Below are positions 1 through 64,000 of a stretch of 64,000 nucleotides of DNA, one piece after another. The number at the start of each line of letters is the position of its first letter. Positions within the stretch are counted from its first letter, which is position 1. Source of the stretch: an uncultured delta proteobacterium. Its GTDB lineage: Bacteria > Desulfobacterota > RBG-13-43-22. Below the pieces are notes generated by a model. It was not told where the DNA came from. It ran no database searches and saw nothing but the letters and a program-made list of their open reading frames with translations. Made by a program: the position numbers and the translations under genes. The DNA is taken from positions 1,472,001-1,536,000 of the forward strand of contig CAWBOS010000010.1 of the NCBI GenBank assembly GCA_963790475.1. Direction: 5' to 3'.

Positions 1-1
1 A

Positions 2-586
2 GTCATCGAGTCCACAACACCGGGCTACAGTGTTACCAATGTCCTGAAAAAAATGGGCTGGTGGGCGTCCGATACGGCCGAGCTGCTTTTTGAAGAATGT
101 CTGGTCCCGGCTGAAAACCTCTTAGGCGAAGAAAATCAGGGTTTTTACGGCATCATGGGCAATTTTCAAAACGAACGTTTGCAGTTGGCCCTTATGGCCA
201 ACACTACCGCCCAATTGGCCTATGAAGAATCGATCAAATATGTCAAACAACGTCAGGCCTTCGGCCGACCTCTGGAAGGATTTCAGGTCATTCGCCACAA
301 GTTGGCTGATATGGCTACCCAGATCGAGGCCAGCCGCGAGTTTACCTATCGAATAGCGGCCAAGATTGAGGCCGGTCTGAACCCGATCAAAGAAATCTCC
401 ATGGCCAAAAATTTTGCCTGCCAAGTCAGTGACCTGGTGACTCATGAGGCGGTCCAGATCCATGGTGGATACGGGTTTATACGGGAATACCTGGTAGAAA
501 GGCTTTATCGGGACAACCGCATCCTGTCCATCGGCGGCGGCACACAGGAGATCATGAAAGAGATTATCAGTAAAATGATTTTATAA
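2..586 (+). CDS. Acyl-CoA dehydrogenase, C-terminal part (5' end outside window)
   Basis: Frame open from base 2; motifs KMGWWASDTAEL, RQAFGRPL..FQVIRHKLADM, AVQIHGGYG, ERLYRD..I.GGT.EI. Confidence 0.93.
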   Translation, partial: VIESTTPGYSVTNVLKKMGWWASDTAELLFEECLVPAENLLGEENQGFYGIMGNFQNERLQLALMANTTAQLAYEESIKYVKQRQAFGRPLEGFQVIRHKLADMATQIEASREFTYRIAAKIEAGLNPIKEISMAKNFACQVSDLVTHEAVQIHGGYGFIREYLVERLYRDNRILSIGGGTQEIMKEIISKMIL

Positions 587-776
587 ATTGGCCAACGATG
601 CGCCTCCTAAATTTCATTTATTTCTTAATTTGATAAAATTTGGCTGTACGCAAGAGGCAGGAGGGGATAGGAAAAGCAAAATCAGGAAACAGTTGACCTA
701 TTGCCCATGGCCCATGGCCTCTATCCTCCCCGATAACATAAACCCCCTAACGAAAACCATGAAAAAGGAGGCCCCC

Positions 777-2288
777 ATGAAAATCAACATCGGAGAATTA
801 TTAACCAAGCGGTCTTTTCTAACCCCGGACCGGGAAGGATTGGTTTGCGAGAAGGTCCGACGGACCTACCGGGAACTTAATGAACGGGCCAACCGCCTGG
901 CCAACGCCCTGAAAGCCCTGGGTGTGGGCCATGGAGACCGAGTGGGCATATTGGCCCTGAATGAACCGGAGTATTACGACCTGTACTTCGGATTGGGAAA
1001 AATCGGGGCCATTCTGGTGCCGGTCAATTACCGCCTGGCCGGACCGGAGATACAGTTTATTTTATCGGACTGCGAGGCCAAGGTATTCATTTTCGGCAAG
1101 GAATACCAGGAAGTAGTGGATTCCATCCGTAAAGATATTCCGGCCCAACACCTGATCGCCATCAGCCCTGAGCCGATTGAATGGGCCAAGTCCTATGATG
1201 GTTTAATCAATGCCGCCTCCGATCAAGAACCGGAAATCAGCGGTTGGGATGACGACACCCTGACTATTCTCTACACCTCGGGGACAACCGGAAGGCCTAA
1301 GGGAGCGGAACTAACCCACACCTATTATTACTGGAACTCAGTCAATCTCATGTGCACCTTAGGTCAGGAAATCGGTAATACCACATTGATTGCTCTACCC
1401 CTTTTTCATATCGGTGCCCTGTCCGCCCCTCCCTGGCTCACCCATTACGGCGGGAAAGCGATTTTGCTTCGAAGTCTGGACCCCCAGCGTTTTCTGGAAC
1501 TCCTGCAGGAAGAAAAGGTTACCGGATTCGGTTCGGTGCCGGCCCTTCTGGATATCCTGAAGTGGGTCCCGAATTTCGAAAAATATGACTGGAGTTCAGT
1601 CCGGACCATTCTGGTCTATGCCGCCCCGGTGCCCGTAACCCTGATCAAGGAATATGCCGCGGCCGGGATTCAGGTCCGTCAATTATACGGTCTGACCGAG
1701 GGTAATACCGCCACCGTGCTTGATCCTGAAAACGCCTTAACTAAAGTCGGCTCTTGCGGTAAACCCTTCTTCCACACTGAAGTTCGGGTGGTTGATGAAG
1801 AAGGAAAAGATATAGGGCCGGAGGTCAATGGAGAGATATTATTACGCATGCCCAATATTATGAAAGGATATTGGAACCGACCCAAGGATACAGCCGCAAC
1901 CATCAAGGACGGCTGGCTTTACACCGGAGACATCGGAAAACTGGACCAGGACGGATTTCTGTATATTTTAGACCGCAAGAAAGACATGATCATCTCGGGC
2001 GGAGAGAATATTTATCCGGCCGAGGTCGAGGACGCTCTCTTACAGCACCCCAAAATAGCGGATGTGGGCGTCATCGGTTACGCCCATGAAAAATGGGGCG
2101 AAGCAGTCAAGGCCATTGTGGTCCTCAAGCCGGGGGAAACTTTGACTGAAGCAGAACTGATCGAATGGAGTCAGGGCAAAATCGGCCGATTCAAGATTCC
2201 CAAATCCGTGGTCTTTACCGAGGCCATCCCCAGAACGCCGACGGGGAAGATATTGAAACGAGTGCTTAGGGAGCAGTACAATCAGTAG
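777..2288 (+). CDS. Long-chain fatty acid--CoA ligase (AMP-binding family)
   Basis: YTSGTTGRPKG, YGLTE, GWLYTGD, DRKKDMIISGGENIYPAEVE, PRTPTGK; AAGGAGG RBS before ATG 777. Confidence 0.93.
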   Translation: MKINIGELLTKRSFLTPDREGLVCEKVRRTYRELNERANRLANALKALGVGHGDRVGILALNEPEYYDLYFGLGKIGAILVPVNYRLAGPEIQFILSDCEAKVFIFGKEYQEVVDSIRKDIPAQHLIAISPEPIEWAKSYDGLINAASDQEPEISGWDDDTLTILYTSGTTGRPKGAELTHTYYYWNSVNLMCTLGQEIGNTTLIALPLFHIGALSAPPWLTHYGGKAILLRSLDPQRFLELLQEEKVTGFGSVPALLDILKWVPNFEKYDWSSVRTILVYAAPVPVTLIKEYAAAGIQVRQLYGLTEGNTATVLDPENALTKVGSCGKPFFHTEVRVVDEEGKDIGPEVNGEILLRMPNIMKGYWNRPKDTAATIKDGWLYTGDIGKLDQDGFLYILDRKKDMIISGGENIYPAEVEDALLQHPKIADVGVIGYAHEKWGEAVKAIVVLKPGETLTEAELIEWSQGKIGRFKIPKSVVFTEAIPRTPTGKILKRVLREQYNQ

Positions 2289-2306
2289 GGTTGATTATTA
2301 AGGTGG

Positions 2307-2389
2307 ATAGGCTGAAGACTGAAGGAAAGGCAAGGCTTTCATTATCGTCTCGTTGTTTCTATTCCTTCGACTTTCAGCCTTCAGTCTAT
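2307..2389. repeat. Intergenic inverted repeat built of heptamer units (gctgaag/actgaag ... ttcagcc/ttcagtc)
   Basis: ataggctgaagactgaag (2307-2324) can pair with tttcagccttcagtctat (2372-2389). Confidence 0.5.
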
Positions 2390-2412
2390 TCCCCTAAAGA
2401 TACCAATAATCC

Positions 2413-3270
2413 ATGCAACCAACCATAATCATTTCCGGATTGGTTAAAAATTATGGAAGAGTAAAAGCCCTGCAAGGGCTTGATCTGACCATCGAGGCCG
2501 GACAGATTTATGGCTTATTGGGCCCCAATGGTTCAGGGAAATCAACCCTGATCAAAACCCTGGTAGGTGCGGTCAAACCGACTGCCGGAAAAGTTCTGGT
2601 CTTGGGACAGGCCATGCCGCAGAAAGCCCGATCGGTTAGGGGCCGTTTGGGTTATATGCCTCAGAATCCGGCCTTATACGGCGATATATCCGTTCGGGCC
2701 AATGTAAAATTCTTCGCCCAGGCCCACAATCTCGACCGCTTGGAAGAACGGATCGATCAGGTATTGGCTTTTGTCGGCCTGGCCGATCTGGCCGGCCGCA
2801 AAACGGAAACCCTATCCGGAGGACTAAAACAACGCTGTTCGCTGGCCTGCGCCCTGGTGCATGAACCGGAACTTTTACTTCTGGATGAACCCACCGCCGG
2901 GGTGGACCCGGTCCTCAAAGAAGGATTCTGGAAGTACTTTCATGAATTGAAGAATCAAGGCAAAACCATCATCATCACCACCCATCTCATGGACGAACCC
3001 CTGCTGTGCGACCGCCTTGGTATTCTGCGGGAGGGCCAATTGCTCATAGACGATACGCCGGAGCACATCCTGGCCAAAGGGAAAACCCGGGTGACCCTGG
3101 AAATAGAAGGCCAGCAAATCATGGCAGAGGCCGGCGATTACTCCCGTGAACTTCCCGGATTGTTGCGTCGCTACGGTCTTAAGCCGGACATCACCCATAT
3201 ATCCATCCAGCAGGAAAGCCTGGAGGATATTTTCTTGAAGCTTCTGAAAGAAGGAGAAGAAAATGGTTAG
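2413..3270 (+). CDS. ABC transporter ATP-binding protein (ABC-2/DrrA type)
   Basis: Walker A GPNGSGKST, signature LSGG, Walker B LLLLDEPT, H-loop. Confidence 0.93.
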   Translation: MQPTIIISGLVKNYGRVKALQGLDLTIEAGQIYGLLGPNGSGKSTLIKTLVGAVKPTAGKVLVLGQAMPQKARSVRGRLGYMPQNPALYGDISVRANVKFFAQAHNLDRLEERIDQVLAFVGLADLAGRKTETLSGGLKQRCSLACALVHEPELLLLDEPTAGVDPVLKEGFWKYFHELKNQGKTIIITTHLMDEPLLCDRLGILREGQLLIDDTPEHILAKGKTRVTLEIEGQQIMAEAGDYSRELPGLLRRYGLKPDITHISIQQESLEDIFLKLLKEGEENG

Positions 3271-4009
3271 AAATATTCTGGCCATTGCCGCCCGCATTGA
3301 TAACCAGCTTATCGGAGACCGGCGTTTTCTGGCTCTGGCCATTTTTCTGCCGTTGATCATATTTTATCTTTTCAAGGTCTTTATCCGGACCTTGCCGGTT
3401 GCCCTCCTCACCAATCCTCAGGAACTTTATATCATGATCACGGCCTTTATCATTCACTTCACCTCTTATGTGCTCTGTCTGATCGTCATCGTTAGGGAGC
3501 GACGGGATGAAACACTCATCCGGATGTTTGTCAACAACTTCAGCCGCGCCGAGGTCGTCATCGGCTATCTCCTGGGCTATGCCTCCCTGGCCACCCTTCA
3601 GGCCCTGCTCATCATGCTGGAGGTGAATCTACTATTCCATTTGTCTTACGGCTTAAGCCTGATGCTTTCCCTGTTCGTCGTCATGTGGACCCTGTCCATG
3701 ATCTCCATTGCCCTGGGGATCATGGTCTCCAACCTGGCCAGGACCGAAGCCCAGATCTTTCCTTTCATCCCCTTATTTATCCTGACCACGATTTTCATCT
3801 CCGGGTTGATCCTGCCCCTGTCGAGCATCCCCTGGAGTGTGCGCTGGTTGTCCTATCTGATCCCTTTCACCTATGCCCAGATATTGATTAGAGCCATGAT
3901 CGCCGAAGCGGGTGGGCTCTTTTCCCATCTCAGCCGGTTCGGCGTCCTGATTCTTTACGGCTTGGTTCTGTTGTTTTTGTCGAGTATGACTTTGAAGCAA
4001 AGGGAGTGA
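3263..4009 (+). CDS. ABC-2 type permease
   Basis: About six hydrophobic segments, IVRERR motif, overlaps the ATPase stop. Confidence 0.88.
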   Translation: MVRNILAIAARIDNQLIGDRRFLALAIFLPLIIFYLFKVFIRTLPVALLTNPQELYIMITAFIIHFTSYVLCLIVIVRERRDETLIRMFVNNFSRAEVVIGYLLGYASLATLQALLIMLEVNLLFHLSYGLSLMLSLFVVMWTLSMISIALGIMVSNLARTEAQIFPFIPLFILTTIFISGLILPLSSIPWSVRWLSYLIPFTYAQILIRAMIAEAGGLFSHLSRFGVLILYGLVLLFLSSMTLKQRE

Positions 4010-4026
4010 GGATCTTGAAGGAAATA

Positions 4027-4428
4027 ATGAATATCAAACTTAAAGAAATTGTAAAAGTTTGGCCTGATATCGCGCCTATATTTTCTGTGCCGCATAATGA
4101 AAAAGACAACAACAAATTGATTAGTCTCCTTGACAGCCTTATTGACGAAGTCGGGAATAATGAGAACCATTCCTTATCTTCGCTGATGGAGACGATTGGG
4201 AGCCTGATTGAAACCTACGAATCCCAATATATTAAGGAGATAGAGGGTCATCCGATAGATGCTCTGAATGCCTTGATGGAAGAACATGGTCTGAAACAGT
4301 CGGATCTATCTGAAATCGGCAGCCAGGGAGTTGTATCATAAATTTTATCCGGTAAACGTCAACTTAATGTCCGTCAAATAAAAATGTTAAGTAATCGGTT
4401 CCATGTTTCTCCAGCGGTCTTTATTTAA
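4027..4428 (+). pseudogene. HigA-like HTH antitoxin with in-frame nonsense codon
   Basis: ...LKQSDLSEIGSQGVVS-TAA(4339-4341)-ILSGKRQLNVRQIKMLSNRFHVSPAVFI*; the HTH continues in frame after the stop. Confidence 0.8.
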
Positions 4429-4509
4429 AACAAAACAATAAAAACCTTCCTCAAAAGAAGACTTGCTTTTCATTATAGAAGGAATGACGAGAATATTTTC
4501 CCCTTATCG

Positions 4510-4577
4510 GTCACCCCGGCGAAAGCCGGGGTCCAGAAGATATCGAAATGACTGGATTCCGGCTTAGGAGAAATGAC
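4510..4577. repeat. REP-like palindromic element (GTCAyyCCnGCGnAnGCnGGrrTCCAG...CTGGATTCC...ATGAC family)
   Basis: Related copies at 46004-46029 and 49158-49235. Confidence 0.65.
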
Positions 4578-4787
4578 GTCATTGGACTTTTCTAAAAGGC
4601 TCATTTATAATTATTTAAAGAGGATAGGTTGTATTCAGGGTTTGAACCGGCTAACCAAAAATAAATTGTTATGGCTTAGAGATCTAACTTAACCCTTCGT
4701 GTTGTGAAACTATGATCCATATAGGGTAAAGGTTGATGGGCGATGAATTGAGGAGAGGATCAGAAGCTTATTAAAGGAGAATATATT

Positions 4788-4985
4788 ATGGTGAGAATAA
4801 CCGTGGAAATAGAAGACTCAAAGGCAGAATTGTTGCAGAAGAAGGCGGAAAAGTTTGGGCTTTTGCCTGCCCAATTTGTAACCGCCTCTATTGAAGACCT
4901 GATTGGTCAAACGGAACCGGAATTTGAGGCGGCGATGCGCAAGGTCTTGTCTAAAAACAAGGAACTTTACAAGCGGTTAGCCTGA
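4788..4985 (+). CDS. Small antitoxin-like DNA-binding protein upstream of a Doc/Fic toxin gene
   Basis: 65 aa, AAGGAG RBS, C-terminal NKELYKRLA typical of Doc partners, TGATG overlap with the toxin gene. Confidence 0.72.
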   Translation: MVRITVEIEDSKAELLQKKAEKFGLLPAQFVTASIEDLIGQTEPEFEAAMRKVLSKNKELYKRLA

Positions 4986-5203
4986 TGCGCTACCTTTCTA
5001 TCCGCGAAGTTTTTGAACTGCACGAGCGTATCATAGAAACCTCCGGCGGTGCTCGTGGGATTCGAGATATTGGAGCCCTTGAATCTTCACTCAATCAACC
5101 CCGTCTCACCTTCGATCAGGCTGATCTCTACCCCGATGTTGTGACGAAAGCCGCTGCCCTTTGCTTTTTCTTAGTATTGAATCACCCCTTTATTGACGGT
5201 TAA
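4985..5203 (+). pseudogene. Doc/Fic-family toxin truncated inside the Fic motif
   Basis: GIRD.GALES...P...F...DLYP..AA.L...L..NHPFIDG then stop; NKR and the C-terminal helices are missing. Confidence 0.82.
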
Positions 5204-5263
5204 GACCTTCACCGCCTCGTTTCGGTCAGAAAACACTTTTCCTACCTTGTCTTCGCGCCCTGG

Positions 5264-5320
5264 TTTTCTTCTTGACCGTGTCATCTCTTTTCCTTATACT
5301 CTTTTCATCAAAATTGAATC
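5264..5320 (+). promoter_or_regulatory. Repeated sigma70-type promoter module, copy 1
   Basis: TTGACC(5272)-17 bp-TATACT(5295), followed by cttttcatcaaa as in other copies. Confidence 0.7.
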
Positions 5321-5371
5321 GCTATTCATAATATGTTTTTTTGTTACTAGCCGGCACCTAATAGACCTTAT

Positions 5372-6493
5372 ATGGGAGAAATAATTATAAAAGAAGTACT
5401 TACACGGAAAGAGCTTCGTGAATTCATTTTTCTGCCTGAGAAAATCCATAAAACAGAGCCCGATTGGCTTCCTCCTATTTATAGGGATGAACGTTTGCTG
5501 TTTAATAAGAAGAAAAACAAATCGTATAAGTATGCTGATGCACTTTTACTCCTGGCGTCGAAGGATAATAAACCTGTCGGAAGAATTATGGGTATTATCA
5601 ACAAAAGATATAACGCTATCAACAATGAGAATCACGGACGATTCTGTTTTATGGAATGTTATTACGACCAGGAAGTTTTTCATGCCCTGATAGTCAGGGT
5701 TGAGAATTGGACAAGAGAAAACGGAATGAGCAGCCTTGTTGGTCCACTTGGATTTTCAGACAAAGATCCCCAGGGATTTCAGATTGAAGGCTTTGAATAT
5801 CTCCCGTTTATGACCAGCGCAAACAATTCTCCATATATGGCAAACCTTATTGAAGCAGAAGGGTATGAAAAGAAGATTGACCTGGTAAATTACCTCGCCA
5901 AAATGCCTGAGCAGCTTCCTTCGGTCTATGAGAAGGTACTTTCAAGGCTTGAGAAAACTCAGGGATATAAAATTATTGAGTTTAATAAGAAAAAAGAGCT
6001 GAAACCATATATTTTACCTGTTCTCGAACTTATGAATGAGACATTCAACGAGATCTATGGTTTTGTTCCACTGAATGATAAAGAGAAAACTGAATTTGCC
6101 GGAAGATATCTTCCTATCCTCAACCCTGAATTTATAAAGGTGGTGGAAGCCGACGGAGGTTTGATCGGATTTGCAATAGGGATGCCCGATGTTAGCTCCG
6201 GAATTAAAGCTTGCCGAGGCAGATTACTCCCCTTCGGGATATTTAAAGTCCTGAAGGAATCAAAGAGTTCAAAGAAACTGCTGATGATGCTTGGCGGCGT
6301 TAAGAAACCTTACCGGGGTAAAGGAATTGAAGTTCTTATGGGCGTGAAAATTCTGCAGTCAGGCATAAAGCACAAGATGGATGTTATCGACAGCCACCTT
6401 ATTCTGGAAGATAATACCAGGATGAGGTCTGAATATGAGAGAATCGGAGGTCAGGTAGTAAAAAAATTCAGGATCTACCAGAAAGCTTTATAA
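5372..6493 (+). CDS. GNAT-fold, YghO-like putative N-acetyltransferase
   Basis: GRI...I, GPLGFS, N.PY, GV...YRGKG, ILEDN..M motifs; AT-rich. Confidence 0.7.
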   Translation: MGEIIIKEVLTRKELREFIFLPEKIHKTEPDWLPPIYRDERLLFNKKKNKSYKYADALLLLASKDNKPVGRIMGIINKRYNAINNENHGRFCFMECYYDQEVFHALIVRVENWTRENGMSSLVGPLGFSDKDPQGFQIEGFEYLPFMTSANNSPYMANLIEAEGYEKKIDLVNYLAKMPEQLPSVYEKVLSRLEKTQGYKIIEFNKKKELKPYILPVLELMNETFNEIYGFVPLNDKEKTEFAGRYLPILNPEFIKVVEADGGLIGFAIGMPDVSSGIKACRGRLLPFGIFKVLKESKSSKKLLMMLGGVKKPYRGKGIEVLMGVKILQSGIKHKMDVIDSHLILEDNTRMRSEYERIGGQVVKKFRIYQKAL

Positions 6494-6779
6494 ATATACT
6501 TCCGGGAATAAGGAATATCTCCTTCCTATCCAGTTAAATTATTTGATATTTGATTTTAAGATCTGAAAATGAAAAAAAATCCAAGAAACTCCTTAAACTG
6601 GAACCTTGCTATTCTCTTTTGTTTGCTATCCGCTCCCATTACCGGATTTTTGCCTTTATCGAAGACAGCAGTTCTTGTATCATCATCGAAGATCAGATGA
6701 GTATTGAACCTCACATCAGTAAACCAGTTATTAAGATTAGCTGTTAATATCCTTTCATGACCATCTTCTCAAAAAGAAC

Positions 6780-7020
6780 CTTGCGCTCCCTTGGGTTTCT
6801 TGACGTCGATAGCCACGAAATACTTATTCTGGTTGATATAGTATCAGAGCGGATTGGAGTGTTTCCAGAATTTTCCCCAGTAAGTCCCTCCCCGCCAGTA
6901 ATCCCCCTGAAAGGGCACTTCCACCTGATCACTTCCGCCCCGTACTGCCCCAGAAATTTGGCGGCCGTAGGGCCGAAAATTCTGTGGGACAAATCGAGGA
7001 CCCGGATACCGGTCTATCCC
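6780..7020 (-). pseudogene. CoA-transferase family III (CaiB/BaiF) N-terminal remnant
   Basis: GIRVLDLSHRIFGPTAAKFLGQYGAEVI, frameshift, VEVPLQGDYWR, stop, NQNKYFVAIDVKKPKG. Confidence 0.75.
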
Positions 7021-7216
7021 TCTAAATTAGTTTCAGCATTTTTCGGAAATGGCTTGAAGGCCATCCATTGCCTTAGCGGTGGTGTCTAAAAACCTGTTCC
7101 CCTGATCAGGTCTGGCACAGGCTTGGCTCATCGCTTTACGCTCCGGCTCCCAAAGCGATAAGGGCAGCGGGAGTCGGGTAGTGTCCTAATTTGAACGGGT
7201 AAAATTTAAAAAACAT

Positions 7217-8290
7217 TCATTCGGTGGGAATTTCATATTCAGAAGGAGATGGCGAAGGATATTCTACGAATTCCATAACCCTGTCAATCATTTGTTTAAC
7301 GGCCTCATTAGCATTTATTGGGATTATTTCTATGTGTGGGTGTTGTTTTGCAAATACCCGAAAAACTTCATCCGCAAAAGCTTGACCTATAGATTCAACG
7401 TCCCTAAAATCGAATAATACAGTTTTGAAGCGTTCTATTCTTATTAATAGCCGTTTCGCTTGGGATCTGGATATTAATTGTTCATTACCATATTGTGCCA
7501 ACCGAACAGGCACGATAGTTTTTGTAAACCCATATTCATTATCCGAAAATCTATTAAATACTTCTTTGGTTGTTCGTGCCGTATTATTTTTTAATTTCAT
7601 TGTTATATAAGTTCCATTTTGATATTCTGAATTTTGTAATATCCAATCTCCCTCCTTGTCATATGTATGCGAAAGAAAAACTTCACCCGATAAAATACTG
7701 TATTCATCGAACATGCGTGAAGTAAAAAAAATACCCTCTCCAGTATGACGAGCTGGATCAGTTGTCAATTTTCCTTTAGTCAATTCGATTATTGCGTGAC
7801 GCTCATCAAGAAGCCCCAACATGTTTTTAATTTTCGTAAAAATGCCTATTCCATCATCAAGTATATTCATTTTCGTAGAATGTGCGGTTTTAGAAATGAT
7901 AATTACAACACATGTCCCCCCAGAATGATCAATAACATTGTTAAACATTTCCGAAAAACCATAATGCCAAATATCGAGTGTATTCTCTGGCAACTGACCC
8001 AATCGTTGAACTATCTCATTTCTCCATATGACATCTTCTGCACGGTTGTCTTCAAGAGAAAACTTTGCTCTCCAAATTGATTGTGGGTGTAAAGTATAAC
8101 GAACTCCTTGCCCTTTTCCTTTTCGGTCTAAAACTTCTTGTTTTATAAGTTGTTGAATATGTTTATTTACTGCCTGTCGAGAAATATTAAATTCATTAGT
8201 AGTAAGATTAACTATATCTTTTGGATTTGCCTCGACATTTTCAAGAACAAATTCTCTTATTTTTTCACCACGTTTCCTTAATTTTGTCAT
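7217..8290 (-). CDS. HTH + HATPase-like + STAS-like (DUF4325-type) protein, transposon cargo
   Basis: ISRQAVNKHI HTH; EMFNNVIDHS, DDGIGIF, GEGIFF ATPase boxes; C-terminal LISRSQAKR..LFDFRDVESIGQAFADEVFRVF. Confidence 0.8.
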   Translation of the reverse strand: MTKLRKRGEKIREFVLENVEANPKDIVNLTTNEFNISRQAVNKHIQQLIKQEVLDRKGKGQGVRYTLHPQSIWRAKFSLEDNRAEDVIWRNEIVQRLGQLPENTLDIWHYGFSEMFNNVIDHSGGTCVVIIISKTAHSTKMNILDDGIGIFTKIKNMLGLLDERHAIIELTKGKLTTDPARHTGEGIFFTSRMFDEYSILSGEVFLSHTYDKEGDWILQNSEYQNGTYITMKLKNNTARTTKEVFNRFSDNEYGFTKTIVPVRLAQYGNEQLISRSQAKRLLIRIERFKTVLFDFRDVESIGQAFADEVFRVFAKQHPHIEIIPINANEAVKQMIDRVMEFVEYPSPSPSEYEIPTE

Positions 8291-8439
8291 TTTAAAATCC
8301 TTAGAATCTATAATTGACAACCTTTTTTGGAATAATTGTAAACCTTATGGTCTTATTTGTCAACCTTTTGGTTTAAATTAATAGAAGAGCCGGGGAAGGG
8401 ATTGATAAACTATAGAATGGTTTTATGAGGTTATATATT

Positions 8440-8772
8440 TTAGAAAATTTTGTTTTTTTTGACTGATTTACTTTTTGCGTCCTGAACAATTGCCGCCCGT
8501 ACCGCTTTTTCTGGCGAATCTATTTTCCCCTGATGGAGTACCGCATAATATTTTCTCTTTTTTGATCCTTCAATCTCATGGGACCACGCGTAAGCTCGAT
8601 TTGCTGTAGGATGGTTTTGAAGGTCAAAAACCGCGACAATCCCTTCCCAAGCTGTATCGAGGCCAAATTTTTCCACCACTATTACATCCTCGATATAAGA
8701 AGCGCGGCAATTGTGTAATCGTTCAATGGCCCTTTGAAGGTCTTTATTGTTCTGTTGGATCTTCTTTTTCAT
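8440..8772 (-). CDS. Hypothetical protein, transposon cargo
   Basis: 110 aa ORF overlapping the upstream cargo gene; globular-looking core WEGIVAVFDL..HP..RAYAWS. Confidence 0.65.
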   Translation of the reverse strand: MKKKIQQNNKDLQRAIERLHNCRASYIEDVIVVEKFGLDTAWEGIVAVFDLQNHPTANRAYAWSHEIEGSKKRKYYAVLHQGKIDSPEKAVRAAIVQDAKSKSVKKNKIF

Positions 8773-9532
8773 CTTCAATGCTTTCTGGTAAATCCTCCTC
8801 ATTTTCCTGCAAAAATTTTATCAATTTCTTTATTGACTTAATAGTTGTCGGTTGTTCTCCAGAAATTATGATGCGTGCCTTTAACCCTCGCCCAATAGTA
8901 TAAGTTGCAATTTCCCTTTCATCGGGGGGCGCGGTTGTTGGCGCGAGTGTCGTTGTAGTTGGTGTTGTCGATATTGATGTGTTTGTACCTTGCATTGGTT
9001 TCTCCAGTGAAGGGACAGTTTCTACCGTCAAAGTATCCGAGTTCTTCAAGTTAGCAAAATCAATTGTTTTTTTAAAGTCAAGAAGAAAGCCATCCACCTT
9101 ATCAGCGTTAAATCCATAATCCTTTATCAGCCTTACTTTTAGGTTTTGATCTGACGGTAACTGTCCCTTACATTCATTAAATAATTTATCATAAAGTGTT
9201 GGATTTAAAGCTAATTTTTTTATTGTCTTAATATATATCTCGTCAGATGGCTCATGCAACGCTAAATATATCGCTTCATCTGTTAGTATGATATCCTTTT
9301 GTTTCTCATAAATCAAGCCAAATTGTTTCAAGGCAGAAAGCACCCTCCCACCGTAACCACCTATGGTTTTATAACCGAGATGTTCATAGACGACTTTTAA
9401 AGGCATGGGATTGTTAGTATCTTTATTCCACAGAATTTTTGCCTTTTGAATGGCTTCTTCAAGACTAATCATGGGATATCCGGGACTTCGTTTTCCCGCC
9501 TTGCGTTCCTTCTTTTCTTGATCGCTATTCAT
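8744..9532 (-). CDS. Hypothetical winged-helix-like protein (possibly DUF5343-like), transposon cargo
   Basis: RSPGYPMISLEEAI...LSALKQFGLI...ILTD N-domain, Thr-rich linker; GAGGTG RBS. Confidence 0.65.
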   Translation of the reverse strand: MNSDQEKKERKAGKRSPGYPMISLEEAIQKAKILWNKDTNNPMPLKVVYEHLGYKTIGGYGGRVLSALKQFGLIYEKQKDIILTDEAIYLALHEPSDEIYIKTIKKLALNPTLYDKLFNECKGQLPSDQNLKVRLIKDYGFNADKVDGFLLDFKKTIDFANLKNSDTLTVETVPSLEKPMQGTNTSISTTPTTTTLAPTTAPPDEREIATYTIGRGLKARIIISGEQPTTIKSIKKLIKFLQENEEDLPESIEDEKEDPTEQ

Positions 9533-9566
9533 TTCCGCACCTCTCTTTTCTATTGTGTTGGTTGTA

Positions 9567-9669
9567 GTTATAGTCTGCCTGTTCCCGAAAGTCAAGAACA
9601 ATTTTTTACGAACAATAGGATTAAAATATATTAATTTTGTTCTTGACAAATGAATTAGAGTGGTATAAT
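9567..9669. promoter_or_regulatory. Back-to-back promoters inside the transposon
   Basis: Minus strand TTGACT-17-TATAAC toward the cargo; plus strand TTGACA(9643) and extended -10 TGGTATAAT(9661-9669) toward the transposase; 11-bp IR gtcaagaacaa/ttgttcttgac. Confidence 0.65.
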
Positions 9670-9829
9670 TTAGGATTAAAAGATTGAAATTTACTTGGGA
9701 GGGAATGAAATGAGAAGAAAATTAGCCCTTACTGGTCAATCAATCGCCGCCAGTAGGGGCCATAACGAGAAGACCCCAGGTCCGATCATCCTTGGCGGGA
9801 ATAGACTTGGGGTCATGGCGATTCTTAAT

Positions 9830-9898
9830 GGGGCGCGGACTGGTTCCCCTGGAGGCCCTTACAACCAACCAGGCGGGGTTCGACACTCCGGCGCTCCA
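9830..9898 (+). ncRNA. tRNA-like element (7-bp acceptor stem with G3-U70, canonical T arm, atypical D/anticodon arms, no encoded CCA)
   Basis: GGGGCGC/GCGCTCC+A; CGGGG-TTCGACA-CTCCG; inner CCTGG/CCAGG stem. Confidence 0.55.
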
Positions 9899-9967
9899 CT
9901 TAAAAAGTGTTTCAATAACATAACAGACTATTGAGGTTTTGTCAATAGGAGACTTTGAGACTTTGAG

Positions 9968-10783
9968 ATGAACAATTTAAAGACTGAAAAGCAGGAAATG
10001 ATTGTCCGAGGTCTGGTCGAGGGTGCTTCAATACGTAGCTTAGAACGGCTTACAGAGGTCCATAGAGATACTATTATGCGCCTTCTTGTTCGGGTTGGGG
10101 ATTCTTGCGAAAAAATCATGGATTCAACCATGAAAGGGTTAACCTGCAAAAACATAGAGGTTGACGAGATATGGTCTTTTGTCGGCAAGAAGCAACGGCA
10201 CGTTGGCTTAGATGATGATCCTTCTAAGGTAGGTGATTTTTATACCTTCGTGGCCCTTGATTCAGATACTAAACTGATCCCCGCTTATAGGGTTGGGAAA
10301 CGTGATCTTTTCAATGCCCAGGCTTTTATAGATGATTTGGCCTCTCGTCTTAAAAACCGAGTTCAATTAAGTTCAGATAAATTACCCGCCTATGTTGAAG
10401 CGATTGAATCAACCTTTGGGGCCGATATTGATTATGGGCAAATTGTAAAGTCCTACGAGGCCGAACCACTTGGACCAGGTAGATACAGTCCTCCAAGGGT
10501 CGTTTCCGTCCTAAAAGAGTATATTTCCGGTAGTCCTGATTGGAATAAGATATGTACTTCTTATATTGAAAGGTCAAACTTAACAATGAGGATGCAAATA
10601 CGCCGGTTTACCCGTTTAACCAATGCTTTTAGTAAGAAACTGGAAAATCTCAAGGCGGCGGTTGCCCTTCATTTCGCCCATTATAATTTTGTGAGGGTTC
10701 ACGGAACAATCAAGGTTACTCCTGCAATGGAGGCAGGAATCACGGACCATATCTGGTCAATCCGTGATCTCATTTCAAATTAG
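9968..10783 (+). CDS. IS1-family (single-ORF) DDE transposase
   Basis: N-terminal HTH (EGASIRSLER..VHRDT), DEIWSFVGKK, LSSD, TSYIERSNLTMR..RRFTRLTNAFSKK, TPAMEAG; stop codon lies within the right IR. Confidence 0.88.
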   Translation: MNNLKTEKQEMIVRGLVEGASIRSLERLTEVHRDTIMRLLVRVGDSCEKIMDSTMKGLTCKNIEVDEIWSFVGKKQRHVGLDDDPSKVGDFYTFVALDSDTKLIPAYRVGKRDLFNAQAFIDDLASRLKNRVQLSSDKLPAYVEAIESTFGADIDYGQIVKSYEAEPLGPGRYSPPRVVSVLKEYISGSPDWNKICTSYIERSNLTMRMQIRRFTRLTNAFSKKLENLKAAVALHFAHYNFVRVHGTIKVTPAMEAGITDHIWSIRDLISN

Positions 10784-10919
10784 GACACTACCGGGAGTCG
10801 GGGAGGCTTGACTCCAAATCGGTGAAGGCTTATACTTAAAAACAATGCACAACGCAATTTGCGCCCTGGACAGGATGGCGGTTTTCCCGTCTTAAGAAAC
10901 AAAGGTACGAGGTTAGACA

Positions 10920-11801
10920 ATGAATCGGAGGAATTTTCTCAAACTTTCGGGGTTCTTCATCTTCATGAACGGATTGTTGCCAAGAATTCTCTGGGCCAAG
11001 GAGCCAGCGGTTGTCGCGGTCGCCGAGGGCCAGGACTACGGATTGATTACCAGAAATGCCATCAAGGCCCTGGGAGGAATGAGCCGGTTTGTGAAGGCCG
11101 GCGATACGGTGGCCGTCAAGCCGAATATGGGCTGGGATAGGAAACCGGAACAAGCGGCCACCACCCACCCGGCCGTGGTCAGGGCCATCGTCGAGGAGTG
11201 CCTCAAGGCCGGGGCCAAGAAGGTCAAGGTCTTTGACAATCCCTGCAACGACATGAGAAGGAGCTACGAGAACAGCGGCATCCCCGCCGCATTGAAAGAT
11301 CTCAAGAACGTGGACGTCCGATATGTGGAAGAGGAACGTTATAAAAAGGTGAACCTCAAGGGGACATTCCTGAAAGAATGGGAGCTTTACGGTGAGGCCC
11401 TGAACGCGAACGTTCTCATAAATGTCCCCATTGCCAAACACCATTCCCTTACCGGCCTGACCTTGGGACTCAAGAACATGATGGGCATCATGGGGGGAGA
11501 TCGGGGGTTTATCCACCGGCAGATCGAAGATGCCCTGGCCGATGTGAACAGTGTGGTAAAGAGCCATCTGGTGGTGATCGATGCCACCCGCATTCTCACA
11601 GCCCATGGTCCTACGGGGGGCAGTCTAAGGGACGTGAAAATCGTCAACAAGGTGATCGCCTCGACCGATATCGTGGCGGCTGACGCTTATGCAACGGGTC
11701 TTTTCGGGCTCAAGCCTCAGGACATACCGATCACGGTTACCGCCTATAAAAGGGGGCTGGGTGAGATGAATCTGGATAAGGTGAAGATAATAAAGGCCTA
11801 A
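10920..11801 (+). CDS. DUF362 domain protein with Tat-like signal
   Basis: RRNFLK; VKPN, THP, PIAKHH, TLGLKNMMG, DIVAAD. Confidence 0.85.
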   Translation: MNRRNFLKLSGFFIFMNGLLPRILWAKEPAVVAVAEGQDYGLITRNAIKALGGMSRFVKAGDTVAVKPNMGWDRKPEQAATTHPAVVRAIVEECLKAGAKKVKVFDNPCNDMRRSYENSGIPAALKDLKNVDVRYVEEERYKKVNLKGTFLKEWELYGEALNANVLINVPIAKHHSLTGLTLGLKNMMGIMGGDRGFIHRQIEDALADVNSVVKSHLVVIDATRILTAHGPTGGSLRDVKIVNKVIASTDIVAADAYATGLFGLKPQDIPITVTAYKRGLGEMNLDKVKIIKA

Positions 11802-11898
11802 CCAAACCTATTTGAAATTTTACTGTTACTCGTTACTCGTTGTTCTTTTTTCCAGTATCAATCCAACCCTACTTGCTTGATAGAGAGACCTTTGAAAA

Positions 11899-13398
11899 AT
11901 GAAGACCAGCTTGTCCCGCTATTTTCAGCTAGGCTTCCTGGCCATTTTTCTCTTCCTCTTTGTAACCACCGACTACCGGGGTAAGGACGAGATCTCTGTA
12001 GCCCTTAACGCCTTCTTCCGGGCCGATGCCCTGGTCGCGGTGAGCTATTTTTTGTCGGCCAAAACATTTACGCTCCTTCTCTTACCCGGCCTTTTGGTTC
12101 TCCTGTTCTCTCTCCTCCTGGGCCGGTTTTTTTGCGGATGGATCTGCCCCCTGGGTACGGTCATAGACCTGGTCACTGATCGGATAAAAAAGGGACGCCC
12201 ACTCGCCTTTCTTAAGGGCAAGCTAAAATATTATTTGCTCTTCACCCTCCTCTTTGCCGCCCTTTTCAACATGAACCTTTCCGGTCTCTTTGATCCCATG
12301 GCCATCCTCGTCCGCTTCCTGACCTTCTCATTTTATCCGCTCTTTGGTTTTCTGGCCAGAGAAGGATGGGTAGGGCTATATCGGATTCTCGGGGATTCGA
12401 GGGATTACCTGGATCCGGGCTATAACTTCCTTAAAAGCTACCTGCTCCCTTTTCGGGAGACCTTCTACCCCCTGGCCTTCATCTCGCTCATCTTCCTGGC
12501 CATCGTTCTGGTATTGGAAAGGTTCGAGCGGAGAAACTGGTGCCGGAACCTCTGTCCTCTGGGCACGCTCCTGGGGCTTCTGGGCCGCTTCTCCATGTTC
12601 CGAAGGCTTCCGGCCAGGCTCTGCGCCGACTGCGGCGACTGCCGGACCCATTGTCCCACCGCTTTCGATGAGGAGATATTACAGAAACCCGACTGTATCC
12701 TCTGCCTTGACTGTCAGAGGAAATGTGCCTATCAGCGCGTGAGCTTCCGCCTTTCCCTGAAGACCGGGAAAGAGCCCCTTTTCTCCCCCGGCCGAAGGGT
12801 TTTTTTGACCGGGATTGTTTCGGGGCTTTTTGCCTCACAGATCTTTACGGTCGTTTCGGCTGAGAGGCAGACACGCCTATTGCGTCCTCCGGGCGTCGGG
12901 AATGAGGAGGACTTTTTGAAAAGGTGTGCAAGGTGCGGTGAGTGTATGAAGGTCTGCCTGAAGAGCGCCCTTTATCCCGCCTCCTTCCAGGCAGGTCCGT
13001 ATGGTTTTTACTCGCCGGTCCTCCAACCCCGCCTCGGCTACTGCGAATACAACTGCAGCCTCTGCGGCCAGGTGTGTCCCACGGGGGCCATACCGAAGCT
13101 GCCTCTGGCGATCAAAAAAAAGGCGGTCATCGGATTGGCCGTTTTCGATAAGAATCACTGCCTGCCTTATGCCAAGAAGATGAACTGCATGGTCTGCGAG
13201 GAACACTGTCCCATTCCCGACAAGGCGATCCGGTTCGAGTCTGTTGAAGAAGCCGACTATAACGGAAAACGGATCACCCTTAAGAAACCCTACGTGGTCG
13301 ACGAGTTGTGCATCGGGTGTGGTATTTGTGAATACGTCTGCCCACTGGAAGAAAAGGCCGGGGTAGAGGTTTTTAAGATGGCCAAGAAAAAACGGTAG
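11899..13398 (+). CDS. Membrane polyferredoxin (NapH/MauN-like fused to NapG/MauM-like)
   Basis: GRFFCGWICPLG, WCRNLCPLG, several CxxCxxCxxxCP motifs, LRPPG. Confidence 0.85.
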   Translation: MKTSLSRYFQLGFLAIFLFLFVTTDYRGKDEISVALNAFFRADALVAVSYFLSAKTFTLLLLPGLLVLLFSLLLGRFFCGWICPLGTVIDLVTDRIKKGRPLAFLKGKLKYYLLFTLLFAALFNMNLSGLFDPMAILVRFLTFSFYPLFGFLAREGWVGLYRILGDSRDYLDPGYNFLKSYLLPFRETFYPLAFISLIFLAIVLVLERFERRNWCRNLCPLGTLLGLLGRFSMFRRLPARLCADCGDCRTHCPTAFDEEILQKPDCILCLDCQRKCAYQRVSFRLSLKTGKEPLFSPGRRVFLTGIVSGLFASQIFTVVSAERQTRLLRPPGVGNEEDFLKRCARCGECMKVCLKSALYPASFQAGPYGFYSPVLQPRLGYCEYNCSLCGQVCPTGAIPKLPLAIKKKAVIGLAVFDKNHCLPYAKKMNCMVCEEHCPIPDKAIRFESVEEADYNGKRITLKKPYVVDELCIGCGICEYVCPLEEKAGVEVFKMAKKKR

Positions 13399-13502
13399 GA
13401 CAAAAGGACCAATGGCTGATCATCCCCTTGACAGCTATGAAAAGAAGGCTGACATTCCGGAGTGTAGTGTTAGATAAAACGAATAACGATTTTGGAGGTA
13501 CT

Positions 13503-14648
13503 ATGAAAAAGACGGATGAGGAACGTTCAGTAAACCGGAGAGATTTACTGAAGATCGGGGTGGCCGGGGCGGCGACCCTGGGTCTTACGGGCGTAGGAAA
13601 TCTCTTCGGGGCCGAACCGGCCGCTACGCTTGCCTTTCGCACGCTGGGCCGAACCGGGCTAAAGGTCACCAGCCTCAGCTTCGGGGCCATGCTCACGCCG
13701 GAGTCCGAGGTGATAAGAGCCGGTCTCGATATGGGCATCAACTATGTGGATACGGCCCGGCGGTATCTGAACGGAAGAAGCGAAGAGGTTGTCTCCAGGG
13801 CCCTGAAGGGAATACGCGACAAAGTAGTCGTGGCCACGAAAACCCAGCCGGGCTCAAACACCAGGGAGGCCATCATGAAGGACGTGGAGACCAGCCTGGT
13901 GCATCTCCAGACCGACCATATCGACGTGATCCAACTCCACAGTCTTCAAAGTCCCCAACGGGCCTTCATCCCCGAGGTACGAGAGGCTTACGTCAGACTC
14001 AGAGAACAGGGGAAAGTCCGTTTCTTCGGCGTTACCACCCATACCAACCAGGCCGAGGTCATCGACGGGGTGGTGAACGACCCGGAGAAGTTTTTCGATA
14101 CCGTCCTGGTGGACTATAATTTCAAGTCGGACCCATCCGTAAAAGCGGCCATCGCCAGGGCCAAGGCGGCGGGAATCGGCGTGATCGCCATGAAAGTTCA
14201 AACAGGCCATTATAAGACGGACGTACCCGGAGACGCGGCCATCCACCAGGCGGCTTTGAAGTGGGTGCTTGACGACACCAACGTCGCTACGGCCATCGCC
14301 GGGATGAAAACCCTGGAGCACATCAAGGAACTGATGCCGGTTATGGGGACGAAGGTTACCGGCGCCGATGAGCGCATCCTGGCCAGATACGGAAAGGCCA
14401 TCGATTCTTACTACTGCCGGCGTTGCGGGCAGTGCCAGAACACCTGCCCCCAAGGGGTAGATATAAGCTCGGTGAACCGGGCACTCATGTATGCCGAGGG
14501 CTATAAGGAATTCGAACTTGCCAAGGCCACCTTCGATGAGGTATCCGGGGCCGCTCTATGTTCGACCTGCCCTGAATGTGTTGCCCGGTGCGTGAACGGT
14601 TTGAACATCGCCGAAAAGATGCGTCAGGCCGGGAGCCTATTGGCATGA
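13503..14648 (+). CDS. Aldo/keto reductase with C-terminal 4Fe-4S domain and Tat-like signal
   Basis: RRDLLK; RTLGRTGLKV, DTARRY..G.SE, ATK, IDVIQLH; CRRCGQC..CP. Confidence 0.88.
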   Translation: MKKTDEERSVNRRDLLKIGVAGAATLGLTGVGNLFGAEPAATLAFRTLGRTGLKVTSLSFGAMLTPESEVIRAGLDMGINYVDTARRYLNGRSEEVVSRALKGIRDKVVVATKTQPGSNTREAIMKDVETSLVHLQTDHIDVIQLHSLQSPQRAFIPEVREAYVRLREQGKVRFFGVTTHTNQAEVIDGVVNDPEKFFDTVLVDYNFKSDPSVKAAIARAKAAGIGVIAMKVQTGHYKTDVPGDAAIHQAALKWVLDDTNVATAIAGMKTLEHIKELMPVMGTKVTGADERILARYGKAIDSYYCRRCGQCQNTCPQGVDISSVNRALMYAEGYKEFELAKATFDEVSGAALCSTCPECVARCVNGLNIAEKMRQAGSLLA

Positions 14649-15571
14649 CCCGTTATGTTCTAGTCTCCATTCTTTGCACGGCGGTCGCGCTGTCTGCCTT
14701 CTCTCCGCCGTCAGCGGCTGCCCAGAAGCTCGAGGGTTTCCTCCCGGCGAGTTGTGTTCCCGGTTGGGCTATGGAGGGCCAGGTGGCGGCTTATACCCCG
14801 GAGAACCTTTACCGGTATATCGATGGGGAAGCCGAGATCTATTTGCCCTACGGCTTCAAGAAGGCAGTGACCGTGAGATACGTAAAAACCGATACTCCCA
14901 CAGCCGGCCCCCAAGATAAGGGGATGGTAGTCAATATCTTCGAGATGGGGTCGCTGCTGGACGCCTTTGGCATCTATGCGAACTACCGTAGTTCAACGCT
15001 GCCGCAATTGAAGGTGGGCGCGGAAGGTTTTCTCGATGAAACAGAACTGATGTTCTATCGGGACCGTTACTTCGTTCAGGTCGAGTCCTCGGGGTCGCTC
15101 ACCCAGGAAGCGGGTCTGTTTCAATCCTGCGCCGAAACCGTCTCCGGAAACCTTCCCCAAGGGGGGGAAAAGCCCCGGGAAATCGGGCTTCTCAACGTGT
15201 CCGGCGCCGTTGCCCTCACCGAAAAATATTATCCCCGGGGGCTGCTCGGCCACGGCTTCTTCGGAAGGGGTCTCACCGTGGAGGTGACGATCAAGGGGGA
15301 GCCGGCCAAGGCCCTGGTCATACTGGCCGGGTCAGAGGAGGCGGCCGGGCGGATCTTTGACGAATACAGGAAATATCTCGAGGAGGCCAAGGTTATACCC
15401 CAAATCTCCGGCGATAAAAAAGGGACCTCTCTCCGGGTGATCGATCCCCTTTACAAGGGTACGGTTTTGCACCAGTCGGGTTCGTTTGTGGTGGGCGTCG
15501 TGGGCCTCAGGGAACCCCATGAAGGGGATGGCATCGTCTCTCAACTCTTGGAGCGGCTGCCCGGCAGGTAG
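14645..15571 (+). CDS. Exported hypothetical protein (DUF6599-like)
   Basis: Signal peptide; NLYRYIDGEAEIY..YGF, IFEMGS..DAFGIY; ATGA overlap with the AKR gene. Confidence 0.7.
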   Translation: MTRYVLVSILCTAVALSAFSPPSAAAQKLEGFLPASCVPGWAMEGQVAAYTPENLYRYIDGEAEIYLPYGFKKAVTVRYVKTDTPTAGPQDKGMVVNIFEMGSLLDAFGIYANYRSSTLPQLKVGAEGFLDETELMFYRDRYFVQVESSGSLTQEAGLFQSCAETVSGNLPQGGEKPREIGLLNVSGAVALTEKYYPRGLLGHGFFGRGLTVEVTIKGEPAKALVILAGSEEAAGRIFDEYRKYLEEAKVIPQISGDKKGTSLRVIDPLYKGTVLHQSGSFVVGVVGLREPHEGDGIVSQLLERLPGR

Positions 15572-15582
15572 GCCTGGCCGAA

Positions 15583-16653
15583 TTATGATCCGCAACGGGA
15601 CCAGGAAACACGAATAACGGTCCCTTTCCCAATTCCGGATTCAAGATCAAAAGAGCCCGAAGAAAGTTGGGCTCTTTCTTTCATGGTGGAAAGACCCAAG
15701 CCTCTTCTGACCCTATCCTGTTCAAACCCTTGCCCGTTATCCTCAATCGTCAATTCTATTCTACCATTTCTTTCTTGAAGAGACAGGCCTACCAGATTGG
15801 CCTGGCTATGTTTGGCGATATTATTCAGGGCTTCCTGACAGACCCTATAGATCGCCGTTTTTAGGAAATCGGTTAACTCCCTTTCCGACAAGTCAATCTG
15901 TTTTTCCAAACGGATGTGCGAATAGGTTCTTTGGTACTCGCGGCAGAACCAGTTGATGGCCGGCACGATTCCCAGGTCATCCAAAAGAGAAGGGCGTAAA
16001 TCAGACATGATCCTGCGGGTTTCTTCGATGACGGATCGAACTCGGTCCAGGAGGTCTTTTAATCCCGCCTGGGTGTTTTCGTCCTGCTCCGTCCGGCCCA
16101 GGATTTTCTCAATACTGAATACGATGGCCCCCAAAGATCCGGCAACGCTGTCGTGAAGCTCCCCGGCAATTCTTTTTCTTTCCTTCTCCTGGGCGTTCAA
16201 AAGTTCTGATGAGAGATATCTGAGTTGTCTTTCTGATTCCTTCAACTGCTCTTCGGCCTGCTGATGCTCCTCCTTTTCTCTTAATTCCTGCAAAGCCCGG
16301 TTCATGGCCGGCACCAGTTTGGAAAGATTATCCTTGAGGATATAGTCGGTTGCTCCATTCTTAAGGGTTTCGATCGCCAGACCTTCCCCCATTTTTCCTG
16401 TAATAAAAATAAAGGGTAGTTCCGGGAATTTTTCCTGTGCAATTTTGAGGGCGGAGATGCCGTCGAAAGCGGGGAGAGAATAGTCGGCAAAGATCAGTTC
16501 AAAATCTTTCTGCGCAAGGGCATCGAGGAAAGCCGCCTGCGTATCAACCCGGACGATGTCGCAGGCCACCCCTTCCGAGATCAGCATTTCCCTTATCAGT
16601 TCCGCGTCTCTCAAATCATCTTCGAGATGGAGTATTCGCAATGATCCTTTCAT
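15583..16653 (-). CDS. Hybrid REC + HisKA_3 histidine kinase
   Basis: ILHLEDD..DYSLP..FITG..K receiver; ERKRIAGELHD; QEALNNIAKHS, DNGQGF, GLGL. Confidence 0.9.
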   Translation of the reverse strand: MKGSLRILHLEDDLRDAELIREMLISEGVACDIVRVDTQAAFLDALAQKDFELIFADYSLPAFDGISALKIAQEKFPELPFIFITGKMGEGLAIETLKNGATDYILKDNLSKLVPAMNRALQELREKEEHQQAEEQLKESERQLRYLSSELLNAQEKERKRIAGELHDSVAGSLGAIVFSIEKILGRTEQDENTQAGLKDLLDRVRSVIEETRRIMSDLRPSLLDDLGIVPAINWFCREYQRTYSHIRLEKQIDLSERELTDFLKTAIYRVCQEALNNIAKHSQANLVGLSLQERNGRIELTIEDNGQGFEQDRVRRGLGLSTMKERAQLSSGSFDLESGIGKGTVIRVSWSRCGS

Positions 16654-16751
16654 GGAATTACCTTTCTTGAGTATCGGAAGTGTCCAGTATTCTCCCGGGT
16701 GACCGGGAATTCAGGTCTCACAGAACAGGGCCTGGGAAATTACCCCGGCAC

Positions 16752-17213
16752 TTACGCCCTGCCCTTTCCCACGCTCCCCGGCGGCGGTTCATTGATCATT
16801 CCCCAGAATATACCGAGTCCTTTAACGGCGTTAATGAATTCATGGAAATCAACGGGTTTCACCACATAGGCATTAACCCCCAACTCATAGCATCTTCCCA
16901 AGTCTTCTTCCTGACGGGAGGAGGTCAGGACGATCACCGGAATTGTCTTTAATTCTTCATCCGCCTTTATCCGGGCCAGCACTTCCAACCCGCTGACCTT
17001 GGGAAGTTTCAGATCGAGCAAAATGGCCGCCGGATTGCCATCAATAAATGTTTCGAAGTTGCCGCTGCGGGATAGATAGGCCAGGGCTTCTTCACCGTCT
17101 CGGGCCACAACCACTTCGTTGACCAGATGGTATTCAGAGAGCGCTTCAAGAGTGAGTTCCACATCTTTAGGATCGTCTTCAACGAGTAAAATGCGTTTCA
17201 TTTCTTTCATCAT
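16752..17213 (-). CDS. Single-domain response regulator (Rcp1-like)
   Basis: ILLVEDD, LLDLKLPKVSGLEVL, LTSS, NAYVVKP, FWGMINEPPP. Confidence 0.92.
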   Translation of the reverse strand: MMKEMKRILLVEDDPKDVELTLEALSEYHLVNEVVVARDGEEALAYLSRSGNFETFIDGNPAAILLDLKLPKVSGLEVLARIKADEELKTIPVIVLTSSRQEEDLGRCYELGVNAYVVKPVDFHEFINAVKGLGIFWGMINEPPPGSVGKGRA

Positions 17214-17229
17214 TTTAAACTTAAACTCC

Positions 17230-18192
17230 TTATTTTGGAAGTGAAAATGAAAAAGTGGCCCCATGGTCTATTTTACCCTCAGCCCAGGTTTGGCCTCCAT
17301 GGCGATGAATGAGGCGCTGGACATTGGCCAGTCCGATGCCCGTTCCTTCAAAGTCCTCCTGACGGTGAAGGCGCTGGAACACGCCAAAAAGTTTGTCTTG
17401 ATATTTCGGATCGAACCCGACCCCGTTGTCCCGAACAAAAAATATAAATTCGTCCTTCTCGGGGATACACCCAATTTCGATTTCGGCTTCCGGCCTCGGC
17501 CGGGTAAACTTCACGGCATTGGAAATAAGATTGACGAACACCAGACGAAGCATTGAGCTGTCACAATAGACTTCCGGCAACTCCCCGACCTTCCAGGCAA
17601 TGTCTCTCTCTTCCGTTTCTTCTTGTAATTCCTTAAGAACTCCCTTTACCAGATCTCCTAAAGGGACCCTGTTCTTCTTCACTTCAGATCGGCCGATACG
17701 TGAAAAAGCTAAAAGGTCATCGATCAAAACCCCCATCTGCTTCGCCGATTCGGAAATGGTATCCAGATAATGGAGAGTAGTCTGATCAAGAACGGAGGAG
17801 GCCTTTTTTTGTAACATCATAGCAAATCCGGTGATATGCCGAAGCGGCGCGCGAAGATCATGAGATATAGAGTATGAAAAACCCTCCAGCTCTTTATTCG
17901 CGGCCTCAAGTTGCGCCGTCCGTTCCAGGAGCTCACGGTTGGCAACTTCCGCTTTGGATCGCTCCACATCAAAGTCTTCCAGGAGGTTCAACATGGCCCG
18001 CTGCGTCTCCTCAAACTGGGTCTTTTCCCCGGCAAAGTCTTCCAGGATGTTCACGGTGGCCCGCTGCATCTCCTCCAGACGGGCCTTCTCTTCCGCGAAG
18101 TCTTCCAGGATGTTGTGCATCGCCTTGGTGTAGTCTTTGATGTCCATGATCGCCGAGGCTACCGGCAATAGCTGAAGGGATTGAGCGATCAT
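17230..18192 (-). CDS. Cytoplasmic HisKA histidine kinase with three N-terminal 21-aa repeats and no sensor domain
   Basis: FSYSISHDLRAPLR, NLISNAVKF, DNGVGF, GTGIGL; 63-bp repeat period (aagtcttccagga at 17972, 18035, 18098). Confidence 0.92.
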   Translation of the reverse strand: MIAQSLQLLPVASAIMDIKDYTKAMHNILEDFAEEKARLEEMQRATVNILEDFAGEKTQFEETQRAMLNLLEDFDVERSKAEVANRELLERTAQLEAANKELEGFSYSISHDLRAPLRHITGFAMMLQKKASSVLDQTTLHYLDTISESAKQMGVLIDDLLAFSRIGRSEVKKNRVPLGDLVKGVLKELQEETEERDIAWKVGELPEVYCDSSMLRLVFVNLISNAVKFTRPRPEAEIEIGCIPEKDEFIFFVRDNGVGFDPKYQDKLFGVFQRLHRQEDFEGTGIGLANVQRLIHRHGGQTWAEGKIDHGATFSFSLPK

Positions 18193-20639
18193 GGTTCGGC
18201 CCTCTCCATCGGCGTCCTCCTCTGCAGCGAATCATTTTCCTTCCGCAGCTCCTCAATCTCCTTCTTCAGGTCGATCATCTTGAGCTCCCGTCCGACCGTC
18301 AGCCTTTGAAACCTCTCCAGTTCCGCCAGCCGCTCCAGCTCACGCGTTCTCTGCTCTTCCCGGGCCCTCTGCTCAGCGAGCTTGGTCTCGGCCTCCTTCT
18401 GGGCCGTAACGTCACGAGCGGCGGCAAAGACGCCGAGAACATTGCCTTGCATGTCCCGGTACACCGAGGCGTTGTAAAGCACATTCGTGAGTCGTCCCTC
18501 CTTATGCCGGATGGTCAGGGGATAGTCGGTAACGAACCCCTTGGAAAAAACCTGCTCGTATCCCCGGCGCGCATTCTCGGGTTCCGTGAAGTAATCTGAA
18601 AAATCCGTCCCGATAAGCCGGTCTCGAGGAATACCGGTTGCTTTCACGGTCGCTTCATTGACGTCGGTGATCTTCCCTTCCGGGCTGATGGTGACCAGGG
18701 GATCAAGGCTCGCCTCAACCAGGGTTCTGGCATACTGGGAGGCTTGACGGATCTGTTCTTCGGCCTGTTTCTTTTCCGAAATGTCATTGCTCATCAGGAG
18801 ATATCCGATGGGGCGGCCCGAACCATCGATACGGCGGGTGACCACAACGCTGGCTATAAAACGGGAGCCGTCTTTCCGGACGCGCTCGAACTCGCCTTCC
18901 GACAGACCCTTTTCATAGGCAACCTTCAGCATTTTTTCCACGACCCCGGACTGAATATCTTCCGGCGTGTGAAGGATGCTCGACTCTTTGCCGATAATCT
19001 CTTCGGCCGCATAGCCGTAATTCCGCCGGGCCCCCTCGTTCCAGGAAAGGATGCGGTAGTTCAGATCTTTTCCGATGATAGAGTACTTGGTTGAGCTCTC
19101 CAGAATATTATCCAGAAAGTTTTTCGTCTCTGAGAACTCGCGCATGACGCGTTTCGATTCCGTTACGTCCCTGGCGGCGGCAAACACCCCCAGAACGTTA
19201 CCGCGCACGTCCTTATAGACCGAGGCGTTATAGAGGACGTCAACCAGAATCCCATCCCGGTGCCGGATGGTCAGAGGGTAATCGGTGACAAAACCCTTCT
19301 CGAAGACCTGCCGGTATCCTTCCCGGGCCTTCTCCGGCTCGGTAAAGTAGTCCGAGAAGTCCGTCCCGACCAGCCGGTCGCGTGGGACACCCGTCACTTT
19401 CACGGTCGCCTCATTGACGTCGGTGATCTTCCCTTCCGGGCTGATGGTCACCAGGGGGTCCAGGCTGGCCTCGATCAGGCTCCTGGCATATTCCGCAGCC
19501 TGCCGCTGGGCGGTGACGTCACGGGCCGCCGCAAAAACCCCCAGGACGTTGCCGGTGACGTCCTTGTAAACCGAGGCGTTATAGAGGACCTCGACCAATT
19601 TCCCATCCCGGTGCCGGATGGTCAGAGGGTAATCGGTGACAAAACCCTTCTCGAAGACCTGCTGGTATCCTTCCCGGGCCTTCTCCGGCTCGGTAAAGTA
19701 GTCCGAGAAGTCCATTCCCACCAGCCTGTCGCGCGGAATACCCGTCACTTTCACGGTCGCCTCATTGACGTCGGTGATCTTTCCTTCCGGACTGATGGTC
19801 ACCAGGGGGTCCAGGCTGGCCTCAACCAGACTCCTGGCATACTCCGCTGCCTGCCGCTGGGCCATAATGTCCCGGGCGGCGGCAAAGACGCCGAGGACAT
19901 GGCCTTGCATGTCCCGGTACACCGAGGCGTTATAGAGGACGTCCGTGAGTCGTCCGTCCTTGTGCCGGATGGTCAGCGGATAGTCGGTGACAAATCCTCT
20001 GGAGAAAACCTGCCGGTAGCCGTCACGCGCACTCTCCGGGTCGGTGAAGTAGTCCGAGAAGTCCGTTCCGATGAGCTTGTCGCGGGGAATACCCGTCACT
20101 TTCACGGTCGCCTCATTGACGTCGGTGATCTTTCCTTCCGGACTGATCGTGACCAGGGGGTCCAGGCTGGCCTCGATCAGGCTCCTGGCGTATTTCGAGG
20201 TCGCCTGCAACTTCTCATCGATGCGTTTACGTTCTGAAATATCCCGGGCGATGGACGAAGCGCCGATGAGCCTCCCTGAGGTATCGTGGATAGGCGAGAC
20301 GGTCAGGGAAACATGGATCAGCGTGCCGTCCTTACGTTTGCGAAGCGTCTCGTAGTGATCAACCCGCTCGCCCTGGCGGATTTTGGCCAGGATTTCTTCC
20401 ATTTCCATCGGTCGGTCCGGGGCGAGAAGGATAGTGACCGGCTGGCCGATAATTTCCTTCGCGGTATACCCGTACATTATTTCCGCAGCGCGGTTCCAAC
20501 TGGTAATAATCCCTTCCAGGGTTTTGCCGAAGACGGCATCATCGGAGGAATCCACGATGGAGGCCAGGAGTGCCGTCCGTCCCTCCTCTAACGGTGACAT
20601 GGCTCTGTCTTTTTTCTTCTTCTTACCGTTAACTTCCAT
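18189..20639 (-). CDS. Six-PAS sensor protein without output domain, ending in a coiled coil
   Basis: PAS1, three tandem 117-aa PAS repeats, PAS5, a fourth repeat copy, then ...FQRLTVGRELKMIDLKKEI...; GGGAGG RBS; ATGA overlap with the kinase. Confidence 0.9.
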   Translation of the reverse strand: MEVNGKKKKKDRAMSPLEEGRTALLASIVDSSDDAVFGKTLEGIITSWNRAAEIMYGYTAKEIIGQPVTILLAPDRPMEMEEILAKIRQGERVDHYETLRKRKDGTLIHVSLTVSPIHDTSGRLIGASSIARDISERKRIDEKLQATSKYARSLIEASLDPLVTISPEGKITDVNEATVKVTGIPRDKLIGTDFSDYFTDPESARDGYRQVFSRGFVTDYPLTIRHKDGRLTDVLYNASVYRDMQGHVLGVFAAARDIMAQRQAAEYARSLVEASLDPLVTISPEGKITDVNEATVKVTGIPRDRLVGMDFSDYFTEPEKAREGYQQVFEKGFVTDYPLTIRHRDGKLVEVLYNASVYKDVTGNVLGVFAAARDVTAQRQAAEYARSLIEASLDPLVTISPEGKITDVNEATVKVTGVPRDRLVGTDFSDYFTEPEKAREGYRQVFEKGFVTDYPLTIRHRDGILVDVLYNASVYKDVRGNVLGVFAAARDVTESKRVMREFSETKNFLDNILESSTKYSIIGKDLNYRILSWNEGARRNYGYAAEEIIGKESSILHTPEDIQSGVVEKMLKVAYEKGLSEGEFERVRKDGSRFIASVVVTRRIDGSGRPIGYLLMSNDISEKKQAEEQIRQASQYARTLVEASLDPLVTISPEGKITDVNEATVKATGIPRDRLIGTDFSDYFTEPENARRGYEQVFSKGFVTDYPLTIRHKEGRLTNVLYNASVYRDMQGNVLGVFAAARDVTAQKEAETKLAEQRAREEQRTRELERLAELERFQRLTVGRELKMIDLKKEIEELRKENDSLQRRTPMERAEP
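19165..20215 (-). repeat. Three tandem 351-bp PAS-encoding repeats (fourth copy ~18410-18745)
   Basis: Equivalent gcaaa positions at 19180, 19531, 19882; near-identical peptide YARSL.EASLDPLVTISPEGKITDVNEAT... Confidence 0.9.
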
Positions 20640-20682
20640 CGTATTTCCCTCCCTTGTCAGGATTTTTTCCGCCCAGAAATTC

Positions 20683-22752
20683 TCAGTCCTTTTTTTGACT
20701 TTGGATAGATCCGCTCCATATTGAAAGGCCGCCCCACTCCGCCCGAATAATCGTCCCCTTTCCCTCGGCCGATTCAAGGTCGAAAAATCCGCCCGATAGC
20801 TGAGCCCGTTCTCTCATGGTTGAAAGCCCCAGTCCCTTCCTGACCGTCTTGGGGTCAAACCCTTCCCCGTTATCCTTTATGATCAAGGTTATTTTTTCGG
20901 CCTTCTTTTGAAGAGAAATATTCACTAGGGAGGCCTGGCTGTATTTGGAGATATTATTCATGGCCTCCTGGGAAATTCGAAAAATCGGCGTTCTCAGAGG
21001 ATCGGGCACTTCCGATTCTAAAATTCCGATATGACTTTCCACGGAAATATGAGGATAAGTCTTTTGGTATTCCCGGCAGAACCAGCTCATAGCGGCCACG
21101 ATCCCCAGGTCATCCAGGACGGCCGGCCGCAGGTCGACCATGATCCGGCGAACTTCAGTAATGATCTCGGAAACTTTAGAGGCGAGGTCCTGCAGGGATT
21201 CAGTACTGCTCTCCCCTCGTTTCGTCTCCGCCGTTATTTTCTCAATTCCGATTTTCATCGCCGCCATGGAGGCTAAGGTGCTGTCATGCAGTTCCCCGGC
21301 AATCCTTTTCCTCTCTTCCTCCTGAATGGTCAGGGATTGGGAGGCAAAATATCGAACCTGGTCATGCGCCTTTTTTAAGTTTTCCTCGGCCTTCTTCCGC
21401 TCGGTGATATCAATATCCATCTCCAGGATCAGGGGCGATCCATCGGCATCGATAAAGGGAAAATCATAGGCATCAAGGATACTGCCGTCCGGAGTGGTGA
21501 CCTCCCAATGATGGGGTCTACCGGTTTCCAGAACTTGGTATGATTCACAGAAATCGCAGGGTCGGCTAAGTCCGAAACGATATTCATAGCAGCGCCGGCC
21601 GTCTGATTCTGCGAATTTCTCCCGAGAAGACCGGTTGGCAAAAGCTACGCCATAGTCGGGGGTCAACAGGCAGATCATAGCCGGCAGCGTTTCCAGAACG
21701 TCATAAAGGCGCCGGCGTTCGGCCTCGACTGCTTCGACCACCTGCCGGCGTGCCTCGCTCTGGCGCAATAACTCTTCGGTTCGCCGGCGCTCGGTGATGT
21801 CGCGGAAGACGAGCACAAGGCCGGTAATATTTCCCTCCCGGTCTTTTATGGGCGCGCCGCTGTCGTCAATCGGGACTTCTGTTCCGTCTTTCCTCACCAG
21901 GAGCGCGTTGTAGTCCGGACCGGCGATTATCCCTTCCCGGAGCACCTTGCAAACGGGGCCCTCGGCCCGGCAGCGGGTTTCCTGGTTGATGATGTTAAAG
22001 ACCTCCTCCACCGGCTTTTCCGCCGCTTGGCCAAGAGTCCAACCGGTAAGCCTTTCGGCCACGGCATTCATAAAGGTAACCCGGCCCTCAACATCGGTGG
22101 CGATGACCGCATCGCCGACACTGGACAAGATGGTGGCCCAGCGCTGTTCACTTTCCCGGAGGGCCGCTTCCGCCTGCAGACGCACGGCGATCTCTTCTTC
22201 GAGGCTTTTGTTGGAGACCTGCAGCTCGGCGGTGCGCTCCTTTACCAAATCCTCCAGGTGGACCTGGTAGGTGCGGAGCTGCCTTTCCTTGGATATCCTG
22301 TCCAGGGTGGTTCCGGCGATCCCGGTCAGGGCTAAGTAAAGGTTAAGTAACTCAGGTCGAACGGGAGTGGAAGACTTGTGGCCGATGAGGAGCACCGTCG
22401 TCGTCCGATTCGACTCGGGTAAGGGCAAAAAGAGGACCCCATAGGATTCGGAACCCAAGACCGTTTCGGTGGCCAGGAATCCGGTCTCCAGCACGTCATG
22501 GATGATCCCTTTGACCTTCTCCGACAAGATCCCCCCGGGCAGGTCTTCACCGCCCATGACCCGATTCTCAAGGGAGATCTTCCCCCCAGAGTCCAGCCGG
22601 GCAAAGGCGACCCACTCCGCCTTGAAATAACTGACGATGAGACGCCCAAACTCCTCGAGGATGTTTTGTTGAGCGGTGAGCCGGACGATATATTGCGCGG
22701 CCTTTATAAAACTTTCTACATATGGTCCTTGATAGGAAGGCTCTTCCGACAT
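20683..22752 (-). CDS. GAF-like + PAS + PAS HisKA_3 histidine kinase
   Basis: N-terminal GAF-like region, VGDAVIATD..N..AE PAS, EERKRIAGELHD, DNGEGF, GLGL. Confidence 0.88.
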   Translation of the reverse strand: MSEEPSYQGPYVESFIKAAQYIVRLTAQQNILEEFGRLIVSYFKAEWVAFARLDSGGKISLENRVMGGEDLPGGILSEKVKGIIHDVLETGFLATETVLGSESYGVLFLPLPESNRTTTVLLIGHKSSTPVRPELLNLYLALTGIAGTTLDRISKERQLRTYQVHLEDLVKERTAELQVSNKSLEEEIAVRLQAEAALRESEQRWATILSSVGDAVIATDVEGRVTFMNAVAERLTGWTLGQAAEKPVEEVFNIINQETRCRAEGPVCKVLREGIIAGPDYNALLVRKDGTEVPIDDSGAPIKDREGNITGLVLVFRDITERRRTEELLRQSEARRQVVEAVEAERRRLYDVLETLPAMICLLTPDYGVAFANRSSREKFAESDGRRCYEYRFGLSRPCDFCESYQVLETGRPHHWEVTTPDGSILDAYDFPFIDADGSPLILEMDIDITERKKAEENLKKAHDQVRYFASQSLTIQEEERKRIAGELHDSTLASMAAMKIGIEKITAETKRGESSTESLQDLASKVSEIITEVRRIMVDLRPAVLDDLGIVAAMSWFCREYQKTYPHISVESHIGILESEVPDPLRTPIFRISQEAMNNISKYSQASLVNISLQKKAEKITLIIKDNGEGFDPKTVRKGLGLSTMRERAQLSGGFFDLESAEGKGTIIRAEWGGLSIWSGSIQSQKKD

Positions 22753-22755
22753 CGC

Positions 22756-24360
22756 TTAATTCCCGGCCATGGGTTGAAGAAAAAGACTCTCCAGGAATAG
22801 ATCCTCAAATTCGGGAACCTGAGAAAGATTGATGATTTTCGATTTCTCTCTTAAGCGCTGAAGACCATCGCCCTTTCCGTTTGACAAAAGGAGAAACTCA
22901 CATCCTCTCAGGGCGGCGTTACCACAGAGTTCAACACGTTCAGGGGAGATGAAAGGAAGCAAGCCGATTTCCTGGGCATTCCGGATATTCAAGTAATTGC
23001 CAAAACTGCCGCAAATAGAAATGCGTTGCAGTGACTCGGCACTCATCCGGGCGGATTTTAGCAAGAACCGCACTCCGGCGCCGATGGCGGCCTTGGCTCG
23101 TTGAAACAGGTCTATATCCCCGCCATCCAAAAAGAGACCCGGATTGTCCACCGACAAGACGAATCTCCTTTCCGGCAGTTCAGCAGTGATTCGTCCTTTT
23201 TTATCAACTTTTCCTGTTTTTGTCAAATAGGCGATGAGATCGACCAGACCGGAGCCGCAAAAGCCCTGGGCATTTTCATCGCCGATGACCTGGGCAGCCA
23301 GTCCCATCCCTTCGTTTTGTTCGATCTTATAAATCGCACCAGGTCCGGCCGGCATCCCGCATTTCATTCCGCTTCCCTCAAAAGCCGGTCCTCCGGCGGC
23401 CGAGGTGACCCACAAGCAGGTTCCATCCCATAGAGCGATCTCGGAATTGGTGCCGAAGTCAATCAAGAGACCGGCCGCGGTTTCGGTCAGACGGGTACTG
23501 AGCACACCGGCCAGAAGATCAGAACCAATAAAACCGGCCAGGGGTTGATGAAGATTGACCGAGACTTCAGCCCTTAAATTTACTGTCTCAAACCAGTTTT
23601 TTGTACTTTCGGGACGACAATCGATGGACCTCGTCCAGTATCGGGGTTGAGAAAGCAGGTCCAGGCCCTTTTCAGCCAGCAAAGCCGTCATGGCGGTATT
23701 GCCGACGATCGCTATGGTCCTTATCTTCCAGGGATCGTACCCTTCGCTTGAACACACCTCCAGAAGTCCTTCAGCCAGGCAGTCTTTTACGGTTTGGCTT
23801 ATTTCCCGGGCGGATTCCTTTGACTGGCTGGCCGCCTGCAGCCGGGTCATGACGTCGGAGCCATAACGCGACTGCCAATTAAGCCCCGAGACTGCCGACA
23901 GACGCTGGTTTCTGGAAATGTCCCACAAGGACAGGCTTACGGTCGTGGTTCCCAGGTCGATGGCCAGGCCATAAGCGGGATCATCGGGTTCCGCAGCCTT
24001 TTCCAATGATCGGTGGAGAGAAGTCCAATCCGGAATTTCACCCGGGTTCAGTTTTCGCCAGTTGGGCCGGGGGGCCGGTCTCAAGATCCTGATCCGGAGG
24101 TCATCGGCGCCGATCACCTGGCAGGCCAATCGAACTCCGTCCTGAAGCTCCTTTTCGGAAAGAAGAAGGGTCTCGTTTTTGGTAGGCCCTGGCACCCTGC
24201 CGGCCAAAACTTGAATGCGGCACAAACCGCATGCCCCTGATCCCCGGCAACCGGTTCGAACCCGCAGGTCAGTGGTGTCGAGCACTTCCCGCAATGACTT
24301 CCCTGGTGTAAAAGCGATCAAACGGTCTTTGGGGTTACTTAAAACCCAAAGAAGGGGCAT
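22756..24360 (-). CDS. ASKHA-type reductive activator of corrinoid proteins (RACo/DUF4445) with N-terminal 2Fe-2S domain
   Basis: CRGSGACGLC..RLAC; IDLGTTT, DFGTNSEI, SAAGGPAFEG, GFCGSGL. Confidence 0.88.
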   Translation of the reverse strand: MPLLWVLSNPKDRLIAFTPGKSLREVLDTTDLRVRTGCRGSGACGLCRIQVLAGRVPGPTKNETLLLSEKELQDGVRLACQVIGADDLRIRILRPAPRPNWRKLNPGEIPDWTSLHRSLEKAAEPDDPAYGLAIDLGTTTVSLSLWDISRNQRLSAVSGLNWQSRYGSDVMTRLQAASQSKESAREISQTVKDCLAEGLLEVCSSEGYDPWKIRTIAIVGNTAMTALLAEKGLDLLSQPRYWTRSIDCRPESTKNWFETVNLRAEVSVNLHQPLAGFIGSDLLAGVLSTRLTETAAGLLIDFGTNSEIALWDGTCLWVTSAAGGPAFEGSGMKCGMPAGPGAIYKIEQNEGMGLAAQVIGDENAQGFCGSGLVDLIAYLTKTGKVDKKGRITAELPERRFVLSVDNPGLFLDGGDIDLFQRAKAAIGAGVRFLLKSARMSAESLQRISICGSFGNYLNIRNAQEIGLLPFISPERVELCGNAALRGCEFLLLSNGKGDGLQRLREKSKIINLSQVPEFEDLFLESLFLQPMAGN

Positions 24361-24365
24361 CGGAG

Positions 24366-25379
24366 CTAACCTTGCTCGACCGAGGCCTGAACCAGGGCTT
24401 GGATATTTTCTTCTTTTGACTCCGGCGGGATCTCACAACCCGAAGAAAGGATAAAACCCCGGCGTCCGGCAAAGGACTGCATTAAGAGGGAGGCCTCGGC
24501 CTTGATTTCTTCGGGGTCTTCCTCAACAAAAGAAAGGGACTTGATGTTTCCATCAAGGCAGGTATGCGGGAGAAGGCTTTGGGCTTTTGTCGCTGTGATG
24601 TCATAATCAAAATTAGCAATATCAACATCGGCCTGAGGGTAGAATCCTAAGATCGACTGGACCGGACCGGCGATGTGCAGCCAGTTAGCCAGGGCGCCGG
24701 CCTTTTTGAAAGTCCCGAAAATCTTCTTCAGTCGGGGCAGTTCAAGCTCGCGAAAGATTTGGTAGGGCACCACGGCCGGGGAAGCGAAAGGATCAAAAAC
24801 GATCGGTAGATGAGCCCCGGCTTCGATCTGAGCCAGGCCGAAGCGGATAATCACGTCGGCGGCCAAGTCCACCAGGGTCCCTAACCGTTCGAGATCATCA
24901 ATGGCTAAGTAAAGGGTTTCTTCCGGGCCTAACAATTGGGCGGCCAGGGTGAGCGGGCCGGCGACACAGCCGACAATCAGAACTTCTTCACCAAGTTCTT
25001 GACTCATTATTTTTAAAGCTTTCAGCATCTCAGGCATGCGGCCCGTGCGTTCCGGGTCGGGTAAGGGGCATCCGTCCCAGGCACTGTTTTTATCAAACAC
25101 CGGCTGCTCGATCACCGGATATAAATTCTTCCGGTAGCGGATCCTGGCCCCTAATGCCTCATTTTCCACGTTCATATCCATAACCGAAAAGACCGCATCA
25201 TAGCCATATCGTTCCAGGGCTTTTATCTGGCAGCGGGCCAGCAATTCACCGTCTTGGACATAGTCCCCGAGAGCGACCCCGGCCATAACCCCGGCATGTC
25301 CGAAAACCTGAGCGATGACCGGCACTCGGTCGGATTCTTCAAATGCGGCCGCAGACCCAATCCGTTGGAGGCTGTTCAT
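24366..25379 (-). CDS. UroD-superfamily corrinoid methyltransferase (MtaA/CmuA-like)
   Basis: DRVPV, EALGA, GRMP, GPLTLA, LHIAG, LDGNI, GFILSSGCEIP. Confidence 0.85.
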   Translation of the reverse strand: MNSLQRIGSAAAFEESDRVPVIAQVFGHAGVMAGVALGDYVQDGELLARCQIKALERYGYDAVFSVMDMNVENEALGARIRYRKNLYPVIEQPVFDKNSAWDGCPLPDPERTGRMPEMLKALKIMSQELGEEVLIVGCVAGPLTLAAQLLGPEETLYLAIDDLERLGTLVDLAADVIIRFGLAQIEAGAHLPIVFDPFASPAVVPYQIFRELELPRLKKIFGTFKKAGALANWLHIAGPVQSILGFYPQADVDIANFDYDITATKAQSLLPHTCLDGNIKSLSFVEEDPEEIKAEASLLMQSFAGRRGFILSSGCEIPPESKEENIQALVQASVEQG

Positions 25380-25648
25380 TGGCTTCTCCTTCGAGCAATA
25401 CCGGCGATGAAATCAGCCCCATCGAAAGCGGATTCAGCCACATAATCGACGTTCAACCACTCGGGCGAAAGCTGCTTCAGGGCCGCGCCCCCAGCGATAA
25501 TTTTCACCTGTTCGAGCTTTCGTTCTTTGAGGAGGGGTCTAACCTGTCTGACCAAGGAAGCAACGAGACTGATCAAGCCGCTGATGCCGACAGCAACCGG
25601 CTTTTCCCGTTCGACCGTGTCCACCACGGAAAATCTATCCGGGAGTGA
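25376..25648 (-). pseudogene. Corrinoid (B12-binding) protein, C-terminal half only
   Basis: VGISGL...VKIIAGGAA...DYVAESAFDG; in-frame stop just upstream, DxHxxG motif absent. Confidence 0.75.
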
Positions 25649-25959
25649 TCAATAAGCTCTCCCATGGTATCATAAAAGGATAGTTCCATTCGTTTTCCAG
25701 CTCACCTGCCCAATCGTAGGTATCCCGGGAAATAATCATTAATTGTCTATAATGGGACAAATTTTGCATTATTATAGCCATTAAGACTTGTTTTCCCCGG
25801 TTAATCTTAACCTTCCAGGATTTCCTTTTTATCCGTAACCTGTTAAATTAATAGTAATTTAACCGTTAAATATACTGATGGCCTAATTGTTGCAACTGGG
25901 ACAATAGAAAGTAACTGGGAAAATGAGATTTTCCCTCTTTACCAGAAACAGGAGTAGCT

Positions 25960-26298
25960 ATGAGATATTTTAAGGATGACGTTCTTAGAGCGGATGAAGT
26001 ATCGAGATGGCTGAGAATTCCCAAATCGACCACTTATAAGCTTTGCCTGGAAGGTCAGATCACTGGGACAAAAATAGACAGACATTGGCGGTTTGACCAA
26101 AAAGATATTGAAGTTTGGTTCAAGAAAATAATTAATAATGAAATCAGGAGATTGGCTGATGACAACGAGTCGTTCATACGGGGTTTCTCCGACGGATTCA
26201 TATCCTATGTCGAAAACCCTGTTTATAATTCGAAACAAAGAAGAAATCGACATTACCGTTCAAGAAGTAAAACAAAAACAAAATCATCCAATGTCTGA
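25960..26298 (+). CDS. Excisionase-like HTH DNA-binding protein
   Basis: LRADEVSRWLRIPKSTTYKL...G.I...KIDRHWRF; AGGAG RBS. Confidence 0.7.
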   Translation: MRYFKDDVLRADEVSRWLRIPKSTTYKLCLEGQITGTKIDRHWRFDQKDIEVWFKKIINNEIRRLADDNESFIRGFSDGFISYVENPVYNSKQRRNRHYRSRSKTKTKSSNV

Positions 26299-28189
26299 AA
26301 AACCTCTCTACAACAGTAGAATACTGAATACCTACATTGAATTTACTAAAATAAATTATCCCTATGTCAATATTCAGGATTTATTAAAATATGCCCAAGT
26401 GGAATCCTATCAGATAAGTGATGAAGGGCACTGGTTTACTCAAGAGCAACATGACCGATTTCATGAGAAACTGGTAGAGTTAACCGGAAATAAGGACATT
26501 GCCCGGGAAGTAGGGCGATACGCCGCCTCTTCCAAAGGAGCGGGATTACTTAAACAATATGCCCTTACCTGGATCGGCCCCTTAATGGCCTATTCCATGT
26601 TAGGTCATGTCACTTCCAAGTTTACAAGATCCTTCGTTTATCAGTCCAGAAAAGTTTCCCCCAATACCGTAGAGATCACCGTAACTCCTCAAGAAGGTGT
26701 TCAAGAAAAACTTTATCAGTGCGAAAACAGGTTGGGGATGTTCCAGGCCATCGTTGATATTTTTGATTATAAAATATCCCGGACAGATCATACTGAATGT
26801 ATTTTTAAGGGGGGAAAGGTCTGCCGCTATATTATTTCCTGGGAGGCCTCCCCTTCTTCCTTTTGGAAAAGAGTTAGAAATATCAGCGTGGTTCTTTCAT
26901 TACTGGCCGGAGGTGTTTTGATTCCTCTTTTCCCTTGGGATACCATCGTTATTCTTTCAATTCTTCTTGTTTTCATATCGTTAAGTTATGTTATTAATTT
27001 ATCGGAAAAGAAAGAGTTAAAAACCACCATAAATAATTTTAGGGTATTGGCAGAACAACAAATTGATCAAATTGATATCAACTATAAAAATGCTTTGATG
27101 ATCAATGAGATTGGACAGGCCATCAGTAAAAAGTTAAATATTAACGATATCCTGGAAAATATTATGCGCGCCCTGGAGATACGGCTGGATTATGACCGGG
27201 GAATGATCCTCCTGGCCAATCCGGAAAAAACTCGATTGATTTATTCTGCCGGTTATGGAGTAAACGAGGAACAACTGAAGGTCATTAGAACTACTTTTTT
27301 CCATTTGGATAACCCCGAATCCAAAGGGGTCTTTGTCCTTTGCTTTCATTCACAGAAACCTTTCCTGATTAACGATGTTGATCAACTACAAGGAAACATT
27401 TCAGAAAAAAGTTTCGAATTCCTTAGAGGGACCGGGAGCAAATCCTTTGTTTGTTGTCCTATCATTTACGAGAAAGACTCATTAGGGGTCCTGGTAGTCG
27501 ATAATATTGTAAAAAAGCGAGATTTGACTCAAACGGATATAAGCATAATGTTAGGAATCGCCCCTCAAATTGGGATCAGCATCAACAATGCCCTGTTGAT
27601 AGAGCAACAAAAAGCACAATTTAATTCAATTTTAAGAGTTCTGGCGGCCTCCATTGATGCCCGGGATCCGTTAACGGCCGGTCATTCCGAAAAGGTGACC
27701 GAATATTCGATTGGCATAGCCAAGGAATTGGGGTTTGGGGAAGATTATTGTGAGGTCATAGGAATAGCAGGGCTGCTCCACGATTATGGTAAGTTGGGCG
27801 TAAGGGATGATATTCTAAAAAAAGCCGGAAAGCTCACGACTGAAGAGTATTTAGAAATACAGTCTCATGCTTTAAAAACAAAATTGATTTTGGATCAGAT
27901 GAATTTCAGCGGTAATTATTCTGACATCCCCTTATTGGCAGGTTCCCATCATGAAAAGATGGACGGCAGCGGGTACCCCAATGGTTTGAAGGGAGATGAG
28001 ATTCCCTTGGGTGCCAGGATTATTGCTGTGGCCGATGTCTTTGAAGCCTTAACCGCTAAGCGACACTATCGAGATCCGATGAATATTGATGAAGCGATCA
28101 GGCATTTGAGAGAAGGGATCAACACTGCCTTCGACCAAAAAATTGTCGAAGCCTTCTTAAAATATTATCAAAAAGCTTATAACATATAA
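26291..28189 (+). CDS. HD-GYP phosphodiesterase with V4R/HNOB-like N-domain, 2 TM and GAF
   Basis: C..EC...CRY N-domain; GAF; TAGHSEKV, LLHDYGK, HHEKMDGSGYP, VADVFEALT. Confidence 0.88.
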   Translation: MSEKPLYNSRILNTYIEFTKINYPYVNIQDLLKYAQVESYQISDEGHWFTQEQHDRFHEKLVELTGNKDIAREVGRYAASSKGAGLLKQYALTWIGPLMAYSMLGHVTSKFTRSFVYQSRKVSPNTVEITVTPQEGVQEKLYQCENRLGMFQAIVDIFDYKISRTDHTECIFKGGKVCRYIISWEASPSSFWKRVRNISVVLSLLAGGVLIPLFPWDTIVILSILLVFISLSYVINLSEKKELKTTINNFRVLAEQQIDQIDINYKNALMINEIGQAISKKLNINDILENIMRALEIRLDYDRGMILLANPEKTRLIYSAGYGVNEEQLKVIRTTFFHLDNPESKGVFVLCFHSQKPFLINDVDQLQGNISEKSFEFLRGTGSKSFVCCPIIYEKDSLGVLVVDNIVKKRDLTQTDISIMLGIAPQIGISINNALLIEQQKAQFNSILRVLAASIDARDPLTAGHSEKVTEYSIGIAKELGFGEDYCEVIGIAGLLHDYGKLGVRDDILKKAGKLTTEEYLEIQSHALKTKLILDQMNFSGNYSDIPLLAGSHHEKMDGSGYPNGLKGDEIPLGARIIAVADVFEALTAKRHYRDPMNIDEAIRHLREGINTAFDQKIVEAFLKYYQKAYNI

Positions 28190-28228
28190 TCAATGAAAGA
28201 TCTCGCTGAATTTCCTGGGCCGTAGTCC

Positions 28229-28324
28229 CTGGATGAGATAGAAAAAAACAAGGGTATCCTCTATAATCCCGAGGTCGTGGATGCAGGTCTAAGGCTTTTC
28301 AGGGAGAAGGAGTATACGTTTTAG
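28229..28324 (+). pseudogene. HD-GYP C-terminal remnant
   Basis: LDEIEKNKGILYNPEVVDAGLRLFREKEYTF* with no start. Confidence 0.65.
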
Positions 28325-28397
28325 TTATAGATGCTTAGTCTAATAAAAGGGTATTCCGGAAATACCCCATGCCTACTGGAAATTGGAGAAATAAAAG

Positions 28398-29747
28398 ATG
28401 AAATCTGAGATTCAGACTGAAGAACAACTGATCCGGGAATTGGAAGATCTTCGTTGTAGGACTGCTGAACTCGAAAAATCAGAAGCCGATCGCAAACAGG
28501 CAGAGGAAGCACTGCGGGAATCGGAGGAGAAATATCGTTCCCTGGCATCAACTGAAGACTCCCTGTATTCCGTAGACAGGGAAGGCCGGTATCGGTTAAT
28601 GAACAAGGCCCACTTGTTGAGGCTTGGCCTGTCATTGGATAAGGTTATAGGCAGAATCTATGGGGAGTTCCATTCGCCAGAAGATACAAAACAGTTCTCT
28701 GATAAAGTTGAAGCGGTGTTCGCCACAGGCAATTCTTTCCAAACCGAACATAGAAGCGAAAGAGATAATAAATATTTCCTCCGGACATTTAGTCCGATTA
28801 AAGACTTACAGGGAAACATTACTGACATCACAGTTGTTTCCAAAGACATCACTGAGCGCAAGCAGGCGGAAGATGCCTTGTGGAAAAGCGAGGAGCGCTA
28901 TCGCGACATCCTGGATAGCATCGAAGAAGGATACTATGAGGTGGATATTGCCGGGAACCTCACCTTCTTCAATGATTCCTTGTGTGACTTGCTTGGGTAT
29001 TCCAGGGATGAGTTGATGGGCCTGAACAGCCGTCAGTACACAGACGAGGAGAACGCTGCTAAGCTCTACAAGGCCTTTAATGAAGTGTATCGAACAGGAA
29101 TCCCGGCAAAGAGTTTTGATTGGCAAGTGATCAGGAAAGATGGGACAACCGGATTTGGAGAGGTTTCCGTTTCGCTTATTCGGGATGGGAGGGGTAATAT
29201 CACAGGCTTTCGGGGGATCGCCAGGGACATCACCGATCGAAAAAAATTAGAAGAGGCCCTCAAAACCCTGTCTCTCAAAGATGACCTGACCGGCTTATAT
29301 AACCGCCGGGGATTCTTTGCTTTGGCCGAGCAGGGATTGAAGGCAGCCCAACGAAATGGAACAGAGGTTTTGCTCATTTATGGAGACTTGGATAATTTAA
29401 AAGGAATTAATGATACCCTCGGACATCAAGAAGGAGATCAGGTTTTAATTGATATATCCAACATTCTTAAAGAAACCTTTCGTGAGTCAGATGTCGTCGC
29501 CCGTATGGGGGGAGATGAATTTGTCATGCTGGCCATGAATTGTAATGAGGTTTCGGCGGAAAAGCTGATTATTCGCTTTGAGAAAGCCTTGAATGAGCAT
29601 GAGTCCCAAAGAAAACGCCCTTACCCACTTTCCATGAGCCTGGGTACTGCATGTTTTGACCCTCAGAAATCCTGTTCCATAGAGGACCTGCTTACCCAGG
29701 CGGACAAGATCATGTATGAGAATAAACAAAAAAGAAAAAGGAAGTGA
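28398..29747 (+). CDS. PAS-PAS diguanylate cyclase
   Basis: DDLTGLYNRR, DLDNLKGINDTLGH, RESD I-site, ARMGGDEF. Confidence 0.92.
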   Translation: MKSEIQTEEQLIRELEDLRCRTAELEKSEADRKQAEEALRESEEKYRSLASTEDSLYSVDREGRYRLMNKAHLLRLGLSLDKVIGRIYGEFHSPEDTKQFSDKVEAVFATGNSFQTEHRSERDNKYFLRTFSPIKDLQGNITDITVVSKDITERKQAEDALWKSEERYRDILDSIEEGYYEVDIAGNLTFFNDSLCDLLGYSRDELMGLNSRQYTDEENAAKLYKAFNEVYRTGIPAKSFDWQVIRKDGTTGFGEVSVSLIRDGRGNITGFRGIARDITDRKKLEEALKTLSLKDDLTGLYNRRGFFALAEQGLKAAQRNGTEVLLIYGDLDNLKGINDTLGHQEGDQVLIDISNILKETFRESDVVARMGGDEFVMLAMNCNEVSAEKLIIRFEKALNEHESQRKRPYPLSMSLGTACFDPQKSCSIEDLLTQADKIMYENKQKRKRK

Positions 29748-30063
29748 GAAGGGGATGAAGAAAATCATGAAAACCCAATAAAAATCGAATTGAGGGGAAA
29801 CTTGAAAAGCAAAATTACTGAGATCCCAATTTCATACCCTACGCGGTCTAAGAATAGCTTGAGTAAAGGATCCGTACCCGTCGCTTTTGGCTCTTTGGCT
29901 GAAATTCCCGCTGTATCCTCCGGACACTTCAACGACGGGGATTCATCCTTATGAAAGTAATGAAAAAAGGCAAAAAGGGCAAAGACAAAATTATTTGTAA
30001 GCTTGTTGTAACAAGGGAAAACCTTTTGGGGATAATAAATTCTATAAAAAGTCCTTATAAAGA

Positions 30064-31818
30064 TTGATAGTTGAGAGAGAAAAAGTGGAAATTTATCCGT
30101 TGGCCCCCAAACTCATAGAAAATGCCCTAACCCGATTACAATCCCGAATTAAGGCCTTGGAGCAAGCAGAAGCCCGGCTTAATCAAGAATTAGAGGTATC
30201 TCAAAAGAAAGCAGCCCAATACTGGGCTTTCATAGAGAAGGCTAATGATATAATTTATGAAACAGATGCCAATGGGTATTTAACTTATGCCAATCCTGCT
30301 TCAGAAAGGATTGCCGGATACTCTAAAGAAGAACTCGCCGGTCACCAATATTTGGAATTGATACGGCCCGATTATCTGGAGAAAGCGGCTCGGACCTATG
30401 GTAAACAGTTTGTTTCAAAGATTCCAGATACCTATTTTGAATTACCCCTGATTGCTAAGGATGGACGGGAGGTTTGGGTTGGCCAGCATGTTCAGTTGCA
30501 GACGAAGGAAGACCAAGTTATAGGATTTCAAGCCATAGCTCGGGATATCACCGAGCGTAAGCAGGCGGAGGATGCATTTAAATATTCATTATCTTTACTC
30601 AGTGCCTCCCTGGAGTCCACTGCCGATGGTATCCTAATCGTAGGCAGGAACGCAAAGATTACACGTTGGAACCAGAAATTCGCCGAGATGTGGGAAATAC
30701 CAGCGGAAGTGCTCTCCAGCCAGGAGGATGAAAAGGCCTTAAGCCATGTCCTGAAGCAACTAACCGATCCGGAGCAGTTTGTTACCAAAGTCAGGGAATT
30801 GTATGCACAGCCTGAGAAATCCAGTTTCGATCAGATCGAGTTTGTGGATGGTAGGGTTTTTGAACGGTATTCCCAACCTCAAAGAATCGAAGATACTATT
30901 GTAGGCCGGGTATGGTCATTCCGTGACATCACCGAGCACCAGCGGGCTGAAGAGGCGCTTCGAGAAAGTGAAGAACGCTATCGGACTGCCATTGAACAAT
31001 CTAATGATGGCATTGCCTTGGTTAGAGGGGACCTACATATCTTTTCAAATAAAAAGATGGTTGAGATTTTTGGCTATGACAGTCCTGAAGAAATCATAGG
31101 GCAACCGGTTGCTCTGCTGATTCATCCTGATGACCGGGAGCGGGTAATCGATATTAACCGTCGAAGACAAATGGGGGAACCAGTACCCCAAAAATATGAA
31201 TTTAAAGGTCAACGGAAAGACGGGGAGCCCATTCATATTGAAGTCTCTGCCGCCAAGACGACTTATCAAGGAGAAGCTGTTTCCTTGGCCTATCTGAGGG
31301 ATATCACCGACCGTAAACTGGCCGAGGAGGCTCTCAAGACCTTATCCCTTAAAGATGAGCTGACCGGTCTCTATAACCGACGGGGTTTCTTTGCCCTGGC
31401 GGAACAGGGATTAAAGAATGCCCAACGGACGAAAACAGAAATGCTGCTCATTTTCGGAGATTTGGATAATTTGAAAGGAATTAATGATACCTTCGGCCAT
31501 AAAGAAGGTGATCAAGCCTTGGTGGATACTTCACAAATACTTAAAGAAACATTTCGGGAATCGGATATCATTGCTCGCATAGGGGGTGATGAATTTGTCA
31601 TTTTGGCCATGAACAGCTTTGAGACCTCGGCGGAAAAACTGATCCAACGCTTCAAGAAGGTCCTGAAAAACGATTATCGCCAAACAAAGCTCTCGTATAC
31701 CCTCTCCCTGAGCCTGGGCGTTGCTTTTTTTGATCCTCGAAACCCTTGTTCTATAGATGCCTTGCTGGCCCAGGCAGACAAATTGATGTATGAGAACAAA
31801 CCCCAAAACGGTAGATAG
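30064..31818 (+). CDS. PAS x3 diguanylate cyclase (start uncertain)
   Basis: Three PAS/PAC domains, DELTGLYNRR, RESD, ARIGGDEF. Confidence 0.9.
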   Translation: MIVEREKVEIYPLAPKLIENALTRLQSRIKALEQAEARLNQELEVSQKKAAQYWAFIEKANDIIYETDANGYLTYANPASERIAGYSKEELAGHQYLELIRPDYLEKAARTYGKQFVSKIPDTYFELPLIAKDGREVWVGQHVQLQTKEDQVIGFQAIARDITERKQAEDAFKYSLSLLSASLESTADGILIVGRNAKITRWNQKFAEMWEIPAEVLSSQEDEKALSHVLKQLTDPEQFVTKVRELYAQPEKSSFDQIEFVDGRVFERYSQPQRIEDTIVGRVWSFRDITEHQRAEEALRESEERYRTAIEQSNDGIALVRGDLHIFSNKKMVEIFGYDSPEEIIGQPVALLIHPDDRERVIDINRRRQMGEPVPQKYEFKGQRKDGEPIHIEVSAAKTTYQGEAVSLAYLRDITDRKLAEEALKTLSLKDELTGLYNRRGFFALAEQGLKNAQRTKTEMLLIFGDLDNLKGINDTFGHKEGDQALVDTSQILKETFRESDIIARIGGDEFVILAMNSFETSAEKLIQRFKKVLKNDYRQTKLSYTLSLSLGVAFFDPRNPCSIDALLAQADKLMYENKPQNGR

Positions 31819-31985
31819 GCTAAAGATTTTTGGCCACTGCTTTCTTTAAGCACATTTCGAAACGGTATTCGTTAATTTTCGAAGAGATCGCTTTAAAACA
31901 GTTGAAGTCGCCAAGGGGAAGGGTCTGCCTTTTCTTTCCCCTTTGTTTCCTTATAGCTGTAAAGTCCAGACCTGCTAAGGCCCGT

Positions 31986-32030
31986 TTTTCTCCTTGACCT
32001 GGCCTTTTTCTCATCTTATACTTTTCAATA
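31986..32030 (+). promoter_or_regulatory. Repeated promoter module, copy 2 (most diverged)
   Basis: TTGACC(31994)-17-TATACT(32017). Confidence 0.6.
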
Positions 32031-32154
32031 ATAAGCAGTCTTTTTCAAGAAAAGTCAGTGCAACAACCGGGGATGCCCAACGAACAATAATAACAGTGCC
32101 CAAAAACCGCCATATAATATAGGATATTCTTAACCCGCTTTTGGGGAGGTTGTC

Positions 32155-32633
<479 letters not shown>

Positions 32634-32637
<4 letters not shown>

Positions 32638-34793
32638 AAACCAAAAAGAATTCCCCGACGGTGGTCGACGATCAAGCACAGGGTTTTTCTCTTAACCGTC
32701 GCGATTTTCTCAAGGTCGTGGGTGGCGGCATCCTCATCTTCTTCTCGGCAGGTGTGCTTCCGGCGCAGGAAGGTAGCCCACGTTTTCCCGGCATGCAGCC
32801 CTTGCCCGCCGACTTTAACGCCTTTTTGAGAATCGGGGCCAACGGCCGCGTATCCTGTTTCACCGGTAAGATCGAAATGGGTCAGGGCATTGTGACCTCC
32901 CTCGCCCAGATGCTGGCCGATGAGCTGGACGTGTCCGTAAAGCACATAGACATGGTTATGGGCGACACGGACCAATGCCCCTGGGATATGGGCACCTGGG
33001 GGTCACTCAGTACCCGCGTCTTCGGCCCACCTCTCCGTCAGGCCGGTGCCGAGGCGAGATCCGTGCTGCTGACCCTGGCCTCCGAGCACCTCAAGCTGCC
33101 GGTGGACCGGTTAATCGTAAAGGACGGTGTGGTCACCGCCCGGCAGGATAAGACAAAACAGGTTACCTATGCAAAACTCTGTGAGGGCAAGGTTATCCAG
33201 AGGCATCTTCGGACCAAGCCGCAGCCAAAGCAACCGACGGAATTCAGGCTCATGGGCACCTCCCTCACTCGCCAGGACGGCCTTAAGAAGGTAACCGGAG
33301 GGGCCCTATTCGCGGGGGACATCCGGCTGCCCGGTATGCTCTATGCCAAGATCCTCCGGCCGCCGGCACACGGCGCTACTTTGAAACAGGTCGATACTTC
33401 CGCCCTCAAGGGAGATAAGGAAATCCTCGTGGTTCAGGATAAGGACTTGGTGGCGGTCCTCCATCCCCTCCCGGATGTGGCTGAAAATGCCCTCTCTCTC
33501 ATCAAGGCCGAGTTCGAGGTGCCTCCTAACACGATAGACAACAGCACACTCTTCTCTCATCTCCTCCAAACGGCTCCCCGGGAAGGTCAGGTCTTCGGAC
33601 AGAAAGGCGATCTGGAGCAAGGCGAGTCCCTGGCCAGCCAAACTTTTGAACACACCTACTATGATCATTATGTGGCCCATTCGGCCATGGAAACCCATAC
33701 GGCCCTGGCGAAGATTGAAGGCGACCGGCTCACCCTGTGGGCCTCGACACAAAACCCCTTCGGGCTCAAGGAGGAGGCGGCGAGGACCCTCAACCTTCCT
33801 CCTCAAAAGGTACGCGTCATCACGCCCTTTGTCGGCGGTGGGTTCGGTGGTAAGACCTTCAATCAGCAGGCCGTCGAGGCCGGTCGTCTCGCCAAGCGGA
33901 CCGGAAAACCTGTCCAGGTCATGTGGAGCAGAAAGGAAGAGTTCTTTAATGATACCTTCCGTCCCGCAGCCGTCGTCAAGATAAGGTCAGGACTGACGGA
34001 TGCGGGACGGATCTCCTTCTGGAAATACGATACCTACTATGCTGGGCGGGGTGTGCAGCAATTTTACGCCGTGGCCCATTTTAGGGAAACAGCCTATGGC
34101 AGCTGGATGGCCCCTGATGCGGGAGGCCAGCTCTTCAGGACCGGCGCCTGGCGCGCCCCGGGGAACCCTACCAACACCTTTGCCAGAGAATCCCAGATCG
34201 ATATCATGGCCGCAAGAATCAGTGCGGACCCTCTCGAATTCCGCCTGAAAAACATCACGGACAAACGAGTGCTGGCCACGCTCCAGGCTGCGGCCGACCT
34301 TTTCGGCTGGAAGAAGGGCGTGAGCCCCAGCCGTCGGGGCCAGGGCCTGGCCTGTTCTACGGATGCCGGGGCCTGTGTGGCGACCATGGCCGAGGTCGAG
34401 GTTGATCGGACAAGCGGAAAGGTGCGGGTCAGGCGATTGATCTGCGCTCAAGACCTGGGGTTGGTGATCAATCCTGAAGGGGCACGCCTGCAGATGGAGG
34501 GTGCCCTTACCATGGGTTTGGGCTATGCCCTCTCCGAGCAGGTGGAATTCAAAGGCAAGCAGGTTCTCACGCAGAACTTTGATACTTATGAGATTCCCCG
34601 CTTTTCCACGCTGCCGAAGATCGAGACCGTGCTGGTGGAAAACCGTGATCTTCCGCCCCAGGGTGGAGGAGAGCCGGCCATCACCTGCGTGGGAGCGTCA
34701 ATTGCCAATGCCATTTTTGATGCTACCGACGCCCGTCTTTTTACGATGGCCATGACTCCCGAGCGTGTCCAAGGGGCCTTAAAGACAGTATAG
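32634..34793 (+). CDS. Molybdopterin-binding subunit (IorB-like)
   Basis: RRDFLK, EMGQG, GGGFGGK, WRAPG, QMEG..GLG.AL, GGGEP, IANAIFDAT. Confidence 0.9.
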
Positions 34794-34803
34794 GTCAATC
34801 TTT

Positions 34804-34840
34804 GGACAAGGGGGCAAAAGACCTTCTTATCCCCTTGTCC
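34804..34840 (+). terminator. Hairpin downstream of the IorB-like gene
   Basis: 10-bp stem ggacaagggg/ccccttgtcc; T-run a few nt downstream. Confidence 0.5.
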
Positions 34841-34850
34841 TTCGAGCTTT

Positions 34851-34908
34851 TTTTGATCTTGATCCTGTCTTTATCTCATTCTATACTCTCCCCATCAAAG
34901 GGGAATTT
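34851..34908 (+). promoter_or_regulatory. Repeated promoter module, copy 3
   Basis: TTGATC(34859)-ctgtctttatctcattc-TATACT(34882)-ctccccatcaaa. Confidence 0.72.
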
Positions 34909-35005
34909 CTTGTCAAAAAAAAGAAATGCCCGGGGAGAAAGCTATTAAGAAATCCCAGGAAATTACCCGGGGGATGAACACCTAATTATTATAAGAGAAT
35001 GATCG

Positions 35006-35941
35006 ATGGGAATATTTCATTGTCCTTTTGGCTGCCCCTATTTCGAGGCTGAGGGGTGTATAGATTGCGGTCTGTGCGCGGCGAACACCAACGAAGAGAT
35101 GGTCGAAGCTTCAAAGAAGGTTCGGGCCTATCTAAAGGCCCATGCCCGGCAGGGAGGATCGGTAAAAAAAATCGCTGTTTGCGGTAAAGGGGGCGTTGGT
35201 AAAAGCACCATGGTGACTTTGATGGCCAAAGCCCTGGTCAGTCTGAATTACAGTGTGCTGGTACTGGATACCGATGAATCCAACCCGGGCCTATACCGGT
35301 CCCTGGGTTTTGATGAAATTCCCAAGCCTCTCAAGTCATTGATGAGCCGTTTTTCCTATACGGAGCAGCCGGAAGAAGATACCCACTGGATAATGCTGCC
35401 TGAAATAAAAGTCATGGATATCCCGCCGGCCTATATGCGTGCGCAAAACGGAATCAAGTTTTTAATGGTGGGAAAGATAGAGGACCCCTTTCAGGGATGT
35501 GCCTGTTCCCTGGCTGATGTCACCAGGGGGTTCGTTTCCAGGTTGTCATTAATGGAAAATGAAATCATCCTGATTGATATGGAAGCCGGGGTCGAGAGCT
35601 TCGGCCGGGGGGTGGAAAGAAGTGTCGATCTGGTATTATCCATCGTTGAGCCCTCTTTTGAATCCATGGCCCTGGCGGAAAGAATCGTCTATATGGCCGA
35701 GGGCATGGGCATAGACAGGGCGGGTGCCCTGCTGAACAAAGTTCCCTCTGAGGATATCAAAGAAAAAATGATCAGGGAACTTGAAAAAAGAAATGTTCAG
35801 ACCCTGGGAACCATTCATTTTGACCCAAAGGTGCAGGAGGCGGGATTTGAAGGGAGACCGCCGAATAATTCCAAAGCCGAAGAGGAGGTTGAAGAAATAA
35901 CGCAGTTATTAATCAACATCGTTCAGCAAACAACTAATTGA
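35006..35941 (+). CDS. CooC/AcsF-like P-loop ATPase with extra Cys-rich N-terminus
   Basis: GKGGVGKST, DTDESN, GCAC, IDMEAGVESFGRG; N-terminal CPFGC..CIDCGLC. Confidence 0.85.
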   Translation: MGIFHCPFGCPYFEAEGCIDCGLCAANTNEEMVEASKKVRAYLKAHARQGGSVKKIAVCGKGGVGKSTMVTLMAKALVSLNYSVLVLDTDESNPGLYRSLGFDEIPKPLKSLMSRFSYTEQPEEDTHWIMLPEIKVMDIPPAYMRAQNGIKFLMVGKIEDPFQGCACSLADVTRGFVSRLSLMENEIILIDMEAGVESFGRGVERSVDLVLSIVEPSFESMALAERIVYMAEGMGIDRAGALLNKVPSEDIKEKMIRELEKRNVQTLGTIHFDPKVQEAGFEGRPPNNSKAEEEVEEITQLLINIVQQTTN

Positions 35942-36011
35942 CAGGCTTGAGCAACCTGTAAAAAAAATTTTCTAAATCCTTTTTAACCTTATTTAAAGGA
36001 GGGACTAAAAC

Positions 36012-37094
36012 ATGATGGCTGAAGATTCCTATCAAACTTTAATGAATAATTTAAAGTATCCTAATTCCCACCGCCTGCGGGCCCTATTGGAATATTTATT
36101 GACCCCCGAACAGGCCCAAATTACGGCGGCCCTTCCCGGGACAGCTGATGAAGTGGCTCAGAAAACAGACTTTGATCTGGAAAAGGTCGAGAAAGAACTG
36201 GATGCCCTTTTCTATGCCGGTGTCATTTTTCCCAAAGGTGACTATAATGACCGTCAGTATTATCGCTTTGCCCGCTCCGTCGGGCAATTTCATGATGCCA
36301 GCCAGGCGCCTAAAGGAATAGATGTGGTCAAGGACCGTGAATATTACCGTTTATGGCATGATTTTGTCATGAATGACTGGTATCCTGACCGGGGAAAGAT
36401 CTTTGCTGAGTCCCCGCAGCCCTTTGCCAGAATCATCCCGGCTTATCGGGCAATTAAAGATCTGCCGGACATTCTGCCCACTGAAGATATTCGTGAAATC
36501 TTTAAAGCTCAGAGACGCATTGCGGTCGTCCCCTGCTCCTGTAGGTATCGCACCACCGCTGTTGGCGAACACTGTGCCCATACAGCCGAAGAAGAACAAT
36601 GGCACTGTCTCCAATTCAATCGCGGAGCCGACTATGCCATGGCCAGAGAAGCCGGAAAAGAATTGACTCTGGATGAAGCCTTGGCGCTTCTGGATAAGGT
36701 GGAAGAAGACGGCCTCCTTCATACCTGGCAGAACAATTCCGAGCTGGTCGGCATGACTGTCAGTTGTCAGTGCTGCCGGGATTGCTGCATGAACACGGTT
36801 CCCATGGATATCATCAAAGAACCCCTGAACAAATTATGGGCAAAAAGCCGCTTTATAGCGGTCGTGGACGAAAAGGCCTGTATCGGCTGCCAGACCTGCG
36901 TGGATCGATGCCAGTTCGATGCCATTGAAATGGTCAAGTCCGAAGGTGCAACAAAATCAAAAAAACTAAAAGCTAAAGTTGATCCTGATGCCTGTTTTGG
37001 GTGTGGTGTTTGTGTCGTGGGATGCGATAAGGCCCAGGCCTTATCCATGAAACTGGTTCGGCCACCGGACCATATACCGGCCAGGGCAGCCTAG
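36012..37094 (+). CDS. HTH-like + Cys-rich + 2x[4Fe-4S] ferredoxin-domain protein
   Basis: PCSCR, C.CC.DCC, CIGCQTCVDRC, CFGCGVCVVGC. Confidence 0.82.
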   Translation: MMAEDSYQTLMNNLKYPNSHRLRALLEYLLTPEQAQITAALPGTADEVAQKTDFDLEKVEKELDALFYAGVIFPKGDYNDRQYYRFARSVGQFHDASQAPKGIDVVKDREYYRLWHDFVMNDWYPDRGKIFAESPQPFARIIPAYRAIKDLPDILPTEDIREIFKAQRRIAVVPCSCRYRTTAVGEHCAHTAEEEQWHCLQFNRGADYAMAREAGKELTLDEALALLDKVEEDGLLHTWQNNSELVGMTVSCQCCRDCCMNTVPMDIIKEPLNKLWAKSRFIAVVDEKACIGCQTCVDRCQFDAIEMVKSEGATKSKKLKAKVDPDACFGCGVCVVGCDKAQALSMKLVRPPDHIPARAA

Positions 37095-37327
37095 AAGGCT
37101 TGGAGACCTCGAATCGAAAGTCAGCGCCCAGAGATCCTTTATTCGGTACCGTTTGCTGTGGGGGAAAATTAAAAAAGCAAAATTAAAGAGATCCCGATTT
37201 CACACCATGGACGGTCTAAGGATAGGCCGGGTAAAGGATCCCTGTCCGGCGTGGTTCTCGGCAATAGAAGTGAGTTCCGAGTTTTATTCAAAAATTAAAT
37301 TTTAGTTTTAGGGAATTAGGGAAAAAC

Positions 37328-37552
37328 ATGACCAGATTTAATATTGATTTAGCTAAAGAAGTTTTAAGGGAAATGGAGGCTGAAGCGGAAAAAGGCGAAC
37401 TTGGCAATGTGTCCAAGGAATACCTTAAAGGCCTGAAATTCGTTGTTGAAGAAATGAGTAATGAGGAAAATGATTTTATTAAGGGCGTAATCGACTTCAT
37501 CAGAGAGTACGATGAGAAAAGGCGCCTTCTCTTAAAGCCCAAGATTGCCTAA
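37328..37552 (+). CDS. Small hypothetical protein
   Basis: 74 aa, purine-rich RBS, helical acidic composition. Confidence 0.5.
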   Translation: MTRFNIDLAKEVLREMEAEAEKGELGNVSKEYLKGLKFVVEEMSNEENDFIKGVIDFIREYDEKRRLLLKPKIA

Positions 37553-37735
37553 TTTGAACCAGCTTTTTTAACTCCAGCCGGCTGGCCTTCTTAGCCTATT
37601 TCCTTCTTTGATCGAATGACCGATGTCTTTCCAACCCTGCTTTTCGGCAAATTCTCTCAGGGCTTCGATCCGACCGGGAGGCAAAGGGCTTTTTGGGCTT
37701 ATGGGTCCGTCAAACAGGGGCAGAAAGAAGGATGT

Positions 37736-38510
37736 TCATAAAGAATAAACCGAAGCAGGAGTATCTCCCGCATCTCCTGTAACAGTGCCTTCGCTTGAGG
37801 CTCTTTTCAGCCTCCCTTGGCCGAGCAACTTCTCCAGTTGTTGCAGGTTCACCGTGTTGGGATAGAATTCTCCCCACCAACGAGCGCAACGATTGGCGTC
37901 CAGTGGAATCCCAACCACGGGTACTTCGGCACGAGCGCACAGTCGCATGCCTGAAACCAGTTCCGGAATACAGGCGATCCCCAATACTCCCAGATGCCTT
38001 CCTTCCTTCTTCAATTTCCTGAAAAGTGATTGGAGATTTGCGGTCATCCAGATATAGGGCTGTACCCCATGCCGACGCAATATTTTCGACACCGCATTGA
38101 TGTCGCAGACTCCAGAGCACCCCTGCAAACATAATCCTCCCCATGTTTTGCCGATTGGCATTCGCCTTTAAGATCACGCAAACAGTGCGGAAGAAATGCC
38201 AACTTCGTATCACAATTCCGGAACGACTTAGCCTTCAGACGATTCTGCAACTCGATCTCCAGCATGTACAGATGATACTGTTGCTCGGAGGTTGCAGTAT
38301 TCGATCCCAGCGCTTCTTCAACGGTAGTTCTCGCAGATGCTCCGCTGCAGATTTGGTGAACGGGGAGAATTCCTTTAGCAACTCTTCGATACAATCGGTT
38401 TTTGTCAAGCAATGATCGGCCACAAGGCCTAGTCGTTCATAGTAGTCATCACTGTTGCTGCCAATACCGTAGAGGGAATAAGTTTTGCCGACAAAGGGCT
38501 TTTCCATCAT
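37736..38510 (-). pseudogene. DUF116-like Cys-rich protein with two frameshifts
   Basis: Three consecutive frames give ...FLPHCLR...C..YVC / CSGVCDI...GVLGIACIPEL..G..VVGIPLDANRC. Confidence 0.72.
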
Positions 38511-38659
38511 GGGGTTATGCTACTCAACGGGAGCTTGAAAGTCAACGCCGTTACAACAGTTACCATGATTCCCTCATTTTCATAGGCCTTTAAGGCGGCC
38601 CTTAGAAATTGGACCATGGAATAGGCTTCGAGTTAACCCAAAGAAAGCGGCTCCACTAT

Positions 38660-38717
38660 TTTTCTTCTTGATCCTGTCTTTACCTTACCCTATACTCTTT
38701 TCATCAAAAAGGAAGTT
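38660..38717 (+). promoter_or_regulatory. Repeated promoter module, copy 4
   Basis: TTGATC(38668)-ctgtctttaccttaccc-TATACT(38691)-cttttcatcaaa. Confidence 0.75.
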
Positions 38718-38782
38718 CTCAAATTCCTAAAATTGATCTTTTTGACCGTCACTTTTAAGAAATATTAGGGAGACATGAAAAG

Positions 38783-40705
38783 ATGCCTGGTTGGTGTGGA
38801 AAGATCCTTCGGATCGATTTGAGTGATAACCGCATCACTACTGAAGAAACGGAAAGGCTGTCCCAGTTGTTTTTGGGAGGCCGGGGCATGGCCACCAAGA
38901 TATACTGGGACGAAGTACCTCCGGAGGTAGGTGCCTTTGATGCCGCCAACAAGATCATCATCATGGCCGGTCCTCTGGTAGCCACAGGCGTTCAAGGGGC
39001 AACTCGATGTACGGTGATGGGCAAGTCGCCAATGTTGAACCCTGAGGGGTTTTCCTACGGGAGCCTGGGCGGATTTTTTCCCTCCGAACTGAAAAAAGCC
39101 GGGTTTGATGGGATCGTCATTTCGGGAAAAGCCTCCAAACCGAGCCTGATCGTTATCAGGGGTGAAACCGTGGAGATCTGCGATGCTGCAGACTTATGGG
39201 GCAAGGGAACCTATGAGGTCAGTACGATCCTCCGAGGCCGGTACGGGGAAGACATCAGATATATTTCAACCGGTCTGGCCGGAGAAAATCTGTGCCGAAG
39301 CGCCACCGTCATTAGCGATAATGAGGGCAGCGTCACTTCAGGCTTCGGAGCCGTTTTCGGATCGAAAAAGCTAAAGGCTATTGCCGTAAGAGGTCCCGGA
39401 AGTCCATCGGTGGCCAGGAAGGAGGAGCTCCAAGCCCTCAACCGCAGAACCGTCCTCTTGAGCAAACGGCTGCCCATTAAACTCCCTTTGCCCAAGCAAC
39501 AAATCACCTATCTAAAGAAATCCCCCTGCGCCGCCTGCGGCCTGGACTGCCAGAGAGGCCTGTTCCGAACCAATTCGGGCCGGGAAGCCGTTAGAAAATG
39601 CCATTCCATGACCTTTTATATGCCTTGGGTTTACCGCCGTAAAGACGAACCCATCGATACGAGCTTTTCAGCCACGGCCTTGTGTAATGATTATGCCCTC
39701 TGCACTATGGAAATCCAAAACGTCGTCGAGTGGTTGCAGGCCTGTGAAAAAAAGGGCCTGCTTACGGAAAAGGAAACTGGAATCAATCTGTCAGATTTAG
39801 GATCACTGTCCTTCATTACTCAATTGACCTCGATGATCGCCAAAAGGGAAGGCTTCGGAAACATCCTGGCCGAAGGGGTGATGAGGGCCTCGGCACAAAT
39901 GGGGGACAAAGCTTCAGACCAATTGACCATCAACATGAGCGGCGGCGGTATCGGTCTGGCGGGGGGTTATGCGCCGCGGGAATATCCCATTACCGCATTA
40001 TTGTATGCTTTCGAACCCAGACAGCCGATTGCCATGTTACACGAGGTGGTCTTTCATCTCATACGCTGGCTGGCCAACCGAACCCGTCCCGACTTATCCC
40101 CGACTACGACCGAGGTATTTCGCAAGGCCGCCGGGCGGTTCTGGGGGAGTGAAGAAGCGGGAAATTTTGCCACTTACGATGGAAAGGCCCTGGGGGCTGT
40201 CAAAATTCAGGATCGTACCTATGTCAAAGATAGTCTGGGATTGTGCGACTTTGCCTGGCCAATAATGGACTCGTTCAACACACCCGATCACGTGGGCGAT
40301 CCGGAACTTCCGGCGCAGATTTTTTCAGCCGTAACCGGTATGGAGGTCAAGGAAGATGATCTGCATCTCTTTGGCGAGCGAATTTTTAATCTTCAGAGAA
40401 GCATCCTTTTGCGTGAGGGCCGTAAGCCGAAGGAATCGGACCTGCCGCCGAACTTTAATTTTACCAAACCAGTGACCCGTGTGGCCACCAATCCTCAGAT
40501 GATTGTTCCCGGATCGGACGAAAACCCGGTATCCATACAGGGCAACACCCTCGATCGGAACCGATACGAGTCCCTGCGGCGTGAATATTACCAGATAAGA
40601 AAATGGGACCCCGATTCGGGACGCCAAAAGAAAAGCACCCTGGACGCACTCGGTTTATCGGATGCTGCCTCGGAAATGAATAAGTTGGGGTTCCTGCAAT
40701 TGTAA
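38783..40705 (+). CDS. Aldehyde:ferredoxin oxidoreductase family (W/Mo) protein
   Basis: GKILRIDLS, LGGRG, KSP, GFDGIVISG, GAVFGSKKLKAI, CAACGLDC, DSLGLC. Confidence 0.9.
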   Translation: MPGWCGKILRIDLSDNRITTEETERLSQLFLGGRGMATKIYWDEVPPEVGAFDAANKIIIMAGPLVATGVQGATRCTVMGKSPMLNPEGFSYGSLGGFFPSELKKAGFDGIVISGKASKPSLIVIRGETVEICDAADLWGKGTYEVSTILRGRYGEDIRYISTGLAGENLCRSATVISDNEGSVTSGFGAVFGSKKLKAIAVRGPGSPSVARKEELQALNRRTVLLSKRLPIKLPLPKQQITYLKKSPCAACGLDCQRGLFRTNSGREAVRKCHSMTFYMPWVYRRKDEPIDTSFSATALCNDYALCTMEIQNVVEWLQACEKKGLLTEKETGINLSDLGSLSFITQLTSMIAKREGFGNILAEGVMRASAQMGDKASDQLTINMSGGGIGLAGGYAPREYPITALLYAFEPRQPIAMLHEVVFHLIRWLANRTRPDLSPTTTEVFRKAAGRFWGSEEAGNFATYDGKALGAVKIQDRTYVKDSLGLCDFAWPIMDSFNTPDHVGDPELPAQIFSAVTGMEVKEDDLHLFGERIFNLQRSILLREGRKPKESDLPPNFNFTKPVTRVATNPQMIVPGSDENPVSIQGNTLDRNRYESLRREYYQIRKWDPDSGRQKKSTLDALGLSDAASEMNKLGFLQL

Positions 40706-41023
40706 AGGGCCATTCTCCGGTAAACACCTTCAAAAACGAAAACCCAAGGGACCCTCATCCTATCCCGGACCGCCTGGCTAATCGGCTCTAAGAATCACAC
40801 CCCAAGGCGTTCACCCTTGACTACAAACCCATAGTGTCCAAGCGCCTAATATTCCGAAACCGTAAATAAACCATGATTAGTGCAAAAATACTTCCTTTTT
40901 TTCTTAAAGATACCCACTCCATATTATTTATTTTGGAGAGTGTTTAAATTAAAATTGGATAAACGAAGAATTTCAAACTCCTGGGAATTCTGAGTTGAAA
41001 ACCACGAAACAAGGGAGTTTCCA

Positions 41024-41816
41024 ATGGATAGACCCTTTCAATCGATGCCTGATATCGAGGTCCTTCCTGCGCATTTTCCGATCCCCGGTATGGGTTTCCT
41101 TCCGGTCAATGCCTTCGTCATCAAGGATAAAGAGCCGATCCTCATTGACACGGGAATGGGAATTGAGAGTCAAGAGTTTATGAAGGCTTTAGAGTCGATT
41201 ATTGATCCTCAGGACTTGAGGGGGGTGTGGCTTACCCACGACGATGCCGATCATACCGGCAGTATTCAGAAGGTTCTGGAAGCAGCACCTAGTGCGCGGC
41301 TCGCGGCAAACTCCTTGGCAGTATTGAGGATGAGCTCGGCTTGGCCGGTATCCATGCATCGGATTTACTGGCTAAATTTGGGAGACAGCATTAGGGTAGG
41401 TAACCGTAAGCTGACCGCTGTTAGGCCTCCCCTGTTCGATAACCTGACGACAATCGGTATCTACGATAACAAATCGGAAGCCTTTTTCTCTGCCGATTGC
41501 TTTGGTGCGATTATCCCCTCGCCGGCGCAGAATGCCGATGATATCGGAGAGAAGGATCTGGCTCAAGGCATGATCAGCTGGGCCAGCGCGGACAGCCCCT
41601 GGGTCCATATGGTTGAGCCGGGCGGATTCGGCCAAGTGATGGATAGAATTCGCCAAATTGCCCAAAATGATTTTCTCAGGACACTTGCCGCCGATGCGAG
41701 GAAAGACCGAACAGTTCCTGGAGCTACTTGCGAAAGTCCCAACTTCGTCCCCTTTTATTCCTCCCGATCAGACGGTATTGGAACAAATATTGGCTCAGCC
41801 CAAGGACAGAAGCTAA
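41024..41816 (+). pseudogene. Metallo-beta-lactamase-fold (flavodiiron/ODP-like) protein with frameshift near 41660
   Basis: LIDTG, THDDADHTG, FSADCFG; shifted frame continues PKMIFSGHLPP...DRS*. Confidence 0.7.
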
Positions 41817-41949
41817 CCGGATGAGGACCCAGCAGAATTATAGAAATATAGTCTGGAGCAAAGCCGAATAAGTATATTTATTGGAAGTTAAAGAATAGGT
41901 TAAATTATTCTTATTACCATTTAAACAGTTGAAGGGAAGGCAGGGTGTT

Positions 41950-42147
41950 ATGCTCGGTATTAATCAGGATTTATTAGTTATTCTGGTAATAGCCGCTTTT
42001 ATCTTTGGGAGCAAAAAATTACCGGAAATCGGAAAAGGTTTGGGGAAAGGAATCCAAGAATTTAAAAGCGGCCTTTACGATCACGATGAAGAGCCACCAT
42101 CCAAACCCAAGGAAATTGAAAAAGACACGACTGAAAAAAAAGAATAG
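41950..42147 (+). CDS. tatA: Twin-arginine translocase TatA/E subunit
   Basis: TM helix, [21 protein letters not shown]. Confidence 0.9.
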
Positions 42148-42179
42148 GACCAGCTTTTATCCTGGTTCTCTAACTCTAT

Positions 42180-42225
42180 TTTTCTTCCTTGATCCTGTCT
42201 TTCTCTTTCCCTATACTCTTATCAG
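42180..42225 (+). promoter_or_regulatory. Repeated promoter module, copy 5
   Basis: TTGATC(42189)-ctgtctttctctttccc-TATACT(42212). Confidence 0.72.
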
Positions 42226-42276
42226 GAGCAGATACTTATCAAATAGAGCATCCTGATAGGTCGGAAGGGTTCAAAA

Positions 42277-42870
42277 ATGCGCCGCTGGATGATAACGGTA
42301 TTCCTGATCTGCCTTTTTTTCCCTGAAGCTGCCTTGTCGGATATGTATTACTGGGTCGATGACCAGGGGATTCAGAACTACACCGCGAGACTTGAGAGCG
42401 TTCCCGAGGAATACCGTTCCCAGGCTCAACAGCTTTCTCTTCCACCGACTCCTCCTGCTCCCCCTGAACTGAATCCGAGTCCGCCCGCCAACGGCCTGAC
42501 GCGAATTTCCTTCACGCCAGGCTCTCTCGTTTTGGTGGATGCCAAGATGAACGGCCTCGGACCCATCAGGCTCGTCCTTGATACCGGTGCCGAGCGCACC
42601 ATAATTTTACCTTCGGTTCAGTCAAGGTTAGGCCTTTCCACGGAAAATGGGCCTTCCGTTACCCTGAAAAGCGTGACGGGAACGGGTTATGCAAAGGGAG
42701 TGTGGGTTGATTCCATTCAAGTCGGTGAAACCAGAGTGGGTCCACTTCTTATTGTCGTTTATGCCGCTGACCTTAAAGGAGCCGATGGTCTGCTGGGCCG
42801 GGATTTTTTATCACACCTTACCATGACAATTGACTCAAAAGAAAGACTAGTCACGCTCACACCTAACTAA
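42277..42870 (+). CDS. Exported DUF4124 + retropepsin-like aspartyl protease
   Basis: Signal peptide, YYWVDDQG, LVLDTGA, GLLGRDFL. Confidence 0.85.
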   Translation: MRRWMITVFLICLFFPEAALSDMYYWVDDQGIQNYTARLESVPEEYRSQAQQLSLPPTPPAPPELNPSPPANGLTRISFTPGSLVLVDAKMNGLGPIRLVLDTGAERTIILPSVQSRLGLSTENGPSVTLKSVTGTGYAKGVWVDSIQVGETRVGPLLIVVYAADLKGADGLLGRDFLSHLTMTIDSKERLVTLTPN

Positions 42871-43077
42871 AGTAAAAGGGCAACGTACCGGGAACTTTTC
42901 TTTCGATAGCCGGAACTTCGGCGTGCCCTTTTGGGGAGGGCGGCCAACATTACAACTACTGTATTTTTTTCCTCAAAATACTCTTCTGCCTATATTTCCT
43001 TATTAACTTACTTAGGGGATATTTAATATGAATCAATTTTCTTTTGCATTTCTAATGGCCTAAAGAAAGGGTCAATA

Positions 43078-43737
43078 ATGAATACCCCCATTAAAATCCT
43101 GCACATCGATTCTGATTTTAAAATAACTTATTTCATTAAAAATCCGGGAAGTATGATCCGTTCCCTGGTTCCCCTCAAACAAGCCATTAAACTGCTGAAA
43201 ACCCAAAAATTTAATTTGATTCTCTCAGAGCCACACGGTAAAGCAATTCGTTGGTATCGCTCGCATTTTTATAACGGGGCCTGGTTTTATTATGACGATG
43301 TTCCAACTTTTTATTTTGATATAGACCCAGGTTGGAGAGGATACTACAGAGACCATGATTGGTACTGCCACCGGTGGAACTATGTGCGGATTCCTTACCA
43401 GCAACTTCAACAAAACTGGAAGAGCTGGCATAATAATCGACATTGGGAAAGGCAAGGAACTTGGGGCGTCCAGAGCTATCAACCTCGACCACAACAACAG
43501 ATACAAGAACTAAGACAACAAAGGCAACAGCAATATCAACAGAGACCTGAGATCCAAAAACATCAAATTCAGCAACCACCGAGACAATTTCAGGAAAGAG
43601 TTCAACAGCCAAGAGAAAGACTTGAGGAGAGGATTCAGCAACCACAAAGGCAAGAGCATAGACCTCAGGTTCAGCAGCCGCAACACCCTCAACTTCAGAG
43701 AAGACCTGAAGGAAGAGAGGAAGAACATAAAAGGTAA
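43078..43737 (+). CDS. Chimeric ORF: short receiver-like stub fused to a Trp/Tyr/His-rich, Gln-rich tail
   Basis: IKILHIDSD..FNLILSEP N-part (partly duplicated at 62681-62752), abrupt compositional switch near 43250. Confidence 0.5.
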   Translation: MNTPIKILHIDSDFKITYFIKNPGSMIRSLVPLKQAIKLLKTQKFNLILSEPHGKAIRWYRSHFYNGAWFYYDDVPTFYFDIDPGWRGYYRDHDWYCHRWNYVRIPYQQLQQNWKSWHNNRHWERQGTWGVQSYQPRPQQQIQELRQQRQQQYQQRPEIQKHQIQQPPRQFQERVQQPRERLEERIQQPQRQEHRPQVQQPQHPQLQRRPEGREEEHKR

Positions 43738-43833
43738 AATGACAAAGGGGACTAAAATCCTGATTTTCTCCATTCTTGATAGCCCGACAATCATTTATTA
43801 ATCAGGAAAGAAGAGAAAGAAAGGAGAAGAAAA

Positions 43834-44352
43834 ATGATACCCGAAATCAAGACCATTCTTTATGCAACGGATCTCAGCAAAAACTCATCTTATGCCTTTC
43901 TTTATGCTGTTGATATGGCAAAAAGGCATAAGGCAAGAATTGTCATCTTACATTCTGTTGCCCCTGTTCATTATTTGTACCCTGAAGAAATGTCTTATCG
44001 TTTGTTTGAGATATTGGAAAAAGCCAAGACAGCGGAACGGGAAACAGACGTTGTGGAAATCAAGAAAAATCTTCAGAAGTTTTGTGAGAAAATGGAGAGT
44101 CAAATTGGCCCTCCATGCGTTGAACTGGTATCCAAAATCCTTGTTCCGGTGGGCCATTCCGTAGAAGAGATTTTGAATGCAGCGGAAAAAGAGGCTTGTG
44201 ATGCGATCGTCCTTGGAACCCATGGAAAAGGATTCTTGAAACACACCTTTCTTGGAAGTGTAGCTGAAGCGGTATTGGCAAGAACCCGAAAGCCGGTTCT
44301 CGTTATACCGTTGCCCTCTGAAAAAACCAATTTTGATTGGGATAAAATATGA
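43834..44352 (+). CDS. Universal stress protein
   Basis: ILYATDLS, IVLGTHGKG..FLGSVAEAV..PVLVIP. Confidence 0.92.
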   Translation: MIPEIKTILYATDLSKNSSYAFLYAVDMAKRHKARIVILHSVAPVHYLYPEEMSYRLFEILEKAKTAERETDVVEIKKNLQKFCEKMESQIGPPCVELVSKILVPVGHSVEEILNAAEKEACDAIVLGTHGKGFLKHTFLGSVAEAVLARTRKPVLVIPLPSEKTNFDWDKI

Positions 44353-44499
44353 GCCTTTCTATGAAGTTAAGCTATCAGCTGGAGACAGAGAGACGAGCTT
44401 TAACCAGAGAGGAAGCCTATATCCAACTGGGCCATAGCGCTTCGCTTCCCAAGGCTCTTTGGGATTACACTCAATAAGGAGGATACCAGGAGGATACCT

Positions 44500-45177
44500 A
44501 TGAAGATCATAGCCATCGTCGGCAGCCCGAGAGGAGTTAAAGGGGCTACAGGCGCTTTAATGAAGATAGTGCTTCAGGGGGCTGAAAGTCTTGGAGCGAC
44601 TACCGAGATCTTTGCCATCAAGGGACAAGAAATAAAACCTTGCCGAGCCTGCAATACTTGCCATAAGGAGGGCGTCTGCCCCCAGAAGGACTCCTTCCGA
44701 ACGATCAAAGAGAGTATCGACCACGCCCATGGTCTTGTACTCGGAAGCCCCAACTACATATTTCACGTTAGTGCCCAACTGAAAGCCTTCTTGGACCGCT
44801 GTTGCGGCATGGTTCATTGTCAGGGCTTTGAGGGAAAGTATGGAGTGGCAGTGGTCACCTCCGGAGGAGGGGATGAGGCCCCTATAGCAGACTACATGCA
44901 GCATTTTCTGGCCATCACCGGGGCTATTCCTGTTGGGGCTGTTTGGGCGAGAATGGGTCAGATTCAAGGTTATAACTTTCCTTCGGAAATAAGAGAAAAG
45001 GCCTTTTCCCTGGGGGAGAGGCTTGTCAAGGCCTGGATGGCTAAAGAAGAAATTCCTGGGTACAAGGAGGTCACCCAGGATTTCCGTGAACGTATGCGAT
45101 CTCTGATGCTTTGGCGAAAGAAGGAATGGCCTTATGAGTACGAATACTGGAAGGCACACCGGGGTCTGAAAGGCTGA
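44500..45177 (+). CDS. Iron-sulfur flavoprotein / NADPH-dependent FMN reductase family
   Basis: GSPRG, CRACNTC...C...D, GSPNY, LKAFLDR. Confidence 0.88.
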   Translation: MKIIAIVGSPRGVKGATGALMKIVLQGAESLGATTEIFAIKGQEIKPCRACNTCHKEGVCPQKDSFRTIKESIDHAHGLVLGSPNYIFHVSAQLKAFLDRCCGMVHCQGFEGKYGVAVVTSGGGDEAPIADYMQHFLAITGAIPVGAVWARMGQIQGYNFPSEIREKAFSLGERLVKAWMAKEEIPGYKEVTQDFRERMRSLMLWRKKEWPYEYEYWKAHRGLKG

Positions 45178-45635
45178 GTACGCTAACCTCAAAAAACACT
45201 AGAAAAGAAAAGTGGATCGAAATCCAGACAGCCGCATTAAAAACTTCTTCCAGAAGTCCTCGGATTTTCATTTATGACGGATTATAGGCACCAGTTCCAT
45301 GTTGAACAAGAATGGTTCGCAGATTCTCTGCCTGGCACTCTCGCAGACTCTACCAAGCCTTTGTGAATCAACCCAAAAAGAATAGGCTGTCCTTCCTCCC
45401 GGCCACTCCTTTTTGCTATTAAAAATATTGGAGAAATTTTAATAAAGTACTATAAGTTTCAAGATAAAATACAGGGATCGCCTTATTTTTTAAACTTTTT
45501 TAATTTGAGATAATAGATTTATTTACGGATGCCAACGCTTAGAAGCTTATTTGAAAAATCAACAATAGTCATGGATTCGGACAATAACGGAATCGAATTT
45601 TTTCCCGTTATTAAATCCAAAAAATAGAGAAAGTT

Positions 45636-45941
45636 ATGTTGGTCAACCGAAAATATTATTTCCTTATTTTGATCCTGGTTATTCTTCTTGGGGTAGCCTC
45701 GATCACCCCGGCCTGGACCGCACAAAAACCCGTTGATTTAAGCACCACCATTATCCAGGTAGCCAAGCAAAATCTTTCCAAGGTTGTCTATATTGAGGTC
45801 ATTAAGATTGGTCCGAAAAGCCCTCTTAAAGAGGCTGGTTTTGAGACGGGGGACATAATCCTGGCCATCGAAAATCAACCCATTCGAAACCTGGAGGGCT
45901 TTGTTGATTTGGTAAGTCTTTTAAATTTTCTAGTCGTTTAG
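45636..45941 (+). pseudogene. HtrA/DegP-like remnant (signal + first helix joined to PDZ; protease domain deleted)
   Basis: ...IIQVAKQNLSKVVYIEV | IKIGPKSPLKEAGFETGDIILAIENQPI. Confidence 0.65.
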
Positions 45942-46621
45942 TAAATAAACATCGACAAATTTTTTTCCTATCCAGGATGAAGTCGCGAAATGTCCTCTTG
46001 GCCGTCGCCCCGGCGAAAGCCGGGTCCAGACGAAAAAGGGACTTTCATCCACTATTCGAAGCCAACTGCCCCGTCAGGGGCCGCCTCTTCGGAGGTAAAC
46101 TCCCGGAAGAGGCTTAGAAATTTATAGGGCTTTATTTGAAAAATATTCCCTAATAAGAGAAAAATGAAGGGCATAAAAGAGAAACTTAGTGGCTATTTGG
46201 CTAATTTAATACCTATTTTGATATATTTACCATAATTTTGATTTTCTCTTAATCCCCCATAATAAGAATTATACTGTATTTAAAGATAGTTATAATACAG
46301 GTATGGTAAATGCATACGAATTGAATAGTCAAACGATCTTCCAGACAGTTTGCTTTCTGGTAGTATTCAAAATGCCGATATTTTATTAAGGGAACAGTTA
46401 CATATGATGACAATAGGAGACTTTGAAATAAAAGTTAGTCTATTAGGTGCCGGAAAAACATTTGAACAGGCTATAAATAATGCTATTGAAATTTTTGTCT
46501 TTAAATCCGATTCTGACATCAATGAAGATAAGCCGGAAGATGAAGAGAAGGAGTAAATAAAATCCAGACTTGTTAAACCTTTTTTCTTCAGAAACCCTTA
46601 TCCCCCATGCCCTCAACCAAT

Positions 46622-46679
46622 CTTTCTTCTTGATCCTGTCTTTTTCCTGCCCTATACTCTTCTCATCGATAAAGAAGTT
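46622..46679 (+). promoter_or_regulatory. Repeated promoter module, copy 6
   Basis: TTGATC(46630)-ctgtctttttcctgccc-TATACT(46653)-cttctcatc. Confidence 0.75.
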
Positions 46680-46711
46680 ATTATGAAAAATATGATTTGG
46701 ATGGAGGAAAT

Positions 46712-47305
46712 GTGGAATTTGATCAGGTAATCCAAACACGCCGAAGTGTACGGAATTTCAAACCGGATCCGGTATCGGACAAGGCCGTTTTCGACATATT
46801 GGAGGCCGCCCGTTTGGCCGCTTCCGGCTCAAATATCCAACCCTGGCGGTTCATCATTATCCGCTCTCCGGAAATGAAGGAAAAACTTAAAACGGCTACC
46901 ATCTACCGGTTTGCCCTAAAAGCACCGGTGGTCATTGCCTGCTGTACCAACCTTTCGGCTCTGGACACCAGACCGGACCGGGTTGTCGAATTGATACAAG
47001 CGGGTGTTTTTGACAAGGTTGAAGTGGACGGCGAATATGTTCCACCGGAAAGGAGCCAAGAACAGGTTTTGACCTATCTGAACATGAACGTGGGGATCGC
47101 CATTACCCATATGATGCTCAAGGCGGTTGATTTAGGGCTGGGAAGCTGCTGGATAGGCGGATTCGACCCTCTGAAAACAAAAGAACTTCTTGATCTGGAT
47201 GACAATCTTCACGTTGTGGCCTTGTTGCCCATCGGATATCCGGAACAAATCCCGGCACAACGTCCCAGGTTTCCCTTAGAGAAGTTGATGGTCAAGACGG
47301 TTTAA
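46712..47305 (+). CDS. Nitroreductase family protein
   Basis: RRSVRNF, AASGSNIQPWRF, LGLGSCWIG, IGYP; GGAGG before GTG. Confidence 0.92.
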   Translation: MEFDQVIQTRRSVRNFKPDPVSDKAVFDILEAARLAASGSNIQPWRFIIIRSPEMKEKLKTATIYRFALKAPVVIACCTNLSALDTRPDRVVELIQAGVFDKVEVDGEYVPPERSQEQVLTYLNMNVGIAITHMMLKAVDLGLGSCWIGGFDPLKTKELLDLDDNLHVVALLPIGYPEQIPAQRPRFPLEKLMVKTV

Positions 47306-47556
47306 TAGGAATTCCCCCTTTCCATAACCCAAAACTTATCTACCTCCCTGCCACCAGAAACCGGTCATTGAATCCAGGGAGTTTCAATCGCACCTCTTTA
47401 CAGATAATCGATAAATATTGAGGGCCTTGATCGGGTAGCAGTGCACACTTCATCCATTATATTTTGACATTGACCATCAGAATCGAATAATGGTTAGGAC
47501 TGTTAAAAACTCTCAAAACAATGTTGAAATGGACTTGGAAAATTGGGAGGAATGGT

Positions 47557-49110
47557 ATGAGCTGGCAAGATGAAGTCGATGAACTGAGACGCCAGGAGAA
47601 AAAAGCCAGAGAAATGGGTGGTCCTGAGCGGGTTGCCAAACAGCATGAAAAAGGAAGGAAGACGGTTCGAGAGCGTATCGAACGGCTCTGTGACCAAGAC
47701 TCCTTTCAAGAAATCGGAACCCTGGCCGGCAAGGCCGTCTATGACGACACCGGAAAACTTCAGTCCTTCACCCCGAGCAGTGTGGTTATGGGTTATGGAC
47801 GAATTGATGGGCAGACGGCCTGTGTTTTTGGAAATGACTTTACTATCAAAGGCGGTTCCTCGGACGACAATGCCAGCTTTAAGGCCGAATTTCTGATGAG
47901 AATGGCCAAGGAGCGACGGATGCCCCTGGTTTGTTTATACGATGGGGCCGGGGGGACGGTAACCGAAGGCGGGGACCATACCATTGTTCCGGTGAATTTT
48001 GGTTGGGCAACGCTGACCGAGTTGATGTCCCTGGTGCCGGTTGTGGCCGCCAATTTAGGGACTTCGGCGGGATGGATTGCGGTGCAGGCCGCGTTCTCTC
48101 ATTGGAATGTGATGACCAAAAACAGCGAACTGTTTGTTGCCGGCCCCCCTTTGGTCAAACGCGCTCTGGACATCGATATCACCAAGGAGGCGCTGGGGAA
48201 CTACAAGGTCCATGGCTACCGGAGTGGAGTCATCGACAATGTGGCCGAAGATGAGGAAGATGCCTTGCGCCAGATCAAGCGTTTTCTCTCTTACCTGCCC
48301 CCCAATGTCTGGCAGCAGCCTCCACGCGAGGAAACGGGGGATGATCCGAATCGACGGGAGGAGGAGCTAATCTCCATCATACCCAAGGACCCCAAGAAAA
48401 CGTTTAACGTTCGGAAACTCATCCGCCAGGTGGTGGACCAGAACTCCCTGTTTGAGTATGCCCCTTATTACGGAAAGTCCGTTGTGACCGCTCTGGCCCG
48501 TCTGGACGGGTATCCGGTCGCCATACTCAGCAATGATTCGACCTGGTTGGGAGGAGCGCAGGATGTACCCGGGGCGGAGAAGATGCTGAAATTCATCGAC
48601 CTGGCGGATACCTTTCATCTGCCTGTTATCTATATGATGGACGTTCCGGGTTACTTCCTCGGTCCGGAATCAGAGAGAGCCGGGGCGGAAAGGAAGGCCG
48701 TACGGGTCCATGCGGCGATGCATCAGGCGACTACCCCCTGGGTAAGCGTCTTGTTAAGACGGTCCTTTGGAGTCGCCGGAGCCGGTCATGGACAATATAA
48801 TCGTTTGAACCTCCGCTTCGCCTGGCCTTCCGGCCAATGGGGCTCTCTGCCCATTGCCGGCGGCGCGATGGCAGAATTTCGTAGGGAAATTGAGGCGGCG
48901 CCCGACCCGGAAGCCAAAAGGGCCGAAATCGAAAAACGTCTCCGGGACATCGGTTCACCCATGCGCACCGCCCATAATTTTTCTTTAATGGGGGTAGAAG
49001 AGGTCATCGATCCTCGGGATACAAGGCCCCTCCTCTGTGAATTCGCCAGGCAGGCCCAGGGAGTTACCGCCACCCAACTGGGACCGAAGTATCGCGGCAT
49101 GAGGCCTTAG
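47557..49110 (+). CDS. Acyl-CoA carboxylase/decarboxylase carboxyltransferase subunit
   Basis: GG.ERV.KQH.KGR.TVRERI, DFTIKGGS, AGPPLV, DVPG, IDPRDTR. Confidence 0.9.
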   Translation: MSWQDEVDELRRQEKKAREMGGPERVAKQHEKGRKTVRERIERLCDQDSFQEIGTLAGKAVYDDTGKLQSFTPSSVVMGYGRIDGQTACVFGNDFTIKGGSSDDNASFKAEFLMRMAKERRMPLVCLYDGAGGTVTEGGDHTIVPVNFGWATLTELMSLVPVVAANLGTSAGWIAVQAAFSHWNVMTKNSELFVAGPPLVKRALDIDITKEALGNYKVHGYRSGVIDNVAEDEEDALRQIKRFLSYLPPNVWQQPPREETGDDPNRREEELISIIPKDPKKTFNVRKLIRQVVDQNSLFEYAPYYGKSVVTALARLDGYPVAILSNDSTWLGGAQDVPGAEKMLKFIDLADTFHLPVIYMMDVPGYFLGPESERAGAERKAVRVHAAMHQATTPWVSVLLRRSFGVAGAGHGQYNRLNLRFAWPSGQWGSLPIAGGAMAEFRREIEAAPDPEAKRAEIEKRLRDIGSPMRTAHNFSLMGVEEVIDPRDTRPLLCEFARQAQGVTATQLGPKYRGMRP

Positions 49111-49157
49111 GCGCTTAGTGAATAGAATTCTACTCAAATTGGATAGAATATTTCGTC

Positions 49158-49235
49158 GTCATTCCCGCGGAGGCGGGAATCCAGGCTATTCTCAACTTAT
49201 TAAAAACACTGGATTCCCTTTTTCAAGGGAATGAC
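49158..49235. repeat. REP-like palindromic element
   Basis: gtcattcccgcggaggcgggaatccag...ctggattccc..gggaatgac. Confidence 0.7.
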
Positions 49236-49622
49236 GAAAATAGGCTTTCGGTGACTTTTTACGAATCCACCAAATGTTACAATATTTCAAATATGGTCCC
49301 GGCTTGTCCGGGTTAGGGAAATAGTATCGAATCTCTAAACCGCCATGCCCCTCTCAGGGGCGTGGCACCACGATCCGCTCGGCTTTGCCGAGCTTTCGAA
49401 GAGGCTTCCTCTGGAAGCCGGGACATGAAAAAAGGACCGAGAGTGTCTTAAAACTGGAGCCCTATTTTCGAACTAATCTTCAAATCGACTGATCAGATTC
49501 ACAGAGAAGGGAAAAAAGATACCCCCCACCCTCTCCTCTTGAAGGATAAGAGTGGGGAGAGATTTCACCTACGGTGGGATTCACCAAAATTATCAATGGG
49601 AAGGTACTTAACTTAAAATCCT

Positions 49623-50903
49623 TTATTTCTGCAGTTCCTTCGTCTTTAACTCCTTCACCCCGATAAACTTCTTTTTCGGGTCGGTCATTTTCCTGATGTC
49701 CTCGCTGAAAACCGCTACGTAATCCCCATTATGTTGGAATTGGCCCATGATGGTTGGAAGATAGGGGTAGCCTTTAAGCGGATCATGACATTTATCAAAT
49801 TTCCAGGTCCAAAATCCATGTCTGGTCTCCACCGTTTCCAAAGCCTTGATCAAGGCCTCCACATCATTGGCCTTGCCGGCTTTTTCAATTGCGTTTTTCA
49901 GGATCCAGGGTCCGTCGTAAGCCCCGTAAGTCGAAGCAATCAGACCGCCTCCTCTTTTATCTAATTCAGTGAGGAAGGGCAGACTTCTTTCCGTAAAAGG
50001 AATACGAACTTCCGGCCAGGTCGAAACCCAACCCAACGCAGCTCCCCCGGTCATCTTCCAGAAAGCGGCATAGCTGCAGGCCCCGCTTTGGGCAACAAGA
50101 TTGATGTTCTTGGCTGAGGATTCCGCCCACTGTTTGGCCAGAGTGATGGTGTCCGTGTAACCGGTGACCCAATAGATGGTGTCCGCCCCGGAAGCGGCAA
50201 TTTTTTCAAAAGTAGGCAGGAACATTTTTTCGTTAATGGCACTCTGGGCAGAGTAAACCACTTTCAGCCCTTTCTTTTCCAGGAATTCCTTCAGGGGCGG
50301 ATATTTTCTCGGGCTTCCTTTTACATAAGGCTGTGTCCATCCGATATCTTCAATGACCAGGGCCAATTTCTTGGTTTTAACCACATCTGTAAAAAACGTC
50401 CAAAATTTCAACTTCGGATCGTAACTGTCTCCCGTCTTAGGATAAACTCTAAAAAAGAATTTATATTTATTATACTCGGCACAAACGGTATCCGTGGGAC
50501 CATCATGGGCCGTCCAGATGGCGAATTGAAGGTGGGGGAACTCGGGATACAATTTGGCCGCCTCTTCCATACAGGCGGTAGTCCCCTCAGTCCCTTCCGT
50601 ATAGACGAGCAGGCATTTTTCAGTCATCACCAGCTTTTTGTAGGCGGCTACGGCCAAAGGAACTTCCCGCTTCCAGTCCATGACTACCAACGCCACCGGC
50701 CGGCCCAGAATACCTCCGGCTTTATTGATCTCCTCAACGGCGATTTCAAGGGAAAGTTTATTGCTTATCCCATAAGGGGTAGACAAAGCGCCTACCAGTC
50801 CGATTTTGATCGGCTCCTTGCTTTGAGAGAAAGAAGCACTCACCCCGATCATCCATAAAAAGGCCATCATGACGACGAAGAAAGAAAGGGTCTTGCTTTT
50901 CAT
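49623..50903 (-). CDS. Branched-chain amino acid type ABC substrate-binding protein
   Basis: Signal peptide, EPIKIG, EEINKAGGILGRPV, YDG. Confidence 0.85.
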   Translation of the reverse strand: MKSKTLSFFVVMMAFLWMIGVSASFSQSKEPIKIGLVGALSTPYGISNKLSLEIAVEEINKAGGILGRPVALVVMDWKREVPLAVAAYKKLVMTEKCLLVYTEGTEGTTACMEEAAKLYPEFPHLQFAIWTAHDGPTDTVCAEYNKYKFFFRVYPKTGDSYDPKLKFWTFFTDVVKTKKLALVIEDIGWTQPYVKGSPRKYPPLKEFLEKKGLKVVYSAQSAINEKMFLPTFEKIAASGADTIYWVTGYTDTITLAKQWAESSAKNINLVAQSGACSYAAFWKMTGGAALGWVSTWPEVRIPFTERSLPFLTELDKRGGGLIASTYGAYDGPWILKNAIEKAGKANDVEALIKALETVETRHGFWTWKFDKCHDPLKGYPYLPTIMGQFQHNGDYVAVFSEDIRKMTDPKKKFIGVKELKTKELQK

Positions 50904-51056
50904 TTTCTTATCCTCCTGTCTATCCCCTCCCTATCCAATGGGGATTTTTTAATTTCGCTTCTGAGATGATACAGGGACTCATAGCCAAAATACCGTATTC
51001 CCCAAAGTGTCCTCCACCGCTGTCCGCTCCTCTGTCGGACAGGGATTAAGGAAGGA

Positions 51057-51990
51057 TTATTTTTGTCTGGCCCTCAACTCTTTGATAGGCACATACTGTT
51101 GCCCCGGATTGGACATTTTGGCCAATTCAGGGGGATATAAGAGAACAATCTTGCCGTCATTTTGCCACTGGGACAAGGGAGCCAATGGACCGAAGGGAAA
51201 AACTCCGTAGGGGAATAAGTTCCATTTCTTGAAAACTCTCCCCATGTCCCTGCTCATATTGGCCGGCGAACTCTTGGCGATTTCCTTAACCACATCTTCT
51301 ACAAACCCCTTTTTATAAGGAAAACTATGGGAGGTGTGATCCTGGGGATTGATTTTGATTTTTCCTCTGACCCCATCTATCTCAATGTTCTCCAGGGTTT
51401 TGATTAATTTTTCAATATCGGGGGAGCCGGTTTTCTTTATCCCTTCAGACCAGAACAGGACATCGTCATAGGCCCCCTCGGCCAACCAGTTGCTGCCCGG
51501 ATAACCAAAGGTTTTATTAAAACCCTGCGCATATTCCCTGGTTTTCCCAACGACTTCATAATTGGTTATATCCGAGGGCCACCAACCGACCATGCCTAAA
51601 CAAGTGCCGTTGGTAATTTCCCAGTATTTGGGGGATACACCGGAATGAAATATGGGGATGTCTTTAGCGGCTGAGGTGGCCCATTGTTTGGCCAGAACAT
51701 AGAAGTCGCTGTAGGCACTCATGGCGAAGTCGATATACTGGGCCCCGGAAGCGGCGATTTTTTCGAAAATGGGCAGAAATAGCTTCTCGCCCACGGCGAT
51801 TTTGGAGGTATAAACCACTTCCACTCCCCGGTCTCTATAGGCCACATCCGCATAAGGTCGAAAACCGTATTCCGGCCAGCCCTGCCAATAGGGATTGTAA
51901 TCCATTAGATCCTCACCGATGATGGCTACCTTCTTAGGCTTAGGTTTGATTTCATGCTCGGTCAGAAAGGTATTGATTATCGCCGCCGAT
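51057..51990 (-). pseudogene. Second substrate-binding protein paralog, 5'-truncated
   Basis: KKVAIIGED, FLPIFEKIAASGA, AKQWA shared with the neighbour; no signal peptide or N-terminus. Confidence 0.75.
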
Positions 51991-52010
51991 AAAAATCTAC
52001 TGGACGGCCG

Positions 52011-52181
52011 GATGGAACTCGCTTCAATTTGGAGAAAGTCAGCTCTCCCGAGCACGGCCGGAGGGGACTTGGGATTACAAGCATGAAAGAGCGGGTTGAA
52101 CTTACAGGTGGTTTATTTGCTATCGAATCCATTGAGGGAAAAGGAACGGTTATCCGGGCCGTTTGCCTTCTGAATTTTTAG
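52011..52181 (+). pseudogene. HisKA_3-type HATPase C-terminal remnant
   Basis: RRGLGITSMKERVELTGG.FAIES..GKGTVIRA. Confidence 0.75.
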
Positions 52182-52342
52182 GACTATAGCTAAGATAAGC
52201 TTTCGGGACCATTAGATTTTAAATACAGCTCTTTCCGCGAAAAAATACAGTATTCCCACCATTCTTTTCCTCTATAATCTTTGATATTATTCAGCTACTT
52301 TTATAAATATATTTATCAAACGTGACCTTTTAATCCTAACTG

Positions 52343-52759
52343 ATGAATAAACCACGGCGTATCCTGATCGTTGATGACAATCCCGCCCTCCGAGAGGGAT
52401 TAAAGTCCATTCTTTCGGACTTCCCAGCTTTCGATATTGTCGGTGAAGCACCCGATGGGGTGGAAGCCCTTAATGCTGTTGAAAGATTACTTCCCGACCT
52501 GGTTTTGATGGATATATCCATGCCCCGGATGGACGGCCTAGCCGCCACCAAGGAAATCAAGAAAAGATGGCCGGGCACTAAAATCCTGGTCTTCACCGTT
52601 TATAAAACCCCTGAATACCTGGTGGCTGCCCATAAGGCCGGTGCCGACGGGTATATATTAAAGGATTCTTCCCGGGCCGAATTGATTCAATCCATCGAAG
52701 ATATCCTTGCTGGAAACCAAGGGTTCCCTCAGAACTTTATGGAATTGGGCTCCCGCTGA
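52343..52759 (+). CDS. NarL-type receiver domain protein (no HTH)
   Basis: ILIVDD, DLVLMDISMPRMDG, GADGYILKD. Confidence 0.88.
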   Translation: MNKPRRILIVDDNPALREGLKSILSDFPAFDIVGEAPDGVEALNAVERLLPDLVLMDISMPRMDGLAATKEIKKRWPGTKILVFTVYKTPEYLVAAHKAGADGYILKDSSRAELIQSIEDILAGNQGFPQNFMELGSR

Positions 52760-53078
52760 TTCTTTCCTTTATATCTTTACCACTCTTCGGGGTACTTCTA
52801 TATTCCGGAAGTTCTTCCTGAAGCCAAGCATCCGGCAATTTTGAAAGGTATTCACCTTTTCGAACAGCAATCCTCATTGACTGAAATACACACCCACCTG
52901 TCTTGCGGAATCTACATTATTAAGAGAAGAAAGATAACCTACCGGTCTATGTTGTTTTTCACTTTCCAACAAAATTTCTTGATATTAAAAGATTTAAGAG
53001 TATCATTTGATTTACAAGCTAACTCGTTTACTAATTTATAACCCTACACCCTTGGAGGGTGCTATGGACTGAAGATCG

Positions 53079-53120
53079 AAACCCCGATTCTCAAAAGAGA
53101 GCGGGGTTTTGTGTTTTATT
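53079..53120 (+). terminator. Intrinsic terminator in the leader of the gene at 53141
   Basis: aaaccccg..tctc-aaaa-gaga..cggggttt followed by tgtgttttatt. Confidence 0.6.
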
Positions 53121-53140
53121 GATACAAGGGAGGTGGACTC

Positions 53141-53662
53141 ATGAAAAATAGTCAGTCGCAGGAAAAGCATGGAGAATCCGGCCCGAAGATGCTTCTGTCG
53201 GAAAGGAAGAGGCTATCCCACCTTTCCGGTATCAAGGTTGTGAAGAAAGGGGAAATACCCGCTGACATTCAGGCAAAGGGCGAAATTTATGATTTACTGA
53301 TTCTTCCCGCATTTACATTATGTGCATGCTATCTCGGATATGCAAATTTTAGAATACTGGAGGAAGAAAAGGTTGAGATTCCCGTCGGCTTGATCTGGGA
53401 CCTGTTCAACTTTACGTCTGGTTTAACCATCAGCAGGCAAATAATGGATCGGCATATCATGATTATTGATAAGGCTTTCGAGTTGCTTGGCTTCCATGCA
53501 GATCTTTCAGTCAAGGATCAACATATCGTTGTCATTGATGGAGTTTCAAAGATTACGGACAGGGAGAGTGGTAAAACGAAATACGTTGGATTCAACGAAA
53601 AAGGCATAAATCCTGACATTTTTTTGCAGATGCTGATGCTTGCTTTAGACAGGAGCTTTTGA
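53141..53662 (+). CDS. Hypothetical protein
   Basis: 173 aa, GGAGGT RBS. Confidence 0.6.
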   Translation: MKNSQSQEKHGESGPKMLLSERKRLSHLSGIKVVKKGEIPADIQAKGEIYDLLILPAFTLCACYLGYANFRILEEEKVEIPVGLIWDLFNFTSGLTISRQIMDRHIMIIDKAFELLGFHADLSVKDQHIVVIDGVSKITDRESGKTKYVGFNEKGINPDIFLQMLMLALDRSF

Positions 53663-53840
53663 ATGTATCCTCTTTTTGACAACAGGATGAGTGCAGGGTC
53701 GCCAATCCGGAGATAAATGGTTTCGTTTACATCCCCAGAATCCTTTGAGTTGGGAAATTATACAGAAACTTTAGAATAATTTGGGGGTCTCGAAAGTGAA
53801 CCAAGGGGGAGGCGAGTAATAGCGGACTTCCGTAGCCAAA

Positions 53841-54041
53841 AATGCCGTACTGGGAGCTATTGAGTCAGCGAAGGAGCTCGGATTATCCGCAGAGGAGGTC
53901 GCTTCGGCAGCAGCAACGGGGGCCGTTGAGTCAGCTCAGAAAATCGGCGGCGAAACGGGTTCAGCCATTAGGAAAGCAGTTACCGGAACAATCAGCGGCA
54001 TAAGGGTCCGTATCAAAAGGCCTTTCAAGAAAGAGAAGTAA
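53841..54041 (+). pseudogene. C-terminal fragment of an Ala/Gly-rich helical repeat protein
   Basis: AVLGAIESAKELGLSAEEVASAAATGAVESAQKIGG...PFKKEK*; no obvious start. Confidence 0.5.
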
Positions 54042-54109
54042 TGCTTCGATGTCAGAAAACGGACTTGACTTGACAAATGAGTAGTAAGGGTGGTCAGATA
54101 ACCCCATAT

Positions 54110-54421
54110 TCATAATTTTTCAAACATAGTCTGAAGCTCCTTAATTAAAGCTATCTCCATTTCGATGAAGCGGTCATCGGTGAGGATGAATTCTACCTCG
54201 TAATAAGTTTGGTATTTCACGGCACTGGAGGCATGCTCGATGGCCTGAGAGATGGCAATGCCCTTGAGGCCTTCAAAGTCTTTGGTACTGGATATTGCCG
54301 TCTTGCGGAGAATGAGATGCATGGCTTTTTGAGCATCTTCGACGGTCTTAAGAGTAATATCAATCCCCTCCAGCTTTTTAATAGCCTTGATGATCTTTTC
54401 ATCCTCTACTCTAATTCTCAT
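54110..54421 (-). CDS. Hypothetical protein
   Basis: 103 aa, GGAGG RBS. Confidence 0.6.
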   Translation of the reverse strand: MRIRVEDEKIIKAIKKLEGIDITLKTVEDAQKAMHLILRKTAISSTKDFEGLKGIAISQAIEHASSAVKYQTYYEVEFILTDDRFIEMEIALIKELQTMFEKL

Positions 54422-54659
54422 GATTCCTCCACATCACAGAAAAGCATTTCTTCACCCTGCGTGGGCCTTACTTAACTATAGGAGTGTATTAAATTATGGA
54501 TTGGATTGTCAACAGATTTACTGTTTTTCTCTGCCTTTCCTCGGGAATAACTCGATCTAGGCTATTTGATTTTCTGACAATTCACCCCTCATCGTTTTAT
54601 CTCTGTTACTTGTTAACGACCTGTTGCCTAAATGCCCTCTCCACACCCAAGAGAATTAC

Positions 54660-54691
54660 AAAAAAAGCCCCCTGAGATTAGGAGGCTTTTT
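54660..54691. terminator. Bidirectional intrinsic terminator downstream of groEL
   Basis: aaaaaagcccc-ctgagatta-ggaggcttttt. Confidence 0.65.
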
Positions 54692-54824
54692 GACTACTTT
54701 TCATTATTAAACATGGCCCGCGCTGGCTAACCTCACGGTTTCTATTGGGTCAGCGACCGAATAAAACCATTACTATTACTTACCTGTGATTCCTGCCTAT
54801 GCGGGATTGCATTGGAATCTGAAA

Positions 54825-56453
<1,629 letters not shown>

Positions 56454-56465
56454 TTACTGCCTCCT

Positions 56466-56753
56466 TTATTCGATCACGCCTAGAATATCTTCTTCTCGCA
56501 TCATTAAAAACTCTTCTCCTTCGATCTTGATCTCAGACCCGGAATATTTTCCGAATAGAATCTTATCCCCTACCTTAACATCAAGAGCGATCTTGGTCCC
56601 GTTTTCCAATATTTTTCCTGGACCTACCGCAATAACCTTACCTTCCTGAGGTTTCTCCTTGGCAGTATCCGGGATAATAATTCCTCCCTTGGTCTTTTCC
56701 TCCTCCTCGAGCCTATGCACAATGACCCGATCATGTAATGGTCTGATTTTCAT
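56466..56753 (-). CDS. groES: Co-chaperonin GroES
   Basis: [32 protein letters not shown]. Confidence 0.99.
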
Positions 56754-56791
56754 AAATTTACTCACCTTTCTAAAAGAAATTCTGAAAATTT

Positions 56792-56818
56792 TTGGCATTC
56801 AACTTATTTGAATGCTAT
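56792..56818 (-). promoter_or_regulatory. CIRCE-like HrcA operator
   Basis: ATAGCATTC-N9-GAATGCCAA versus consensus TTAGCACTC-N9-GAGTGCTAA, directly upstream of groES. Confidence 0.75.
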
Positions 56819-57212
56819 TTAGAAGATAAGCACAAAATATTAATATACAAGTCAAAATTAAAACCGTTGGCATATCCTCCCATGGAATAAAGTTGGGCAT
56901 CTCCACAGTTTCCTGATCCAGGAGCGAATAATGTTCAATCGGCCCCTGGATATAAACCTCACATTTCCCTAAGACCAACTGTTCATCTTTTCCCTCAGGG
57001 GATAGGGGAGCTCCTAAAAAGGTCCTAAGGTCTGCAATTCTAAAAGTGTCAATGCCAGGGGATTGGAAGGGGAAGCCCCAGAGCCTTGGTCAATACGTGT
57101 TTTATCGTACTAGGGAGATCGTTGATCCTGGGACCGTATATAAAGCCGGGGGTTTTAAGAATGAAGATAGCACCTACTAATGTTTTAAGAAGACAGACCG
57201 GAGAATTAACGA

Positions 57213-57826
57213 GTCGAGTAGCCCGGGGGAATTTCACCCCCAGGCCCTCACAGAACCGGACGTGACAGTCTCCCGTCATCCGTCTCCTATCATCCAGTTG
57301 CCTTTTATAGCGACCTTTCCTTACCTCTTGGTTCCTCCCATCGCTGGTTGGCCAAAAGGCAAGGACAGATGATTCAACCCCTTCGCTCCATCCCCATTAC
57401 AGAGATTTAGTTGGTCCGTCCCTGTGCCCCGCATCGGTACTCTCATTCTTGTAGGGTCCTCCACTTGAATTTCTCCCTTATCATCGGGACGACAGGTTCC
57501 CACGTTCCACACCAGAGCCTAAATCAGGTTCGCGCCACCTTTATGCCGGATGCCGTCCAAGCAGTAAAACAGGTTCCCCCTGAACTTATCCTGGAGATCA
57601 GTAAGCCCCCCAGTTTTGACATCATCCATTCATTTCGACACCTCAGAAGTAGTTCGCTTGCGCTCGCCTCCCTGATCCTTACCTGACAGGGTCGTGGCCC
57701 TGCCTCTTCCTTAACGCTCACCACCATGGCCCTTTACCATCGCAGCTTAAGGTGGTTTGAAGCCTGCTCCCGCAAGCCGACTTCGAGGGACCTCCCCCTC
57801 ATCTCTTGTGCAGCTTCGTGGCACAC
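57213..57826 (-). mobile_element. ORF-less group II intron (614 nt)
   Basis: 5' GTGTG; domain V GAGACGGATGACGGGAGACTGTCACGTCCGGTTC; domain VI CCTGGGGGTGAAATTCCCCCGGGCTACTCGAC ending in AC; no RT ORF. Confidence 0.88.
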
Positions 57827-57929
57827 TTACTGGTTGAACTCAACAAACCGCCTCGTCAGAAGATAAGGCGGCTCACTGAGTATCTCCGTAGATAGTAGGA
57901 AAATGACGGCATCTTGATATTTTTTCGAA

Positions 57930-57990
57930 GTCCCGGGAGACGTTGCTATATAACCCATAATATCGGACCATCTGTTCGCCCTGCTTCGGG
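57930..57990 (-). pseudogene. IS91-family (Y2) transposase motif remnant
   Basis: PKQGEQMVRYYGLYSNVSR. Confidence 0.6.
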
Positions 57991-58184
57991 CAGCGGACGA
58001 GCTCCATGCTGATGCCTCTATCTCTGATTCGACCTGGAGCACTCTTTCCAAACGCTACAATGAAAAGCAAATAATGGATATGCTCATGACCGTAGGACAA
58101 TACAATATGGTTTCCATGTTCCTGAACACCAGTGCTGTTCAGGTAGACCCAAAGTTTGTCGGTTTTCCTGAAACTCAGGGCTGA
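57981..58184 (+). pseudogene. Carboxymuconolactone decarboxylase/AhpD-like C-terminal remnant
   Basis: LLRAADELH..ISDSTWSTL..YNEKQIMDMLMTVGQYNMVSMFLN. Confidence 0.65.
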
Positions 58185-58559
58185 TCCCTTTGATTTAAGT
58201 TTTCCGCAAGAATGCTCCGACGACTTTGAAGAGTTTTAATCCTGAATCGAATCTTCCTGCACCTGGTGCAGGGAATTTTCTATGCAAGGTAAATATCTAT
58301 TGATTGTAGCTCGCTCGCTGATCCCGCTGAAGACGGGACATACGGCCCACGCAGCAAGCCCGGGGAAGGCGTTCGCTGTTCATGTTCAAGGGTACAAGTG
58401 ATTGAAGGTCAAAGTTTAGGTTTCAAAGAATTACCCTATAACTTATTTGGGAATTTAACGCTGAACTTTATTTTTCCTTATTGATTATGAGGCGGTAATT
58501 TTTTGCATAACCCTCAAAGACATTACGGAAACAACTTCAACAAAATCCTCTGAACGGCT

Positions 58560-58875
58560 CTTTAATTCATTATAGAACCCGGACACTCCATCCCGGACCT
58601 CGATGTTGCCATTCCAAAAAGTATATTTACATTATTGGGATCAAACTGGAGGGCCTGATGGAAACAACGAATGGCCCTGAAATGTTCTGCTTTTGACATG
58701 TAGCAATGTCCAAGGTGAAAGCAGGCCTCAACATCTTTAGCATCCTGTTGGATAGTTCTTTGAAAACAGATATGGCCTCAGCAACATTTCCCTCGTCTAC
58801 TAACTGCACCCCTCTTTCTTTCAACTCCCTGGACTTTTCACGGTCAACGTTGATATTGGGATTTTTATCATTCAT
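58560..58875 (-). pseudogene. TPR-repeat protein remnant (frameshifted)
   Basis: G..L...GNVAEAI..F / ACFHLGHCY...AIRCFHQALQFDPNN. Confidence 0.55.
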
Positions 58876-59010
58876 TGCGGTCTACTCTCTTCATGCAAAC
58901 AGGTAATCCCGAAGATAAGGGGACGGTTCTGGACATCCACCAATATAGATTGTACCATTTCCTTTTCTCATTCCTTTTATCTTGACCATGGTAACCTCCT
59001 CACTCAGGAA

Positions 59011-60219
59011 TTATAGCTCTGCCACGTGCATCAAAAAGCCGATTAGTGCTCCACCAAGTACAAGCCACAAGGAGTTTAAACCAAAGCGAAAGAGCAGTAA
59101 AGCGCTTCCTAAGACCAGCAGAACAGAGGGAAGATCAACGACCGCGTCACGCCCCAGGCTCCAGGTCACCCAAGCCATTAGTGTCAGGGAAGCAATAATC
59201 ACCCCATCCAGGAAGGCTCCGGCCACGGCTGACTTGCGTAAGCGCGGGATTAGAGGACTACTGGCAGCGACAAAGGTAAATGAGGGAAGGAAAATCCCGG
59301 CGGTGGCGATCAGAGCGCCTGGCAACCCGGCGAGCAAATAGCCGATAAAGGTGGCGGTGGTGAAGACAGGACCAGGGGTCACCTGCCCCACGGCAATGGC
59401 GTCCAATAGCTGAGTTGTCGTAAGCCAATGCCAATGCCCGATGAGGTCGGCCTGTAAAAAAGCCAGAAGGACATAGCCACTCCCAAAGACTATAGAGCCG
59501 ATTTTCACGAAGAAGAGAAAGAGCGGTAGCAAGCCGAACGCCGCTTTCCCTGTGGAATATAATCCCTCAGCAAAATAAGTGACCGCGAGAAAGCAGCAGA
59601 CTGACAAAAACATAATGAACAGGGGTTTCCAGTTTCTCGCGCGATCCTGGACAAGCCCTTGCCATATTCCCGAGATTACCCCGGTTCCGAAGAGCAATAT
59701 CAGTATATTTATTCCTAAAAAATTCAATAGGATATCAATAATGACAAGTACACCCAGGAATCTATTTTTTATTGCTGTGCGTCCTAACTGCCAAAGCGCC
59801 TGTAAGATGATAGCGATTACTACCGGTTTGACACCGTAAAGTAACCAAGCCACTTGGGGAAGATTACCAAACCGCACATAGGCCCAGGCAAATCCCATAA
59901 CGATAACCATGGCCGGAGCGATAAAACAGATACCACTTAAAAGAAGCCCTGCCCAACCTTCACATAGGTAGCCGATGAAAATTGCCATCTCCGTGGAACT
60001 CGGGCCGGGGATAAGGTTGGCGGCTCCCAGCAGATCGAGGAATTTCTCCCGGGTGATCCACTGCCGGCGCCGAACCACCTCGTCCTCCATTATGGCGATG
60101 TGAGCGGCGGGTCCTCCAAACGCTGTCGTTCCAAGACGAAGAAAAAACAGCGCCAACTCTTTTAGGTTTGGTTTTTTAACATTATCGGTTTGACTTTGAT
60201 ACCCAGCCGCCTTATCCAT
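59011..60219 (-). CDS. chrA: Chromate efflux transporter
   Basis: FLRLGTTAFGGPAAH, IPGPSSTE, FGSGYVL, QVTPGP, FLPSF. Confidence 0.92.
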   Translation of the reverse strand: MDKAAGYQSQTDNVKKPNLKELALFFLRLGTTAFGGPAAHIAIMEDEVVRRRQWITREKFLDLLGAANLIPGPSSTEMAIFIGYLCEGWAGLLLSGICFIAPAMVIVMGFAWAYVRFGNLPQVAWLLYGVKPVVIAIILQALWQLGRTAIKNRFLGVLVIIDILLNFLGINILILLFGTGVISGIWQGLVQDRARNWKPLFIMFLSVCCFLAVTYFAEGLYSTGKAAFGLLPLFLFFVKIGSIVFGSGYVLLAFLQADLIGHWHWLTTTQLLDAIAVGQVTPGPVFTTATFIGYLLAGLPGALIATAGIFLPSFTFVAASSPLIPRLRKSAVAGAFLDGVIIASLTLMAWVTWSLGRDAVVDLPSVLLVLGSALLLFRFGLNSLWLVLGGALIGFLMHVAEL

Positions 60220-60391
60220 TTTGCTTAGGTCCTTTTAGGTTCATTGCTATAGGCCTATTCCCTTATAAGGGCCTACACAAGCAGTCATTAACCCAAACGC
60301 CAACAAAAAAATTACCGATAGAATTGCTACCAATAAGGAAAACTTGATTCGAATAGTCCGGTTAATTGTTTTTCATGGTTTAAACGGTCTC

Positions 60392-60540
60392 TGGCCTATT
60401 CCGATGATTCCGGCCAGGGAGTCGGAGCGACGCTGGGTGAAGCATTATACAATGCGGTGGGCCATCTACGTCAAGTGGGAACGTGCTTTCCGCATGGAAT
60501 CTCTTTGAAAGTTATTTTATGAGCCGACCTGGTCAAGGCG
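60392..60540 (-). mobile_element. IS21-family end remnant (degenerate istB 3' end plus terminal repeat)
   Basis: Minus strand encodes AHKITFK / DSMRKARSHLT*, followed by an IS21-like terminus (plus strand tattccgatgattccggcca). Confidence 0.55.
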
Positions 60541-61459
60541 GTTCAGGGTGGGATGAAGAGTCCCGTGGGTTTTCTTTTTAGTCTTTGGAGGACATTTTTT
60601 CATCGCCATCTGTCTTGATTACTATTTGAAATGAGGTATGGATAGACGAAAGAGAAAAACTCGATTTCAGGAAGAAGCGGAATGAAGGAGCGTACCACTT
60701 TGGGGCAAGAGATAATCCCGGTGTTATTCACTAGGGCACCCAGGCCAACGTCGCGCCAAGGGCAATAATGGAAGCCAAGCGCTTGAATTTAAGGTCTCGT
60801 TAGGGGAATCTTACCGGCCTTTTTGTTCTTAGGTCAAAAATGGGTGTAATTGCCAATTATTATAAAGTGGGACGAGAGTGGGGAGAGATCGGAATTGAAC
60901 GACATGACCGCCAGGGTGGGGGGATTATGAGTTCCGTTTTTTCAGGAGATAGGGATATGCGTGAGAATTTACACCCTATGATCTATCCATGGTCAGATCT
61001 GGGAGGGGATCGTTATAATGGTTTATTTATGACGACTACGGGGTAATTTTACCTTGGGATAATTTCTTGTCGAAGAATACTGTTGTCCTTCGGGACGATA
61101 GTAAAGAAAACTAAAGAATATTTCGGTAAGCCAGCGTTCAGTCTTTTTGGTCGGTTTAGTCGAATTGTTCCTTGTATTCTTCCTTCTTCTCTCTTTAGTA
61201 ACCTTTACAGAGGATACTGAAATTCTTCTGTCAATTTTTTCTTCTTTGTGCACCAAAAGGATAACCTCCAAATTCCACAGTGGGGCCGGATGGCCTACTA
61301 TTGTTTTGGGCAGGCTGAGATTTCTCTAAGTTTTCCAACCGGATAAATATTGTCCTTGAATCCTGCATATTGCCCATCACCGTCATAAACTGTAATGATA
61401 CCTTATCTAACCCAAAGGGAAATAATGCGTTTATTAAGTTTACAAGACATTTTACCCTC

Positions 61460-62071
61460 CTATATTATTAATCTCGATTTATTAATAATTTCTTTTAAAA
61501 ACTCTGGGGCTTCTTTAAATCCGCCTTCCTGAAAGAAAAAGTTTTCCGGAACGCCTTGGTCATTCAACCTAATTCCGATAAAAGTAGGAGCGCGCTCCGC
61601 CCCGAATGTATTAACAATATCGCTGTTCTCATCAAGTAAAAGAGGGAAAGTCACCTGGTATTCTTGTTTGAATAAATTAAGTTTATCCGGACTTTCTCCA
61701 ATACCAATGCCGATAATCTTTATGCTATCTTTTAGGTCTGCCCTTTCTTGTATGTTGCGGTAGAGGTTGTTTACCCGGGGGGCGTCGTGCTGGCAATGAG
61801 AACAAGAATAATTTAGAATCTCGATAATCAAAATCCTGGTTTTAATCTGATTTAATTTAAACGTGCCGGTTCCCTCTAGTCCCAAATATGTCCTATCCTG
61901 TTCACTTTGAGGAATAGGAAGTTCGATGGCTGAGATTTTTCCATTTTTATCTTTCGCTGGTTTTATTAATTCTTCAGAGGTTTCGGCGGGACTCCCCACT
62001 GACGTCAAGAAAACCATGAACTCAAAAAGTAATATTGCCACTACAGCAATGTGTCGAACTGTTTGGTTCAT
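61460..62071 (-). CDS. TlpA-like thioredoxin-fold protein
   Basis: N-terminal TM, CSHC motif, IIGIG, FPLLLD, PTFI. Confidence 0.8.
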   Translation of the reverse strand: MNQTVRHIAVVAILLFEFMVFLTSVGSPAETSEELIKPAKDKNGKISAIELPIPQSEQDRTYLGLEGTGTFKLNQIKTRILIIEILNYSCSHCQHDAPRVNNLYRNIQERADLKDSIKIIGIGIGESPDKLNLFKQEYQVTFPLLLDENSDIVNTFGAERAPTFIGIRLNDQGVPENFFFQEGGFKEAPEFLKEIINKSRLII

Positions 62072-62906
62072 CTCCGTTCCTCCTCTCGATTCGGTCCCTA
62101 CAAATTCAAGATAACATTTAAAGATTCTTTGTGATGGAGTAGGATTTCTGAAAAGTAACTTAATTTTCAGGCAAATGGTCTAAAAAATATATACGGCAAA
62201 AACTGTATATTCAAAAAATCTTTACTGTATTTTAATGGTGAGATATTCGTTAAAAGGGATAACCTAAAAATATCTTTAGGAGAAACGCGGTCTAACAAAA
62301 CTAAATCAGCTCCAAATCTAAGATGGGTGCTTACCCTTTCTAATTATATCTGGCATGATGTTACCACAAACCGATCATCCATTCTGACCAGTGTCTGCAT
62401 CAAATAAATCGTGAAAAAATCTGGATTTGACTATACAAACATAGACAAGGGTGATGATAGCTCCCTTATGTTTGTTTTTTTTTGGTTTTTTGCGATTATT
62501 CGTAAAAATACAATATTCCTTTTCTCAAAATACTCTCTTACCGATATTTTCTTATTGATCTATTCAAGATAAACTATTTCCCAAGTTTTTTTTAATATCA
62601 GAAGCTGTTTATCTTTTCTTTCCTTCGACTTTACTTAGACCGGATATTATTTAGAAATAGGCCAATACTAAATATCTGACTTAAAATCCTGCAGATCGAT
62701 CGGATTTAAAATAACCTATTTTATTAAACATCCAGCAAGTATGATCCGTTCCAATGCAGGCAATAAAGAATAGGGACAGGCGTCCAGAGGGTGCAGATAT
62801 TGAGAGCGAAGGTTAAGAGAACACCTAAGAGTGTCGTGCATGGGTATGCAAACCAGGTAACGTTTATACGGGGACAAAACTTGGAAAAAAGAGAGAAGGA
62901 GTGGCC

Positions 62907-63138
62907 ATGTTACAATACATAACATTGGGTGATGTGCTATGGGCAGTGTGGCAGAGCATTAAACAATACTGGTCATGGAAGTTGCACTCAACCAGGGCTG
63001 GACATCCTGGAAGGAGTGGACAAGTCTGTTCGCCCGGAAAACTGGGTTGGCGACGGCGCATGTATGGTCGCCTGCCCGACTAAGGCCATTTTTCTGATGA
63101 GCAAGTATGATCCCTCCTTGCCTCCAGTTGCAGTATAG
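62907..63138 (+). pseudogene. Ferredoxin-like remnant
   Basis: AAGGAG RBS and ATG, frameshift, ...PENWVGDGACMVACPTKAI. Confidence 0.55.
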
Positions 63139-63523
63139 CAGTATCTGATCGGCCAAGTCTTCAAAGAGAGAGGCTGCCGCACCCAAGATTGGAGGCGATA
63201 CGCTTTCCGCGCATCACCCTGGCTGTTGCCCACTTTCAATCAGTAGTTAATTTTAACGGCTACTCTTTTCGTGGACGTGTGGGTCGCAAGAAGAGTTATC
63301 TTGATATTGTCCTTCAACCCAAATACTGGTCAGAACAAATAAATAAATGCAGAAAAACCACAAACCTGTCCCGGAAAAATTTTTGATCCTCTTATACAGC
63401 ATCACCAATCTGACATAGACTGATGGGGGTAGTAGTCCTTACCATGATATTTGAAACAAAAAGAGAGAACCCCGAGAAAATTTTAGAGTGTTCAATCCTC
63501 CCAAATGAACGCCGAGGAACTGT

Positions 63524-63775
63524 ATGGACAGGTCCTGCCGGAACCGTTCCGGCGACTTAGGCCTGGCAAAGATCTGTGAAGGCTTGGGTATCCCTGATGT
63601 AACCTTTAACACTTTTCGCCTCACCTTCGCGCTCCATTTTCAACGGGAAAACGACAACCTGACACTGCTCCAGAAAGTGCTCGGCCATAGAAATGAGGCG
63701 CAAGTAAATCGATACGCGAAAATTGTTATGAACGATAGGCGGGAAGCTCTTGAAAAGTTGTCCAGTCCCTTATAG
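63524..63775 (+). pseudogene. Tyrosine integrase C-terminal remnant
   Basis: FNTFRLTFA (degenerate HxxRH), LQKVLGH, RYA; N-terminal domains absent. Confidence 0.7.
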
Positions 63776-63970
63776 GTACCCTGGATCTATTTTAAAGGTG
63801 GTTCTTGGGAAAAGGACGAGCGTTGTTGTTTGCGAGTTTGGGAAAATGGGAAGAGGCCTCCGTCTTTAAGAAAATGGGGACAGAATGATGGAAATGACTT
63901 GAGGGCAGGAAAAAGAAAAGTGGACTTAAAGGTTGCATAGTCATTAAGTCCCTTATTTTTATTCTTATAT

Positions 63971-64000
63971 TGGTGCCGGAGGTCGGAATTGAACCGACAT
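63971..64000 (-). tRNA. 3' end of a tRNA (probably Leu; anticodon outside window)
   Basis: Minus strand ATGTCGG-TTCAATT-CCGAC-CTCCGGC-A-CCA: T arm, acceptor strand and encoded CCA. Confidence 0.85.

What the first reader, a model, noticed from the sequence alone, without database searches (positions are those of the whole stretch)
9830..9898. tRNA-like element with an alanine identity pair inside the transposase leader
Seen: 69 nt that fold by eye into a 7-bp acceptor stem GGGGCGC/GCGCTCC with G-U at the third pair and discriminator A, and a canonical T arm (CGGGG-TTCGACA-CTCCG). It has a reduced D region (GGACTGGTTCC) and a CCTGG/CCAGG stem enclosing CTTACAA, which matches a Val-UAC anticodon loop. 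There is no encoded CCA. Established: G3-U70 is the AlaRS determinant in tRNA-Ala and the tmRNA tRNA-like domain, and RNase P recognises acceptor plus T arms. Inference: a tRNA mimic carried by an IS that acts as a processing signal, regulator of transposase expression or decoy; a decayed captured tRNA is the alternative.
Basis: partly seen in the sequence, partly recalled or inferred. Interest (0 to 1): 0.75.

Follow-up and report, generated by a model that had tools for sequence, protein, structure and literature searches.

The report
tRNA-like RNA inside a transposon
A small RNA shaped like an alanine tRNA sits just ahead of the transposase gene of a jumping-gene family found in many bacterial phyla, which suggests these mobile elements use the cell's tRNA machinery to control or assist themselves.

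Summary
The 69-nt element at 9830-9898 (+) is real and conserved. It is not a tRNA, tmRNA or any Rfam family by the standard detectors. A covariance model finds the same cloverleaf 31-74 nt upstream of homologous IS1-family transposase genes: 35 of 80 related genome loci, 22 of 80 metagenome loci and 3 others. That gives 55 distinct sequences from at least seven phyla. G3-U70 is kept in 55/55, A73 in 54/55 and U(-1) in 44/55. Nineteen of 23 pairs show compensatory changes.

In the window it is the 3' domain of a ~190-nt structured leader (P1, P2 and a pseudoknot, also covarying). The leader lies inside a 3,616-bp cargo transposon (7177-10792) with 17-bp inverted repeats and an 8-bp target duplication. 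The overlapping 74-codon ORF is not conserved. The "anticodon" loop is a conserved N-Y-U-U-A-C-A, not a usable Val loop.

Best reading (inferred, no RNA data): a cis-encoded tRNA mimic in the transposase 5' UTR, read by RNase P and other tRNA enzymes and probably by AlaRS. It may be opposed by a candidate antisense RNA. The main rival is a trans-acting decoy resembling the tRNA-like domain of tmRNA. A decayed captured tRNA is rejected.

The parts
9830..9898 (+). tRNA-like structure (TLS). Acceptor stem 9830-9836/9891-9897 with G3-U70. D hairpin 9837-9847. Long lower arm 9848-9873 with loop CCUUACA inside 9856-9864. T arm 9874-9890. Discriminator A9898. No encoded CCA.
   Evidence: Sequence. 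Model R1 hit of 44.4 bits. Covariation. Invariant G3-U70 in 55/55 and A73 in 54/55.
9710..9829 (+). Structured 5' leader domain. Conserved AUGAGAAGA (9710-9718). P1 9725-9735/9750-9760. Pseudoknot 9742-9748/9817-9823. P2 9772-9782/9804-9814. Then a 6-nt linker ending in U(-1).
   Evidence: On alignment A6 of 16 leaders, 95.9% of cells pair against 82.0% in shuffles. 22 of 29 pairs change on both sides. In the pseudoknot helix, 4 of 7 pairs covary. The fold of 9675-9967 has z = -2.35.
9697..9703 (+). Shine-Dalgarno-like GGGAGGG, 6 nt before the conserved AUG-AGA-AGA.
   Evidence: Read. Purine-rich G runs precede ATGAGAAGA in the aligned leaders. The downstream ORF is not conserved in length or frame: 3-81 codons.
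9643..9669 (+). Candidate sense promoter. TTGACA (9643-9648), 15-nt spacer with TG, TATAAT (9664-9669). Predicted start near 9676.
   Evidence: Read by eye. The scan does not list it because that scan requires 16-18 nt spacing. Related elements have TTGACA-17-TATAAT upstream of the TLS. 15 of 35 TLS loci have a sense site within 200 nt upstream of the TLS.
9917..9945 (-). Candidate antisense promoter. TTGACA-17-TATGTT with TG. It points into the TLS, with a predicted start near 9910.
   Evidence: 10 of 12 matches. A promoter-like site on the minus strand of the TLS-to-ATG spacer occurs in 16 of 36 loci. The sense strand has 2 of 36 and shuffles 4.3%.
9968..10783 (+). IS1-family DDE transposase, 271 aa.
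   Evidence: Pfam DDE_Tnp_IS1 34.2 bits against a cut-off of 24.1. NCBIfam transpos_IS1 66.5 bits, below its cut-off of 100. Plasmid homologues are annotated as IS1 family transposase.
7177..7193 (+). Left terminal inverted repeat GGTAGTGTCCTAATTTG.
   Evidence: The same 17-mer, with 0-2 mismatches, ends most of the 80 related loci.
10776..10792 (-). Right terminal inverted repeat. It overlaps the transposase stop codon.
7169..7176 (.). Left copy of the 8-bp target-site duplication GGGAGTCG.
10793..10800 (.). Right copy of the 8-bp target-site duplication GGGAGTCG.
8440..8802 (-). Conserved ~100-120-aa protein of unknown function. It is the second conserved gene of this transposon family.
   Evidence: blastp hits in 44 other loci, both with and without a TLS. 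No Pfam, NCBIfam or PDB match.
8744..9649 (-). Cargo ORF of 301 aa, transcribed divergently from the leader.
   Evidence: Homologues lie at the same place in 12 other loci. No family match.
7217..8320 (-). Cargo ORF of 367 aa with an HTH, an HATPase_c_2-like region and DUF4325 (STAS-like).
   Evidence: Pfam DUF4325 at 63 bits.

Best explanation
The element is a functional tRNA-like structure. Together with a pseudoknotted 5' domain it forms a ~190-nt structured leader in the 5' UTR of the transposase mRNA of an IS1-family cargo transposon (7177-10792).

Shown:
- It is part of the mobile element.
- It is inherited with the transposase lineage.
- Its cloverleaf is kept by compensatory changes.
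- The upper half is under the strictest selection: acceptor stem GGGG.../...CUCC with G3-U70, A73, U(-1), the T loop, and GG in the D loop.

Inferred:
- The primary transcript starts upstream of the leader.
- RNase P cuts before G9830, and tRNA 3'-end enzymes cut after A9898.
- Processing therefore separates the leader from the transposase message and sets how much translatable transposase mRNA exists. It would also insulate that message from read-through transcription.
- The invariant G3-U70 and A73 mean that AlaRS, or another reader of alanine identity, also recognises the released or embedded TLS.
- A convergent antisense transcript that starts at the TLS 3' edge may counteract it.

The lower arm with its loop N-Y-U-U-A-C-A is not a decoding anticodon arm. 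It probably binds a partner that is still unknown.
For: Conservation and linkage:
- The TLS lies 31-74 nt upstream of the transposase start in 35 of 80 related genome loci.
- It also does so in 22 of 80 metagenome loci recovered by a T-arm/acceptor pattern and in 3 further loci.

Covariation:
- TLS: and independently RNAalifold on a MAFFT alignment (cloverleaf, 8 of 19 pairs with compensatory changes).
- Leader.

Upper-half features that tRNA enzymes use, in 55 distinct sequences:
- G3-U70 55/55.
- A73 54/55.
- U(-1) 44/55.
- C74 44/55.
- ACCA encoded in 16/55.

Position in the 5' UTR:
- Only 1 of 35 TLS loci has a sense promoter-like site within 100 nt of the ATG, against 21 of 41 TLS-less relatives.
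- 15 of 35 TLS loci have such a site within 200 nt upstream of the TLS.
- The TLS-to-ATG spacers are as short as 24-35 nt.

Not protein-coding:
- Leader ORFs run 3-81 codons in different frames.
- The closest relative has a stop after 25 codons.

Inside the transposon:
- Inverted repeats plus an 8-bp target duplication.

Inheritance:
- On the transposase tree the TLS label needs 6 changes, against 26.6 in shuffles. One group of 33 rows holds 31 TLS bearers (quick tree).

Resemblance to a processing signal:
- The best Rfam resemblance is mascRNA-menRNA, an RNase P/Z processing signal, at 18.8-31.3 bits. This is below threshold.
Against: - No transcript data exist. No RNA run holds the locus, so no 5' or 3' end, cleavage or charging is shown.
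- The window copy lacks CCA, whereas all 50 host tRNA genes encode it. Maturation to a chargeable end is therefore uncertain in this host.
- RNase P does not need G3-U70 (recalled knowledge). Processing alone does not explain the most conserved feature.
- 34 TLS-less relatives form a clade of intact-looking elements. The TLS is therefore not required for transposition.
- Apart from pair 3-70, G-U cells (36) barely outnumber A-C cells (29) in the TLS helices. The strand asymmetry rests largely on G3-U70 and on the loop and end motifs.
- Alignment A5 was fitted to the model's structure, which inflates the pairing counts.
Confidence: 0.45

Rival explanations
1. The TLS acts in trans as a decoy. 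Once released, it is matured with CCA and charged with alanine, or simply binds partners. It then behaves like a tmRNA tRNA-like domain without a tag template. It would titrate SmpB, AlaRS or EF-Tu and dampen trans-translation to the element's benefit.
For: - G3-U70, A73 and the GGGG/CUCC ends are invariant. No step of mRNA processing requires them.
- Like a tmRNA tRNA-like domain (recalled), the window copy has no 8/9 linker and no variable loop. The lower helix abuts the T stem.
- Weak tmRNA-model hits fall on two TLS: 27.9 and 18.9 bits against a gathering score of 47.
- Passages of Hudson et al. 2014 (PMC4131195) state two things. Mycobacteriophage DS6A carries little more than a tmRNA tRNA-like domain. 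A similar molecule strongly inhibits tmRNA, perhaps by titrating SmpB.
- Minis made only of a tRNA-like domain, with a tmRNA-like D region, turned up in phage tRNA arrays and in metagenomes during the same pattern scan.
Against: - The D region forms a covarying hairpin. It is not the unpaired D loop of tmRNA, and I did not see the junction motifs that I recall as typical of tmRNA.
- The Rfam tmRNA model did not list the window copy among its 10 hits in the genome.
- 39 of 55 copies lack an encoded CCA.
- The tight, fixed position before the transposase start fits a cis role better.
Confidence: 0.2
2. The region is mainly a sense/antisense control module like RNA-IN/RNA-OUT of IS10 (recalled). 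An antisense RNA starts at the TLS 3' edge, covers the TLS and ends at the upstream hairpin. The cloverleaf only provides loops for fast pairing.
For: - A minus-strand promoter-like site lies in the TLS-to-ATG spacer in 16 of 36 loci. The sense strand has 2 of 36 and shuffles 4.3%. The predicted start is 0-5 nt from A73 in 14 of the 16. In the window it is TTGACA-17-TATGTT at 9945-9917.
- On the minus strand the upstream hairpin is followed by at least 5 T in 9 nt in 14 of 36 loci.
- A-C cells, which would pair on the minus strand, are frequent (29).
Against: - It does not explain the invariant G3-U70 (an A-C mismatch on the antisense strand), A73, the encoded CCA in 16/55, the T-loop sequence or U(-1).
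- Antisense promoter-like sites are also common upstream of TLS-less relatives (15 of 41).
- Leader helices favour the sense strand: 28 G-U against 6 A-C cells.
- Promoter and terminator calls are consensus matches only.
Confidence: 0.15
3. It is a working suppressor tRNA with alanine identity and anticodon UUA that reads UAA stop codons.
For: - ARAGORN of the 22 metagenome members (L160, L188) tRNA-Stop(tta) with a regular cloverleaf.
- Passages of Mukai et al. [quoted passage not shown] That paper finds allo-tRNA genes often near toxin-antitoxin systems and notes one allo-tRNA pseudogene overlapping a transposon-related ORF.
Against: - Position 37 is an invariant C and position 33 is C in the window's subgroup. 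The loop-closing pair is a C-A mismatch in 18 of 34 sequences.
- ARAGORN rejects the window copy and the other checked members.
- The transposase ORFs of the 36 TLS loci have no in-frame stop that would need suppression.
Confidence: 0.04
4. It is a decayed tRNA or tmRNA fragment captured by the element, or lying next to an insertion, and has no function.
For: - The window holds a single copy with no CCA, and no detector calls it.
- The single-sequence fold is no better than shuffles.
Against: - 55 distinct copies in at least seven phyla keep the fold through compensatory changes.
- It lies inside the inverted repeats.
- It differs from the host tmRNA and from the three host tRNA-Ala genes.
Confidence: 0.02
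5. The stretch encodes a 74-aa protein (9710-9934).
For: - An open frame with a Shine-Dalgarno-like site and an ATG.
- The first three codons, AUG-AGA-AGA, are conserved.
Against: - In 16 related leaders the frames differ and stop codons fall after 3 to 81 codons.
- No family match.
- The substitutions are compensatory in RNA helices.
Confidence: 0.01

Closest known systems
tRNA-like domain (TLD) of tmRNA, and TLD-only RNAs such as that of mycobacteriophage DS6A (Hudson et al. 2014, PMC4131195; passages read)
   Same: - Alanine identity: G3-U70, A73, GGGG/CUCC ends.
- A T arm.
- No decoding anticodon.
- A lower helix that abuts the T stem.
- Carried by a mobile element.
   Different: - The D region is a covarying hairpin.
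- There is a conserved 7-nt loop, N-Y-U-U-A-C-A.
- No tag reading frame lies between the halves.
- It is fixed in a transposase 5' UTR behind a pseudoknotted leader.
- It scores below the Rfam tmRNA threshold.
mascRNA and MEN-beta tRNA-like elements of MALAT1/NEAT1 (Rfam RF01684)
   Same: - Best Rfam resemblance: 18.8 bits for the window and up to 31.3 bits for relatives.
- A reduced cloverleaf embedded in a longer transcript.
- There it serves as an RNase P/RNase Z cutting signal (recalled).
   Different: - Those elements are vertebrate nuclear RNAs.
- All scores here are below the gathering score of 42.5.
- I recall no alanine identity pair as their defining feature.
- This element lies 5' of a coding region in a bacterial transposon.
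tRNA-Ala
   Same: - 7/5 acceptor/T branch.
- G3-U70 and A73.
- T loop TTCGA/TTCAA.
- GG in the D loop.
- Model R1 cross-hits real tRNA-Ala and tRNA-Lys genes at 37-45 bits.
   Different: - No 8/9 linker.
- D stem of 2-4 bp.
- Irregular lower arm of 7-9 bp.
- C37, and U or C at position 33.
- Little or no variable loop.
- ARAGORN and Rfam tRNA do not call it: the best score is 25.0 bits against a gathering score of 29.
allo-tRNAs and irregular tRNA-like genes near toxin-antitoxin or transposon genes (Mukai et al. 2017, PMC5389517, passages read; Krahn et al. 2020, PMC7609411, passages read)
   Same: - Irregular tRNA-like genes of soil and sediment bacteria.
- Some have G3:U70 and anticodon UUA.
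- Some are inactive in translation and are suspected to belong to mobile elements or toxin-antitoxin systems.
   Different: - Allo-tRNAs are defined by 8/4 or 9/3 acceptor/T branches. I also recall a long variable arm.
- This family is 7/5 without a variable arm.
- It is tied to one transposase family at a fixed distance.
- The supplementary figures of that paper, which could not be opened, might hold similar sequences.
Upstream pseudoknot domain plus 3' tRNA-like structure of plant RNA viruses (recalled)
   Same: A pseudoknotted domain lies directly 5' of an aminoacylatable-looking TLS on a selfish genetic element.
   Different: - Those sit at the 3' end of viral RNA genomes.
- Their acceptor stems are pseudoknotted.
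- Their identities are Val, His or Tyr.
IS10 RNA-IN/RNA-OUT antisense control (recalled)
   Same: A candidate antisense promoter lies inside the element near the transposase start and points back into the 5' UTR.
   Different: - The antisense RNA would cover the TLS, not the ribosome-binding site.
- Its existence is only predicted.

Membership tests
tRNA (Rfam RF00005 / ARAGORN) | Detected by tRNA covariance or heuristic models at their thresholds. | tested here: not met
   - ARAGORN finds 0 genes in the window.
- There is no RF00005 hit at E <= 10 over 9500-10100.
- Among 14 TLS loci, the best tRNA score on a TLS is 25.0 bits against a gathering score of 29.
- ARAGORN called 2 of 22 metagenome members, as tRNA-Stop.
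tRNA (Rfam RF00005 / ARAGORN) | Canonical anticodon loop (U33, purine 37) closed by a 5-bp stem, with an 8/9 linker. | tested here: not met
   - The loop is N-Y-U-U-A-C-A with C37.
- Position 33 is C in the window subgroup.
- The closing pair is not a standard pair in 18 of 34 sequences; it is C-A in the window's subgroup.
- The D stem follows the acceptor stem directly.
tRNA-Ala identity set | G3-U70 with A73, the AlaRS determinants (recalled knowledge). | tested here: met
   G3-U70 in 55/55 and A73 in 54/55 distinct sequences. Charging itself cannot be tested with these tools.
tmRNA (Rfam RF00023) | A tRNA-like domain whose two halves enclose pseudoknots and a tag reading frame, detected by the tmRNA model. 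| tested here: not met
   - The two halves are joined by a 26-nt hairpin.
- ARAGORN finds no tmRNA.
- The window copy is not among the 10 RF00023 hits in the genome.
- Relatives score 18.9-27.9 bits against a gathering score of 47.
- The host has its own tmRNA elsewhere, at 213 bits.
mascRNA-menRNA (RF01684) | Reaches the family's gathering score of 42.5 bits. | tested here: not met
   18.8 bits for the window. 29.6 and 31.3 bits for two relatives.
allo-tRNA (Mukai et al. 2017) | 12-bp acceptor/T branch in an 8/4 or 9/3 configuration. | tested here: not met
   The acceptor stem has 7 bp (98.7% of cells paired) and the T stem 5 bp (97.6% paired).
IS1 family (the carrier element) | DDE transposase matching the IS1 models. 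| tested here: inconclusive
   - Pfam DDE_Tnp_IS1 scores 34.2 bits, above its cut-off of 24.1, but over residues 193-228 only.
- NCBIfam transpos_IS1 scores 66.5 bits, below its cut-off of 100.
- Plasmid homologues at 45-49% identity are annotated as IS1 family.
IS1 family (the carrier element) | Terminal inverted repeats and a short target-site duplication. | tested here: met
   Perfect 17-bp inverted repeats at 7177-7193 and 10776-10792, with an 8-bp direct repeat GGGAGTCG on both sides. That IS1 makes duplications of 8-9 bp is recalled knowledge.
RNase P substrate | Coaxial acceptor/T helix of 12 bp, a T-loop/D-loop elbow, a single-stranded 5' leader, and a preference for U(-1) and a 3' RCC (recalled knowledge). 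| tested here: met
   - 7+5 bp are kept.
- GG in the D loop and TTCRA in the T loop are kept.
- U(-1) in 44/55 and C74 in 44/55.
- Cleavage itself cannot be tested with these tools.

The most novel reading that the evidence does not exclude
Bacterial transposons of several families carry a hitherto undescribed class of alanine-identity tRNA / tmRNA-domain mimics in their transposase leaders. Here the mimic comes with a pseudoknotted 5' domain and a dedicated antisense partner. The mimic is cut out by tRNA enzymes, charged or bound by AlaRS and SmpB, and couples transposase expression to the state of the host's translation and ribosome-rescue machinery, or suppresses that machinery.

Hints of generality: similar GGGGCGC...GCGCUCCA minis lie upstream of a DDE_Tnp_1 transposase and an IS1595 transposase (L165 and L192). 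They also occur in phage tRNA arrays.
Probability: 0.2. Interest if true: 0.85.

Novelty: new variant of a known kind. Interest (0 to 1): 0.72.

Why it matters
tRNA mimicry is well known in RNA viruses, tmRNA and vertebrate long non-coding RNAs. A conserved, covarying alanine-type tRNA mimic built into the 5' leader of a bacterial DDE transposase has not, as far as I could find, been described. Seven literature searches and Rfam 15 gave nothing.

The element is compact (about 70 nt, or about 190 nt with its leader). It is widespread (at least seven phyla, 55 distinct sequences) and directly testable.
- If it is a processing signal, it is a new way for an insertion sequence to limit or insulate transposase expression.
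- If it is charged, or binds SmpB, it is a mobile-element tool aimed at ribosome rescue.

Either way it gives a defined family for an Rfam model. It also flags a large group of IS1-like transposons that carry defence and toxin-antitoxin cargo.

Tried and rejected
Single-sequence thermodynamics gave no signal (z = -0.78).

The MAFFT alignments of all TLS (A1) and of a 67-nt subset (A2) misplaced the 5' ends or the loop, so I did not use them for counts. I used A3 as the seed and the model-fitted A5 for the counts.

Coding reading of 9710-9934: rejected.

Derivation from the host's own tmRNA or tRNA-Ala: the sequences differ.

Extra copies in the genome: none.

Plasmid collection: no DNA match to 9696-9901. 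The transposase has only matches below 50% identity.

RNA evidence: no RNA holder is listed for 9400-10800.

Partners for the conserved motifs: I searched -300 to +900 around the start codon for sites complementary to the loop (TGTAA) and to AUGAGAAGA. No site is conserved in position.

Sense promoter between the TLS and the ATG: 2 of 36 and 1 of 35.

Literature: searches found no description of this element. The 10-mer of the inverted repeat matched only unrelated primer lists.

The small conserved protein has no PDB, Pfam, NCBIfam or informative PHROG match. I did not predict its structure.

The careful tree search did not finish. The quick IQ-TREE tree was used. Of 81 transposase rows, 79 entered the tree and 2 with ORFs under 230 aa were dropped.

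Rows dropped before counts:
- L007, which is the same DNA as L010.
- L080 and L086, weak R1 hits at E = 0.002 and 0.01, left out of A5.
- L061, left out of leader alignment A6 (16 of 17 leaders of the window's type used).

Full report
**What is there.**
- Acceptor stem: GGGGCGC (9830-9836) pairs with GCGCTCC (9891-9897), giving G3-U70. The discriminator is A9898.
- D region: an 11-nt hairpin (9837-9847).
- Lower arm: CCTGG/CCAGG around an internal GG/CC and the sequence CCCTTACAA (9848-9873).
- T arm: CGGGG-TTCGACA-CTCCG (9874-9890).
- 3' end: ACTT follows, so CCA is not encoded.

**Standard detectors do not call it.**
- ARAGORN finds no tRNA or tmRNA in the whole window.
- Rfam at gathering thresholds finds only a group II intron far away.
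- A permissive Rfam scan of 9500-10100 lists only the vertebrate tRNA-like family mascRNA-menRNA, at 18.8 bits against a threshold of 42.5.
- The isolated sequence folds no better than shuffles: z = -0.78, with 44 of 200 shuffles as good.
- So the single sequence cannot show that this is more than chance.

**Comparison settles it.** The downstream ORF 9968-10783 is an IS1-family transposase.
- A same-genus genome has a 78% identical copy of window 9710-10777. Its tRNA-like part keeps G3-U70 but has compensatory changes in the acceptor, D, lower and T helices.
- A scan of one genome per species returned 80 loci encoding relatives of the transposase at 56-83% identity.
- I built a covariance model from 13 of their upstream elements, without the window. 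It predicts an RNAalifold cloverleaf with 8 of 19 pairs showing compensatory changes.
- The model finds one element in front of the transposase in 35 of the 80 loci at E < 1e-4, plus two weak ones. In the 64-kb window it hits only 9830-9901 (44.4 bits).
- On the resulting alignment (36 rows, 34 distinct), 88.5% of cells pair against 71.6% in shuffles. Nineteen of 23 pairs change on both sides, 0 of 500 shuffles reach any measure, and sliding the partners drops pairing to 43-61%.
- This alignment is fitted to the model, which favours the structure. The MAFFT-only result points the same way.

- 22 of the 80 carry the same element with a transposase homologue 31-63 nt downstream.
- Two viral-collection contigs and one further genome add three more.
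- Over the 55 distinct sequences: G3-U70 55/55, A73 54/55, U at -1 in 44/55, C74 in 44/55, and ACCA encoded in 16/55.
- Hosts, by record titles and tree labels, include Thermodesulfobacteriota, Myxococcota, Nitrospirota, Aminicenantota, Nitrospinota, Bacteroidota and Pseudomonadota. A weak hit comes from Gemmatimonadota.
- In a sample of 151 genomes of the window's own phylum, only 3 have the element. The other 22 genomes with a hit carried genuine tRNA genes (Lys, Ala, Trp, Cys) by ARAGORN.
- The element is therefore rare and patchy, as expected for mobile DNA.

**Anatomy of the family.**
- The acceptor stem (98.7% of cells paired), T stem (97.6%) and D stem (91.9%) are solid.
- The D stem follows the acceptor stem without the usual two-nucleotide linker, and its loop keeps GG.
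- The lower arm is 7-9 bp, irregular, and only 70% paired in the automatic alignment.
- Its loop is a conserved heptamer N-Y-U-U-A-C-A.
- In the window's subgroup this reads C-C-U-U-A-C-A, closed by a C-A mismatch.
- Across the family, however, the register that pairs gives U34-U35-A36 followed by an invariant C37.
- ARAGORN accepts two members as tRNA-Stop(tta). C37, C33 in half of the family, the mismatched closing pair, and the absence of any in-frame stop to suppress in the 36 examined transposase ORFs all argue against decoding.
- No Rfam family reaches its threshold on 14 further members. Best scores: mascRNA 31.3/42.5, tmRNA 27.9/47, tRNA 25.0/29, tRNA-Sec 26.8/47.

**The element is the 3' part of a larger RNA.**
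- In the window and 16 relatives, the 115-126 nt before it begin with a purine-rich Shine-Dalgarno-like run and a conserved AUG-AGA-AGA. They then form two hairpins: P1 at 9725-9735/9750-9760 and P2 at 9772-9782/9804-9814.
- A pseudoknot joins the P1 loop (9742-9748) to 9817-9823.
- On 16 leaders, 95.9% of cells pair against 82.0% in shuffles, and 22 of 29 pairs change on both sides. In the pseudoknot, 4 of 7 pairs covary, and slid controls give 32-46%.
- G-U cells (28) far outnumber A-C cells (6), so the plus strand is the structured one.
- The open frame 9710-9934 that overlaps all this is not a gene. In 16 leaders it stops after 3 to 81 codons and crosses the tRNA-like part in different frames.
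- Other relatives have a simpler leader: a consensus TTGACA-17-TATAAT promoter, one hairpin preceded by an A run, and then the tRNA-like element.
- Close transposase relatives can carry different leader types, for example L012 against L014 and L023 against L032. The leader is therefore exchanged as a module.

**The carrier.**
- The 17-mer GGTAGTGTCCTAATTTG ends nearly all of the 80 loci on the right. Where the flank reaches far enough, it also ends them on the left.
- In the window it lies at 7177-7193 and, inverted, at 10776-10792. Both copies are flanked by GGGAGTCG (7169-7176 and 10793-10800).
- The mobile unit is thus 3,616 bp. It comprises three minus-strand genes, then the leader, the tRNA-like element and the transposase.
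- One of the three genes (8440-8802) belongs to a ~100-aa family present in 44 other loci, with or without the RNA.
- The rest is variable cargo. Relatives carry Xre-HTH plus Gp49-like pairs, P63C, Schlafen/AlbA_2, GmrSD and others.
- The copy is unique in its genome.

**How it most likely works.**

Shown: the upper half is under the tightest constraint. That half consists of the parts that RNase P, the CCA-adding enzyme, AlaRS and EF-Tu use, according to established tRNA biology (recalled knowledge).

Shown by position:
- Loci with the element almost never have a sense promoter-like site within 100 nt of the start codon (1 of 35). Relatives without it often do (21 of 41).
- Such sites instead lie upstream of the element in 15 of 35 loci.
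- Spacers to the start codon are as short as 24-35 nt.

Inferred from these observations:
- The element is transcribed as part of the transposase 5' UTR.
- RNase P cuts before G9830, and 3' enzymes cut after A9898.
- This processing controls or insulates the transposase message.

G3-U70 and A73 are not needed for that. A reader of alanine identity must therefore also matter, either in cis or after release of the small RNA.

The decoy variant has a precedent. Passages of Hudson et al. 2014 note a phage RNA that is little more than the tmRNA tRNA-like domain, and that a similar molecule inhibits tmRNA, perhaps by titrating SmpB.

**Evidence against, and open points.**
- There is no RNA evidence.
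- This copy lacks CCA, while all 50 host tRNA genes encode it.
- A clade of 34 relatives does without the element.

**A second layer appeared late.**
- The spacer holds a minus-strand promoter-like site in 16 of 36 loci. The sense strand has 2 of 36 and shuffles 4.3%.
- Its -35 is at or near the transposase start codon, and its predicted start lies 0-5 nt from A73 in 14 of the 16. In the window it is at 9945-9917.
- On the minus strand, the hairpin upstream of the element is followed by a T-rich tail in 14 of 36 loci.
- An antisense RNA that exactly covers the tRNA-like element is therefore plausible.
- These are consensus matches, and similar sites are common in relatives without the element (15 of 41).

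**Comparison with what is known, and novelty.**
- It works most like a tRNA-type processing signal (mascRNA-like) or a tmRNA tRNA-like-domain mimic. It fails the membership tests of tRNA, tmRNA, mascRNA and allo-tRNA.
- Irregular tRNA-like genes near toxin-antitoxin and transposon genes have been reported. Some have G3:U70 and a UUA anticodon, but they have 8/4 or 9/3 branches.
- I found no description of this family in seven literature searches or in Rfam 15.
- The pattern scans also turned up related alanine-type minis upstream of a DDE_Tnp_1 transposase and an IS1595 transposase, and in phage tRNA arrays. This hints at a wider class.

**Verdict.** The element is a real, new, widely distributed structured RNA. 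Its mechanism is inferred, not shown.

Noticed in passing
window 7177-10792: A complete 3,616-bp IS1-family cargo transposon. It has perfect 17-bp inverted repeats and an 8-bp target duplication. It sits inside a broader low-GC stretch (about 4000-10900, GC 0.31-0.44 against 0.49-0.61 around it).
   Followed up: yes
window 8440-8802 (-): A ~100-120-aa protein family of unknown function, conserved in 44 other related transposons both with and without the tRNA-like RNA. It usually lies next to the left inverted repeat. It has no Pfam, NCBIfam or PDB match. It is probably a second core gene of this IS family.
   Followed up: partly
L011, L020, L030, L038 and other related loci: The related transposons carry variable cargo that looks like defence or toxin-antitoxin genes: Xre-HTH plus Gp49/HigB-like, P63C with Cro-like HTH, Schlafen AlbA_2 plus HATPase_c_4, and GmrSD.
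   Followed up: partly
L124:9439-9519, L134:7080-7160, L126:1914-1983, L132:10318-10400, L122/L129; L167, L168, L195, L218: RNAs of about 70-83 nt with alanine-type acceptor and T arms. Several have a tmRNA-like D region closed by a short helix. Some lie inside tRNA arrays of large phage contigs. ARAGORN does not call most of them.
   Followed up: partly
L165:2302-2372 and L192:1118-1193: Similar GGGGCGC...GCGCUCCA tRNA-like minis lie 155 nt upstream of a DDE_Tnp_1 transposase ORF and 377 nt upstream of an IS1595-type transposase ORF. I did not check whether they lie inside those elements.
   Followed up: no
L158:1543-1612 and L212:232-280: One family member has no transposase homologue in the 1.5 kb downstream. 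Another has an internal deletion that removes the lower arm. Both may be decaying copies.
   Followed up: no
window 9710-9718 and relatives: The leader starts with a conserved Shine-Dalgarno-like run and AUG-AGA-AGA, although the rest of the frame is not conserved. It may be a mini-ORF or ribosome-loading site next to the pseudoknot. On the minus strand it may be the U-rich tail after the P1 hairpin.
   Followed up: partly
window 57213-57800 (-): Group II intron RNA domains: RF01999 at 106 bits and RF00029 at 51 bits.
   Followed up: no
L011-L013, L017, L022, L026, L036, about 110 nt upstream of the tRNA-like element: The sense promoter TTGACA-17-TATAAT overlaps a 20-bp AT-rich palindrome shared by these loci. 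Next to it lies a divergent Gp49-like/HTH gene pair. The cargo's repressor may therefore also control the transposase leader.
   Followed up: no

Follow-up and report, generated by a model that had tools for sequence, protein, structure and literature searches.

Corrinoid methyl-transfer systems of the MtaC/MtaA/RamA type occur in methanogens and acetogens and include the methanol-, methylamine- and methylthiol:CoM systems as well as MtqC/MtqA of Eubacterium. To our knowledge, the complete triad of corrinoid protein, methyltransferase and activase has so far been known only from C1 catabolism. The B12-based sensing known to us is limited to riboswitches and single-protein photoreceptor regulators; those of the CarH/LitR and AerR type each consist of one protein that relies on adenosyl- or hydroxocobalamin and has DNA-binding partners as its targets. 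A further relevant system is mec, a regulated catabolic pathway that includes a PocR sensor domain, a regulator that binds DNA, a transporter and four methyltransferases, one type being MtrH (10.1101/2021.08.30.458270).

Here we analyse a 64-kb window (the whole stretch of DNA under study) in which genes for a corrinoid protein, an MtaA-like methyltransferase (MT) and a RACo-type reductive activase run directly into genes for a signalling cascade. A first-pass annotation of this DNA had proposed that the methylation or redox state of cobalt is read by a GAF-like domain of the adjacent kinase.

Results

Organization of the locus

The features of the locus are as follows:

25700..32100, no strand: low-G+C segment (0.35–0.50) adjoining the truncated gene, outside the cassette (G+C profile, Pfam)
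25630..25700, no strand: breakpoint at which corrinoid-gene similarity stops and low-G+C DNA starts (G+C profile)
25376..25627, minus strand: corrinoid-protein remnant of 83 aa, 5′-truncated (partial Pfam B12-binding match, orthologue alignment)
24366..25379, minus strand: MtaA-like (URO-D fold) methyltransferase, MT (Pfam URO-D)
22756..24360, minus strand: RACo-type reductive activase with 2Fe-2S ferredoxin, middle and ASKHA ATPase domains (Pfam)
20683..22752, minus strand: sensor kinase with GAFx, PAS, Cys-motif region, HisKA_3 and HATPase_c (Pfam, translation, 32 homologues of the N-terminal domain)
22228..22752, minus strand: GAFx, the divergent GAF-fold N-terminal sensor domain of this kinase and marker of the cassette (AlphaFold2, Foldseek)
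18189..20639, minus strand: 6xPAS protein without a kinase domain (Pfam, six PAS stretches)
17230..18192, minus strand: HisKA-HATPase_c kinase core, the other part of the split sensor/kinase (Pfam, coordinates)
16752..17264, minus strand: stand-alone receiver (Pfam Response_reg, 73 bits)
15583..16653, minus strand: receiver-HisKA_3-HATPase_c hybrid kinase (Pfam)

The positions that the first-pass annotation gave for the eight ORFs, all of them minus-strand, and its spacings were reproduced: the corrinoid ORF ends at 25376 and MT starts at 25379 (a 4-bp overlap, or –4), 5 bp separate the end of MT (24366) from the start of RACo (24360), and 3 bp separate the end of RACo (22756) from the start of the kinase (22752). 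Pfam likewise bore out the identities given to MT (URO-D), RACo (Fer2, Raco_middle and RACo_C_ter) and the kinase (PAS, HisKA_3 and HATPase_c), as well as the downstream order of split sensor/kinase, lone receiver and REC-kinase (6xPAS, HisKA-HATPase, receiver and REC-HisKA_3-HATPase). The kinase core starts on the stop codon of the 6xPAS protein (ATGA overlap). In the 6xPAS protein a 351-bp PAS-coding unit is present as 2.9 tandem copies (repeat at 19165–20194); the start of this protein at 20639 was taken as the first ATG past the kinase stop.

The low-G+C segment encodes an HTH_17 protein, a GAF-HD-GYP protein and two PAS-GGDEF proteins (Pfam). Its flanks gave short and weak repeat matches only and carried no mobile-element signature. 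A promoter and terminator scan of 15300–26300 returned counts at chance level, with no site upstream of the truncated corrinoid gene.

The corrinoid gene is apparently truncated in this genome

The first-pass annotation had overlooked that the corrinoid ORF is truncated; it is an 83-aa C-terminal remnant. The ORF covers positions 44–108 of the 121-position Pfam B12-binding profile (23 bits; cut-off 32.1). In an alignment with 31 full-length orthologues, each about 200 aa long, it matches the final ~80 columns only. It has neither the N-terminal four-helix cap (B12-binding_2) nor the DxHxxG histidine loop, from which cobalt receives its lower ligand; the latter is kept in the 31 orthologues, with D95, H97 and G100 each at 90% or above. 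About 125 N-terminal codons, the cobalt-binding histidine loop among them, have been lost. An in-frame TGA stands 8 codons upstream of the GTG start of the remnant, and at the end of the remnant G+C drops from 0.52–0.57 to 0.36. A genome-wide tblastn search (E ≤ 0.01) returned neither the missing 5′ half nor any other piece of the gene; contig C6 does encode a 32%-identical corrinoid protein, a candidate substitute. A 219-nt contig of sequencing run X1 matches 25610–25828, across the breakpoint, with zero differences; this run is possibly the source sample, so the match is not independent.

Window MT, RACo and kinase retain every family-invariant residue. With the corrinoid gene broken and its three neighbours intact, either the damage is very recent or the kinase has no strict need of the corrinoid protein. 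Owing to this truncation, the local copy is probably unable to function in the way proposed below unless a corrinoid protein comes from elsewhere; the input module of this genome is thus probably disabled or reliant on another corrinoid protein.

Cassette enzymes fall outside the curated families

The full-length corrinoid orthologue of G018, a relative of this genome, scored 100.7 bits against TIGR02370 (MtaC/MtbC type), below the cut-off of 215.3. Corrinoid proteins of the cassette have a mean column identity of 69% across phyla and both domains of life. Window MT matches Pfam URO-D over residues 5–332 (217 bits), and its nearest solved structure is MtaA (4AY7, E = 1.3e-24); it scored 147.8 bits against TIGR01463 (MtaA/CmuA, cut-off 235.4) and 115.5 against the MtaA equivalog (cut-off 400). 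In MtaA, H-x-C ... C is the zinc site of a thiol-methylating enzyme. The H-I-C of 4AY7 aligns with H-I-A in window MT, and among 38 cassette MTs the motif ‘WLHIAGP’ is present in 35 and the later cysteine of ‘GCE’ in all 38.

For window RACo, Pfam gave Fer2 (40.6 bits), Raco_middle (108) and RACo_C_ter (215.5) and no match to the RACo_linker domain; the translation contains DLGTTT and DFGTNSE motifs. The nearest solved structure is RACo 3ZYY (E = 3e-66), whose cobalt-binding Ser398 aligns with Ala in window RACo, with a Ser two residues earlier (one pairwise alignment). NCBIfam scores were 275.8 bits for AcsV (cut-off 800) and 91.5 for the RamA model (cut-off 500). All NCBIfam scores are under the curated cut-offs, and the three cassette enzymes form subfamilies of their own.

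The N-terminal domain of the kinase is a divergent GAF fold

The kinase begins with GAFx (aa 1–175), followed by PAS (204–324), a region with a C-x11-C-x2-C motif, HisKA_3 (480–546, Pfam) with the phospho-acceptor ‘ELHDS’ in the translation, and HATPase_c (589–671, Pfam). Motifs GFLATE, FLPL, IGH and LLNLYLAL, which the first-pass annotation quoted for its GAF-like domain, are all found in the N-terminus. The fold supports a GAF assignment and Pfam does not: no Pfam model matched GAFx residues 1–175, and kinase residues 1–200 gave no match to GAF, GAF_2 or GAF_3 at E ≤ 0.01. An AlphaFold2 model of the domain (pLDDT 85.3, pTM 0.79) retrieved GAF domains 4G3K, 6OAP and 3CI6 as top Foldseek matches (probability 1.0, TM 0.59–0.62, 11–15% identity). 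A second PAS domain, also claimed for this kinase, was not confirmed: Pfam has no match for it in this protein, and the orthologue in G009 has a weak PAS_4 match (E = 7e-4).

GAFx family members number 394 cluster representatives (E ≤ 1e-3) in 1.84 billion proteins. Residues Q20, Y21, G91, F92 and P110 are invariant in the 81–82 sequences that cover each position, and Y139 is kept in 81 of 82. The conserved His125 was considered as a universal axial cobalt ligand and ruled out, as 9 of the 82 sequences lack it (73 have it).

GAFx and the methyl-transfer genes occur together

We scanned one genome per species, which gave 49 GAFx loci. By record title, the hosts are delta-proteobacteria, Syntrophorhabdales, Nitrospirota, Chloroflexi, Acidobacteriota, Actinomycetes, Planctomycetes and Fermentibacteria, along with three archaeal lineages, Methanothrix, Methanocellaceae and Methanoregulaceae. 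Cassette genes lie directly upstream on the same strand in 47 of the 49 loci, so this GAF subtype does consistently come after the RACo trio, as the first-pass annotation had wondered; the two exceptions are the GAFx proteins of L044 and L046, with no cassette nearby. Where enough upstream sequence was available, the corrinoid protein was found in 41 of 43 loci (at least 3.4 kb) and MT in 42 of 44 (at least 2.7 kb). RACo is full in 41 of the 49 loci, represented by its Fer2 domain alone in 5, and absent in either form from 3. The same gene order, with full-length genes, is seen in G009 and G018, both related to this genome.

In the reverse survey, a corrinoid-protein alignment was compared with metagenome contigs and the best 80 of 387 relatives were kept. 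Among these best 80 of 387, MT follows in all 48 contigs with at least 1.1 kb downstream, while the contigs with at least 3.5 kb downstream show MT in 29/29, GAFx in 28/29 and RACo or Fer2 in 24/29; next to one corrinoid-MT pair (L072) there are convergent genes and not GAFx. RACo is missing from L040 and from eight metagenome loci, the latter also among the best 80 of 387. The minimal conserved set is corrinoid protein, MT and GAFx. As the invariant residues of GAFx persist in forms without RACo, they probably serve something other than RACo binding.

Fusions and varied outputs, with no conserved catabolic partner

Several GAFx proteins are fused to the activase or to its ferredoxin domain. 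P0012 and P0013 (1053 and 1057 aa) are RACo-GAFx-HisKA_3 kinases, and Fer2-GAFx-HisKA kinases are found as P0021 and P0029 and at loci L025, L027 and L028; in Nitrospirota forms RACo is reduced to its ferredoxin domain. The outputs attached to GAFx are varied (44 GAFx ORFs were scanned, of which 34 contribute here), which was the other part of the proposed neighbourhood check: HisKA, HisKA_2 (L026, L032), HisKA_3 (L035 and the window), hybrid receivers and SpoIIE phosphatase (L034, L040, L046). A lone receiver lies downstream of the GAFx protein in 8 other loci, and receiver-plus-kinase proteins follow also at L026, L042, L047, L051 and L060. None of 42 co-directional downstream proteins combines a receiver with a DNA-binding domain, and Pfam detected no HTH in the cassette proteins.

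Clustering of all ORFs from the 49 loci recovered only GAFx proteins, RACo, the corrinoid protein and MT, then lone receivers (10 loci); it gave no conserved fifth gene, whether a second methyltransferase, a transporter or a C1-carrier gene. The earlier statement that no MT1 or methyl-THF gene is nearby agrees with Pfam on the window neighbours and with genome-wide profile matches. MTTB had no match in the whole genome (marker-gene completeness 100%, contamination 9.68%), nor had DUF1638; all four Pterin_bind matches are outside the window, and the only one on the same contig is about 1.2 Mb away. A picture of trios mostly in catabolic operons with the GAF subtype unlinked to them did not emerge, as GAFx follows the corrinoid subfamily of the trio in 28/29 contigs (among the best 80 of 387) and no catabolic partner is conserved.

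Discussion

There is good support for a functional connection of the methyl-transfer module with signalling, because the association holds in 47/49 loci and in 28/29 contigs (among the best 80 of 387 relatives), the outputs are varied, GAFx is found fused to RACo or its ferredoxin, and there is no conserved catabolic partner. What the link is for can be stated less firmly. We consider it reasonably probable that the widespread cassette is a B12-based sensory input module, in which corrinoid protein, MtaA-like MT and RACo feed the GAFx signalling protein. We infer a sensing and not a catabolic role for the module; the cobalt state that is read is likewise inferred. MT and RACo would set the protein-bound cobalt to one of the states Co(I), Co(II) and methyl-Co(III). 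This state would be read by GAFx, which would dock the corrinoid protein or act via RACo, and which would then switch the kinase or phosphatase joined to it. Here the signal might pass from the HisKA_3 kinase to the PAS protein and kinase core, on to the receiver and finally to the receiver-kinase. In the RACo–CoFeSP complex, cobalt is near-quantitatively Co(II), with a serine of RACo bound to it (PMC4934906). RACo may in this sense be regarded as an already known cobalt-state reader, and a complex with a Co(II) partner is the kind of property that a sensor would need. Points that weigh against the sensory reading are the exceptions at L044, L046 and L072, the incomplete conservation of His125, the Ala opposite Ser398 in window RACo (one pairwise alignment), and the intact MT, RACo and kinase beside a broken corrinoid gene.

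A more specific version of the sensory reading takes the cobalt-methyl bond itself as the signal: the dedicated corrinoid protein would be kept methylated by MT, an oxidant or light would convert it to Co(II), RACo would engage it and relay the event via GAFx to the kinase, and ATP-driven re-reduction with re-methylation would reset the system. We regard this version as unlikely. If true, it would add a new class to the B12-based sensors, one for redox or light that is reset by enzymes and shared by anaerobic bacteria and archaea. In the literature searched, a B12-based sensory input module such as the cassette as a whole is apparently undescribed; the photoglobin and mec papers, both considered as prior descriptions, concern different systems.

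The trio could instead be a small metabolic or detoxifying methyl-transfer system, e.g. a single-enzyme methylthiol-type or methyl-metalloid one, with the GAFx kinase as its cis-encoded regulator: GAFx would bind the substrate and the relay would control expression. One URO-D-type enzyme could in principle serve both half-reactions and, as with MtsA/MtsB, one MtaA-like enzyme with a corrinoid protein could be catalytically complete. Kinase regulation of corrinoid methyltransferase operons has also been described, in mec, for the PocR-domain kinase MecA and the regulator MecD (10.1101/2021.08.30.458270). Such a regulator, however, would here be the final gene of one tightly spaced operon, is fused to RACo or its ferredoxin domain in several lineages, has varied outputs that include a phosphatase, is followed by a DNA-binding response regulator in 0/42 downstream proteins, and is not regularly accompanied by genes for a further methyltransferase, a transporter or a C1 carrier. 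The hosts, moreover, include bins of Methanothrix, Methanocellaceae and Methanoregulaceae, which are not known to be methylotrophic. Taken together, we find the metabolic alternative unlikely. A different role for the same chemistry would be modification of the signalling protein, either by transfer of a methyl group from methyl-corrinoid via MT onto GAFx or the relay (a B12 counterpart of chemotaxis-type adaptation) or by cobamide loading or repair for the kinase. The loss of one H-x-C ... C ligand of MtaA, with H-I-A in 35 of 38 MTs, hints at an unusual acceptor, and a minimal set of corrinoid protein, MT and GAFx would suit such a role. Yet no methyl-accepting residue is identifiable, with His125 not invariant, the fusions with RACo or ferredoxin speak for cobalt redox chemistry and not for a methyl sink, and we know of no precedent for B12-dependent methylation of a sensor protein, so we hold this role to be very unlikely.

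For the window alone, it might be asked whether the adjacency is a mere remnant, i.e. a decayed methyl-transfer operon beside functionally unlinked signalling genes, as the corrinoid gene truncated at a compositional break and the further signalling genes in the neighbourhood could suggest. The neighbourhood survey contradicts this for the cassette as a whole: the order is found with full-length genes in 47/49 and 28/29 loci (the latter among the best 80 of 387), G009 and G018 included, and even here MT, RACo and the kinase keep their family-invariant residues. We hold a mere remnant to be extremely improbable.

If the sensory reading is true, a corrinoid methyl-transfer triad has been recruited as an input to two-component and phosphatase signalling in many anaerobes, methanogen lineages among them. 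Through such an input anaerobes could monitor methyl donors, low-potential redox state, oxidants or light. It would also account for genomes that have corrinoid, MtaA-like and RACo genes but gave no match for a pathway gene in their vicinity. For annotation, cassette genes should not count as evidence of methylotrophy.

Comparison with known systems

The cassette shares with MtaC/MtaA/RamA systems a cap-plus-Rossmann corrinoid protein with DxHxxG (in the cassette orthologues), a URO-D-fold MT and an ATP-dependent activase. It differs from them in having no substrate-specific MT1 or second methyltransferase, in the H-I-A of its MT as opposed to H-x-C, in NCBIfam scores below cut-off, and in the signalling protein that almost always comes next and is sometimes fused. 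Its activase has the Fer2, middle and ASKHA architecture of the CoFeSP activator RACo of Carboxydothermus hydrogenoformans (3ZYY, 4C1N), whereas its partner is a small MtaC-like protein and not CoFeSP, RACo_linker is not detected, Ala aligns at Ser398 in the one pairwise alignment, and kinase fusions occur (P0012/P0013).

In mec, which serves dichloromethane catabolism, a histidine-kinase gene likewise accompanies corrinoid-protein, MtaA/CmuA methyltransferase and RACo-like activator genes (10.1101/2021.08.30.458270); of the additional mec components named above, none is conserved around the GAFx cassette. The cassette proteins are also distinct from CarH: the NCBIfam CarH model scored 26.4 bits against a cut-off of 400, and no MerR-type DNA-binding domain is fused. 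With CarH/LitR and AerR the cassette would share the use of a B12-binding domain for signalling rather than catalysis; in contrast to those regulators, it is proposed to be an enzyme trio with ATP-driven reduction that feeds two-component signalling.

Organization of the cassette in the window

The cassette consists of genes for a corrinoid (B12) protein, an MtaA-like methyltransferase (MT) and RACo, located upstream of a sensor kinase. In the window, eight co-directional ORFs (ORF calls; families by Pfam) extend on the minus strand from 25627 to 15583:

25627-25376, minus: B12-binding fragment, 83 aa
25379-24366, minus: URO-D/MtaA-like methyltransferase (MT), 337 aa
24360-22756, minus: RACo, 534 aa, with Fer2, middle and ASKHA domains
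22752-20683, minus: kinase, 689 aa, with an N-terminus without Pfam family, one PAS, HisKA_3 and HATPase_c
following the 689-aa kinase, minus: protein with six PAS domains
starting on the stop codon of the six-PAS protein, minus: HisKA-HATPase core
following the HisKA-HATPase core, minus: lone receiver
last of the eight, ending at 15583, minus: REC-HisKA_3-HATPase protein

The spacings of -4, 5 and 3 bp given by the first-pass annotation for the first four genes agree with these coordinates, and Pfam analysis of the window genes bears out its observation that no MT1-type or methyl-THF gene lies nearby; the other window genes encode redox enzymes, transport and signalling functions.

The gene for the six-PAS protein contains a 351-bp unit in 2.9 tandem copies (19165-20194, 86% matches), and thus several of its PAS domains are recent internal duplications; these domains also match PF24820, a diguanylate-cyclase-like sensor domain (Pfam). 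A 63-bp tandem repeat (2.3 copies, 17970-18114) gives the HisKA kinase core a repeated 'ILEDFAEEK'-type motif at its N-terminus.

The kinase carries a divergent GAF-fold head

Residues 1-175 of the kinase, for which no Pfam match was obtained, were modelled with confidence from a 16-sequence alignment (pLDDT 85.3, pTM 0.79). The predicted fold is a five-stranded sheet flanked by helices, with a long helix at the C-terminal end, and GAF domains are its closest matches in the PDB (4G3K, 6OAP, 3CI6 and others; Foldseek probability 1.0, TM ~0.6, 11-15% identity). We refer to this domain as GAFx. When 1.84 billion cluster representatives were searched by profile, 394 proteins matched at E<=1e-3, 201 of these at E<=1e-30; the domain almost always occupies the extreme N-terminus, in proteins of 130 to 1921 aa. 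Residues Q20, Y21, G91, F92 and P110 are invariant (81-82 sequences covering each position), Y139 is present in 81/82 sequences and His125 in 73/82.

Between PAS and HisKA_3, residues 335-475 of the kinase (window ~21330-21750) contain a C-x11-C-x2-C motif that is kept in the orthologue from the related genome G009 and in homologues P0006, P0012 and P0013. The G009 counterpart gives a weak PAS_4 match only, and the region may be a PAS-like domain that binds a metal or a cluster.

GAFx and the cassette are linked in both directions

Among 61 genomes searched, comprising this one and its relatives, GAFx was additionally found only in G009, of the same genus, and G018, of the same family, both with the window's order of corrinoid protein (205 aa in G018), MT, RACo and GAFx kinase. 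In the G009 cassette (L011, G009:C16:44000-63999), the genes for corrinoid protein, MT and RACo carry many frameshifts and GAFx is interrupted by a TAG; a MASE3 kinase upstream of it is split as well, which suggests general sequence errors of the assembly rather than cassette decay.

A search with the GAFx alignment, in which each species was represented by one genome, yielded 49 loci, with L021 duplicating the G009 locus. By record title, the hosts are delta-proteobacteria, Syntrophorhabdales, Nitrospirota, Chloroflexi/Anaerolineae, Acidobacteriota, Actinomycetes, Thermoguttaceae, Phycisphaerales, Fermentibacteria, Methanothrix, Methanocellaceae and Methanoregulaceae. Cassette genes, identified by tblastn with the cassette proteins, lie directly 5′ of GAFx on the same strand in 47/49 loci. 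Of the 43 loci having at least 3.4 kb upstream, 41 contain the corrinoid protein; MT occurs in 42 of the 44 having at least 2.7 kb. RACo is full in 41 of the 49 loci, reduced to its ferredoxin domain in five (L025, L027, L028, L030, L038) and missing altogether from three, one of which (L040) keeps corrinoid protein and MT; the other two, L044 and L046, are without any cassette gene.

In the opposite direction, the corrinoid-protein alignment was searched against metagenome contigs, and the best 80 of at least 387 relatives were followed. Within this set, MT was found at all 48 loci having at least 1.1 kb downstream; where the downstream sequence reaches 3.5 kb or more (29 loci), MT occurs in 29 cases, GAFx in 28 and RACo or Fer2 in 24, the sole GAFx-less locus (L072) having convergent genes past MT. 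Given 47/49 and 28/29, the linkage holds both ways, and the GAF subtype is indeed tied to the trio. The opposite outcome envisaged in the first-pass annotation, trios lying mainly in catabolic operons and no link between them and the GAF subtype, was looked for in the survey and not seen.

Fusions, outputs and neighbouring genes

Among 32 GAFx homologues, P0012 (1053 aa) and P0013 (1057 aa) are in-frame fusions of RACo with a GAFx-HisKA_3 kinase, while P0021 and P0029 are Fer2-GAFx-HisKA proteins, an architecture identical to that in L025, L027 and L028 (Pfam). Output domains were read with Pfam in 34 of the 44 GAFx ORFs: HisKA is commonest, often with a receiver, and the others are HisKA_2 (L026, L032), HisKA_3 (L035 and the window) and SpoIIE phosphatase (L034, L040, L046). 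A few GAFx proteins are split, with the kinase half as the next ORF.

Of 42 proteins encoded downstream in the same direction, none joins a receiver to a DNA-binding domain. Lone receivers occur at eight loci and combined receiver and kinase proteins in L026, L042, L047, L051 and L060, like the pair of receiver and receiver-kinase in the window. One IclR regulator was seen, as third gene downstream in L024. When every ORF at the 49 loci was clustered, only the GAFx proteins, RACo, the corrinoid protein and MT formed widely shared families, the next being receivers (10 loci); no shared family of second methyltransferase, MT1, transporter or C1-carrier emerged. At L029:14503-17634, the gene after a GAFx hybrid kinase of 1454 aa encodes a PAS-containing CheB-CheR fusion.

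The corrinoid gene of the window is a remnant

The corrinoid-MT-RACo-kinase order of the first-pass annotation stands as a layout, but its first gene is incomplete. The 83-aa ORF matches the Pfam B12-binding profile at positions 44-108 of 121 only, under the cut-off, and can be aligned only to the final ~80 columns of 31 full-length orthologues (~200 aa); the cap domain and DxHxxG loop are missing, and an in-frame stop lies 8 codons 5′ of its GTG. The rest of the gene was not found elsewhere in the genome by tblastn with two orthologues, the matches beyond the remnant being two different corrinoid proteins (32% and 24% identity, contigs C6 and C11).

Similarity stops at ~25630-25650, the point where G+C drops from 0.52-0.57 to 0.36. 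The adjoining segment (25700-32100, ~6.4 kb) has a G+C of 0.35-0.50 versus 0.55 on either side and encodes an HTH_17 (excisionase-like) ORF, a GAF-HD-GYP protein and two PAS-GGDEF proteins (Pfam); no flanking repeats, mobile-element marks or integrase were seen in it. A 219-nt contig from a public run matches 25610-25828 without difference; since this run is possibly the genome's source sample, the match argues only against a scaffolding artefact at the breakpoint. Another low-G+C stretch, at 4-10 kb, includes 7217-8320 and 9968-10783 and holds a DUF4325 (STAS-like) protein with HATPase_c_2 and an IS1-like transposase fragment.

MT, RACo and kinase of the window are full length and keep family-invariant residues. 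The local module lacks its own corrinoid protein, and this copy is probably either recently disabled or borrowing another corrinoid protein.

The cassette enzymes form their own subfamilies

The three cassette enzymes form subfamilies of their own. Their NCBIfam scores all stay under the curated cut-offs: 100.7 versus 215.3 for the corrinoid protein, 147.8 versus 235.4 (TIGR01463) and 115.5 versus 400 (MtaA) for MT, and 275.8 versus 800 (AcsV) and 91.5 versus 500 (RamA) for RACo. The closest solved structure to MT is MtaA 4AY7 (E 1.3e-24); the H-I-C of MtaA is H-I-A in the cassette MT ('WLHIAGP' in 35/38) and the later cysteine is kept in 38/38; in MtaA these positions bind zinc. RACo matches 3ZYY at E 3e-66; in the pairwise alignment, Ser398, which ligates cobalt in the known complex, is opposite Ala, with a Ser two residues earlier. 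Corrinoid proteins show an unusually high mean column identity of 69% over bacteria and archaea, which fits a strongly constrained unit that spreads by transfer.

The genome (6.34 Mb, 20 contigs, 100% complete by markers, 9.68% contamination) gave no match for MTTB or DUF1638. None of its four Pterin_bind matches is in the window; a single one is on the same contig, ~1.2 Mb off. Three further RACo genes (contigs C6, C11 and C15; L005-L007) have no kinase in view. One belongs to a canonical methyl-transfer operon (222-aa corrinoid protein, 425-aa URO-D enzyme, pterin-binding enzyme, then Fer2 and RACo), which adjoins AMP-binding enzymes; another is beside a CooC-like gene; the third, without ferredoxin domain, adjoins a PLP-dependent decarboxylase.

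A possible sensory mechanism

The first-pass annotation proposed a corrinoid methyl-transfer module wired into signalling for B12-based sensing. The survey and the fusions bear this proposal out in part: the link to signalling is strong, though the local copy is damaged. In the known system, as described in PMC4934906 with citation of Hennig et al. 2012 and 2014, Co(I) corrinoids oxidise to inactive Co(II); cobalt in the RACo-CoFeSP complex is near-quantitatively Co(II), with a RACo serine as cobalt ligand, and RACo re-reduces it using ATP and its 2Fe-2S cluster. By extension, MT and RACo would set the state of the dedicated corrinoid protein, GAFx would read this state, directly or via RACo or its ferredoxin domain, and would then switch the output. 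The smallest conserved set is corrinoid protein, MT and GAFx, and the invariant GAFx residues are retained in RACo-less forms; because of this a signal passing solely through RACo seems less likely than one in which GAFx would touch the corrinoid protein or MT, or bind its own ligand. The sensed quantity might be a methyl donor or acceptor, a low-potential redox state, an oxidant or light.

Chance adjacency of trio and signalling genes is contradicted by the neighbourhood survey. The cassette could also be a small metabolic system whose regulator kinase is encoded in cis, for which the mec cassette offers a precedent (10.1101/2021.08.30.458270), yet this fits poorly with fusions to the signalling protein, phosphatase outputs and the absence of DNA-binding regulators and of further pathway genes. 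Less probably, the cassette may methylate the sensor itself in a B12-dependent reaction, or may serve to handle the cofactor. The sensory reading builds on a conserved operon, fused in places to its signalling protein, which starts with a GAF-fold head and has variable outputs, and on the lack of catabolic partners.

No description of the cassette was found in the openly accessible full-text literature, and at the family level it is apparently an undescribed kind of sensory system. In the mec cassette, a PocR kinase regulates a catabolic pathway (10.1101/2021.08.30.458270), and the photoglobin paper deals with another B12-linked domain.

What the first reader, a model, noticed from the sequence alone, without database searches (positions are those of the whole stretch)
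17230..20639. Split sensor-kinase apparently joined by complementary helical 'plug and socket' motifs
Seen: an 816-aa protein with six PAS domains and no output ends in ELERFQRLTVGRELKMIDLKKEIEELRKE. It overlaps (ATGA) a kinase with no sensor whose N-terminus is three 21-aa repeats: YTKAMHNILEDFAEEKARLEE, MQRATVNILEDFAGEKTQFEE, TQRAMLNLLEDFDVERSKAEV. The repeat Asn residues (27, 48, 69) and the phospho-His (111) are spaced by multiples of 21 (three heptads), so they share register with the DHp helix. The second gene has its own distinct repeat head, which argues against a simple frameshift split. Inference: the RELKM helix docks on the acidic N(I/L)LED sites and transmits signal in trans. Three sockets could let one kinase integrate several interchangeable sensors, i.e. 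a modular signalling system. I know of no named family for this pair but could not search for one.
Basis: partly seen in the sequence, partly recalled or inferred. Interest (0 to 1): 0.85.

Follow-up and report, generated by a model that had tools for sequence, protein, structure and literature searches.

The report
Split PAS sensor and kinase cassette
A six-PAS sensor protein with no output and a kinase with no sensor sit in overlapping genes, each bearing a highly conserved helix, and this pairing recurs across many bacterial phyla, which suggests the two helices join the proteins into one signalling unit.

Summary
On the minus strand, an 816-aa six-PAS protein (18189-20639) overlaps by ATGA a 320-aa HisKA/HATPase kinase (17230-18192). 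The kinase N-terminus carries three exact 21-aa repeats (Asn27/48/69, phospho-His111).

It is not a frameshift. In 75 related loci from more than 15 phyla the sensor always ends 20-41 residues after the tail motif. In 67 of them the next gene carries the repeats, and 40 of those 67 share the same NTGA overlap. No fused form turned up.

In 301 genomes of the window's phylum, strong tails and strong heads occur in the same four genomes and are adjacent.

The head sits on HisKA, HisKA_2 and HD-type outputs. Its Asn is a multiple of 7 residues from the phospho-His in 45 of 49 loci.

AlphaFold2 models show one unbroken helix from the head into the DHp, and a 64-residue tail helix.

No match to either motif was found in Pfam, NCBIfam, the PDB or the searched papers.

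Direct tail-to-head docking remains an inference, because the complex predictor could not be reached. The idea of three sockets for several sensors has little support, since canonical pairs are about 1:1.

This looks like a new variant of two-component signalling: a horizontally mobile sensor / kinase / REC cassette.

The parts
18189..20639 (-). Sensor gene: 816 aa, six PAS domains, no output domain
   Evidence: Translation. Pfam and NCBIfam find six PAS stretches and no HisKA or HATPase.
18216..18407 (-). Tail helix, sensor residues 745-808, starting just after the last PAS strand
   Evidence: The AlphaFold2 model of residues 623-816 shows one helix at model residues 123-186, mean pLDDT 93.3.
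18246..18341 (-). Near-invariant tail core, sensor residues 767-798 (ELERF...GRELKM...LKKEIEEL)
   Evidence: In the 61-sequence alignment A3, 26 of 28 consecutive columns are at least 90% conserved across phyla. Position.
18189..18192 (-). ATGA overlap of the sensor stop and the kinase start
   Evidence: Sequence. The same NTGA overlap is found in 40 of 67 related loci.
17230..18192 (-). Kinase gene: 320 aa, repeat head + HisKA + HATPase_c, no sensor domain
17944..18132 (-). Head: three 21-aa repeats, kinase residues 21-83, with Asn27, Asn48 and Asn69
   Evidence: The unit HMM gives three domains at E 6e-8 to 8e-7. No Pfam family covers them.
17803..18141 (-). Single predicted helix, kinase residues 18-130, running from the head through the DHp first helix
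   Evidence: AlphaFold2 model of residues 1-175, mean pLDDT 90.6.
17860..17862 (-). Codon of the phospho-acceptor His111
   Evidence: H-box position; invariant column in alignment A2.
16752..17264 (-). REC-only response regulator gene directly downstream. The true start may be a later ATG.
   Evidence: Pfam Response_reg at residues 25-148. A close relative lies in the same position in 46 of 66 related loci.

Best explanation
This is a conserved, horizontally mobile three-gene signalling cassette with three products. The first is a multi-PAS sensor with no output. The second is a kinase with no sensor, translationally coupled to it. The third is a single-domain receiver.

The sensor ends in a 64-residue helix whose 28-residue core is almost invariant. 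The kinase begins with a coiled-coil stalk made of 21-residue (three-heptad) NILED repeats. That stalk continues without a break into the DHp helix that carries the phospho-His.

I infer that the sensor's tail helices pack against the repeat stalk of the kinase dimer to form a non-covalent helical bundle. Signal-dependent changes in the PAS array would then reach the DHp through the stalk, much as an in-line PAS-to-DHp coiled-coil linker works. The kinase would phosphorylate the adjacent REC protein.

Shown here: the gene architecture, the conservation, the co-occurrence, the heptad phase and the helical models.

Inferred: the tail-head contact, the direction of signal flow and the REC target.
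For: 1. Adjacency. In 75 of 80 related loci the tail-bearing ORF ends 20-41 residues after the motif. In 67 of those 75 the next ORF carries at least one NILED unit, and 61 carry two or more in 21-residue register. In one search, 53 of these were HisKA kinases. One search added HisKA_2-type kinases.

2. Translational coupling. An NTGA overlap is present in 40 of 67 loci, and a 1-nt overlap in 3 more.

3. Co-occurrence. Among 301 genomes of the window's phylum, tails of 85 bits or more occur in four genomes. Heads of 80 bits or more occur in exactly the same four, adjacent and on the same strand. Six further genomes have weak tail-then-head pairs on one contig and strand.

4. No fusions were found in 75 loci, 121 head proteins or 143 representatives.

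5. The head is portable.
- It sits on HisKA, on HisKA_2/HWE and on a GAF-PAS-HD protein.
- In P0003-P0007 it lies at the N-terminus, ahead of PAS domains and far from the DHp. It is therefore more than a DHp linker.
- The first Asn lies at a median position of 26 in 121 proteins.

6. Heptad phase. Repeat spacing is exactly 21 in 144 of 150 gaps. The last Asn to phospho-His distance is 0 mod 7 in 45 of 49 loci (the other 4 are +4) and in 95 of 100 database proteins. HisKA_2 kinases keep their own fixed phase.

7. Structure models. The kinase forms one helix at residues 18-130. The tail forms one helix of 64 residues.

8. Conservation on all helix faces.
- 26 of 28 tail-core columns are at least 90% conserved.
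- In the repeats the outward 'c' positions carry as much information as 'a' (3.95 against 4.01 bits), and the 'f' Asn is invariant.
- In the linker below the repeats, 'f' is the least conserved position.
Against: No binding was predicted or measured; the complex job did not complete.

Tail and head are inherited as one cassette, so adjacency and co-occurrence could reflect shared function without direct contact between these two helices.

Pairwise distances of the sensor end and the kinase start correlate only weakly (Mantel r 0.22; 45 of 2000 permutations as high).

Tail cores are identical in two cassettes of one genome (L026 and L055). If the helices do dock, they give no partner specificity.

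Eight of 75 tail genes have no head gene next to them. Five of their genomes were searched and all held a head-like match elsewhere, two of them strong.

In divergent relatives, head-like and tail-like helices also occur inside single proteins as inter-domain elements. They may therefore be general connector helices.
Confidence: 0.6

Rival explanations
1. The two proteins are a functional sensor-kinase pair, but the tail does not dock on the head. The tail would be only the sensor's own dimerisation coiled coil. The head would be a long signalling helix regulated in another way, for example by PAS domains touching the DHp or CA domains, or by the REC protein.
For: The two motifs are inherited as a cassette, so their co-occurrence does not prove contact. 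A single head-like unit 28 residues before the His also occurs in in-line HAMP kinases (L085 and L090). In a few proteins PAS domains run directly into the head (P0321, P0364, P0369, L033, L035). In those cases the head behaves as an ordinary linker. In LvrB a 21-residue helix above the DHp controls the CA domains without any external partner (passages read in PMC13269768).
Against: Near-invariance of all faces of a 28-residue tail segment across phyla is not expected for a plain homodimeric coiled coil. The head also occurs at N-termini far from any DHp and on an HD-type output. L033 and L035 have in-line PAS domains yet still keep an upstream tail gene.
Confidence: 0.22
2. Independent proteins. 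The PAS protein signals elsewhere, and the neighbourhood is conserved only because the genes travel together.
For: Eight of 75 tail genes lack an adjacent head gene. In the phylum sample, tail-like motifs are more common (50 of 301 genomes) than head-like ones (14 of 301).
Against: The start and stop codons overlap in 43 of 67 loci. Strong tails and heads co-occur exactly in 4 of 4 genomes. The sensor has no output domain and the kinase has no input domain.
Confidence: 0.08
3. An artefact or a recoding event: a frameshifted or pseudogenised single PAS kinase, an assembly error, or a programmed -1 frameshift that makes a fused protein.
For: The kinase frame is -1 relative to the sensor at the overlap. 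One database protein (P0326) reads through the tail region in the other frame.
Against: No fused form was found in any set examined. The junction varies between loci: NTGA overlap, 1-nt overlap, gaps of 1-30 nt, and other frames. I saw no slippery heptamer at the window junction (read by eye). The C-terminal extension after the tail and the leader before the head are variable in length and sequence. P0326 looks like a miscalled gene.
Confidence: 0.03

Closest known systems
In-line PAS / coiled-coil linker / DHp histidine kinases (FixL and YF1 type; the 'DIT' motif and heptad-periodic linker are recalled, not read here)
   Same: A PAS domain ends in a D-V/I-T motif and continues as a long helix. 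The helix above the DHp is in heptad phase with the phospho-His.
   Different: Here the helix is cut into two polypeptides that are encoded by overlapping genes. Each half carries its own highly conserved motif. The kinase half is built of exact 21-residue repeats, 1-9 copies long.
Signalling helix (S-helix; Anantharaman, Balaji and Aravind 2006, PMC1592074; passages read)
   Same: A conserved coiled-coil module lies between sensory and catalytic signalling domains, directly upstream of the DHp.
   Different: The defining ERT signature is absent: the head has none and the tail has ERF. In the S-helix the g, a, d and e positions are 4-5 times more conserved than b, c and f. Here the outward c and f positions are among the most conserved. 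The S-helix is about 40 residues in one chain, not a 21-residue repeat array plus a partner helix on another protein.
LvrB alpha-S helix of Leptospira (PMC13269768, passages read). The kinase core's best NCBIfam match is LvrA, well below its cut-off.
   Same: A 21-residue, three-heptad helix above the DHp whose coiled-coil state controls the catalytic domains. The kinase core is related (LvrA model, E 2e-74 over residues 69-320).
   Different: LvrB is controlled by an in-line REC domain. Here the input lies on a separate protein, and the helix is extended by repeats.
RetS-GacS (PDB 7n0e and 7z8n; entry titles and Foldseek ranks only)
   Same: A histidine kinase whose DHp helices are engaged in trans by another protein. 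GacS is the best structural match to the kinase model (E 8e-4).
   Different: RetS is itself a kinase-like protein that binds the DHp. It is not a PAS-only sensor with a dedicated tail, and there is no repeat head.
Split histidine kinases in the sense of Amin, Porter and Soyer 2013 (PMC3591291; abstract read)
   Same: Histidine-kinase functions are divided between two proteins that form a complex.
   Different: In that case the ATP-binding and phosphotransfer parts are separated (CheA3 and CheA4). Here the kinase core is whole and the sensor is the separate part.
Docking domains of modular polyketide synthases (recalled from general knowledge, not tested or read here)
   Same: The resemblance is in how it works. 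A C-terminal helix of one protein would pair with an N-terminal coiled coil of the protein encoded next, joining modules non-covalently.
   Different: There is no sequence relation and the biology is different. Binding is not shown here.

Membership tests
HisKA-class histidine kinase | HisKA (DHp) domain with an H-box histidine | tested here: met
   Pfam HisKA at residues 104-167, E 1.5e-13. His111 is invariant in alignment A2.
HisKA-class histidine kinase | HATPase_c catalytic domain | tested here: met
   Pfam HATPase_c at residues 211-319, E 2.8e-23.
HisKA-class histidine kinase | Autophosphorylation and transfer to a receiver | not testable with these tools
   A REC-only gene lies directly downstream and is conserved in 46 of 66 loci.
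PAS sensor protein | PAS fold | tested here: met
   Six PAS stretches by Pfam and TIGR00229. The AlphaFold2 model of the last PAS domain has mean pLDDT 93.
S-helix (Anantharaman 2006) | ERT signature in the central heptad | tested here: not met
   The head and tail consensus sequences have no ERT; the tail has ERF. Definition taken from passages read.
S-helix (Anantharaman 2006) | Conservation concentrated at the g, a, d and e positions | tested here: not met
   In the repeats the 'c' positions average 3.95 bits against 4.01 for 'a' and 3.06 for 'd'. The 'f' Asn is invariant.
Split kinase (ATP-binding and phosphotransfer on two proteins) | HisKA and HATPase on separate polypeptides | tested here: not met
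   Both domains are on the 320-aa kinase.
Frameshifted or pseudogenised single PAS kinase | Relatives are mostly one fused ORF and the split is local | tested here: not met
   No fused form in 75 loci, 121 head proteins or 143 representatives.
Docking-helix pair (works like PKS docking domains) | Direct binding of the C-terminal helix to the N-terminal coiled coil | not testable with these tools
   Complex prediction was requested 20 times and never answered (calls listed in Tried and rejected).
Docking-helix pair (works like PKS docking domains) | The two elements lie on consecutive gene products and co-occur across genomes | tested here: met
   67 of 75 loci. Strong matches coincide in 4 of 4 genomes out of 301 searched.

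The most novel reading that the evidence does not exclude
The NILED array is a multivalent rail. Each 21-residue unit of the kinase dimer would bind a pair of the universal tail helices. A kinase with n repeats would then carry up to n sensor dimers, and any tail-bearing sensor in the cell could plug into any head-bearing output (kinase or HD-type enzyme). Such sensors include unlinked genes and the tandem arrays of 2-3 tail genes seen in other genomes. That would make a standardised, horizontally exchangeable plug-and-socket bus for bacterial signalling.
Probability: 0.15. Interest if true: 0.9.

Novelty: new variant of a known kind. Interest (0 to 1): 0.72.

Why it matters
If the tail and head do dock, this is a natural, portable, non-covalent connector between sensor and output modules. 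It is used by roughly a thousand gene pairs in public data and spans many phyla.

It would pair many 'PAS domain S-box protein' genes that have no output with 'ATP-binding protein' kinases that have no input.

It would also offer a clean system for asking how a coiled coil passes a signal when the chain is broken.

Finally, it would give synthetic biology a ready-made plug and socket whose length changes in exact three-heptad steps.

Tried and rejected
Complex prediction. A 2:2 job (kinase residues 1-175, alignment A2, with sensor residues 745-816, alignment A1) was sent 20 times and never answered. It was busy or unreachable. It gave 'no usable answer'. So there is no verdict on binding either way.

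Sequencing runs. No RNA holder was listed. The contigs of two DNA runs, laid on 17200-20700, left the junction bin 18136-18252 uncovered, so they say nothing about the ATGA.

Searches that found no named family:
- Protein atlas: only unnamed clusters.
- PDB by profile: nothing significant for the head (best E 0.009, a Lamassu protein) or the tail (best E 0.29).
- Pfam at loose thresholds: only sub-threshold coiled-coil noise on the head and tail.

One caveat on Pfam. The precomputed Pfam lists show PF26724 on 2 of 120 head proteins. My Pfam copy did not return that family, so I cannot say what it covers.

Tail against head by profile-profile comparison: no relation.

Distance correlation between the sensor end and the kinase start: weak.

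Literature. Motif strings and concept terms were searched. None of the listed titles or abstracts described this pair. In some searches every motif string had no occurrences, apart from off-topic hits to 'niled', 'lniled' and 'kevnell'. Supplements were closed and were not seen. Subscription journals are not covered.

Readings considered and rejected:
- Frameshift artefact or programmed recoding: see the rival explanations.
- Leucine-rich-repeat reading of the 21-aa units: rejected because the composition is helical and the model shows one helix.

I also considered reading through the stop codon in loci where the two genes happen to be in frame, to fold a joined chain. I did not do it, because that would be making a sequence of my own choice.
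Full report
WHAT IS THERE

Both genes lie on the minus strand.

The sensor (18189-20639) is 816 aa. Pfam and NCBIfam find six PAS stretches and no kinase or other output domain. Four of the PAS units are 351-nt DNA repeats, 76-91% identical.

The sensor's TGA and the kinase's ATG overlap as ATGA at 18189-18192.

The kinase (17230-18192) is 320 aa, with HisKA at 104-167 and HATPase_c at 211-319. No family covers residues 1-100.

The three 21-aa repeats, Asn27/48/69 and His111 are as stated.

Directly downstream is a REC-only gene (16752-17264). The cassette is flanked by two HisKA_3 kinases.

NOT A BROKEN GENE

A search with the last 60 residues of the sensor found 1061 proteins (448-1428 aa) at E<=0.01. 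None of the 120 listed carries a kinase domain. In all of them the motif lies in the last 75 residues.

A scan of one genome per species returned 80 loci from Proteobacteria, Bacillota, Nitrospirota, Actinomycetota, Acidobacteriota, Planctomycetota, Chloroflexota, Bacteroidota, Bdellovibrionota and others.

In 75 of the 80 loci the strict motif is present, and the ORF ends 20-41 residues after it. What follows these 75 tail genes:
- In 55 the next ORF is a HisKA kinase, and 53 of those match the head.
- Ten of the remainder carry the same repeats. Nine are on HisKA_2-type kinases and one is cut by a contig end. One more has a single unit ahead of an HD-type domain.
- Overall, 67 of 75 have a downstream ORF with at least one unit, and 61 have two or more in 21-residue register.

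The start codon overlaps the stop as NTGA in 40 of 67 loci. It overlaps by one base in 3 and follows after 1-30 nt in 18.

No protein holding both motifs was found among 121 head proteins. None was found among 143 representatives of 50%-identity clusters. One representative (P0326) reads the tail region in the other frame and looks like a miscalled gene.

CO-OCCURRENCE

In 301 genomes sampled from the window's phylum:
- Tail matches of 85 bits or more occur in G000, G124, G222 and G241 only.
- Head matches of 80 bits or more occur in exactly those four, adjacent and on the same strand.
- Of the ten other genomes with weak head matches, six have a weak tail 0.3-1.6 kb upstream on the same contig and strand.
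- The other four are 61-79% complete genomes of one genus, with the two motifs on different contigs.
- None of eight same-genus genomes has the head.

In a Pseudomonadota-centred sample only the centre genome has a strong head.

A tree of 47 kinase cores mixes phyla almost at random. It needs 27 label changes, against a shuffled mean of 29.7; shuffles were as low in 14 of 200. Well-supported clades join, for example, Planctomycetota with Nitrospirota.

The last PAS domain plus tail is mostly 62-85% identical to the window's copy across these phyla (two of the 60 rows are 30% and 36%). The kinase start is only 32-54% identical.

Together this points to a cassette that moves horizontally. The caveat is that most of the records are metagenome bins.

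THE HEAD IS A MODULE, AND IT IS IN PHASE WITH THE HISTIDINE

A search with the head found 972 proteins of 176-560 aa at E<=1e-3. Of the 120 listed:
- most are bare HisKA + HATPase;
- five carry HisKA_2/HWE families;
- five carry PAS families.

Five longer proteins have the array at the extreme N-terminus. In four it is followed by PAS domains and a kinase. In one it is followed by GAF, PAS and an HD domain.

488 cluster representatives match the head profile.

The first Asn lies at a median position of 26. Unit spacing is exactly 21 in 144 of 150 gaps.

The distance from the last Asn to the phospho-His is a multiple of 7:
- in 45 of 49 loci, with the other four at +4, which is a stutter;
- in 95 of 100 database proteins.

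HisKA_2 kinases keep their own fixed phase.

AlphaFold2 gives one unbroken helix from residue 18 to 130 (mean pLDDT 90.6).

I set the heptad frame from the hydrophobic d positions below the repeats (F74, A81, L88, L95, L102, I109). In that frame the Asn and the His both fall on the outward 'f' position. Each unit then has hydrophobic residues at d, e, g, a and d around it. This assignment is my own reading of the sequence.

In 52 proteins of one spacing class, the outward 'c' positions of the repeats carry 3.95 bits against 4.01 for 'a'. In the linker below the repeats, 'f' is the least conserved position.

THE TAIL

AlphaFold2 models the last PAS domain followed by a single 64-residue helix, with no break at the conserved Gly (mean pLDDT 93.3).

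In a 61-sequence alignment, 26 of 28 consecutive columns are at least 90% conserved. That covers every face of the helix.

Tail and head profiles are unrelated.

HOW IT MOST LIKELY WORKS

The evidence is:
- The sensor has no output and the kinase has no input.
- The two are translationally coupled.
- Their two unexplained helices are conserved together and on all faces.
- The head is carried by different outputs.

The simplest reading is that the tail helices of a sensor dimer pack on the repeat stalk of the kinase dimer. This would replace the covalent PAS-to-DHp coiled coil of ordinary PAS kinases. The stalk would then carry the signal into the DHp, and the adjacent REC protein would be the target. 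A close relative of that REC protein holds the same position in 46 of 66 loci.

The contact itself is inferred, because the complex job did not complete. I put direct docking at about 0.6. I put some form of functional sensor-kinase pairing at about 0.85.

ON 'SEVERAL SENSORS PER KINASE'

Against the idea:
- This genome has one canonical tail and one canonical head.
- Database totals are near 1:1.
- Repeat number varies from 1 to 9 beside a single tail gene.

For the idea:
- One genome has a second, unlinked tail gene (L063) beside a full pair (L057).
- Tail cores of two cassettes in one genome are identical (L026 and L055).
- In divergent relatives, two or three tail genes stand in tandem upstream of a kinase that bears one head-like unit.

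A BROADER FAMILY

The window's genome holds a second, divergent pair outside the window (contig C10, 215232-218224). It is a PAS-only protein with a related C-terminal motif. That gene overlaps a PAS kinase with one head-like unit.

Similar divergent tails were C-terminal in 20 of 21 matches in the ten stretches I fetched; one was internal.

In some of these proteins, head-like and tail-like helices also occur internally. This keeps open the view that they are general connector helices.

COMPARISON WITH WHAT IS KNOWN

No family in Pfam or NCBIfam and no PDB entry covers either motif.

It is not an S-helix by that family's own criteria (passages read).

It is not a 'split kinase' in the published sense, which separates the ATP-binding and phosphotransfer parts (abstract read).

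The kinase core resembles LvrA and GacS.

LvrB shows how a 21-residue helix above the DHp can gate the catalytic domains (passages read).

RetS-GacS is a precedent for control of a DHp in trans (entry titles).

The functional analogy to polyketide-synthase docking domains is recalled from general knowledge, not tested.

Eight literature searches returned no title or abstract that described this pair. Only open-access papers and preprints were searched, and supplements were closed.

VERDICT

The split and the pairing of the two motifs are real, widespread and apparently undescribed. The docking mechanism is plausible but unproven. The multi-sensor idea is speculative.

Noticed in passing
own genome G000, contig C10:215232-218224 (outside the window): A second, divergent pair. 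A PAS-only ORF of 437 aa ends in a related tail motif (E 3e-6 to the tail HMM). It overlaps a 567-aa ORF that has a PAS domain, one head-like unit and an H-box. Two REC-only genes follow.
   Followed up: partly
L081 4440-8596(-), L082 3447-8170(-), L083 7756-10938(+), L084 992-3253(+), L085 1-4757(+): In other genomes of the phylum, two or three genes with divergent C-terminal tail motifs stand in tandem. Downstream is a kinase or HD-type protein with a single head-like unit. In L085 and L090 a gene of about 185 aa lies between them, and the head-like unit follows a HAMP-like segment. 'HAMP' is my reading of the sequence and was not tested.
   Followed up: partly
window 18406-20163: The sensor contains four copies of a 351-nt PAS-coding repeat with 76-91% DNA identity (300 nt of each copy compared). 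This is a likely substrate for expansion or contraction of the PAS array.
   Followed up: no
window 20683-22752(-) and 15583-16653(-): The cassette is flanked on the same strand by a PAS-HisKA_3 kinase (689 aa) and a REC-HisKA_3-HATPase protein (356 aa). This suggests a larger multi-kinase operon.
   Followed up: no
window 22756-24360(-) and 14576-15571(+): A RACo-type protein (Fer2, RACo middle and C-terminal domains) and a DUF6599 protein lie next to the signalling genes.
   Followed up: no
whole genome G000: The assembly is listed with 9.68% contamination. The canonical head was not found in eight same-genus genomes. The cassette is therefore either recently acquired or on a mis-binned stretch, although the contig is 2.0 Mb long.
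   Followed up: partly
P0135, P0139: The precomputed Pfam lists show PF26724 on two head kinases. My Pfam copy did not return that family, so what it covers is unknown.
   Followed up: partly
L047: The first half of the tail motif (ELERFQK) appears in-line as a linker directly before another PAS domain. The contig contains a run of masked or unknown residues.
   Followed up: no
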